Source: Chloroflexi bacterium UBA2235 (GTDB lineage Bacteria > Chloroflexota > UBA11872 > UBA12225). Taken from it: a stretch of 32,973 nucleotides of DNA. Below are positions 1 through 32,973 of this stretch, piece after piece. The position numbers were made by a program, and so were the translations under genes. The notes below the pieces were generated by a model, which was not told the DNA's origin, ran no database searches, and saw only the letters and a program-made list of their open reading frames with translations. The stretch is from the NCBI GenBank assembly GCA_002347925.1, contig DDYL01000108.1, positions 11,416 through 44,388 on the forward strand, in the 5' to 3' direction. Positions within the stretch are counted from its first letter, which is position 1. Each line of letters begins with the position of its first letter.

Positions 1-189
1 GACGCTGGCGCTGCAGTACTGCTGGTCTCGGCGGAACTCGACGAACTCCTTGCGGTGTCTGATCGGATCATGGTGATGTTCCGGGGCAGGATCGTTGGCG
101 AGGTTGAGCCGGCCACTGCCACACGCGAGGAAATAGGGCTCCTGATGGCTGGAGGCGTGTCACGCGAGGTGGAATCGGTGACGCGCTGA
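1..189 (+). CDS. ABC transporter ATP-binding protein, C-terminal fragment (5' end outside window)
   Basis: Frame 1 is open from the window edge to TGA 187-189 and reads [52 protein letters not shown].... The SxELDELxxxxDRIxVMxxGRI tail is typical of sugar/nucleoside-type ABC ATPases. It is absent from the ORF track because there is no start in the window. Confidence 0.6.
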
Positions 190-336
190 CGCTTGGCGTC
201 TAGCGCGAATGGTGCGCACGTACAGGTTTGTCTGACCGACACCAATTCAAGATGGTGCCCTTACAGGGTCTCGAACCGTACACTCGACAGTAAAGGTTGC
301 GTAGATGGCATCGTGGCCCTCAGGAGTGACGAAGAC

Positions 337-1359
337 ATGAAGCGACGATCAATCGTCCGACTGCCCAAGGCACATTTGCATCTTCATCTGGAGGGAAGCG
401 CAAGGCCCTCCACCATCAAGGAGCTTGCCGAACTCGAGGGCATGCCTGATGTTGAACAGACGTTCAGCAATCTTCCGGAGTTCGTGCAGGTGTATGCCAA
501 GGCTGCGGCCGTGATCAAGCGACCTGAATCCCTGAAGCGAATCTGCCGTGAGCTGGTCGAGGATGAGGCTGCCCAAGGTGTCTGGTACACGGAACCGATG
601 GGAGTTCCTCAATATCTTGGCAACCAGCATCCGTTTCGTGGTGCCCAGATTCGCCTCAAGGAATTCGACACCGACGGTGCGTGGGCGATCATGCAGGAAG
701 GCTTTGCTGAGGGAACCCGTGCGACTGGCACCGAAGTTGGGTTGATGATGGGCATCAATCGTGGTTTCGGGGTCGACGGTACTGTGGAAGCGGCGCGGTT
801 CGCTGCGAGGAACAAGGACAACGGGATCGTCGCTTTCGGGATTGCGGGCGACGAACGGATCCCGCCAGAGCCATTTGCGCCTGCATGCCATATTGCACGT
901 GAGGCAGGTCTGCTGGTGGTTCCGCATGCCGGGGAGGCAATGGGTCCGGAGAGTGTCTGGGCTGCGATCAAGTCGACGTTCCCGCACCGCATCGCCCACG
1001 GAGTGCGGGCGGTTGAGGACCCGTTCCTCCTCTCCTACCTGAGCGACCACCAGATCACTTGCGATGTTGCGCCAACCTCTAACCTGCTCTTGGGTGTTGC
1101 CCAGGACATTGAGTTGCACCAGTTGCCAAAGCTGATGGATGCCGGAGTGCCGATCACGCTGAACACCGACGATCAGCTGTTCTTTGGGGCCCTGATCTGC
1201 GACGAATACCGACTGGTGCGGGACACCTTCAACCTGACCGATGGACAGTTGGCCGACTTCGCGCGGGTGAGTGCGCGCGCGTCCGGTGCGCCTGAGCACG
1301 TCAAGCAGCGCATCCTGAAAGGGATTGACGCGTGGCTCGAATCCGAGCCGGACGAATAA
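337..1359 (+). CDS. add: adenosine deaminase
   Basis: ORF 193..1359. ATG at 337 (MKRRSIVRLPKAHLHLHLEGS) follows GGAG at 322-325. Family signatures present: LPKxxLHxHLxG metal-binding motif, VPHAGE, and ITLNTDD near the C-terminus. The upstream 48 codons of the ORF look like non-coding read-through. Confidence 0.9.
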   Translation: MKRRSIVRLPKAHLHLHLEGSARPSTIKELAELEGMPDVEQTFSNLPEFVQVYAKAAAVIKRPESLKRICRELVEDEAAQGVWYTEPMGVPQYLGNQHPFRGAQIRLKEFDTDGAWAIMQEGFAEGTRATGTEVGLMMGINRGFGVDGTVEAARFAARNKDNGIVAFGIAGDERIPPEPFAPACHIAREAGLLVVPHAGEAMGPESVWAAIKSTFPHRIAHGVRAVEDPFLLSYLSDHQITCDVAPTSNLLLGVAQDIELHQLPKLMDAGVPITLNTDDQLFFGALICDEYRLVRDTFNLTDGQLADFARVSARASGAPEHVKQRILKGIDAWLESEPDE

Positions 1360-1444
1360 TCTCTTCGGGCAGCGCGAATCATTTGGCGGACAGGCGACGA
1401 CCGGAACGGCGTGACGTGGGACGTGCGCGATTGGAGGGCGTGGG

Positions 1445-2992
1445 GTGAGATCGGTGTCTTTCCTCCTCAACGGCGAATTCGTTGATCTAGAGGGAACGGA
1501 TCCTCACGTCACCCTTCTTGACCTCGTGCGCGACCGTGGACTGACCGGCACAAAGGAGGGATGCGCGGAGGGTGACTGCGGTGCCTGCACCGTCGTTGTC
1601 CGGGAACCCACCCCATCACCCCATCGCCCCTTGATTGAGACACGCCTGGACCCGCCGCCGCTCCCGGCAAAAGACTCAGAGCGTCCGTCGGTCTACCGGG
1701 CGATCAACGGCTGCCTCGCGTTGGCCGCGCAGTTGCCGGGTACGGAAGTCTGGACGGTCGAAGGTGTCGGTGACACCGGGCACGCGGGTGGCAGGGCGGA
1801 GTCTCAGCTGCACCCGGTCCAGGAGGCAATCGCTACCACTGGCGGTTCGCAATGCGGGTTCTGCACCCCCGGATTCGTGATGACGATGTTCGCGTCGTAT
1901 TACTCACCACTGGTCACGGACGCACAGTCTGTCGACCCAGGTGGCGAAGTTCTCGCGGGGAACTTGTGTCGGTGCACGGGATATCGCGCATTGCGCTCGG
2001 TGGCCGCACTGACGTCTGGTGCCGGCCTCGTTGAGGGTTCGGAGCACGCAGACCGTTTCGCGAGTCGTTTGCATGATCCAGTCCCGGGTGCGGTGCCGGC
2101 CGAATTGGGTTCGGCAGTCGTGGCGTATCGACCATCAACGCTAGCCGAAGCGATTGCCCGCCGCGCCAGTGAACCCGGTCTGCGGGTGATTGCCGGGGCG
2201 ACCGACGTGGGAGTTGAAGTCACCCGCGGGTTCAAAAGGTATCCGGGCATTCTTTCGTTGGACGCCATCACCGACCCAATCTTCTCGAGCTGCTCACGTG
2301 CAGAAGGGACCGTCACGATTGGCGCCGGCGTAACCATGACCGCCCTGGAAGACTTCCTCCGCGATGGCGGGGTGCCATTGGCTGGGCAAATGCTGCCATG
2401 GTTCGCTTCGCGCCAGATCAGGAACCGCGCGACGGTCGGTGGCAATTTGATGACGGCATCGCCGATTGGTGACATGTCTCCAGTCTGGCTCGCACATGAT
2501 GCGGTTGCGTTGATTGGTGGATTGTCGGGAATCCGCGAAGTCAGGGTGGCGGATTTCTTCACGGGCTATCGACAGACGGCGGTCGGTGCGGACGAACTTC
2601 TGGTTGCGCTGCGGATTGACGACAGCGTGGCACCTCCACGTGGGCGGCGCGTCGCGTGGGTGCGGAAGGTTGCCCGCCGGGATCGGGTAGATATTTCGGC
2701 GGTGGCCGGGGCGTTCCTTGTGGTACTCGATGACCGTGGGACGGTCGTTTCGGCGCGCCTTGCGTATGGAGGGGTTGCGGCGACCCCGGTGCGTGCGTTG
2801 GGTGCCGAAGACGCGCTGATCGGAGCGGTGTGGCGCGCCGGTGATGGCGGTGTCAGGGATGCCCGTGCCCTACTGGGATCGGCATTCGCGCCGCTCTCTG
2901 ACCACCGGGGGTCGGCGTCTTATCGGCAGCGCCTCATTACCGGCCTGTTCGATGCATGCCTCTCCGAGACGGGAATTGGAAGCGACCGGTGA
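1445..2992 (+). CDS. xdhA: xanthine dehydrogenase small subunit (2Fe-2S + FAD-binding)
   Basis: GTG 1445 lies 6 nt after GGAGGG (1433-1438). Signatures: CAEGDCGACTV and GGSQCGFCTPGF iron-sulfur motifs, NLCRCTGY, and the FAD-domain motif RNRATVGGNLMTASPIGD. The stop TGA 2990-2992 is followed 1 nt later by the xdhB ATG. Confidence 0.9.
   Translation: MRSVSFLLNGEFVDLEGTDPHVTLLDLVRDRGLTGTKEGCAEGDCGACTVVVREPTPSPHRPLIETRLDPPPLPAKDSERPSVYRAINGCLALAAQLPGTEVWTVEGVGDTGHAGGRAESQLHPVQEAIATTGGSQCGFCTPGFVMTMFASYYSPLVTDAQSVDPGGEVLAGNLCRCTGYRALRSVAALTSGAGLVEGSEHADRFASRLHDPVPGAVPAELGSAVVAYRPSTLAEAIARRASEPGLRVIAGATDVGVEVTRGFKRYPGILSLDAITDPIFSSCSRAEGTVTIGAGVTMTALEDFLRDGGVPLAGQMLPWFASRQIRNRATVGGNLMTASPIGDMSPVWLAHDAVALIGGLSGIREVRVADFFTGYRQTAVGADELLVALRIDDSVAPPRGRRVAWVRKVARRDRVDISAVAGAFLVVLDDRGTVVSARLAYGGVAATPVRALGAEDALIGAVWRAGDGGVRDARALLGSAFAPLSDHRGSASYRQRLITGLFDACLSETGIGSDR
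1607..1638 (+). repeat. copy of C-rich interspersed repeat (form 1), inside xdhA, in frame
   Basis: CCCACCCCAT-CACCCCATCGCCCCTTGATTGA. It shares CACCCCATCGCCCC plus TGATTG with copies at 5452-5473, 7154-7173 and 21004-21025. Confidence 0.7.
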
Positions 2993-2993
2993 G

Positions 2994-5348
2994 ATGCCAG
3001 ACACGGTGACCCGGGTGGTCGGACGACCGACCCCACATGAGAGTGCCCGGCTTCATGTGACCGGACAGGCGCGGTATACCGATGACCTGCCACTTCCTCC
3101 GGGTTCGTTGCACGGATGGCCGGTCACGTCGGCGCACGCGCATGCGCTGATAAGAGTGGTTGACGTCTCCGAAGCAAGCGCCACCCCCGGGGTTGTCACT
3201 GTCCTCACCCGCGAGGATGTGCCGGGAGAGAACAATTCAGGTCCGCTGCGGCATGACGAACCACTCTTCCTTGGTGCCGGGGATGTTGCGACCTATCACG
3301 GACAGCCGGTGGCGTGGGTGCTAGGCACGTCGGTGGATGCGGCTCGACAGGGCGCAAGCCGGGTGGTCGTGACCTACGAGAAACTTGACGCCATCCTTGA
3401 TCCTGCCGATGCGATCAGATTGGGCAGTGTCCACACCGATCCGCAGTGGATCCGTCGCGGGGATGTGGATGCGGTGTTGGCGGGGGCAGGAGAGGCCGGT
3501 CACGCCGTCGTGAGCGGCGAGTTCAGGATGGGTGCGCAGGACCACTTCCCGCTGGAGACCCACGTCTCAGTCGCCCTGACTGATGAGGACGGCCGGATGA
3601 TGGTCCACAGTTCGACGCAGCATCCATCGGAGACGCAGGCGATTGTCGCGCATGCCCTTGGGCTGTCGCTAAACGAGGTGGTGGTGCAGTGCGTCCGTAT
3701 GGGCGGTGGGTTCGGGGGCAAGGAGACTCAGGCAAACGCCTGGGCGGCTGTGGCGGCGATCGGGGCCCGCAAGACCGGGCGGGCGGTGAAGGTGCGCCTG
3801 GACCGGGACCGTCACATGATCCTGACCGGTAAGCGCCATCCGTTCGTCGCACGGTACCGGGTGGTGGTGGGTCGGTCAGGTGACCTTCGCGCGCTTGACC
3901 TGGAGCTCTATGCTGACGGGGGTTGGTCGCTTGACCTGTCCGATGCGGTGCTTGGCCGGGCAATGTTCCATTCCGACAATGGCTACTTCTTCCCCGCGAT
4001 GCGGGTCCGTGGGCAAGTCCTGAAGACCCATAAGACGTCACAGACCGCATTCCGGGGGTTCGGTGGGCCCCAGGGGGTGGCAGTCGCCGAGGAGATCATC
4101 GACTGCGCGGCGCGTGCGATTGGCATGGACCCGCATGACGTCAGGACGCGCAACCTGTATCGCGGGTCGGGCGAGACCAACACCACCCACTATGGGCAGG
4201 AGATTGGTGACAACCGGCTCGTGACCATCTGGGAGGGTGTTCAGGAGTCCGGGGAGTTCATTTCGCGACGCGAGGCAATCAGGACGGCGAATGCCCGGGG
4301 TGGTGGAATTCGGCGGGGCATCGCGGTTACGCCGGTCAAGTTTGGCATCTCGTTCACCACCACGTTCCTGAACCAGGCGGGCGCACTTGTGTTGATCTAC
4401 AGCGATGGAAGCGTCCAAGTGAACCACGGTGGAACGGAGATGGGACAGGGCCTGCAGGTCAAGATGGCGCAAGTGGCGGCGGAGGTTCTGGGTGTGCGCC
4501 TGACATCGATACGGATGATGCCGACGCGCACGGACAAGGTGCCGAACACGTCGGCCACGGCGGCGTCGTCCGGGTCGGACCTGAATGGTGGCGCCGTTCG
4601 CGATGCCTGCCTGACGTTGCGTGGGCGCCTGGCTCCGGTGGCGGCCCAACTCCTGACCGCGCCAGGTGCCCCGGCAGTGCATGTTGACGATGTCGATTTC
4701 GGCGATGGGCAGGTCTGGGTGCGGTCGAGACCGGATCACCGTGTGACCTTTGCAAGCGTCGTTCGGGCCGCTTACCTGGCGCGAGTTGGCCTTTCCTCCA
4801 CCGGGTACTACCGGACACCGGGCATCTGGTTCGACAAGGCGTCAGGACGAGGCAAGCCGTTCCACTACTACGCTTGTGGCGCGGCGATTGCTGAAGTGGA
4901 GGTGGATGGGTTTACCGGTCAGGTGCGTGTCCTGAGGGTGGATATCCTCCATGACGTGGGGTCAAGCCTGAACCCCTTGATTGATGCCGGGCAGGTTGAG
5001 GGAGGCTTCATCCAGGGGATGGGGTGGGTCACGATGGAGGAGGTGGTGTGGGGCAGCGATGGGCGCATGCTAACGCACGCCCCAAGCACGTACAAGATCC
5101 CCGCATCCACGGACGTGCCCGCGGACTGGCGCGTGTCGCTGCTTCCGCGGGCGGCGCAACCCGGTGTGATCTACGGAAGCAAGGCGGTTGGTGAGCCGCC
5201 GTTCATGCTTGGCCTGTCCGTGCGCGAAGCAATCCGGGATGCGGTCGCTTCATTTGCCCCTCGGGGCTCGTATCCGGAACGGGTCGCCTTGGCCCTGCCG
5301 GCGACGGGTGAAGCGATTCTCGACGCGATTGACGCTGTTCGCGGGTAG
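2994..5348 (+). CDS. xdhB: xanthine dehydrogenase molybdopterin-binding large subunit
   Basis: ORF 2841..5348. The ATG at 2994 (MPDTVTRVVGRPTPHESARLHVTGQARYTDD) avoids overlap with xdhA. Signatures: GGGFGGKETQ, GGTEMGQGL, GGFIQGMGW, KAVGEPP. Confidence 0.9.
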   Translation: MPDTVTRVVGRPTPHESARLHVTGQARYTDDLPLPPGSLHGWPVTSAHAHALIRVVDVSEASATPGVVTVLTREDVPGENNSGPLRHDEPLFLGAGDVATYHGQPVAWVLGTSVDAARQGASRVVVTYEKLDAILDPADAIRLGSVHTDPQWIRRGDVDAVLAGAGEAGHAVVSGEFRMGAQDHFPLETHVSVALTDEDGRMMVHSSTQHPSETQAIVAHALGLSLNEVVVQCVRMGGGFGGKETQANAWAAVAAIGARKTGRAVKVRLDRDRHMILTGKRHPFVARYRVVVGRSGDLRALDLELYADGGWSLDLSDAVLGRAMFHSDNGYFFPAMRVRGQVLKTHKTSQTAFRGFGGPQGVAVAEEIIDCAARAIGMDPHDVRTRNLYRGSGETNTTHYGQEIGDNRLVTIWEGVQESGEFISRREAIRTANARGGGIRRGIAVTPVKFGISFTTTFLNQAGALVLIYSDGSVQVNHGGTEMGQGLQVKMAQVAAEVLGVRLTSIRMMPTRTDKVPNTSATAASSGSDLNGGAVRDACLTLRGRLAPVAAQLLTAPGAPAVHVDDVDFGDGQVWVRSRPDHRVTFASVVRAAYLARVGLSSTGYYRTPGIWFDKASGRGKPFHYYACGAAIAEVEVDGFTGQVRVLRVDILHDVGSSLNPLIDAGQVEGGFIQGMGWVTMEEVVWGSDGRMLTHAPSTYKIPASTDVPADWRVSLLPRAAQPGVIYGSKAVGEPPFMLGLSVREAIRDAVASFAPRGSYPERVALALPATGEAILDAIDAVRG

Positions 5349-5402
5349 GTCTGTTGCCCTCTCGAACGGGGTTGTGGGCGCGAACGCTAGTCCCCGCTGG
5401 TC

Positions 5403-5527
5403 CACCCCACCCCACCTGATCGCCTCAGATTGCAAGGCGCTTTGCTTCGCCCACCCCATCGCCCCTGATTGCAGTCAGCTTCTTGGCTCTCCCCATTGGC
5501 TCACTTGGTTCGAATGCGATCCGCATC
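5403..5527. repeat. small tandem array of the C-rich interspersed repeat in the convergent xdhB/GT4 spacer
   Basis: Form 2-like CACCCCACCTGATCGCCTCAGATTGCAA (5408-5435), form 1 CACCCCATCGCCCCTGATTGCA (5452-5473), and degenerate CTCACTTGGTTCGAATGCGAT (5500-5520). Unit spacing is about 45-50 nt. The layout parallels 7154-7218. Confidence 0.7.
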
Positions 5528-5569
5528 TGAACCGTGTCCGCGGGGGCGGTCCCAGGGTGAGCCGTGAAA

Positions 5570-6883
5570 TCAGCGGTCGCGGCGGGCAAGCGCGGCGAGG
5601 TATGCCCGTTCGGCGGCTGGCGCAAGGGTGTCCCAACCGAAGTGATCCCGGGCGCGGTTGCGCGCTTGTTCACCCAGTGACTGACGCAAGTCGGGTTCAG
5701 TGAGGCACCTGATCACGGCTTTCGCCATGGCGTCGGTGTTTCCCGGCGCAACGAGGATCCCGGAGACACTCGGAACGATGTAGTTCGATTGCTCGCCGGT
5801 TGCGTCGGCGATCACGGGAATCCCGAGTCGCAGGAGTTGCAGCAACTTGACCGAACACTTGGCGCGATTGGCGAGGTTGTCGTCGGCGAGAGCAATGGCG
5901 ACGTCTGCAAGTGACAGGAGTTCTGGAAGTGCGTCAGGCCGTTGCCAGCCCGCCAGGTGCACCGCACCGGTCAAGCCTCGCGACCTTGCTTCCGTTGCGA
6001 GATCCCGCTCCTGATTGAACTTGCCGGCCCCGACGACAAGGAGCATGGCGTCGGGAACGTCTTTCCGGATGGTTATCAGGGTTTCGAAGGCTCGGCTGGG
6101 TGAGAACTCGAAGAAGCGCGTATAGAGCAGGACGATTGGCCCCGGCCCGATGCCAAGGCGTGCGCGGATCGGCTCGCTGCCGGGCTTTGAGGCACCGCCG
6201 GGCACGTACTCAGGTCCACCCTGCCCCACCTGATCCGAGTGCGCTTCTCTTGGCCACCAGTTTGGGTAGTCGCGATCGTCCAGTCCGTTCGGGAGGTACT
6301 CGACACTATGGGTGGGTTGGCCGAAACTCCATGCCTGCGCCTGGAGCGTTCGGCTGGCGACGGTGACGGCGTCGGCATTCGCAATGCCCCATCGTTCTTG
6401 CACGTTGACGATTTGTCTCTGCCACCACGGATAGGCTTCGTAGTCGTTCCATCCACCGTCCCCTTCCCAGTCGTCGGTATCTACGACGATTGCCGGTGGG
6501 CGTGCTGGGTAGCCAACCCATTGTCGGCCCCTCAACGCGAGGTGGGTAAGCCCAGTGACCGCCTTTGGCTTGAACAGGTGAACGACGTCGGGGAGACTTG
6601 CGATGGCGGCGCGGGCGGTTTGCAAGGCGAGGATGGGCTGGGCAAGGGCCTGGAGCGGACTTGCCTCGGAGACGCGCCCTGGAACACGCATCGACTGGAT
6701 GCGGACGCCATCGGTGATCTCATCACGCCCACCCTCGGCGGGATTGTCGTAGGGTGGAATGATCACGGTGACGGTGTGCCCACGCGACGCAAGTGCGCGC
6801 GCAAGCGGGATGGTGCGGGCACTGGATGTTGCCTTCGGTTGACGGGCGAACGGCGCCACCAACGTCACACGCAGTCGCGGCAT
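5570..6883 (-). CDS. glycosyltransferase family 4 (GT-B fold)
   Basis: ORF 5570..6895. The N-terminus (M)PRLRVTLVAPFARQPKATSSARTIPLARALASRGHTVTVI and the C-terminal half RARLGIGPGPIVLLYTRF...VVGAGK...GIPVIA are typical of GT4. The start is either ATG 6883 or GTG 6895; the latter overlaps the upstream stop as GTGA. Confidence 0.8.
   Translation of the reverse strand: MPRLRVTLVAPFARQPKATSSARTIPLARALASRGHTVTVIIPPYDNPAEGGRDEITDGVRIQSMRVPGRVSEASPLQALAQPILALQTARAAIASLPDVVHLFKPKAVTGLTHLALRGRQWVGYPARPPAIVVDTDDWEGDGGWNDYEAYPWWQRQIVNVQERWGIANADAVTVASRTLQAQAWSFGQPTHSVEYLPNGLDDRDYPNWWPREAHSDQVGQGGPEYVPGGASKPGSEPIRARLGIGPGPIVLLYTRFFEFSPSRAFETLITIRKDVPDAMLLVVGAGKFNQERDLATEARSRGLTGAVHLAGWQRPDALPELLSLADVAIALADDNLANRAKCSVKLLQLLRLGIPVIADATGEQSNYIVPSVSGILVAPGNTDAMAKAVIRCLTEPDLRQSLGEQARNRARDHFGWDTLAPAAERAYLAALARRDR
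6224..6246 (+). repeat. copy of C-rich interspersed repeat (form 2), inside the GT4 gene (antisense to coding strand)
   Basis: CCCCACCTGATCCGAGTGCGCTT versus 7196-7218 CCCCACCTGATTCGACTGCGTT: 11 nt exact, then 9 of the next 12 positions match. Confidence 0.55.
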
Positions 6884-6891
6884 GGTCCGGG

Positions 6892-9800
6892 TCACGACAC
6901 GTGTCCGTCCTGGCCCGACGGCGGAACGTTCCGACGATGGCTCCGACCATCCCAGAGGGTCTCACGTGCGACCTCTGGATCATCCGTCGATGCAATGAAG
7001 AGGGCGGTTTGTTGAGTGTCGTCGTCGAGGATGCGCTTGGTTGCGACATCTTGGCCTGACGGGTGGTTCTGGGGAATTGCGTCGGGGTCCACGGGCCCCG
7101 GCGGTCGGTCCGCTGGCACGGTCGGCACAGGCAGGTGGTTGGCTCCGCCCCGTCCAATCGCCCCTGATTGCAATACGTTCGCGTTGGCCTGCCTCACCCC
7201 ACCTGATTCGACTGCGTTGCGTCCGGCCGGCCCCACCCGGTGAAGCTGGCCTTCACGCGGTCCAGACAGTGGACGTGATGGAGGCCATTGGCGGCGGGAG
7301 GTGGCCGTCCAAGGAACCACCATGATCACGACTGCGAGGAGTGCGGCGACGACGGAAATGGTGAACCCTGCTTCGGCGCTGGCTTGACGGAAACGCATTT
7401 CCACAACGTGCTGACCCGCAGGGACTGGGATTGCACGGAATAGGACATCGGCGCGCCAGACCGGCGCGTCACGTCCGTCTATGGTTGCGGTCCATCCAGC
7501 GAAAAACGAATCCCGAACCGTGAGGATTGCCTGCACGGGTGTGTCTACGCGGATCCTCAGGTACTCGGCGGATTCGGCTTCAATGACGACGGCGTCGTCT
7601 GAAAAGGTTATTCCGGGCGTGAGCGTCGTGTTGGCAATGCTTTCCTGCTCGGCGGGGGAGAGGTATCCCGCATAGGCGTTACGTCCAAGGAACTGCCAGA
7701 CGGCGTCCCTCCAGGGTCGGAGACGGGTTCGCCAAGCCGGTTCGTCAGGATCGCTCACGGGTGCCGTCTCGAGCACGACGCTGTCATCGCCCTCTGGTGC
7801 ATCGCGCAGGTAGTTGAGTGCCTCGGCGGCTGATGGTCGAGTGACCGCTCTGGGAAGAAGTCGGACACGCGGCGGAGGCTCGAGGAGGCGGTAGACCTTG
7901 ACATCAGACCGATGCACCAGTTGCACTCCGCCACCGTGGATGAGGCTAGCCGGCCACGACTGGCCATCACCAATCGCCGAGAGTGCGTGAAGCGTCGACC
8001 CTTGGGTGTCGGTTGCGAGCGTTCCTGTCGCTTCGCGGGTGACCGTAAAGGACGCGATGGTGGTGTCTTGGTTGACCGATACGGGAATCCGGACAAGGTA
8101 CGTGGTGGGCTTGGCAGGGTCTGTACCGGGCAACGGTGTGACCGTGGCAGTTTGGGCGGAGGTGCCACTCGTCCCTGATCCGACCGTGAACCGTCCGGTC
8201 CACAGTGGTGCATCGCTGGCGTCGCGTGCCGTGATGATCAAGGTCGCGATCCCGAGCTCGCTGGTCGCGTTGGACACGATCATTCCGATCGCCCGCACGT
8301 CACGCATACGCGGCCCGGGGGCGTCAGGTCCGACAAGCGAGGCGGTGAGGGATGCGGGCGCCGAACCTTGGGGAAGGTCGGCGCGTGCCAGGACCGACGG
8401 GAGGGCGAGGACTGGTGCCGGGATGGTCACCGGCATGCCCGCGCGCACGATGAGTGAAGCGTCGGAGTCGTAGTAGTCGCCGTCGATTTGCCGGTCGTCG
8501 ATCGTGTCGCGCAGGAGGTAGGTGACGCCCCACTGGCGCAGGCGGCTCAGTGACGGCAAGTTTGGAACCAGGTCCCGACTGAGTTGGTCGCGCAAGAGGC
8601 CATCAGGCTGGTTGCGTTCGGGCGGAACGATGAGTGACTTGAAGTCGACGTAGCGTCGGAAAGGAAGCACGCCACCGTCGTAGCCATCCACGACGGGAAT
8701 CTTGAACACCATTGGGAGATTGGGGTTGAGCGTGTCCTTGTACTTGGTGTTGATGAGGCCGGCCCCGACGCCTCGCAGGCCAAGCAGTGCCCCGTGGTCG
8801 CCCTGGATAAGCGGTGCATCGTAGGGTTGGTACCCGGTGCGTGCCACTGCAAGGACACGACCGGGGGGAAGGTTGTCCCGCAGGGCATCAATGACGGGGC
8901 GGCTGTCGGTATAGACGCCGGGCGGGTTTGGGTTGTTGTATTCAAGGGTGGTTGCAGATGCCCAGAGTTCGGTGATCGTGGCGACAGAGACCAGGATCGC
9001 CCCAAGGCGTGACGGTGCCGTTGCGAGGGCGATGAATGTCAGGACGACCGCGCCGGTGCCAAGGGCTGCCCAGACCACGATGAGTTGTGGTGCGGTTTCC
9101 TGGGAACGGACGTGCTGGGCTGGCCACAACAGGGTCGCAGCACCGCTCGCGACGAGAACGGCGATGAGCAGTCGGCTTGCGGCGATGAGCCGGTACCACG
9201 GACGTGGCGCCGCGGCACCGTGGTGGTCTGGGCCAGGTGACTTCAGGAATGAGAAGCCGGCGCCGGCGACAATCGAACCCGCGAAGGTTGTGAGAAAGAG
9301 CCATCTGGCCGGCACGCGGAAAAGGTTCATTCCCGGCAACGCAAAGATCCGCGAGTAGATGGGCGTGTGATTTCCGAGGGCGAGTAGGAGTGAGACAAGC
9401 CCAAGGAGTGTGAAAAAGAGGATCGCCGGGTGGCGGGCGCGGAATGTTACGCCGCAGAGCGCCAGGATGAACCCCATGAACCCGAGCCATCCTAGGTACT
9501 CATTGCTGGTGGGAGTGGCCAATCCGAAGGTAGGCAGCAACCCGACAAAGAGTTCCCTTGGCGGAAGTGAGAAGGCGACGGCCTCGCCCAACGGCATGCC
9601 GGCCGCGCGTATCGAAGCTGCCGTCAATTCGGTGGTTGGCAGTGTCTGCATGGCACTGAGACCAGCGGCGATGGCTCCGGACAACCCCAGAAGGCCGGTT
9701 GTCCATGCTGCGTGCCGGAGAGCGATGCGACGCCGGACCCATTCGGTGGAGCCGCCTGGGTGTCCCGGGTGGGTCGCTGTGGTGCCCTCCGTGCCGTTCC

Positions 9801-10515
9801 GGGATCGTTCGGCGAGCATCGCCCTGACCCAGGTGCCGAGCGGATCTCGTGTCGGCGCGCGCACGGGAAGGGCGAGGGTCCACCCAGTGACGCCGATTCT
9901 GAAAATCGCATAGGCGCCTATCGCGACGACGGTCATGTAGCTCTCTTGGGCATGCCCGGCAAGTAACTGGATTGCGAGGACGACACCGGTTGCCACGGCC
10001 CACCGGAGCGAGTGGCTTTCGAGTGCGTAGTGCAGCGTGAGGCACGCGAGGGGCAGCCAGGCCGCAGCATTGAGTTGGTTGAGGTGACCGACTTGGGCGC
10101 CGATGAACCCGGAAAACCCGTACAGGCAACCGGCAATTCCGGCACTCCACCAATCGAGATCAGCCATTCCCCGCGCAGCAAGGGCGGCGAACCATGCGGC
10201 GAGGAAGAAGTGCACCGCAACCGATGCGTTCATGGCGAAGGGGGCGGGAAGCACCAGGAACAGGACGTGCAAGGGATAGAAGACTGCACTCTGGAGGTTG
10301 GAGAGGAAGGGAACTCCGAAGTAGATCCACGGGTTCCAGAGGGGGATTCGACCATCGCGCAATGCTTCGGCGGCGAATGCCCGGTACGGGTACATGTAGG
10401 CCATCGTGTCGTACCCGATCACGACGAGGCCGGTGAAGATGAGCTTCCAGGCGAAGAGGAGCGTGGCGGCGAGGATGGTCAGCGCAAGCGCCACTGGTGC
10501 GACGTGTCGGCGCAT
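6892..10515 (-). CDS. YfhO-like polytopic membrane glycosyltransferase (GT-C type) with long C-terminal tail
   Basis: ORF 6892..10650. ATG 10515 (MRRHVAPVALALTILAATLLF) starts the first TM helix. About 12 or more hydrophobic segments are followed by a large extracytoplasmic domain. The typical YfhO C-terminal module is present (DSFFAGWTATIDGRDAPVWRADVLFRAIPVPAGQHVVEMRF), followed by a final TM helix. Confidence 0.8.
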   Translation of the reverse strand: MRRHVAPVALALTILAATLLFAWKLIFTGLVVIGYDTMAYMYPYRAFAAEALRDGRIPLWNPWIYFGVPFLSNLQSAVFYPLHVLFLVLPAPFAMNASVAVHFFLAAWFAALAARGMADLDWWSAGIAGCLYGFSGFIGAQVGHLNQLNAAAWLPLACLTLHYALESHSLRWAVATGVVLAIQLLAGHAQESYMTVVAIGAYAIFRIGVTGWTLALPVRAPTRDPLGTWVRAMLAERSRNGTEGTTATHPGHPGGSTEWVRRRIALRHAAWTTGLLGLSGAIAAGLSAMQTLPTTELTAASIRAAGMPLGEAVAFSLPPRELFVGLLPTFGLATPTSNEYLGWLGFMGFILALCGVTFRARHPAILFFTLLGLVSLLLALGNHTPIYSRIFALPGMNLFRVPARWLFLTTFAGSIVAGAGFSFLKSPGPDHHGAAAPRPWYRLIAASRLLIAVLVASGAATLLWPAQHVRSQETAPQLIVVWAALGTGAVVLTFIALATAPSRLGAILVSVATITELWASATTLEYNNPNPPGVYTDSRPVIDALRDNLPPGRVLAVARTGYQPYDAPLIQGDHGALLGLRGVGAGLINTKYKDTLNPNLPMVFKIPVVDGYDGGVLPFRRYVDFKSLIVPPERNQPDGLLRDQLSRDLVPNLPSLSRLRQWGVTYLLRDTIDDRQIDGDYYDSDASLIVRAGMPVTIPAPVLALPSVLARADLPQGSAPASLTASLVGPDAPGPRMRDVRAIGMIVSNATSELGIATLIITARDASDAPLWTGRFTVGSGTSGTSAQTATVTPLPGTDPAKPTTYLVRIPVSVNQDTTIASFTVTREATGTLATDTQGSTLHALSAIGDGQSWPASLIHGGGVQLVHRSDVKVYRLLEPPPRVRLLPRAVTRPSAAEALNYLRDAPEGDDSVVLETAPVSDPDEPAWRTRLRPWRDAVWQFLGRNAYAGYLSPAEQESIANTTLTPGITFSDDAVVIEAESAEYLRIRVDTPVQAILTVRDSFFAGWTATIDGRDAPVWRADVLFRAIPVPAGQHVVEMRFRQASAEAGFTISVVAALLAVVIMVVPWTATSRRQWPPSRPLSGPREGQLHRVGPAGRNAVESGGVRQANANVLQSGAIGRGGANHLPVPTVPADRPPGPVDPDAIPQNHPSGQDVATKRILDDDTQQTALFIASTDDPEVARETLWDGRSHRRNVPPSGQDGHVS
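7154..7218 (+). repeat. two adjacent copies of the C-rich interspersed repeat inside the YfhO tail-coding region
   Basis: Form 1 CCAATCGCCCCTGATTGCAA (7154-7173) has 16 nt identical to 5458-5473. Form 2 is CACCCCACCTGATTCGACTGCGTT (7195-7218). Confidence 0.7.
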
Positions 10516-10711
10516 GTTCGTCACCAGTAGTTGAACGCGTGTGCGTGTGGTGCGTGGCGGTTGACCGCGTGGGCGAGATGGTGGTTTCGCGCAATGCGAT
10601 GCGGGCGGGGATGCCTGCGGACCGGCGGGCGGGCGGGTCCCCCGAAGCATTCCGGTTCGGGCATGGGTGCGTGCGCACCGTGTTGGTCCGTACAGACCGT
10701 GAGGTGCTGGA

Positions 10712-11287
10712 TCACAACTCGTTCGCGAGCAGGATCGCCTCGGCGACCTCGCGCATGGACTTCCGGGCGTTCATTGAGAGCTTCTGGATCTTGCGGAACG
10801 CCTCGGCCTCCTTGAGACCCTGGGTGTCCATCAGGAGACCTTTCGCCCGCTCGACAACCTTTCGCGTCTCCAGTGACTCATGGATGTCGTGCAATTCGCC
10901 CTGGATGGTGCGGAACTCCCGGTACCTCGCCAGTGCCACCTCGATGGCAGGTGCCAGGTCACTCTCGCGATATGGCTTCACGAGGTATCCCACGACAGCC
11001 GGGGCGGTCCGGGCACGCTGGATCAGTTCCTGCTGCGAGTACGCGGTGAGGAGTAGCACTGGGGCAATCGATTCGGCGGACAGTTCCTGAGCGGCATCGA
11101 TGCCGTCAAGGTCGGGCATCTGGATGTCCATGATCACGAGGTCTGGACGGAGTTCGCGTGCGAGGTTCACGGCGCTCCGGCCGTCGCCTGCTTCACCGAC
11201 AACCACATAGCCGAGAGATGTGAGCATCTCCTTGAGATCCATCCGGATGATGGCCTCGTCATCGGCAAGCACGATTCGTACGGGCAT
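10712..11287 (-). CDS. ANTAR-domain response regulator (REC + ANTAR, AmiR/NasT/PdtaR type)
   Basis: The REC domain reads MPVRIVLADDEAIIRMDLKEML...DLVIMDIQMPDLDGIDAA. The C-terminal ANTAR helix region reads LETRKVVERAKGLLMDTQGLKEAEAFRKIQKLSMNARKSMREVAEAIL. Confidence 0.9.
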   Translation of the reverse strand: MPVRIVLADDEAIIRMDLKEMLTSLGYVVVGEAGDGRSAVNLARELRPDLVIMDIQMPDLDGIDAAQELSAESIAPVLLLTAYSQQELIQRARTAPAVVGYLVKPYRESDLAPAIEVALARYREFRTIQGELHDIHESLETRKVVERAKGLLMDTQGLKEAEAFRKIQKLSMNARKSMREVAEAILLANEL

Positions 11288-11358
11288 CGTCGGTTTCCGG
11301 TTCTCCGGGGGCGTCTGGTGCGAAAACGCACATCGTCAGAACGGCCGGGTGGCGGATG

Positions 11359-11425
11359 ATGGTAGCCATGGCTTCGGAGAAGCGTCAACCGTTGATTGAC
11401 TCCCGTTCCGATCAGGTGCTACGGT
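11359..11425. promoter_or_regulatory. candidate back-to-back divergent promoters
   Basis: Minus strand: TTGACG (11388-11383), 18 nt, TACCAT (11364-11359), for the ANTAR regulator. Plus strand: TTGACT (11396-11401), 18 nt, TACGGT (11420-11425), for the 11436 gene. The two -35 boxes lie within the near-palindrome GTCAACCGTTGATTGAC. Confidence 0.3.
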
Positions 11426-11435
11426 GGTTCTGATC

Positions 11436-11780
11436 ATGGCGCAAAACGTACAGCGATGGCTCCTTGACCGGGAACGGTTCGCGTGGGCGCGGGAACACGT
11501 TCCGGAGCGCAAGTGGTTCCAGATCTCCAAGTATTTCCCCGGGTATGTGCTGCGCCGGCAGATGGTGTACATCGATGCCGAGACCGGTGATGTGATCGGT
11601 GCGCAGGGCGGTGAGCAGGTGCCAGACGGAAGGGTGTTCCTGTACGGCTATGACGTCCAAGCCTTTTGCGGGATTGACGTTCCTGGTCTTGAGGATGCGA
11701 TGACGGCGAAGCCGCCGTCCAGGTTGGCCGCCCGAGGTACATCCGGCGACGCAAAGGCTCCCGCAAAGCCGGGCGAATGA
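11436..11780 (+). CDS. hypothetical protein (114 aa)
   Basis: ORF 11424..11780. Codon third positions are GC-biased like neighbouring genes, and the sequence is not low-complexity (WFQISKYFPGYVLRRQMVYIDAETGDVIG). I recognise no family. The start is ATG 11436 or GTG 11424. Confidence 0.5.
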   Translation: MAQNVQRWLLDRERFAWAREHVPERKWFQISKYFPGYVLRRQMVYIDAETGDVIGAQGGEQVPDGRVFLYGYDVQAFCGIDVPGLEDAMTAKPPSRLAARGTSGDAKAPAKPGE

Positions 11781-11835
11781 ACCCCTCGGCCACCCGGAGT
11801 TGTGGCTTGACGTGCCTGATGCGAGGGAATTCCCG

Positions 11836-12111
11836 ATGAGTGACCAGAATCGTTCCCGGTCAGGCGGGTCGCTGAAGGCGGCTGGGCCTGCTCCCACCGA
11901 TGGTGACAACCACGACTACTCTCTGATCGAAGGTGGCGCGTCCCCAAGTCCCGTTGCGTCACTCTTTGTGGTGGCGAGTGTTGGTTGCTTCGTGATTGCT
12001 GCGGTTGGCGGTGCAACTCTTGGCCACATGGAAATCGACCTGTGGTGGGCTGGCGGACTTGCGATGGTCATCGGCCTTGGCTTGGTGACACTGGTCGCAC
12101 CAGAGGCATGA
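11836..12111 (+). CDS. hypothetical small membrane protein (91 aa, two predicted TM helices)
   Basis: ATG 11836 lies 8 nt after GAGGGA (11822-11827). Two hydrophobic stretches: VASLFVVASVGCFVIAAVGGATL and WWAGGLAMVIGLGLVTLV. Confidence 0.5.
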   Translation: MSDQNRSRSGGSLKAAGPAPTDGDNHDYSLIEGGASPSPVASLFVVASVGCFVIAAVGGATLGHMEIDLWWAGGLAMVIGLGLVTLVAPEA

Positions 12112-12228
12112 TGATCGCGGGGCGGGCTGTGAAACCACCCGTCTCTCCCGGCTGATGCGGACCCGTGATGTCACGGTAGTGATGAGCGGGTGTGAGCTCC
12201 GCAACCGTGTCATCATCGCCACGGACGA

Positions 12229-12305
12229 TGGTCGGGGAGAGAGGACTTGAACCTCCGACCTCAGCGTCCCGAACGCTGCGCGCTACCAGGCTGCGCCACT
12301 CCCCG
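12229..12305 (-). tRNA. tRNA-Pro (anticodon CGG), CCA encoded
   Basis: The reverse complement folds as a canonical 77-nt cloverleaf. Acceptor CGGGGAG/CTCCCCG, D arm GCGC-AGCCTGGTA-GCGC, anticodon arm CAGCG-TTCGGGA-CGCTG, variable loop AGGTC, T arm GGAGG-TTCAAGT-CCTCT, discriminator A, then CCA. Confidence 0.95.
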
Positions 12306-12342
12306 TATTGCGCCGGTGGGACCGGACGCCACCTCCGATGGA

Positions 12343-12394
12343 TTGCGCCATCAGCGTGTCATCGACTATAGGTCGCTGATGGGTCGGGCGTCAA
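12343..12394. promoter_or_regulatory. candidate overlapping divergent promoters sharing one -10 region
   Basis: Plus strand: TTGCGC (12343-12348), 18 nt, TATAGG (12367-12372), then 6 nt to ATG 12379. Minus strand: TTGACG (12394-12389), 18 nt, TATAGT (12370-12365), about 55 nt upstream of the tRNA-Pro 5' end. Confidence 0.4.
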
Positions 12395-13479
12395 GCGCTC
12401 TTGCTTCGGGTTTGGGTGTAGGACGGGTTCCGACAGCAGGAACTTGGTCGCGCGGTGGACTGCTCGCCGGGGTAGCCAGCCTCCTTGCACTCGCGTCGTG
12501 CGAGTTCGGCGGTATCGGCTCTCTTGGGTTTGGAGGATCCGATGGTGAACCGCGCCTGATCTTTGGGTCTGAAGGCAATCTCGTCCAGTTGTCGGCAGAT
12601 GGGCGGTCCCGGAAGGTCATTCTCGCGGTGCCGTCAGGCGCGGTGGCGCGGGACCCCGCATGGTCGCCCGACGGCAAGCAAGTTGTCTACGCGTACACGC
12701 CGCCCCTCAACGTCTCGCGTGGGGCGTCGCCGGCGCTGATGCTGCCGGTGACCGATCTCAACCTCCTGGATGTCGCAACGGGATCCACGCGCCAACTTCT
12801 CGTGCATGATCGTGAGGGTGGCGCCTACGACCGTCCGACTTGGTCGCCGGATGGACGGACGATCTACGCGAATCACGTTGCGCCAATCCTTGATGGATCG
12901 GTTGTGCGCGACACCATCGAGGAAGTCGTTCGCATTGCCGTTGGATCGGGACTGGCGACCCCAGAGGTTGTGGTGCGGAAGGGCTTTGACGCGGCGCTGT
13001 CCCCGGATGGTCGCTATCTGGCATGGGTTAGACGAACCATCGACGGGCGCGCCATTGAGGTGGGGGAAAATGATGGGCTAGGTGCACGCACGGTGGTCTC
13101 ACCCACATTGGCGGACAACGCATCGTGGCCGCGGTTTTCGCGTGATGGAAGCAAACTGGTCTTCTCGGCGGCGAGTCCGTTCACGCCGGTGCCTACGGTA
13201 ACTCCACTGCCCCGGCGCGCCTGGCTGGGTGCAAGGGTTGCCTCGGCGCGTGGGCGGGCGCACGGGGTGCCGATGGACCTGTTTGCGGTTGGGGTGGATG
13301 GCACCGGGTTCAGTCGACTTACGACCTTGGGCGAGGACAGTCCGTCGGCTTCGTGGTCACCGGACGGAACCAGGCTTGCCCTCGTGTCAGGTGGCGGGAT
13401 TTACGTCCTCACCCCATCGTCCAACGACCTCCGGGTAGTCGATGCCGCTGGTGGACACGGGGCCATCGACTGGCGGTGA
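12379..13479 (+). CDS. TolB-like / PD40 beta-propeller repeat lipoprotein
   Basis: ORF 12247..13479, whose 5' part overlaps the tRNA. ATG 12379 gives a signal peptide with a lipobox (LLALASC). WSPDG-type blades repeat: [50 protein letters not shown]. Confidence 0.8.
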
Positions 13480-13494
13480 CGTGGGGAATCCGGG

Positions 13495-13517
13495 TTGCGA
13501 TCAGGGCCGATGTGGGG
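13495..13517 (-). repeat. copy of C-rich interspersed repeat (form 1), reverse orientation, intergenic
   Basis: The plus strand reads TTGCGATCAGGGCCGATGTGGGG, against the reverse complement of the core TGCAATCAGGGGCGAT-GGGGTG. Confidence 0.5.
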
Positions 13518-13534
13518 CTGGTTCCCGGGATTCG

Positions 13535-13564
13535 TTGACAGGTTGCGCCGGAATGTGCCATAAC
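13535..13564 (+). promoter_or_regulatory. candidate promoter of the bS22 gene (would give a leaderless mRNA)
   Basis: TTGACA (13535-13540), 18-nt spacer, TGcCATAAC (extended -10-like, hexamer 13559-13564). ATG 13573 lies 8 nt after the -10 and has no Shine-Dalgarno sequence. Confidence 0.45.
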
Positions 13565-13572
13565 AAGGCCAC

Positions 13573-13662
13573 ATGAGTTCGGTCATTAAGAAGCGTCGGC
13601 GCAAGATCTCGCGTCACAAGTACCGCAAGCGTCTCAAGCGCGAGCGTCACAAGCGCAAGTGA
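13573..13662 (+). CDS. 30S ribosomal protein bS22 (29 aa, Lys/Arg-rich)
   Basis: Not in the ORF track (too short). It translates to MSSVIKKRRRKISRHKYRKRLKRERHKRK*. This closely matches my recollection of the mycobacterial bS22 signature [21 protein letters not shown].... It is followed by a strong terminator. Confidence 0.8.
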   Translation: MSSVIKKRRRKISRHKYRKRLKRERHKRK

Positions 13663-13703
13663 GCGTGCCGTCTGGGAAACCGGGCGGAGCCGCACCAGGA
13701 AAC

Positions 13704-13743
13704 GAGGCACGTCCACACCAGTGGGCGTGCCTCTTGGTGTTTA
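13704..13743 (+). terminator. intrinsic terminator after bS22
   Basis: Hairpin GAGGCACG-T-CCAC[ACCA]GTGG-G-CGTGCCTC followed by TTGGTGTTTAT. Confidence 0.75.
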
Positions 13744-13813
13744 TGTCAGTCGTGATCAACGTCTCCGTGGTGCAGCGGTCCGTCAGGTCACTCGGGTATG
13801 ATGGGTGCGTCAG

Positions 13814-14908
13814 ATGGGTGAGACGGGCGACGTTTTCGACGAGCGGTTCAATTTTCGGCTTGAAATTCCCGGCCCAGATGAAGATTTGGCGGACTTGCCG
13901 GACGAGCCCCATGCAGCCAGCCGCAATCGCGGCCGGGGCAGGCGCACGATTGATGGGGAGAGATTGCCGGCTTCTCTCACACTGACCGGCATACCCGTGC
14001 TTCGCCACCCGACATTGGTCTTTGCTTTTGAGGGTTGGAATGACGCGGGTGAGGCCGCATCTACGGCAGCCCGGTTGATCGTCTCCCAACGAGACGGAGA
14101 CCGGTTCGGGTGGGTCGATGCGGAGGAATACTTCGTCTTCACCGAGACGAGACCCATGGTCAGGCCAGCCCGTAAGGGTCGCCGGCGTCAGATCATCTGG
14201 CCGACCGTCGATTTCTTCACGTGTGTCGACCCCTCTGATGCCCCCGAGGCGCGCGACCTGATCGTGGTGCTAGGAACCGAGCCAGACCTGCGTTGGCGCC
14301 AGTTCGCTGACATCGTCCTCGACGTGGCGAGGCGCATTGGCGTTGAACTCGTGGTCGGTCTGGGCTCACTGAATACTGACATTCCCCACACGGTGCCTCC
14401 GCATGTGTCGAAGTCTGCAACGAATCAGGAACGGCACCCATTGTTGCGTCCGCACAAGTTCGTGGCGAGCAAGTACCGCGGCCCGACCGGGATTGTTGGA
14501 GTCCTGACTTCGCGATTTGCGGAACGCAAGTACCCGGTGCTGTCAATCTGGGGGCATGCGCCGCACTACATCTCTGCCAGTCCGAACCCGGTCGTTGCGT
14601 CACGAATGTTGCGGGAACTCGTCCGGATGGTTGAAGTCTCCCTTGATCTCCAGACCATCGATGATGCAGCGACCAGGTTCGGTGACCAGGTTCGCGAAGC
14701 AGTCTCACGCGACCCTGAGGCAATGGAGTACGTCAGAGATCTCGAACGCCAATACCGTGAAGGTCAGGGCGACGATGATGAAGACGATGACGGACCAGCA
14801 GTCGCGGGCGAAGAATTGCCGAGTGGCGCGGCTATGGTCGACGCACTCGAGGAATTCCTTCGCCGCCGTCACCGCCCACCGTCCAGTTCAGGGCCGTCAT
14901 CTACCTGA
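13814..14908 (+). CDS. PAC2 (proteasome assembly chaperone 2-like) family protein
   Basis: ORF 13805..14908. Signature LRHPTLVFAFEGWNDAGEAASTAARLI, then IIWPTVDFF...VVLGTEPDLRW..., and an acidic C-terminal tail. The start is ATG 13814 or GTG 13805. TATGAT (13797-13802) lies just upstream. Confidence 0.8.
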   Translation: MGETGDVFDERFNFRLEIPGPDEDLADLPDEPHAASRNRGRGRRTIDGERLPASLTLTGIPVLRHPTLVFAFEGWNDAGEAASTAARLIVSQRDGDRFGWVDAEEYFVFTETRPMVRPARKGRRRQIIWPTVDFFTCVDPSDAPEARDLIVVLGTEPDLRWRQFADIVLDVARRIGVELVVGLGSLNTDIPHTVPPHVSKSATNQERHPLLRPHKFVASKYRGPTGIVGVLTSRFAERKYPVLSIWGHAPHYISASPNPVVASRMLRELVRMVEVSLDLQTIDDAATRFGDQVREAVSRDPEAMEYVRDLERQYREGQGDDDEDDDGPAVAGEELPSGAAMVDALEEFLRRRHRPPSSSGPSST

Positions 14909-15081
14909 TTGGCATCGGGCGGCGGTCCGGCGTGAACTTCCTTGCGCATCCCCGCTGCAGGCGCAGGAATTTTCAGGAAGACGCCGTATCCTGTTGGCCG
15001 GGGTCCGTGCGCTGAAATCGGTGTCACGGTCCTGATTGTCCGACGGGTCATCAACCCGGCCGGCAGGGAGGGTAGACATTC

Positions 15082-15975
15082 ATGGCACGAATCCGTCCAA
15101 CACTGCATGGCTCGCAACTCGGTGGTGGCAATCTCTCGTTCGAAGAAAAGGTCGTTCTTGCGGGTCGGACGGGCTATCCGGCGGTTGACTTCAACCTTGC
15201 CGAAGCGCATGCCTACGGTGACAACGCCAAGGTTCGCCATCTTCTCGATGCAAACGGCGTCGTGCCGGGAACCATCGGTGGTGTTGTTCGCGCAGGCGTC
15301 TTTTCCCCAGAGGAAGAGTTTGCGACTGCGCTCGAACATGTTCACGCGCTCGCCGCGGATGTCGTGGCACTTGGTGGAAGTACCACTGGCGGCGGGATTA
15401 GCCGTTTTGCCGCGATGCCGAAGGCGGAAGCGTGGCCGATTGCGGTTGAGCGTCTCAAGCGAATGGATGCCGCCCTCGATGGCACTGGCGTCCGGATTGG
15501 GCTCGAGTTCCTTGGTTGCCCGGTATACAAGCCGGAAACCATTACCCACTGGACGTCTAGGGGGGAAACACACCCGTTCATCCAGTCCCTCGCAGAAACA
15601 AATGAGATTCTTCACGAGGTGAAGTCGCGGAATGTCGGCATCACACTCGACTCTTACCACTGGTACGGGTCGGATGGAACGATTGCCCAGATCCGTGAGA
15701 CTCCGGGCGCATGGATAACCTTGTTGCACATTAATGATGGGAAGTCTGATGTGGCGAGGCACGACCTCCATGACTTTGACCGGATCATGCCGGGCGAGGG
15801 GAACTTCCCCTTGGCCGATTGGTTGTCAGCGATCAGTCACACGGGTTTCGATGGCTTTGTCGCTCTTGAGGTGCTTGGCCCGCGCATGGCGGGGGTCGCG
15901 CCAGAGGCATACGCCGCTGCGGGTCTCGATTGCCTGCGACCAATTTATGCCAAGGCGGGTCTATCACTGACCTAG
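15082..15975 (+). CDS. sugar phosphate isomerase/epimerase (xylose isomerase-like TIM barrel)
   Basis: ATG 15082 follows GGGAGGG. Family-typical motifs: GYPAVDF, LEFLG, TLDSYHW, LLHINDG, GFDGFVALEVLG. The 300-aa antisense ORF 14869..15771 is a shadow ORF. Confidence 0.85.
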   Translation: MARIRPTLHGSQLGGGNLSFEEKVVLAGRTGYPAVDFNLAEAHAYGDNAKVRHLLDANGVVPGTIGGVVRAGVFSPEEEFATALEHVHALAADVVALGGSTTGGGISRFAAMPKAEAWPIAVERLKRMDAALDGTGVRIGLEFLGCPVYKPETITHWTSRGETHPFIQSLAETNEILHEVKSRNVGITLDSYHWYGSDGTIAQIRETPGAWITLLHINDGKSDVARHDLHDFDRIMPGEGNFPLADWLSAISHTGFDGFVALEVLGPRMAGVAPEAYAAAGLDCLRPIYAKAGLSLT

Positions 15976-15986
15976 CCGGGCTCGCG

Positions 15987-16026
15987 CTCCGACCGTCAAG
16001 GGCGTTCGTCGGTCGGAGTCTGTTTT
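15987..16026 (+). terminator. candidate intrinsic terminator
   Basis: A 9-bp stem CTCCGACCG/CGGTCGGAG with a 14-nt loop, then TCTGTTTTG. Confidence 0.5.
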
Positions 16027-16059
16027 GCGGCAGGGAACGCCAATCTGTGGGGGTGGAAC

Positions 16060-17496
16060 ATGGCAGATCAGGAACAGGCAGGTCGCGCTGTCGGTGGGGA
16101 CGACAGCGTGCTTGGTTCGGTGGGTGCGCGCCGGGGCGTCCTGGCGAGTGCGGTAGCAGGCGCGGCCCTGGTGGCGTGCGGTGGCGACACCGCGCCAGCG
16201 GCACCGGCGGCACCAGTCGCCAAGGCAGAACCAACCAAGGCACCGGCGGCGGCAGCACCGACAACCGCACCGGCTCCGACCACGGCCCCAGCGGCACCCG
16301 CGGCGAAGGCGGTTCCAACCGTCATCAGTGCGCAAACCGAACTGCAAGTCTGGCTCAATGACCACGGTCCGGAAGTGCAGAAGTGGTGGGATGACGAATT
16401 GATGCCGGCGTTCAAGAAGGAACAGCCGAACATCAAGGTCGTGGTCAAGTGGGAGAACTGGACCGGGGTCGCCGATCGTCTGAATGCGGTGATGGTTGCT
16501 GGTTCCCTGCCGGACGTGTTCACGGGTGGTGCGGAATGGGTTGGGTCGATGGCCGGCAAGAAGATGGCCCTCGACATCTCGCCGTACGTGAAGGTCTGGG
16601 GCGAGTCGTCCGACTTCACCGAGTCCGCGATGAACGCCACGATGTCCGGTGGCAAGAACTACGGTGTCCCGGTCACTTCCGATGCGCGCGTGCTGGTCTA
16701 CCGGAAGGACCTGTTCCGTGCGGCTGGACTAGATCCCGAGAAGCAGCCGACCTCGTGGGAGGAACTCCTTGACTGGGGACGCCGTCTCACCAAGACCGAG
16801 GGTGACAAGATTTCGGTGTCCGGGTACGGCATGACGACCAACTGGTCTTCGTGGTGCGCGTACATGTACCAGGCCGGCGGCGACTACGTGACCGCCGATG
16901 GCGCCAAGGCCACCGTTGACACGGCGGCGGCTCAGGATTGGGGCCAGTTCATCTGGGACGTCTTCAACAAGTTCAAGCTTGCCGATCCCAAGGGACTGCC
17001 TGGAGCCTTCGAGACAGGTCAACAGGCCATGACCGAGGCGGGTCCGGGCGTTGGTCTCGCAATGCAGAAGAACGGCGGACTAGATAACCTCGGGATTGCC
17101 TCGCCGATCAAGCGCAAGTCGCAGCAGACAGCGGTGTTCACGAACTGGCTTTGCGTTGGCGCCCAGACCAAGGTGCCGGACGCGTCGTGGAAATTCGTTG
17201 AGTTCTACACGCGTGCGGCGAACATGCAGAAATTTCATGAATTGCGCGGTTCACCGCCTCCGCGCAAGGCACTCCAGTCGCAGGCATACGTCAAGGACAA
17301 TCCGGTGTTCCGGCGGTTCGGCGAGATTGCCGGGCAGTACGGACGCGCCTTCACCCCGTCATGCGCGTGGACAGACTTCCGGCAGCAGCTGATCGACTTC
17401 AACAAGGAACTCGCCGAGAAGCAGCGCACGGCCAAGGATGTGCTCCCGGAACTCGGGCGTGACATGGCAAAGGCGCTGGGTGACTGCTCCAAGTAG
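16060..17496 (+). CDS. ABC transporter substrate-binding lipoprotein (family 1, carbohydrate type)
   Basis: Tat-like RRGVLAS with lipobox LVAC-GG, followed by a roughly 45-aa Ala/Pro/Thr linker. The body is typical of sugar SBPs (LQVWLNDHG..., KVVVKWENW..., LPDVFTGG). Confidence 0.9.
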   Translation: MADQEQAGRAVGGDDSVLGSVGARRGVLASAVAGAALVACGGDTAPAAPAAPVAKAEPTKAPAAAAPTTAPAPTTAPAAPAAKAVPTVISAQTELQVWLNDHGPEVQKWWDDELMPAFKKEQPNIKVVVKWENWTGVADRLNAVMVAGSLPDVFTGGAEWVGSMAGKKMALDISPYVKVWGESSDFTESAMNATMSGGKNYGVPVTSDARVLVYRKDLFRAAGLDPEKQPTSWEELLDWGRRLTKTEGDKISVSGYGMTTNWSSWCAYMYQAGGDYVTADGAKATVDTAAAQDWGQFIWDVFNKFKLADPKGLPGAFETGQQAMTEAGPGVGLAMQKNGGLDNLGIASPIKRKSQQTAVFTNWLCVGAQTKVPDASWKFVEFYTRAANMQKFHELRGSPPPRKALQSQAYVKDNPVFRRFGEIAGQYGRAFTPSCAWTDFRQQLIDFNKELAEKQRTAKDVLPELGRDMAKALGDCSK

Positions 17497-17524
17497 CGCC
17501 TTGAAGCCAGCTTGACCCTGTTCT

Positions 17525-17565
17525 GGGTGGCGGACCGGTTGCCGGGCCGCCACCCACTTTTTTTT
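17525..17565 (+). terminator. intrinsic terminator after the SBP gene
   Basis: GGGTGGCGG-A-CCGG[TTG]CCGG-G-CCGCCACCC followed by AC and a run of eight T (17558-17565). Confidence 0.8.
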
Positions 17566-17584
17566 CGGAGCCGGCCCAGATCTA

Positions 17585-18331
17585 TCAGCGGGTGAAGATG
17601 GTTCCCCGCACGTAGTCGGCATCGGCACTCGCCAGGAATGCCAGCACCTTGGCAACGCCGTCTGGTGAGGCTAGATGGGCACTTGCAAGGGCAGCTTCGG
17701 GGTCGTGGCCGGACGCAATCGCACCGTCACGCACGTTGTCGCGCTTGAGGGGTGTGTCAATCGAACCAGGACAGATTGCGTGGATGCGGATGTTCTGCGG
17801 GGCAAGCCGGGACTCCAGGACCATGACCATGCCGTGGACGGCGGCTTTGCTGGTTCCATAGGCAATTGACGAACTGCCACCCTTGACACCTGCGCCCGAG
17901 GCGATGCACAGGACGACACCACCACCGGTCGACGCGATTTTTGGCGCGCAGTGCTTGACCGTCAGGAAGCTTCCGCGGACATTGACATCCTGCACGCGTT
18001 CGAATGTCTCCAGGGGGAAGTCGTCAAGCGGGACGAATGCCCCTTGCAGGATGCCGGCACAGGTGACTAGACAGTCAACGTGACCGAATGCCGCAACCGC
18101 GCGTTCGGCGAGATTGGCACAAGCCGCCTCATCGGTGACATCGGTCTGGACGAACACCGCTTCGCCCCCGTGCGCGTGAATCGTGGCAAGGGTCTCCGAG
18201 GCATCTGCTTCACGGATGTCAGCAATGACGACGCGGGCTCCGTCGGCAGCGAACTGGATCGCCGTGGCCCCGCCAATGCCGCGGGCTCCACCGGTGATGA
18301 TGGCCACCTTGCCTGAAAGTCGTCCGGTCAC
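17585..18331 (-). CDS. SDR family oxidoreductase
   Basis: ORF 17585..18385. GTG 18331 lies 7 nt after AGGAGA. Signatures: GKVAIITGGARGIGGA and YGTSKAAV. Confidence 0.9.
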   Translation of the reverse strand: MTGRLSGKVAIITGGARGIGGATAIQFAADGARVVIADIREADASETLATIHAHGGEAVFVQTDVTDEAACANLAERAVAAFGHVDCLVTCAGILQGAFVPLDDFPLETFERVQDVNVRGSFLTVKHCAPKIASTGGGVVLCIASGAGVKGGSSSIAYGTSKAAVHGMVMVLESRLAPQNIRIHAICPGSIDTPLKRDNVRDGAIASGHDPEAALASAHLASPDGVAKVLAFLASADADYVRGTIFTR

Positions 18332-18417
18332 GTGTCGTCTCCTGTTGCACGCTCTTGGGACACATGTCTCCCGAGAGGTGCGCAATCTCTGGTTGTTTCT
18401 CAGTGAGATGGGTTGTC

Positions 18418-19275
18418 CTAAACGACCCAGTGAAGTCCCATGTCATGGACGATGCGGTCGACGGCCTGCTTGGCAGCCGGGATCCGTTCATCCGGGAGGT
18501 GTTCGATCAGCGCAAAGCCGTTCGGCCGGATTGCCTCGTAGGCACGGAAGAACGCCGGGAAGTCAAAAATGCCCTCTGAGGGAGCACATTCCTCCACCTT
18601 GATTGGCATGCCATCACTGACCCGCAGATCTTTCACGTGGGCACAGACGATGTAGTCAGAGAGATGGTGGAAGATGTCGGCAATGAGCGCCGCAGTGTCG
18701 TATGCCAATGGGAAGGTCGAGGCGAAGTTGACCGGATCGCAGTTGTATCGAAGGGCGGGAGATCCGACCGCGTCGATCACTCGCCGGACCCGCGCGGGAG
18801 AATCGAGAGGCGAGATGCTTCCGCACTCAAGACCAATCGTGACCCCCTCGGACGACGCAACCGTGCATACAGCAGCGAGGCTCGCCACGAGTCGGGCCTC
18901 GGTCTCGGCGGTGTGATTGCCCGGATGCGGTCGCCAATCCCCCGTCAAGTTGAGACTGCCGGGACGGATCAACAGGAAGTCTGCATCGAGGACGTGGGCA
19001 CCGACGCACGCGCGCTGGGCCAGTCGGATGCCCTCGGCACGCCGTTCCGGGTCGGCGTGGACGAGAGACGGATACCGTGCGTTCGCCTGGGCCACATGGA
19101 CGCCTGAGTCGGCCAGGACCTGACGTGCGTGCGCGAGGACATCGTTCGAGACCCCATCGGGATCGGGAAGCATGACACTTGCACCTGTGAAGCCTAGGTC
19201 TCGGATGACGGCGGCGTGCGCGGCTGTGATTTGGGCGGGGTCGCCCGGCAGAAGTCCAACTACACCTGATCGCAT
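18418..19275 (-). CDS. sugar phosphate isomerase/epimerase (xylose isomerase-like TIM barrel)
   Basis: 285-aa ORF with TIM-barrel family features (GFTGASVML..., GLECGS..., AHVKD..., GFALIEH). It lies upstream of and co-directional with the SDR at 17585. Confidence 0.85.
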   Translation of the reverse strand: MRSGVVGLLPGDPAQITAAHAAVIRDLGFTGASVMLPDPDGVSNDVLAHARQVLADSGVHVAQANARYPSLVHADPERRAEGIRLAQRACVGAHVLDADFLLIRPGSLNLTGDWRPHPGNHTAETEARLVASLAAVCTVASSEGVTIGLECGSISPLDSPARVRRVIDAVGSPALRYNCDPVNFASTFPLAYDTAALIADIFHHLSDYIVCAHVKDLRVSDGMPIKVEECAPSEGIFDFPAFFRAYEAIRPNGFALIEHLPDERIPAAKQAVDRIVHDMGLHWVV

Positions 19276-19398
19276 GGCGCGGAGGATATCCGCGGACGTG
19301 GCGTCGCGCCAGAAGGCCGAAATGGGTTTGGTGAGGGGCGGGTGGGATTATCCTGCGGGGTCGTGGCCGGGGGCGGATCACGTGGAAGGTGGCAAGAG

Positions 19399-20151
19399 AT
19401 GGACCTTGGATTACACGGTCGCGTGGCATTGGTGACCGGTGCGGGTGGCGGAATTGGTCAGGCAACGGCACGGTTGCTCGCCGCCGAGGGCGTGGCCGTC
19501 ATTGCGGCCGATATCCGTGCCGAGTTTGCGGACGCGACTGCCCGGATGGTTCGTGACCTTGGTGGCGACGCGCTGGCAGTGCCGGTAGACGTAACCGACG
19601 AGGCAAGTGTGCGGGACGCGGTCGCGGTTGGCGAGTCGTGGCGTGGTTCGATTGACATCGTGGTGAACGCCGCGGGCATCTATCGGGTGGGGCCGTTTGC
19701 CGAGATCACGTTCGCGTCCTGGGATCTGGTTCACGACATCAACCTGCGAGGAACCTTCGCGGTTTGCCAGGCTGTCCTTCCCGGGATGATTTCGCGCCGG
19801 CGAGGCAGCATCGTCAACCTTGCAAGCATTTCCGGCCGGACGAAGGCGACCCTTGCGGCACCAAGTTACGTGGCATCAAAGGCAGGAGTGATTGGGTTGA
19901 CCATGTCCTTGGCGATGCAGACTGCGCCTCACGGTGTGCGCGTCAATGCCGTTGCACCGGGTCCGACGGAGACGGAAATGATCCTCGGCCTCGCGCCAGA
20001 GATGGTCGAAGCGCTCGTCCGAACGATCCCGATCGGACGTCTCGCCACCACCGACGAGGTCGCATCCGCAATTGTGTTCCTCGTGTCTGACCGCTCGGGG
20101 TCAACGACTGGTGAGACCCTGAATATCAACGGTGGCGCCTTCATGATCTGA
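19399..20151 (+). CDS. SDR family oxidoreductase (FabG-like)
   Basis: ORF 19342..20151. ATG 19399 gives MDLGLHGRVALVTGAGGGIGQA. Signatures: YVASKAGV and NAVAPG. Confidence 0.9.
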   Translation: MDLGLHGRVALVTGAGGGIGQATARLLAAEGVAVIAADIRAEFADATARMVRDLGGDALAVPVDVTDEASVRDAVAVGESWRGSIDIVVNAAGIYRVGPFAEITFASWDLVHDINLRGTFAVCQAVLPGMISRRRGSIVNLASISGRTKATLAAPSYVASKAGVIGLTMSLAMQTAPHGVRVNAVAPGPTETEMILGLAPEMVEALVRTIPIGRLATTDEVASAIVFLVSDRSGSTTGETLNINGGAFMI

Positions 20152-20166
20152 GCGTGTGTGGCAGGG

Positions 20167-20964
20167 TCAGTGGTTGCTGGTTCGCCTTGGCCCTTGCAAT
20201 CTGTCGAGGCTGATCCCAAGGATCACGGCGAGGGCCCCCGGTGCGAAGTCCCCAAGGACGAAGAAGAACAGGCCAATGAGCATCACGAGGATGCCGAGGC
20301 ACCGTGCAAGGCTACGTGAGACTGTCAGGGCGGTCTCAAAGCGACCGGTCAGCCTCCAGGTGATCGCTTCAATGACGAAGCCTCCGTCAAGCGGAGGGAC
20401 AGGCAAGAGGTTGATGGCTCCGGCCAGCGCGTTGATGCACGCGGCATCCGTCAGTGCCAAGGCGAACCCGTGAGCGAGGGTCGGGTCGGTCCCGGTGACT
20501 GGCGTGATGGAAAGTGCAGCTGCTTGCCAACCAAGGAAGAGGCGATTTCCCGTTGAAGGGTCAAGCAGGTCTGCCAAGGTCCAGAACACGACCGCAACGA
20601 CCGCGTTGAGTGTTGGACCCGCGAGGGCGGTGAGAGCGACGCCGCGGGGGCCAAGCGCGCGCGCATCGGTTGTCATCGCCCCCCCGGCCAGGGCGAACCT
20701 GAACAGGACTGCACGGGCACCGAGGGCGCGAGCGGCCATGGCGTGCGACGCCTCGTGGCCAACAAGTGACGTGCCGACGAGCAGGGCAGTCAGGACAGCG
20801 GTTGCCCAGACTGCGCTATCTGGCCATTCCGGACGTACCGAAGGTACCCGCTGGATGCCGAGGGCCGCGATGAGGGCCAGGATGGTGATGATCCAGGTCC
20901 AGTGCACCTGGATGCGGAACCTCAACCCACCCCATCTCTTCCGGCGTTGAGACGCTTCGCTCAT
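20167..20964 (-). CDS. site-2 protease (peptidase M50) family membrane metalloprotease
   Basis: ORF 20167..21042. Signatures: HEASH (HExxH) in a TM helix, and NLLPVPPLDGG. ATG 20964 is preferred. The longer GTG 21042 start would read through a repeat copy. Confidence 0.85.
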   Translation of the reverse strand: MSEASQRRKRWGGLRFRIQVHWTWIITILALIAALGIQRVPSVRPEWPDSAVWATAVLTALLVGTSLVGHEASHAMAARALGARAVLFRFALAGGAMTTDARALGPRGVALTALAGPTLNAVVAVVFWTLADLLDPSTGNRLFLGWQAAALSITPVTGTDPTLAHGFALALTDAACINALAGAINLLPVPPLDGGFVIEAITWRLTGRFETALTVSRSLARCLGILVMLIGLFFFVLGDFAPGALAVILGISLDRLQGPRRTSNH

Positions 20965-21003
20965 GGGTGGCCGGCGCGGAGGCTCGGACAAGGTATCAAC
21001 TGG

Positions 21004-21025
21004 CACCCCATCGCCCCTGATCGCC
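21004..21025 (+). repeat. copy of C-rich interspersed repeat (form 1), intergenic
   Basis: CACCCCATCGCCCCTGATCGCC has 18 nt identical to 5452-5469. Confidence 0.7.
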
Positions 21026-21304
21026 ACACATTTCGCCAGCACGCTTCATCGTCGAACAGTGTAGGTGGAAGCACGGCCGATGGCGTGACATCGTGACGGT
21101 GGGAGGTTCCGGGTGACGTTTGGGTGCGACCCGCGAAACCGGGGTTGCGCCGGTCGTTATCCTCTGCACGTGCGGACCGGTCGTTACGGCGACGCGGGCA
21201 CTGGGAGTGGGTTCCAAGCCTCTTCCGAGAGAGTTGGGGCGGTTGTGTCGCCCGCCCGAACGGGATGGTTTTGTTTCCCGAGTTGCCCAGATAGCGGCCG
21301 GTTG

Positions 21305-21329
21305 GTAGCGTTCTGTAGCGTGGTATCGA
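21305..21329 (+). promoter_or_regulatory. direct-repeat candidate operator upstream of the cupredoxin gene
   Basis: GTAGCGT (21305-21311) and GTAGCGT (21315-21321) have a 10-bp period. A third degenerate GTATCGA lies at 21323-21329, 42 nt upstream of ATG 21371. Confidence 0.25.
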
Positions 21330-21370
21330 ATGATGCGCGGTGATTCGGGTGCGAGTGAGGATTGCGGACG

Positions 21371-22072
21371 ATGCGACGGCCCGAGGCAAGCGTGGACAGG
21401 GTAAGGCCCTCACTGCGCAGCTGGACACTGCTGCGCGGCCTTGGCATGCTCGTACTCACGGCGTGCGCCTTGCCTGGGCTTGACCCGCTGCCGGCACGCG
21501 GAGACCCGCCATCGGGAAGTTCCACCGTTATCCTGACCGTTGGACCCGGGCCGACTCCGACTGAGGCGCAAGGACCTCAAACCAAGGATGTAGGGCAACA
21601 GGGCCCGATCCAGGCTGCTGCTGCGGTAGCGGTCACTCCATTGGCTGCCGAGGCACCTCCTCCGCCACCTCCACCCCCACCGCCGCCAGCCCCGACGGTT
21701 GCGCCGGCCGCACTTGAGGCAGCCACGGCCAATGCAGCCACCGCAATAGCCAGAGCGACGAACGTTGCCGCGACGGCTACGGCGTTGCCGGCCCAACTTG
21801 TTGTCATTAGGGGGATGGCATTCGAGCCGCCAACGCTTGCTGTGCCTCCCGGAACGGCCGTGACATTCCGGAATCTTGACAGCACCACCCATCAGATCGT
21901 CACTGGCGAGATGGATAGTGGCCGTTTGCAACCCGGCGAATCCTGGACGACAAAGTTCCAGGATGCCGCGTCGTCGCATACGTTCATCTGCCGATTGCAC
22001 CCGACCATGAAGATGGCGATCACCATCAGCGATCCGTTGAACCGAACCCCCGTGGTACGCATGAGTTCCTAG
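21371..22072 (+). CDS. cupredoxin (plastocyanin/azurin-like type 1 copper protein) lipoprotein
   Basis: ORF 21362..22072. Signal peptide with lipobox LTAC, and a long Ala/Pro linker containing 11 consecutive Pro. The C-terminal cupredoxin fold has candidate ligands H (TTHQIV) and C-x2-H-x2-M (FICRLHPTM). Confidence 0.8.
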   Translation: MRRPEASVDRVRPSLRSWTLLRGLGMLVLTACALPGLDPLPARGDPPSGSSTVILTVGPGPTPTEAQGPQTKDVGQQGPIQAAAAVAVTPLAAEAPPPPPPPPPPPAPTVAPAALEAATANAATAIARATNVAATATALPAQLVVIRGMAFEPPTLAVPPGTAVTFRNLDSTTHQIVTGEMDSGRLQPGESWTTKFQDAASSHTFICRLHPTMKMAITISDPLNRTPVVRMSS

Positions 22073-22138
22073 CAGGATCCACCACTTCCCCGCACCCCTG
22101 ATGTAGACGCGTCGATTTGTACTGGAAGGGTTGAACCG

Positions 22139-22363
22139 ATGCCGATCTACGAGTACGTCTGTGATCCGTGTGGGCGCGAGTTTGAACTCATGCGCCCGAT
22201 GAGCCAGTCTGGGGAAGGGGCGCCGTGCCCGACGTGTGGAACGTCATCACCGCGGGTCCCCTCGGTGTTCGCGAGCAAGGAGAACTACATGGTGAAGGTG
22301 CCACGTAGTCCGGCCCTCCGTGCCAAGCGTCCGTCTGAACCTGTCGATCCGGCCAGCGCCTAG
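22139..22363 (+). CDS. FmdB-family zinc-ribbon protein
   Basis: MPIYEYVCDPCGREFE...APCPTCG is the hallmark CxxC...CxxC N-terminus of the family. Confidence 0.85.
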   Translation: MPIYEYVCDPCGREFELMRPMSQSGEGAPCPTCGTSSPRVPSVFASKENYMVKVPRSPALRAKRPSEPVDPASA

Positions 22364-22385
22364 GTGTCGTTGCTCACGACATTCG

Positions 22386-23873
22386 TCACGGCTTGCCGGG
22401 GTTGAGCCATCCGTCTGCGTCGAAGACACGCTTGACAGAGGATTGCGTCGCCCGGTCTGCGGGTGACATCACCCAGTCGAGATAGGCGGCCTTCTCCAAC
22501 CCGACTCCGTGTTCGCCGGAGAGGGTGCCCCCGGCGTCGATGCAGGCCCGAAGGATCTCCTCACCGGCCTTGATGACCCGTTCGGTGAGCCCGGGAATCC
22601 GGGCGTCGTACAGGATGTTCGGGTGCAGGTTGCCGTCTCCGGCGTGGAACACGTTCGCGATCAGGAGGTTTTCGCGCTTGGCTAGGTCCTGCACTTTGGT
22701 GAGGACTTCGACAAGGCGTGACCGGGGCACGACACCGTCCTGGATGTAGTAATTCGGTGCAAGGCGACCGAGTGCCCCCAGGGCTCCCTTGCGTCCGCGC
22801 CACAGACGTTGCCGTTCTTCAACTGATGCGGCGACACGCACCTCCCGTGCGCCGTACTGCGTCAGGAGGGCTTCCACATGACTGGCGTCTTCGGCACAGG
22901 CTTCGGAGAGTCCCTCGACCTCCACGAGGAGGAGCGCCTCCACCCCCTCCGGGTACTCGGGGAACCCTCCACCACGCAGGGCACCGATGGTGACGCCATC
23001 GACAAACTCGAGCGCGGCCGGAATGATCCCCGCTTCGATGATCGCTGAGGTCGCGGCTCCGGCATCGTTGAACGTATCGAAAAGCGCCAGGACCGTCCGG
23101 ACCGTTTCCGCGCGAGGCATCAACCGGACGCACACTGCCGTCACGAAGGCGAGGGTCCCCTCGCTGCCGGTCAGGATCCCGGGAAAGTCGTATCCGGGTG
23201 CGTCCGGGGAACTTGCCATGGTCCCGCAAGACACGATGGTGCCGTCGATGAGGACTGCTTCCATGCCGAGGACATGGTTGGTAGTGACGCCGTAGGCGAG
23301 GCAATGGGGTCCACCGGCATTCTCGGCGACGTTACCGCCGATGGTCGACGCGGTCTGGCTAGAGGGGTCTGGTGCAAAGTAGAGGCCGAACGGTTCTGCG
23401 GCGCGTGTCAGGTCGACGTTCACCAGACCTGGTTCGACAATCGCACGCATGTTTTCCGCATCGATTTCGCGGATCCTGTGCATTCGTGATGTCGCAATGA
23501 CCAATCCGCCGTGGATCGGGGTCGCACCGCCTGAGAGACCGGTGCCCGCACCTCGGGGTGTGACTGGAAAGCCGTACTGGCGAGCGAGCCGAATGGCGTC
23601 CGAAACCTGGCCAGTTGTGGTTGGCAGGCAGACTGCGAGTGGTCGTGCTCTCGCCATGTAGCCGTCGCCCTCGTAACTGACGAGAGCGGCTGGCTCGGAG
23701 ACCACGGCACCAGCCCCGACGATGCCACGCAATTGGCTCAGGAAGCGAGCTCGAGTTGGTTCGTCCGGATGCGGAATTGCGCCGCCATAGGCCGTAGAAA
23801 GCGCCCCCCGCGAATGCGATGCATCCAGATCGGGTGCCAGTGTCGCCCCGGCGTCATGTTGCGAGATTCTCAT
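22386..23873 (-). CDS. FAD-binding oxidoreductase (GlcD / D-lactate dehydrogenase-like)
   Basis: ORF 22386..24092. FAD-binding PCMH-type domain (FPVTPRGAGTGLSGGA) and a C-terminal FAD-oxidase domain ending HGVGLEKAAY. The start is uncertain: ATG 23873, 23903 or 23927. The longest form would overlap the divergent gene at 24069. Confidence 0.85.
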   Translation of the reverse strand: MRISQHDAGATLAPDLDASHSRGALSTAYGGAIPHPDEPTRARFLSQLRGIVGAGAVVSEPAALVSYEGDGYMARARPLAVCLPTTTGQVSDAIRLARQYGFPVTPRGAGTGLSGGATPIHGGLVIATSRMHRIREIDAENMRAIVEPGLVNVDLTRAAEPFGLYFAPDPSSQTASTIGGNVAENAGGPHCLAYGVTTNHVLGMEAVLIDGTIVSCGTMASSPDAPGYDFPGILTGSEGTLAFVTAVCVRLMPRAETVRTVLALFDTFNDAGAATSAIIEAGIIPAALEFVDGVTIGALRGGGFPEYPEGVEALLLVEVEGLSEACAEDASHVEALLTQYGAREVRVAASVEERQRLWRGRKGALGALGRLAPNYYIQDGVVPRSRLVEVLTKVQDLAKRENLLIANVFHAGDGNLHPNILYDARIPGLTERVIKAGEEILRACIDAGGTLSGEHGVGLEKAAYLDWVMSPADRATQSSVKRVFDADGWLNPGKP

Positions 23874-24068
23874 GCTTGATTGATCCTGCCACACCCGGTC
23901 CATGCGGTGCTTGCGCGACCGCGGCATCTCTTTCAGCCGGCGCCCTTGAGGGTGGTCGCGGGGAGGTTCAGTCTGGCGTGTGCCGGTTCCAGTTGCATGA
24001 TTGGCCCGCCTACAATGGGCAGTCAGGCAGTCAGCCCCAGCAGGCCGGACAGAACGAGGACTTGAGAC

Positions 24069-24845
24069 ATGGATCTGGGACTTACGGGACATGCCGCGAT
24101 CGTGACCGGTGCGAGCCGGGGCATTGGCCGGGCAATCGCGTTGGCATTGGCATCGGCAGGATGTGACGTTGCCATCGCGGCGCGTGGATCAGAGGCACTC
24201 GAGGGTGTGGCGCGTGAGATCGAGGCGCTTGGCCGGCGGGCCCTTCCGATTTCGATCGACATGACACTGCCTGGCATGGCCGAGATGCTCGTCGCAAGGA
24301 CCGCCGAGGAGTTTGGGCGGATCGATGTCGTGGTGAACAACCTTGGGGGCAGTGCACCGGCAAACAAGCCGTTCATGGAGACCGAGCCGAAGGATTGGCG
24401 TGGTGTCATGGGCATCAACTTGTACCCCGCAATTGAGACGAGCCGGCTTGCAGTGCCTCACATCCGGAAGCAGGGCGGTGGAAGCATTGTCATCATCTCG
24501 TCCATCTACGGGCGCGAGGCGGGAGGCTATGCCGGCTACAACGTGGCGAAGTCCGCAATGAACAGCTTGGCGAAGTCCATGGCGCGTGAGTTGGCGCCTG
24601 AGGGAATTCGCGTGAACGCGGTTGCGCCGGGATCGATCATGTTCCCCGGGGGAACGTGGGAGAAGCGTCAGCAGGCCGATCCCGAGGGGATGGCCGCCTT
24701 TGTCAAGCGTGACCTCCCGTTTGGCAGGTTCGGACGTGCCGAGGAAGTTGCCGATGTGGTGGCGTTCCTTTGCTCTTCTCGCGCTTCTTGGGTGAGCGGG
24801 GCGTGTATCCCAGTCGATGGGGTTCAGGGGCGCTCGAATATCTGA
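24069..24845 (+). CDS. SDR family oxidoreductase
   Basis: MDLGLTGHAAIVTGASRGIGRA, YNVAKSAM, NAVAPG. GAGGA lies 8 nt upstream of the ATG. A TACAAT -10 candidate is at 24011-24016. Confidence 0.9.
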   Translation: MDLGLTGHAAIVTGASRGIGRAIALALASAGCDVAIAARGSEALEGVAREIEALGRRALPISIDMTLPGMAEMLVARTAEEFGRIDVVVNNLGGSAPANKPFMETEPKDWRGVMGINLYPAIETSRLAVPHIRKQGGGSIVIISSIYGREAGGYAGYNVAKSAMNSLAKSMARELAPEGIRVNAVAPGSIMFPGGTWEKRQQADPEGMAAFVKRDLPFGRFGRAEEVADVVAFLCSSRASWVSGACIPVDGVQGRSNI

Positions 24846-24957
24846 TCGCAGGATCCGCTAAAGGATCGTGGCCGTCAAAGCCTGATTTCGCCCGTGGTTG
24901 AGTTCGTTACGTTACCTGTCTTGGTGGCACGGGATATTGTGATGAGGGGGATGTCGA

Positions 24958-25407
24958 GTGACAGGCGAGGGAGTGCAGGAATGTCACTCGGCAGAACGAG
25001 TTCTGGACAGCGAGGCAGACGTTCCCGGTGACTTGGCTCAGGTAGACGTGCCACCCGTCAGTACGCCAGGCCCGACGCTCGTCCTCGCTGTCTTGGCTGA
25101 CGGACCGATGCATGGGTACGGACTCGCAAAGGAGATTGAGCGCCGTAGCGAGGGGTACTTCCACGCGCGGTGGGGCAGCCTGTATCCAACCCTGCAGCGT
25201 CTCGAGTCGCAGGGCCTCATCTCCGGCGAATGGTCGGCGCCAACTGCAGGGAGCGGACGTCGGCGACGTGTCTACCATTTGACGCCGTCTGGCAGGGCCG
25301 AGGCCAGGAAGACGGCTGGCCGATGGCGTGAGTTCGCCGAAAATCTCCTCAAGGCACTCGGGGCCGGGGGACGATCAGAAGTGATTGTCGATGGAACGCG
25401 CATCTGA
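24958..25407 (+). CDS. PadR family transcriptional regulator
   Basis: Winged-helix signature LVLAVLADGPMHGYGLAKEI...WGSLYPTLQRLESQGLISGEW...RRRVYHLTPSG. GTG 24958 follows GAGGGGG. The true start may be further in (for example GTG 25048). Confidence 0.85.
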   Translation: MTGEGVQECHSAERVLDSEADVPGDLAQVDVPPVSTPGPTLVLAVLADGPMHGYGLAKEIERRSEGYFHARWGSLYPTLQRLESQGLISGEWSAPTAGSGRRRRVYHLTPSGRAEARKTAGRWREFAENLLKALGAGGRSEVIVDGTRI

Positions 25408-25960
25408 CCGCCTCTCGGGGTGGGTTCGACGTGCTGGCCCGTCGCTTCCAGTGGAGCGGTATCTGGCCGAACTTGATGCCGTGCTGGAAGGGCAGGCCGA
25501 CACGTCGCTTGCTGTTGACGGGATTGATGCGCCCCTGAGCGGCGTGGCCCGTGCGGTCATCGTCGAGTCGATTGGTGCCGACCTCGAGGCGGCGGCCCGC
25601 GACCTGATGCTTGCCGGAGTTCCCCGGAATCAGGCCGAGATGCGTGCGATCAGCGACCTTGGTCCCGCCCCCGATTTGGGACGCGCGTTGCTTGGGGCCC
25701 GGCGTCGGCAGACGGTCATGGCGGTGGAGATGTCCGACGATCCATGGTCATGGACGGAGCCACTCCTGCAAGTCTTATTGCTGGTGGTGGCAATCGGGGT
25801 GGGCGCACTCGCTCCGGTCCTCGCCGTGATCATTGCCATCGTTGTCGAGCGCCAGTCCGGCGTGATCGCCGTGATGCTGGTTCCGGTCCTCACGGCCGTA
25901 CTGGGTAGGGCGGCCGGAGCGGTTGCGCCACCAATGGGACATGGAAATCCGGCGCGGTGA
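25391..25960 (+). CDS. PadR-associated membrane protein (DUF1700/HAAS-like N-terminus, C-terminal TM helices)
   Basis: ORF 25385..25960 overlaps the PadR stop. The N-terminal ERYLAELDAVLEG helix is typical of partner proteins encoded after PadR genes. Two C-terminal hydrophobic helices follow. Confidence 0.5.
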   Translation: MERASDRLSGWVRRAGPSLPVERYLAELDAVLEGQADTSLAVDGIDAPLSGVARAVIVESIGADLEAAARDLMLAGVPRNQAEMRAISDLGPAPDLGRALLGARRRQTVMAVEMSDDPWSWTEPLLQVLLLVVAIGVGALAPVLAVIIAIVVERQSGVIAVMLVPVLTAVLGRAAGAVAPPMGHGNPAR

Positions 25961-26003
25961 CCGTCCCATCCGCGACCCTCTGGAGTTACTTTGGCGACAA
26001 GCC

Positions 26004-26738
26004 CTAGTCACGGTCCGCTGAGGCGACGTGAACGTCGATTGACACGAGTCCTTCGATCTCACTGGCCACGTCGGCGAGACGGCTGACCGCATCACTTGGG
26101 GTTCCGGACTTGACCTCGACCAGTCCCTTGCCATTCCTTACCGACACGGTGAGAACATGCATGACCGATTCCGTATCGGTCCGTATGGCGCGCCGGAGAT
26201 GGGAGACGAGTGCCTCATCCGAGACGATGGTGACCAGGACGTGCCATACGTCATTGACGGAACGCGCCACGTGGGCCGCTTCAAGTGACCCGGCGTCGGT
26301 AGATATTCTCCCTCCGAGGCACGCGACACCGTGGCGAACGGTGCAGGTGATCGGCTGTGCGCAAGTGAGGGGTTGGACGGCAAGCAAGGGACGGATGGCA
26401 TCCGCGGCCGCCATGTCATTTTCCGGCGAGTGTGGCCGGGATATCTCGCCTCGGTGGGGATCGGGGACCAGCCTCCCCATGACGCGGCGGTAGACGCCAC
26501 GTGAAATCACCGTATCCAGACCAACAGACAGGGTGTGCCACGAAGTTGTGCCGAATGGCTGCTCGGTAGACGCGACGGTGGTGGCGTTGGCGACGACATA
26601 CTGACGTTGTGCCCAGGCGCGCTCAACGACGAGCAAGGTGCCACTGGTTGGGTGCAGGACGTGTTCGATGATCCCGACGGGATGTGCATCATTCGCGATG
26701 AGTATGTCGCCTGGTTTGAACCGTTCAGTCACGTCCAT
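26004..26738 (-). CDS. hypothetical protein, probable BON-domain protein
   Basis: Two BON-like segments (ITCTVRHGVACLGGRISTDAGSLEAAHVARSVNDVWHV and LTVSVRNGKGLVEVKSGTPSDAVSRLADVASEIEGLVSI). A short N-terminal beta-rich domain precedes them. The assignment is by motif resemblance only. Confidence 0.45.
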   Translation of the reverse strand: MDVTERFKPGDILIANDAHPVGIIEHVLHPTSGTLLVVERAWAQRQYVVANATTVASTEQPFGTTSWHTLSVGLDTVISRGVYRRVMGRLVPDPHRGEISRPHSPENDMAAADAIRPLLAVQPLTCAQPITCTVRHGVACLGGRISTDAGSLEAAHVARSVNDVWHVLVTIVSDEALVSHLRRAIRTDTESVMHVLTVSVRNGKGLVEVKSGTPSDAVSRLADVASEIEGLVSIDVHVASADRD

Positions 26739-26960
26739 CGATCTGGCCTTGGCGCGGTGGCAGGCACTACCGGACGCATGGGGTCGGTGCTATTCATGCC
26801 GGATGGTAGCGTTGGCAAACAGGTTCGGACGGTACCGAATGCTGTCAAGCCCGGTAGAATGTCGTGAAGGCACCCGGATTGGTATGGGTGCGACGTTGAT
26901 GGCGACGCCTTCATCCCGGAATGGGTGAGCGGTGACGCAAGGTTCTGGAGGAGTTCGACC

Positions 26961-27242
26961 GTGTCCGAAACTGCCGCTCCGACAATCGTGGCGTATCTCA
27001 AGCCGGTGTGCGGGTGGAGCAACAGCGTCCGCGCGGTGTTGCAGAAGCATGGCCTCGTGTATGAGGACCGCGACATCATCAACGATCGCTCGAACTACAG
27101 CGAGATGGTCCGCAAGAGCGGGCAGCCCTTGTCTCCATGTGTTGAAATCAACGGCGTGATGCTCGCTGATGTGGCGGGCAACGAGGTTGAGGAGTATCTG
27201 GTTGAGCAGGGTCTGGCAAAGGCAGAAGTCGCCGCCGTCTGA
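26961..27242 (+). CDS. glutaredoxin-like protein with CGWS active-site motif
   Basis: ORF 26925..27242. GTG 26961 lies 7 nt after GGAGGAG. The thioredoxin-fold order is IVAYLKPVCGWS...LxxxG..YEDRDI...SPCVEINGVML. Confidence 0.7.
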   Translation: MSETAAPTIVAYLKPVCGWSNSVRAVLQKHGLVYEDRDIINDRSNYSEMVRKSGQPLSPCVEINGVMLADVAGNEVEEYLVEQGLAKAEVAAV

Positions 27243-27347
27243 CCGAATGCCGACGCTCAACAGCGTGGAAAACAGTGAGGCCCCGGACGTCCGGGCGGAT
27301 GAAACCGCTTGGGATGCCGGGGCCTCAGTGCGTTCGGTGCGCGCGTC

Positions 27348-27692
27348 CTAGAGGTGCTGTGGCCAATGCATGTCGAAGACCATTTCCATCTCGGCCCACC
27401 ATTCGTCTTCAGTCGCTTCGGGCGAACGTTCCTGAAGGGTCCGCATGATCTTGTCCCACTCAAGGACGCGTGGGTGAGGCGGCGTAACTGAAGGCTTGCC
27501 GGGATCGTAGTCATCGTTTGCGGTCATGTACATGAACATTCTCTGACCCCTCAGAAAGATCTTCATGTCGGTCACCCCGCCGGTACGCAGTCCTTCGAGG
27601 ACTTCCGGCCAAACCTCGGCGTGGTAACGGATGTAGTCGGCAACTTTCTCCGGGTCGTTCCGGAGGTTGATCATGCGTCCGAAGACTTTCAC
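27348..27692 (-). CDS. rhaM: L-rhamnose mutarotase family protein
   Basis: MKVFGRMINLRNDPEKVADYIRYHAEVWPEVLEGLRTGGVTDMKIFLRGQRMFMYM matches the RhaM/YiiL pattern (xxYxxxHxxxWPEV...G...Y.IF). Length is 114 aa. Confidence 0.8.
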   Translation of the reverse strand: MKVFGRMINLRNDPEKVADYIRYHAEVWPEVLEGLRTGGVTDMKIFLRGQRMFMYMTANDDYDPGKPSVTPPHPRVLEWDKIMRTLQERSPEATEDEWWAEMEMVFDMHWPQHL

Positions 27693-27748
27693 GAACTGAA
27701 CTCCTTCCAGTCGATGGTGGCGCAGTGTCGGCGGGTCGCCGACGAGGC

Positions 27749-28057
27749 CTACTGTGGGCGGCGCTTCACGAATGCGACCGGGCCACGGTGCAGGGCCGGG
27801 TCATCCGCCGAATGATCCGGTTCGGCCACGTAAATGGTCGTGCCATCAACCACGACGGTCGCGGTCGGGGTGAGTGCTTCGGCCCGTTCGATTGCCTCGT
27901 CGAGAGGGATGGTATCGCGGTTCCACCCAACCGTGGCGTGACCATTGTCGACAAGGGTCTTGAGGAATATCGGGAGTTGCCACGACTGGATCGGGATGAC
28001 GTCACCGGTTGCCTGGCGTGGTTGCGGTGAGGCAGGTTCTCTGTTCTGATCGCTCAT
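27749..28057 (-). CDS. hypothetical protein (102 aa)
   Basis: ORF 27749..28174. ATG 28057 lies 7 nt after GGAGGG. It is co-directional with and 56 nt upstream of rhaM. No family recognised. Confidence 0.5.
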   Translation of the reverse strand: MSDQNREPASPQPRQATGDVIPIQSWQLPIFLKTLVDNGHATVGWNRDTIPLDEAIERAEALTPTATVVVDGTTIYVAEPDHSADDPALHRGPVAFVKRRPQ

Positions 28058-28230
28058 CTGGTCGCCCTCCGGGTCAGTACATGCGTGTCTGGATGCTCGG
28101 TTATTGGGTGGGTAGGTCAATTCTGAACGGTATTGCATCCCGCTCAGGTCGACCCGTGTGCCAAACGGTAACATTGAGGCATGGCTGGACGCGGGTGTCC
28201 AGATAGAAACTTGGGACCAAGCGGGGACTC

Positions 28231-29067
28231 ATGCCAAATCACGTAATCGTATCGACACTCGGATGGGCAGCCAAGTCGCTAGAGGCTGCGTTTGCAGGCA
28301 TCGGTGACATGGAAATGGGTCAAGCCGAGCTAGCCATCTTTCAAGCGTTCGGCGACCTTCGACCGAAGGCCCTTGCCGATGGCGGTCGTGCTTCCGTGGA
28401 TGCGGCCGCGTTGCGCATTCGTGACGCACTCGCGAAGAATTCAATGAAACGCGTCGCCACTATATACACCGGAGTCGGTGATGGACCCCTGCCTATTGCA
28501 GAGGAGATTCGCCGAATGCTCGCCGTAGCCGATCTCGCGGTCGAGTTGGGCGTCGGCCTGATCACGACCCTGAGTTCTCCCGCGGGCACGCCATTCGAGG
28601 CGGCCGTGGCACGCCTCCGATCTATCACGGATGCGGTTTCATCGCGTGGCATCCAGCTTTGCATGAAGACCCATCGTGGTCTTGTGGGCGAAATGCCGGG
28701 CGACGCGGTGCGCATGTGCGAGGCGATACCTGGTCTTGGGCTGACGCTTGAGGCGAGCCATTTCTACGTTGGCGCGAACCAAGGCGAGGTGTTCTGGGAA
28801 GTAATTCCACATGTCCGCCACGTCACAATGCGCGACGCCCGAGGCATGCCCGCAGCCCTTCAGATGGTTCCGGGATACGGTGAGGTTGACTTCGCAGGCA
28901 TCGTGACGCGCTTGCACGAACGTGCTTACGACGGATTGTTCGCGATCGAGTATGTCGATCTCCGTCCGGTGGAAGGCCCGGATTACGTGCAACGCGATGT
29001 CATCAGTTCGATCATTGGAATGCGGTCGCTGTTTGTGTCACTTGAGAAGCAGTTGGGCGTCCGATAG
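28231..29067 (+). CDS. sugar phosphate isomerase/epimerase (xylose isomerase-like TIM barrel)
   Basis: 278-aa ORF with TLEASHFYVG, HVTMRDA, VDFAGIV and YDGLFAIEYVD, features of the family. Confidence 0.8.
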   Translation: MPNHVIVSTLGWAAKSLEAAFAGIGDMEMGQAELAIFQAFGDLRPKALADGGRASVDAAALRIRDALAKNSMKRVATIYTGVGDGPLPIAEEIRRMLAVADLAVELGVGLITTLSSPAGTPFEAAVARLRSITDAVSSRGIQLCMKTHRGLVGEMPGDAVRMCEAIPGLGLTLEASHFYVGANQGEVFWEVIPHVRHVTMRDARGMPAALQMVPGYGEVDFAGIVTRLHERAYDGLFAIEYVDLRPVEGPDYVQRDVISSIIGMRSLFVSLEKQLGVR

Positions 29068-29194
29068 GCCACGCTGCAATTGACGACCTGTGACCCCTGA
29101 CGTGGCTACTGCGGTATAATGCCAGTGTCGGTGTCTGATTGGCGGGGATGTTCTGCCACGGTGCGCTGATGGCGCGTGCCCACTGGAGCCATGC

Positions 29195-29821
29195 ATGACG
29201 ATCGAAGAGTTGGCAGATTTTGTCGGGATATCAGTCCGGACGGTCCGCTACTACATCTCTGCGCGGCTGTTGCCTGGGCCAGGCACTCGTGGTCGGGGCA
29301 CGCGCTATACGGAGGCTCACCTAAGCCGTCTTCGCTTGATCCGCTCACTCGTTGACCAGCATGTTCCGATCAATGAGATCCGTGACCGGATGCTTGGGTT
29401 GAGCGAGCCCGAAGTCTTGCGCTTGCAGTCGGTGATTGATCGGCAGCAGCGTGCCCTCACGCGTGCGAGTGAATCTGCATCCGGCCGTGAGTACATTGAA
29501 GCCCTGATACGGAGACGAACGGGGTCTCGGGAGACCTCATCGCCTGCGACGGAGGAGCCTACATCTGCGGGGACCGATGCCCGCCTGACGTCACGGCTGA
29601 GCCGGCATGCCAACGTACTTGCGTTTGTCCAACCTTCTGACCTGAACCAAGAAGTGCCCGCATCCAGCGTGCCGACTGTGGGTGAGCGATCCGAGGCGAG
29701 CGCATGGCACCGGATTTTGGTTTCAGATGGTGTCGAGGTTCACGTCACTGACGATAGGTGGCGCACTCAGCGGCAGGTGATCATGGAGACTGTGCGAAGA
29801 CTTCGCGGTGAGACGACTTGA
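29195..29821 (+). CDS. MerR family transcriptional regulator
   Basis: N-terminal HTH MTIEELADFVGISVRTVRYYISARLLPGP...RYTEAHLSRLRLIRSL. GGAG lies 6 nt upstream. A perfect TATAAT is at 29115-29120. Confidence 0.85.
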   Translation: MTIEELADFVGISVRTVRYYISARLLPGPGTRGRGTRYTEAHLSRLRLIRSLVDQHVPINEIRDRMLGLSEPEVLRLQSVIDRQQRALTRASESASGREYIEALIRRRTGSRETSSPATEEPTSAGTDARLTSRLSRHANVLAFVQPSDLNQEVPASSVPTVGERSEASAWHRILVSDGVEVHVTDDRWRTQRQVIMETVRRLRGETT

Positions 29822-29844
29822 GGACCGGTATCCGGTGAGACGTA

Positions 29845-30807
29845 CTATCGGACGCGCGGTGGGTCGAGGTTCTCCTCGTGGACTATCGCAATGAAATCCA
29901 TGGCGGTTGCAAGCGTCACTCCGGTCTCCTCGCACAGGTCGCTCGCCCCGAACCCGAGACCAACCATCTTCTGGGCAATGCCGTAGATCCGGATTGTCTC
30001 AACTGCCTCATCCGCATCGTGTCCCTTCTTGGCAGAGATCGCCTGCCAATCCAAGCTCATCAGATGCCATCCAATGGCGTTGCGTCGTCGCCATGAGGTG
30101 CGAATCTCGGCCAATTCAGCTTCGGAGGCCGAACCCGGGTAGGCATCTCCGGACTTGATCTGCGCTGCAATGTCGGCGACGGATCTCACGGGCTTTGGGA
30201 ACACCGTGTGGTACGCGTGCATCGACACGGCGCGATGGGCATCCGAGGAAGCCACAGCCGTCCGGCCCTGTGCCGCGATGTAGGACAGCGACGCCTCATC
30301 GAGGTCGGCGCGCCGGTCCGGGGATTTGGAAAGCAGGTCGTTGCCGTTCCATCTTTCAATGGCAGAGATGGACGGTGGCAAGTCAGGCAGATCGAACTTG
30401 ATTGGGCCGGGAAGCGCACGTTTCACTAGGTCGCGGAACGGGTGTGCCTGGATTGCGACCCATCCATCGGGCAGGTTTCGTGGCATTGGCATGAGCGACT
30501 TCCATCCCCAGTCGTCCTCCACGCCTTCGCCGAAGACCAGAACGTGACCGAAGTCAGCGGTCGACAGTTCCATCCCGACGATGACCGTCACGTCGTCCCC
30601 CGTGGCCTTCGCGAAAGTTCTCGCTTCGACGGCTCCACTAGTGGTGTTGTGGTCAGTAATTGCAAGGTACCGGCGACCGGCGGCGCGTGTGTGCCCAACA
30701 ACTTCCAACGGCGTCATGTAGCCGCAGGATGACGCGGTGGTGTGGACGTGGAGGTCAATGGCAGTTCCGGGCGACGATGATGGCGTTGGACCGTTCGTAC
30801 CTGTCAC
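29845..30807 (-). CDS. PHP-domain metal-dependent phosphoesterase
   Basis: IDLHVHTTASSCG...AITDHNT...HPF...SSDAH matches the PHP His/Asp motifs. The GTG 30807 start overlaps the mgtC-like stop (GTGA). Confidence 0.8.
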   Translation of the reverse strand: MTGTNGPTPSSSPGTAIDLHVHTTASSCGYMTPLEVVGHTRAAGRRYLAITDHNTTSGAVEARTFAKATGDDVTVIVGMELSTADFGHVLVFGEGVEDDWGWKSLMPMPRNLPDGWVAIQAHPFRDLVKRALPGPIKFDLPDLPPSISAIERWNGNDLLSKSPDRRADLDEASLSYIAAQGRTAVASSDAHRAVSMHAYHTVFPKPVRSVADIAAQIKSGDAYPGSASEAELAEIRTSWRRRNAIGWHLMSLDWQAISAKKGHDADEAVETIRIYGIAQKMVGLGFGASDLCEETGVTLATAMDFIAIVHEENLDPPRVR

Positions 30808-31277
30808 ACGTTTTTTCCTGTCTCGGAGCGTCCGTCCTCGTCCTCGGACATGCCGGGATGCGTGCGAAGTCGGAGGATGCCAAACGCGAGGATGGCGGTC
30901 ACGGTTGCGAGTGGGTATGCGCCAACGCCAGCAAGTAGCCCGATGGCAGCAGCGATCCAGAGGCTTGCTGCCGTGGTGAGCCCGTGGACGAAGCGTTCGC
31001 TTGGGGCCTTCCAGATTGCGCCGGCACCAAGGAAGCCGACACCAGTCACTACTTGTGCTGCAATACGCATCGGGTCAGTGTTTCCACCTGCCGTAACCAC
31101 CCCGCCAATGGTGAATGCGCATGCGCCTAGGGCGACAAGCAGGTGCGTGCGAAGTCCGGCGGGATGCCTGTGGGTTTCACGATTCCAGCCTATAAGGACC
31201 ACAAGGATCACTGAGGTGGCGAGGCGGAGCGCCAATTCGACGCTTACCGATGTGTCGGCGGAGAAGATGGCGGTCAT
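30804..31277 (-). CDS. mgtC: MgtC/SapB family membrane protein
   Basis: ORF 30804..31394. ATG 31277 gives MTAIFSADTSVSVELALRLATSVILVVLIGWNRETHRHPAGLRTHLLVALGACAFTI, the family N-terminal signature. About five TM helices. Confidence 0.8.
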   Translation of the reverse strand: MTAIFSADTSVSVELALRLATSVILVVLIGWNRETHRHPAGLRTHLLVALGACAFTIGGVVTAGGNTDPMRIAAQVVTGVGFLGAGAIWKAPSERFVHGLTTAASLWIAAAIGLLAGVGAYPLATVTAILAFGILRLRTHPGMSEDEDGRSETGKNV

Positions 31278-31453
31278 GGGCTTTTCCCTGTCAAGTTCGG
31301 GCCTCGCGCATTTCTCCCAACCATTCGACAGGGGTTCTGCATGAACGGTGGGATCGGTAGGGAAACGGTCCGGACCCCTGCTAGAGTTTGGCACCTGTGC
31401 GCGGAACCCGGTTCGACCGACCCCCAGGACGCACTGACAGCCACGTTAGTTAT

Positions 31454-31924
31454 ATGGAAACTACAGTCATCGGTGGGGTGGTCACCCTTGCGCTGCTTGG
31501 GTCACTCGCGGTCTTTGTTGCGATTGAGTGTAGTCCGCGTGCCAAGGCCAGGCGGGATGCGGCACGCCGTCGGCGACAGGAAGGCCTGAACGCCCGTGAA
31601 CAGGCTCGGGAACGTGGTACCGGGCTGTCGGCGCTCGACCTCCAGCGACTTGGCGCATTCCGGCAACGGGCACTTGATCTCCATGGCGAACCGATCGGCC
31701 CCATGACCTGGGGCCGTTGGTGGGGATACATCCGGCGAAGGGGATACGTAGCATGGATTGTGACGTCTTTCGTCGGCGCGCTTAGCATGGCGACGCATTT
31801 CGCATTGCTGTGGTTTGTCTTCGGAGGCGGGTGGGTCGGTGCAACCTTGGTCACCCTTGGGTCGGCCGTGGCAATGTCAGCCGTCGGGGTGATGGTCGTG
31901 ATCAGGATTGCCAATCGTGGCTAG
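31454..31924 (+). CDS. hypothetical membrane protein (156 aa)
   Basis: ORF 31388..31924. ATG 31454 ([24 protein letters not shown]) begins a TM helix. A basic central region is followed by 2-3 C-terminal TM helices. Confidence 0.5.
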
Positions 31925-31937
31925 CAGTGACGGATCG

Positions 31938-32429
31938 ATGCTGGTTCGCGAGTACGCCGTCGCGGTGTTTGTTGCCCATGAGGGTGCGGTGCTCCTCCAT
32001 TTCCATGGAAAGTTGGGGCGATGGCTCCCTCCGGGTGGTCATGTTGAACCGAATGAACTTCCGGACGAGGCCGCGCGGCGCGAGACCCTCGAGGAAACGG
32101 GGATCATCGTCGATCTGATTGACGCATCCAATCCATTGTTCATTGACGTCCCGCGACCAGTGGGGGTGCCTCCAAGGTTGGTCCAACCGATCGGGATCCA
32201 GTTGGAGGCGATCCCAGCGCGTGGAACCAATCCTGACCACGAGCACATCGATCTTGTGTACGCCGCGCGGGTCGCGCCGGGGTCGATGGCGGATCCCAGG
32301 GCGGATACTGATGATCCAGAGGCTCGGCCGGGCTGGTTCAAACCGGAAGAGTGGGGGAATCTTGGGTTGACTGCCGAAGTGATTGCATGGGCAAAGGCGG
32401 CGCTTGCGTTGGTTGACAAGGCGCGTTGA
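31938..32429 (+). CDS. NUDIX hydrolase
   Basis: Nudix box [24 protein letters not shown]. The start is ambiguous: ATG 31938, or GTG 31917/TTG 31908 overlapping the upstream gene. Confidence 0.85.
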
Positions 32430-32454
32430 CGCAACCCACCGATGTGCCTATAGT
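32426..32454 (+). promoter_or_regulatory. candidate promoter of the E1-alpha gene (would give a leaderless mRNA)
   Basis: TTGACG (32426-32431), 17-nt spacer, TATAGT (32449-32454). ATG 32462 lies 7 nt after the -10 with no Shine-Dalgarno sequence. Confidence 0.5.
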
Positions 32455-32461
32455 AGGCCCC

Positions 32462-32973
32462 ATGGTCACAGTATCACCTAGTCAACACTCGGTTGCTTCG
32501 GGGTCCGGTGCCGCGTCACCGTCTCTCGACCGGCATGGTCTCTCGGATAGCCAACTGATCGATATGTACCGGACGATGCTACGCATCCGCCGGTTCGAGG
32601 AACGGGTGAAGGAACTCTTCCTTGAGGCGCGCCTCTACGGCAGCGTGCATCTCTACATCGGTGAGGAGGGCGTTGCGACGGGTGCTTGCTCCGCGTTGCG
32701 CGAGGGCGATGTCATCAGTTCGACGCACCGGGGTCACGGTCATTGCATTGCAATGGGCCTGGACCTCGCCCCGATGATGGCGGAATTAATGGGCAAGGCC
32801 ACCGGCTACAACCATGGCAAGGGCGGGTCGATGCACATCGCCAGCCTGGACCACGGAATGCTCGGTGCCAATGGCATCGTTGGTGCGGGCATCCCGATCA
32901 GCACGGGCGCCGCCCTCGGTTTCTGGGTAACCGGCCGGCCCAATGTGGCGCTCTGCTTCTTCGGTGATGGCGC
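32462..32973 (+). CDS. thiamine-diphosphate-dependent 2-oxoacid dehydrogenase E1 component alpha subunit, N-terminal fragment (3' end outside window)
   Basis: Not in the ORF track (no stop in the window). It translates to MVTVSPSQ...YRTMLRIRRFEERVKELF...LYGSVHLYIGEEGVATG...STHRGHGHCIAMG...MAELMGKATGYNHGKGGSMHIA...GANGIVGAGIPIS...FFGDG, the classic PdhA/AcoA-type pattern. Confidence 0.9.
   Translation, partial: MVTVSPSQHSVASGSGAASPSLDRHGLSDSQLIDMYRTMLRIRRFEERVKELFLEARLYGSVHLYIGEEGVATGACSALREGDVISSTHRGHGHCIAMGLDLAPMMAELMGKATGYNHGKGGSMHIASLDHGMLGANGIVGAGIPISTGAALGFWVTGRPNVALCFFGDG

Follow-up and report, generated by a model that had tools for sequence, protein, structure and literature searches.

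A repeat unit of about 39 nt, probably mobile, carried in frame by xdhA in a freshwater lineage of TK10 Chloroflexota

The best-known case of selfish DNA carried in frame within housekeeping genes is that of Rickettsia, obligate intracellular bacteria with reduced genomes, and the small dispersed repeats of cyanobacteria (21-27 nt), described by Elhai et al. in 2008, are said to form clean insertions relative to orthologues with no recognisable transposase. The Rickettsia palindromic elements (RPEs; Ogata et al. 2000) are palindromic sequences of about 100-150 bp with, in the outline given in PMC10969869, one conserved peptide per family, and the MITEs (ERIC, BOX and the Anabaena MITEs) are described there as non-autonomous elements with terminal inverted repeats (TIRs) and target-site duplications (TSDs), usually longer than 100 bp and with occasional in-frame genic copies. 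REPs and REPINs, imperfect palindromes usually arranged as inverted doublets, are mobilised by RAYT transposases, which are IS200/IS605-like Y1 enzymes (PMC3116915), and MIRUs (Supply et al. 1997) are units of ~40-100 bp with no obvious palindrome which, as outlined in PMC5056196, are found at 41 loci in a genome and lie essentially between genes. In the present study we have analysed a repeat from a window of 32,973 nt (the whole stretch of DNA under analysis) of a TK10 Chloroflexota bacterium, which appears closer to MIRUs by architecture, not by homology, and closer to RPEs in behaviour.

The gene that hosts the repeat, ORF 1445-2992, is xdhA. Its product carries an N-terminal plant-type Fer2 domain followed by Fer2_2, FAD_binding_5 and CO_deh_flav_C, all four exceeding the Pfam cut-offs, and matches XdhA of R. 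capsulatus (1jro_A) with E=3.5e-65; the cysteine ligands C40, C45, C48 and C90 are invariant in the XdhA protein alignment. xdhB, coding for the molybdopterin large subunit (ORF 2841/2976-5348; Ald_Xan_dh_C, MoCoBD_1 and MoCoBD_2), comes after xdhA, and this synteny is kept in the related contigs L001-L004. By its domains and the adjacent xdhB the ORF is the XdhA small subunit. The window encodes only housekeeping genes, with no transposase-like Pfam domain among those scanned, and the sole Rfam 15 match at gathering score in the window and in contigs L018 and L026 was one tRNA (window 12232-12305).

Inside xdhA the first-pass annotation had described a C-rich core, preceded by a half copy and translated in frame, and the sequence is as it described (Table 1): CACCCCATCGCCCC at 1617-1630 and TGATTGA at 1632-1638 flank an extra T at 1631, the reading frame is intact and the stretch is translated as ...REPTPSPHRPLIETRLDPPPLPAKDSERPS... 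The ~25 extra residues that it ascribed to the repeat come down to 16 (48 nt) by comparison with the nearest orthologues, a further 5-6 extra loop residues being common to sister species that have no repeat there. It had also proposed scoring orthologues for presence or absence of the block, and the comparison gives a clean gap of exactly 48 columns in the syntenic sister-species contigs L001-L004 and in L057 (a Logan contig with the DNA of protein P0005), at 82-88% nucleotide identity; all more distant XdhA proteins aligned lack the insert as well. Within the species cluster the 16 residues are present, with conserved length, in 12 of 12 full-length proteins, and strain L040 also carries the insert, with substitutions of its own. 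The insertion was probably acquired by xdhA in an ancestor of this species of TK10 Chloroflexota. A separate insertion of 75 nt, comprising two units in reverse orientation, is found in the xdhA FAD domain of a sister species (L057/P0005).

Judged by its sequence, the segment 1611-1658 reads as one 40-nt repeat unit plus an 8-nt duplicated head, 48 nt in all, and a similar head duplication occurs at 5401-5414. The profile built from the family copies matches 1617-1645 with 22.6 bits (E=2.2e-6 within the window), with agreement at 14/14 plus 7/7 bases on the two sides of a 1-nt indel and of only ~55% between the 3' half of the unit and the family consensus. The inserted T1631, kept in strain L040, abolishes a TGA that the canonical unit would bring into the xdhA frame, as worked out from the sequence and its translation.

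Elsewhere in the window an exact copy of the 20-mer CACCCCATCGCCCCTGATTG is found at 5452, and further copies lie at 21004 (one mismatch) and 7151 (three mismatches), which makes three matches against 0.03 expected from 100 dinucleotide shuffles. The core is thus far more frequent than chance, a test that the first-pass annotation had proposed and that speaks in favour of its reading, and it represents a lineage-restricted family that is dense in some contigs. Seven of the 11 matches of a contig scan (L007-L010, L013-L015) consisted of the 20-mer only, without the 3' half, and were treated as chance. All three copies had been placed in non-coding DNA; this holds for 5449-5482 and 21004-21037, which are intergenic, but 7151-7180 lies antisense inside the C-terminal tail of YfhO, in keeping with the antisense position also claimed for the GT4 and YfhO copies. 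The first unit of the pair at 5403-5487 has an internal duplication. In GT4, assigned by its Pfam domains, the copy gives a weak profile match at 6229-6256, and the units of the YfhO tail include 7148-7180 (28.9 bits) and a short-core copy at 7195-7211, the extra sequence being visible in the protein alignment (columns 1187-1224). The copy at 13491-13512 pairs as an inverted repeat with that at 21004-21037, and the latter is also present in contig BJHB01000099.1 (L006) of a Lake Biwa TK10 MAG.

Table 1. Features of the repeat and its host gene in the window
Feature	Position	Strand	Details
xdhA, xanthine dehydrogenase small subunit (2Fe-2S and FAD)	1445..2992	+	Insertion host; Pfam and 1jro_A match
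Partial duplicate of the unit's C-rich head, CCCACCCCAT	1607..1616	+	Read from sequence
In-frame lineage-specific insertion, 48 nt = 16 codons	1611..1658	+	Encodes roughly SPHRPLIETRLDPPPL, residues about 58-73; edges ambiguous by a few nt
Repeat core within the xdhA insert	1617..1645	+	CACCCCATCGCCCC, extra T (1631), then TGATTGAGACACGC
Intergenic unit pair between convergent xdhB and GT4	5403..5487	+	Profile matches 5411-5450 and 5449-5482
39-nt block in GT4 glycosyltransferase gene, antisense	6203..6241	+	Short-core variant CCCCACCTGATCCGAGTGCGCTTC; 39-column gap vs L004
114 nt extra in C-terminal tail of YfhO ORF, antisense	7125..7258	+	About three units; gaps of 40 + 74 columns vs L004
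Weak degenerate copy just downstream of PD40-repeat gene	13491..13512	-	Profile E=0.023; uncertain
Degenerate intergenic unit	20927..20966	+	Head CCACCCCATC and tail ACGCTTCGCT kept; marginal profile match, tail only
Solo intergenic unit	21004..21037	+	1 mismatch to 20-mer; profile 22.8 bits

The family consensus, CCACCCCATCGCCCCTGATTGCAATACGCTTCGCT, was derived from 38 distinct solo copies and defines a unit of about 39 nt, sharply bounded and well conserved over 35 nt, with an information content of ~0 beyond the 35-39 nt unit. No terminal inverted repeats are present in the 38 aligned solo copies, the ends of the unit not being inverted copies of each other, and no duplicated flank was found where filled and empty sites were compared. 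One and two units of single-stranded DNA, on both strands, folded no more stably than shuffled sequences (z = +1.0 and +1.6) in a nearest-neighbour test, which cannot predict a G-quadruplex or a mini-hairpin. The G-rich strand of the unit includes GGGGCGATGGGG and GCGAAGC. Roughly nine empty sites, judged by eye, gave no consensus for a shared target sequence.

Copies are single or arranged head-to-tail in arrays of 1-5 units with a period of mostly 39 nt (range 38-40), adjacent copies being direct, with start-to-start distances of 38-44 nt and no spacers; a CRISPR array was rejected, given that the units abut with no unique spacers. Six arrays in coding sequence repeat every 39 nt and one every 41 nt, and the periods 38 and 40 were seen in intergenic arrays only. 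The family is confined to one lineage, in which up to 21 copies are found in 13 kb. In the dense contigs L018 and L026 almost every intergenic spacer holds 1-5 units; L004 has no copy of at least 20 bits in 21.5 kb where L001 has eight. A search of the literature in full text for the core sequence on either strand, and for in-frame interspersed repeats in Chloroflexi, found nothing, and the paper describing the TK10 cluster makes no mention of repeats.

The repeat is read as SPHRPLI in xdhA and as AKRIAIRGDG in XdhA of another species, and YfhO uses three antisense frames, which give AKRIGIRGDGV, SEAHFDQGRWGG and LQSGA(I/T)G; the coding copies are translated in at least four frames. The conserved entity is the DNA unit and not a peptide, in agreement with the first reading of the locus.

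Comparison of orthologues revealed no fewer than seven independent insertions, of 39 nt or a multiple of it, among xdhA, GT4 and YfhO; in-frame copies are seen in xdhA (at two independent sites, in two species), GT4 and YfhO (four sites). Six more sites, spread over GT4, YfhO and two intergenic spacers, show clean presence or absence of 39 or 78 nt, and each of the seven indels above 9 nt in the coding sequence of ada-xdhA-xdhB-GT4-YfhO consists of repeat units. New solo copies of exactly 39 nt are seeded at unrelated sites without target duplication. In the xdhB-GT4 spacer L001 and L003 have two units each, L002 three and L004 none, and L040 has there one additional 49-nt unit relative to the window. 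A one-unit difference at two loci separates the otherwise near-identical contigs L001, L002 and L003; the head-to-tail arrays thus expand and contract, probably through slippage or unequal recombination.

With genes called by our own simple gene finder, 36 of the 49 distinct sites are intergenic and 13 coding, in DNA of which 84% is coding, these density and context statistics being biased by the choice of loci for carrying the repeat. Selection probably keeps only those genic copies that are free of stops and preserve the frame, in permissive loops. The C-rich strand of the unit lies on the G-rich strand, as defined by GC skew, at 29 sites against 8 (p=7.5e-4), the skew being independent of gene orientation, and contig L026 goes against the trend with 14 of 14 copies in the minority orientation. 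After de-duplication, copies are antisense to the gene in 24 cases and sense in 12 (p=0.065); transcription was considered as the main determinant of orientation, but this bias (24:12) is weaker than that for the replication strand (29:8).

In the predicted structure of XdhA, residues 61-76 have a pLDDT <50 between the confident strands 49-55 and 82-88, and the insert sits on the tip of a β-hairpin, after the third and before the fourth of the cysteines that ligate the N-terminal [2Fe-2S] cluster. The 16-residue loop is predicted to be disordered and, from the 1jro alignment and the pLDDT, is probably surface-exposed in the XdhAB complex. In 12 strains 13 of 28 loop columns are variable, compared with 44 of 487 in the rest of XdhA (p=1e-6), and the insert differs from that of L040 at 9 of 48 nt versus about 4% overall; it evolves fast and appears to drift as a nearly unconstrained passenger. 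Part of the loop may be under some constraint, at the DNA or at the protein level, since SPHRPLI is invariant across the 12 strains.

As with RPEs (PMC10969869), we find a selfish repeat at the nucleotide level that occurs in frame in unrelated housekeeping genes, is translated and is compatible with the protein fold, and which is also intergenic and limited to one lineage. The likeness to RPEs put forward in the first-pass annotation is borne out for this behaviour but not for structure: unlike RPEs the unit is non-palindromic, of about 39 nt and with no predicted hairpin, forms direct head-to-tail tandem arrays, is read in at least four frames, has no sequence similarity to them and resides in a free-living, high-GC freshwater Chloroflexota host. 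With MIRUs (PMC5056196) it shares non-palindromic direct tandem units at many mainly intergenic loci and a copy number that is polymorphic between strains, with a 39-nt unit just under the lower size bound quoted for MIRUs; it differs from them in that about a quarter of the distinct sites are genic, some contigs have more than one copy per kb, and new solo insertions of exactly one unit distinguish sister species. MIRUs are oriented relative to neighbouring genes; the orientation bias of the TK10 repeat follows the replication strand more than transcription. Like REPs (PMC3116915) it is of the ~20-40 nt class, very abundant, mostly extragenic and devoid of target-site duplication, and movement of single strands coupled to replication, as with REPs, would be expected to leave a strand bias; in contrast to these it has no predicted fold, is arranged head-to-tail and is translated, which REPs normally are not. 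No RAYT-like gene was found in the available sequence (33 kb of this genome plus fragments chosen for carrying the repeat, the domain scan covering genes of the window). Clean insertions without a recognisable transposase recall the small repeats of cyanobacteria, a different phylum with different sequences, and in-frame genic copies recall MITEs, which differ in their TIRs, TSDs and length above 100 bp.

We consider it probable that a very short directional repeat unit of a mobile family was inserted into xdhA, where it is tolerated as a drifting passenger. In this mechanism a non-palindromic unit of ~39 nt would have inserted into the coding sequence in the ancestor of the species and would have survived by virtue of a length divisible by three, of the removal of the in-frame TGA by T1631, and of a β-hairpin tip that may accommodate a disordered 16-residue loop harmlessly, to drift thereafter with almost no constraint. 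From the lack of TIRs and TSDs, the exact length of the unit and the 29:8 strand bias we infer that the family disperses by a trans-acting, replication-coupled, single-strand copy-and-paste. Counting against our explanation, no mobilising enzyme was found among the window genes scanned, and no single-strand hairpins such as IS200/IS605 or REP elements use are predicted. More tentatively, the unit could be a new kind of ultra-small mobile element, with no inverted repeats, hairpins or target duplication and with a length divisible by three, of which a trans-acting enzyme inserts a single-stranded copy into the lagging-strand template; it would be the main source of new protein loops and tails in the TK10 freshwater Chloroflexota and would fill nearly every intergenic spacer in some species.

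It is unlikely, though the best placed of the alternatives, that the unit is in the first place a cis element with a function, spread by the host (a protein-binding site, an RNA signal of untranslated regions or a Rho/termination signal), its coding copies being by-products or acting at the DNA or RNA level. The occupation of almost every spacer in L018 and L026, the non-random orientation, the sharply delimited consensus and the invariance of the core half of the xdhA copy in 12 strains would fit such a role, but sister species differ in which orthologous spacers and genes carry it, and nothing compensates for the difference, L004 has no copy of at least 20 bits where L001 has eight, there is no Rfam match, no stable fold is predicted, and the orientation follows the replication strand better than gene direction.

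Recruitment of the 16-residue XdhA loop for a function held by protein selection, such as binding a partner or tuning the Fe-S domain, is improbable: its presence with conserved length in all 12 sampled full-length proteins and the invariant SPHRPLI speak for it, but the loop is the most variable part of XdhA, is predicted to be disordered, is missing from the sister species and from all other XdhA proteins, and derives from a DNA that gives unrelated peptides elsewhere. We give very little credit to the view that the loop grew in place from Pro-rich coding sequence, by slippage or duplication, and resembles the intergenic repeat by coincidence, since the local duplication of the head CACCCCAT and the divergent 3' half of the unit are opposed by a run of 21 core bases, broken by only one 1-nt indel, at the above profile E-value, by the exact coincidence of the core with the 48-nt indel and by the independent presence of the family in xdhA of another species and in neighbouring genes. 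That the insertion is an assembly or binning artefact from a repeat-induced mis-join can practically be dismissed, for although short repeats do break metagenome assemblies and the TK10 MAG consists of fragments (contigs some 9-21 kb long), the 515-aa protein or close variants were assembled independently from many samples and sources (a species cluster of 288 members, on contigs up to 280 kb), L040 has the insertion with its own substitutions and the reading frame is intact.

A mobile unit tolerated in xdhA, which we favour, extends RPE-like behaviour to a free-living, abundant and uncultured freshwater lineage, with an element three to four times smaller than an RPE and without any structural hallmark of the known miniature transposons. 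The insertions of exact units and the replication-strand bias point to a transposition chemistry that could be traced through genes whose occurrence follows that of the repeat from MAG to MAG. In these MAGs the repeat fragments assemblies and inflates the variation in protein length, and its arrays are good candidate strain markers, as are the MIRU-VNTR loci in mycobacteria. For the proteins of this lineage, the coding copies provide a natural experiment on the tolerance of random 13-residue loop insertions.

The repeat copy inside xdhA is carried by a gene for a xanthine dehydrogenase small subunit (Pfam Fer2, Fer2_2, FAD_binding_5 and CO_deh_flav_C), whose product matches R. capsulatus XdhA (1jro_A) with E=3.5e-65 and which is directly followed by xdhB. 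The sequence at 1603-1690 proved to be as described in the first-pass annotation and lies inside this ORF (1445-2992); a profile made from 107 copies of the family matches 1617-1645 with 22.6 bits (E=2.2e-6). In an alignment of the closest proteins, 16 residues (about SPHRPLIETRLDPPPL) are found in the window XdhA and in one 97%-identical relative, while the four next relatives (79-85% identity) are devoid of them and more distant XdhA proteins are another 5-6 residues shorter; window residues 57-84 stand opposite residues 55-58 of the 1jro chain. The syntenic loci share the order ada-xdhA-xdhB, followed on the opposite strand by GT4, YfhO and a gene for an ANTAR regulator, and the five from sister species (L001-L004 and L057) show a single clean 48-column gap opposite window 1611-1658. 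Since the block is absent from every outgroup, we regard it as a derived insertion of 16 codons, and not of the roughly 25 repeat-derived residues claimed earlier. At its 3' end, xdhA runs 17 nt (2976-2992) past the best-scoring start of xdhB in the window, in L001 and in L040, a strain of the same species; in L004 and L057 xdhB starts 1-2 nt past the xdhA stop.

Translated in the xdhA frame, a canonical unit (CCC CAT CGC CCC TGA) would terminate, whereas the window reads CCC TTG ATT; the extra T of this copy thus removes the stop and shifts translation into an open frame. Both the extra T and the 48-nt length are kept in L040, which is 96% identical overall. From its sequence, the block can be divided into a duplicated head of 8 nt and a unit of 40 nt, and the extra T would have been either present at insertion or selected later.

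Repeat copies and matches in the window and in two sister loci
Feature	Position	Remark
Half copy CCCACCCCAT	1607-1616	read from sequence
Core CACCCCATCGCCCC	1617-1630	read from sequence
Extra T	1631, then TGATTGA	read from sequence
20-mer CACCCCATCGCCCCTGATTG	5452	exact
20-mer CACCCCATCGCCCCTGATTG	21004	1 mismatch
20-mer CACCCCATCGCCCCTGATTG	7151	3 mismatches
GT4 insertion, window	6203-6241	+39 nt
YfhO tail insertion, common to window and L001-L003	window 7125-7258	+114 nt
YfhO insertion, L004 only	L004 15894-15969	+76-78 nt, two short-core variant units (CCCCACCTGATTC...)
xdhA FAD-binding domain insertion, independent, in frame	L057 3876-3950	75 nt, two units in reverse orientation

The AlphaFold model of the window XdhA (mean pLDDT 81, pTM 0.85) places the loop at a hairpin tip between the invariant Cys48 and Cys90, residues 61-76 having a pLDDT below 50 and being flanked by confident strands at 49-55 and 82-88. 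XdhA is 515 aa long in all 12 full-length members read from a species cluster of 288. Among these 12, variable columns amount to 13 of 28 in the loop versus 44 of 487 in the rest of the protein (p=1e-6), and SPHRPLI is unchanged in every one despite the variability of the loop. In nucleotide sequence, the insert differs from L040 at 9 of its 48 positions, compared with about 4% overall. This pattern fits a tolerated, weakly constrained passenger.

The 20-mer in the table has three matches in the window versus 0.03 expected from dinucleotide shuffles, and is therefore above chance there. The consensus of 38 distinct solo copies is cc|CCACCCCATCGCCCCTGATTGCAATACGCTTCGCT|tggc, with information content falling to zero beyond about 35-39 nt and with no terminal inverted repeats in these copies. 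Array start-to-start spacing is 39 nt in 39 intergenic and 6 coding cases, 38 nt in 14 and 0, 40 nt in 3 and 0, 41 nt in 0 and 1, and 44 nt in 2 and 0, respectively. Neither strand of the unit folds better than shuffled sequence under nearest-neighbour folding, which is blind to mini-hairpins and G-quadruplexes, and no Rfam family matches the repeat. The G-rich strand carries GCGAAGC, two G4 runs (GGGGCGATGGGG) and a ATTGCAAT palindrome (e.g. the window 5473-5482 region and L001 18285-18297); GCGAAGC forms an exceptionally stable DNA mini-hairpin.

Presence and absence of units were compared in the DNA from xdhB to the ANTAR regulator of the window and L001-L004, and in YfhO proteins. In L001-L003, two intergenic spacers are longer by 39 nt each, and the C-terminal tail of YfhO has a further 39 nt, encoding AKRIGIRGDGVAED. 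The conserved interior of YfhO has gained 78 or 39 nt, giving SEAHFDQGRWGG twice or once, with two units in L001 (1246 aa) and one in L003 (1233 aa). The units private to L004 add two 13-residue segments to a conserved part of YfhO, this locus having no other copy of at least 20 bits in 21.5 kb. In the xdhB/GT4 spacer, where units in L001 are in tandem 39 nt apart, their number is three in L002, two in L001, two in L003 and none in L004. The XdhA encoded by L057 bears its own 25-residue FAD-domain insertion (...GQAKRIAIRGDGARW...), at a site that in the window model falls in the loop linking helix 298-305 to helix 311-319. Comparison of the YfhO and XdhA insertions reveals that unit DNA is read in three antisense frames and one sense frame, bearing out the earlier proposal that the conserved unit is nucleotide sequence and not a protein motif. 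Coding indels of more than 9 nt number seven across ada, xdhA, xdhB, GT4 and YfhO, and every one of them consists of repeat units, versus none of the four 9-nt indels. No flank duplication was seen at any filled site compared.

The window YfhO-like membrane protein (6892-10650, minus strand) belongs to a very long type (about 1200-1250 aa), its Pfam match being confined to the last 49 positions of the YfhO model. Lengths among relatives range from 1187 to 1252 aa, largely through repeat units, and the YfhO stop and GT4 start overlap by 4 nt in all species. One antisense frame encodes an RGD tripeptide (AKRI[AG]IRGDG) in YfhO or XdhA of L001 and L057, which is probably a sequence curiosity and not a functional motif.

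Genes were called with a simple codon-usage gene finder that matched the official calls on L001. Copies of at least 20 bits are intergenic in 108 of 143 cases, in DNA that is 84% coding; collapsing overlapping contigs leaves 49 distinct sites, of which 36 are intergenic and 13 lie in coding sequence, in a sample biased by most loci having been chosen for carrying the repeat. GC skew is strong (about 0.06-0.13) in the whole window and most family loci, and marks the replication strand, because its sign is identical in plus- and minus-strand genes and coding-strand skew is 0.002; the signal is unusually clean for such short contigs. At 29 sites the unit has its C-rich strand on the G-rich strand of the replicon, versus 8 sites with the opposite orientation (p=7.5e-4), a bias stronger than that relative to genes (24 antisense versus 12 sense, p=0.065), only 54% of coding bases being on the G-rich strand. 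The metagenome contig L026 is a complete exception, all 14 of its copies of at least 20 bits having the orientation that is rarer with respect to GC skew. A strand bias would be expected if single-stranded copies of the unit were inserted at replication forks. Such insertion is established for IS200/IS605-type elements; the hairpins that these use are not predicted in the unit. Elsewhere in the window, the mechanical ORF 12247-13479 has its 5' end within a tRNA gene (12232-12305, minus strand, Rfam 62 bits), and the PD40-repeat gene probably starts at 12316.

Among species-representative genomes, one scan detected the family in just two, a Lake Baikal Chloroflexi MAG and the TK10 MAG 'Chloroflexota bacterium LBMAG_Chloroflexi_hypo.bin2_TK10', on three contigs of the latter; seven other matches, missing the 3' half, were set aside. 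Over 8 kb, window 20994-28983 has 96.2% identity to one of these TK10 contigs, which assigns the window to that Lake Biwa-type TK10 species, TK10 being a class-level lineage of the freshwater hypolimnion (PMC6169038). Metagenomes, chiefly from lakes, yielded 41 loci, in which profile searches gave as many as 21 copies in 13 kb (L018, SXGT01018231.1) and 16 in 8 kb (L026, SXGU01547909.1). These two related contigs have arrays of 1-5 units in nearly every intergenic spacer.

REP/REPIN, MITE and CRISPR architectures were tested and did not agree with the repeat. Rickettsia palindromic elements insert in frame into housekeeping genes (PMC10969869), and the likeness to them first suggested holds for this behaviour; it does not extend to their palindrome, 100-150 bp size or single encoded peptide, the architecture being instead that of mycobacterial MIRUs, dispersed non-palindromic direct tandem repeats of about 40-100 bp that lie mainly between genes and vary in copy number (PMC5056196). 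MIRUs are also described as oriented (PMC5056196). Unlike the present repeat, they are not numerous, nor are they known for inserting into coding sequence. A literature search found no paper containing the core sequence. A further analogue is the class of very small mobile repeats reportedly described in cyanobacteria by Elhai in 2008. The in-frame insertion in xdhA is real, and the original interpretation is supported with two corrections, one on the number of residues (16) and one on the architecture (MIRU-like, not palindromic). We rate the repeat as belonging to an already known kind, selfish interspersed repeats with in-frame insertion into genes, among which it stands out by its size, its density, its host and the lack of structural hallmarks.
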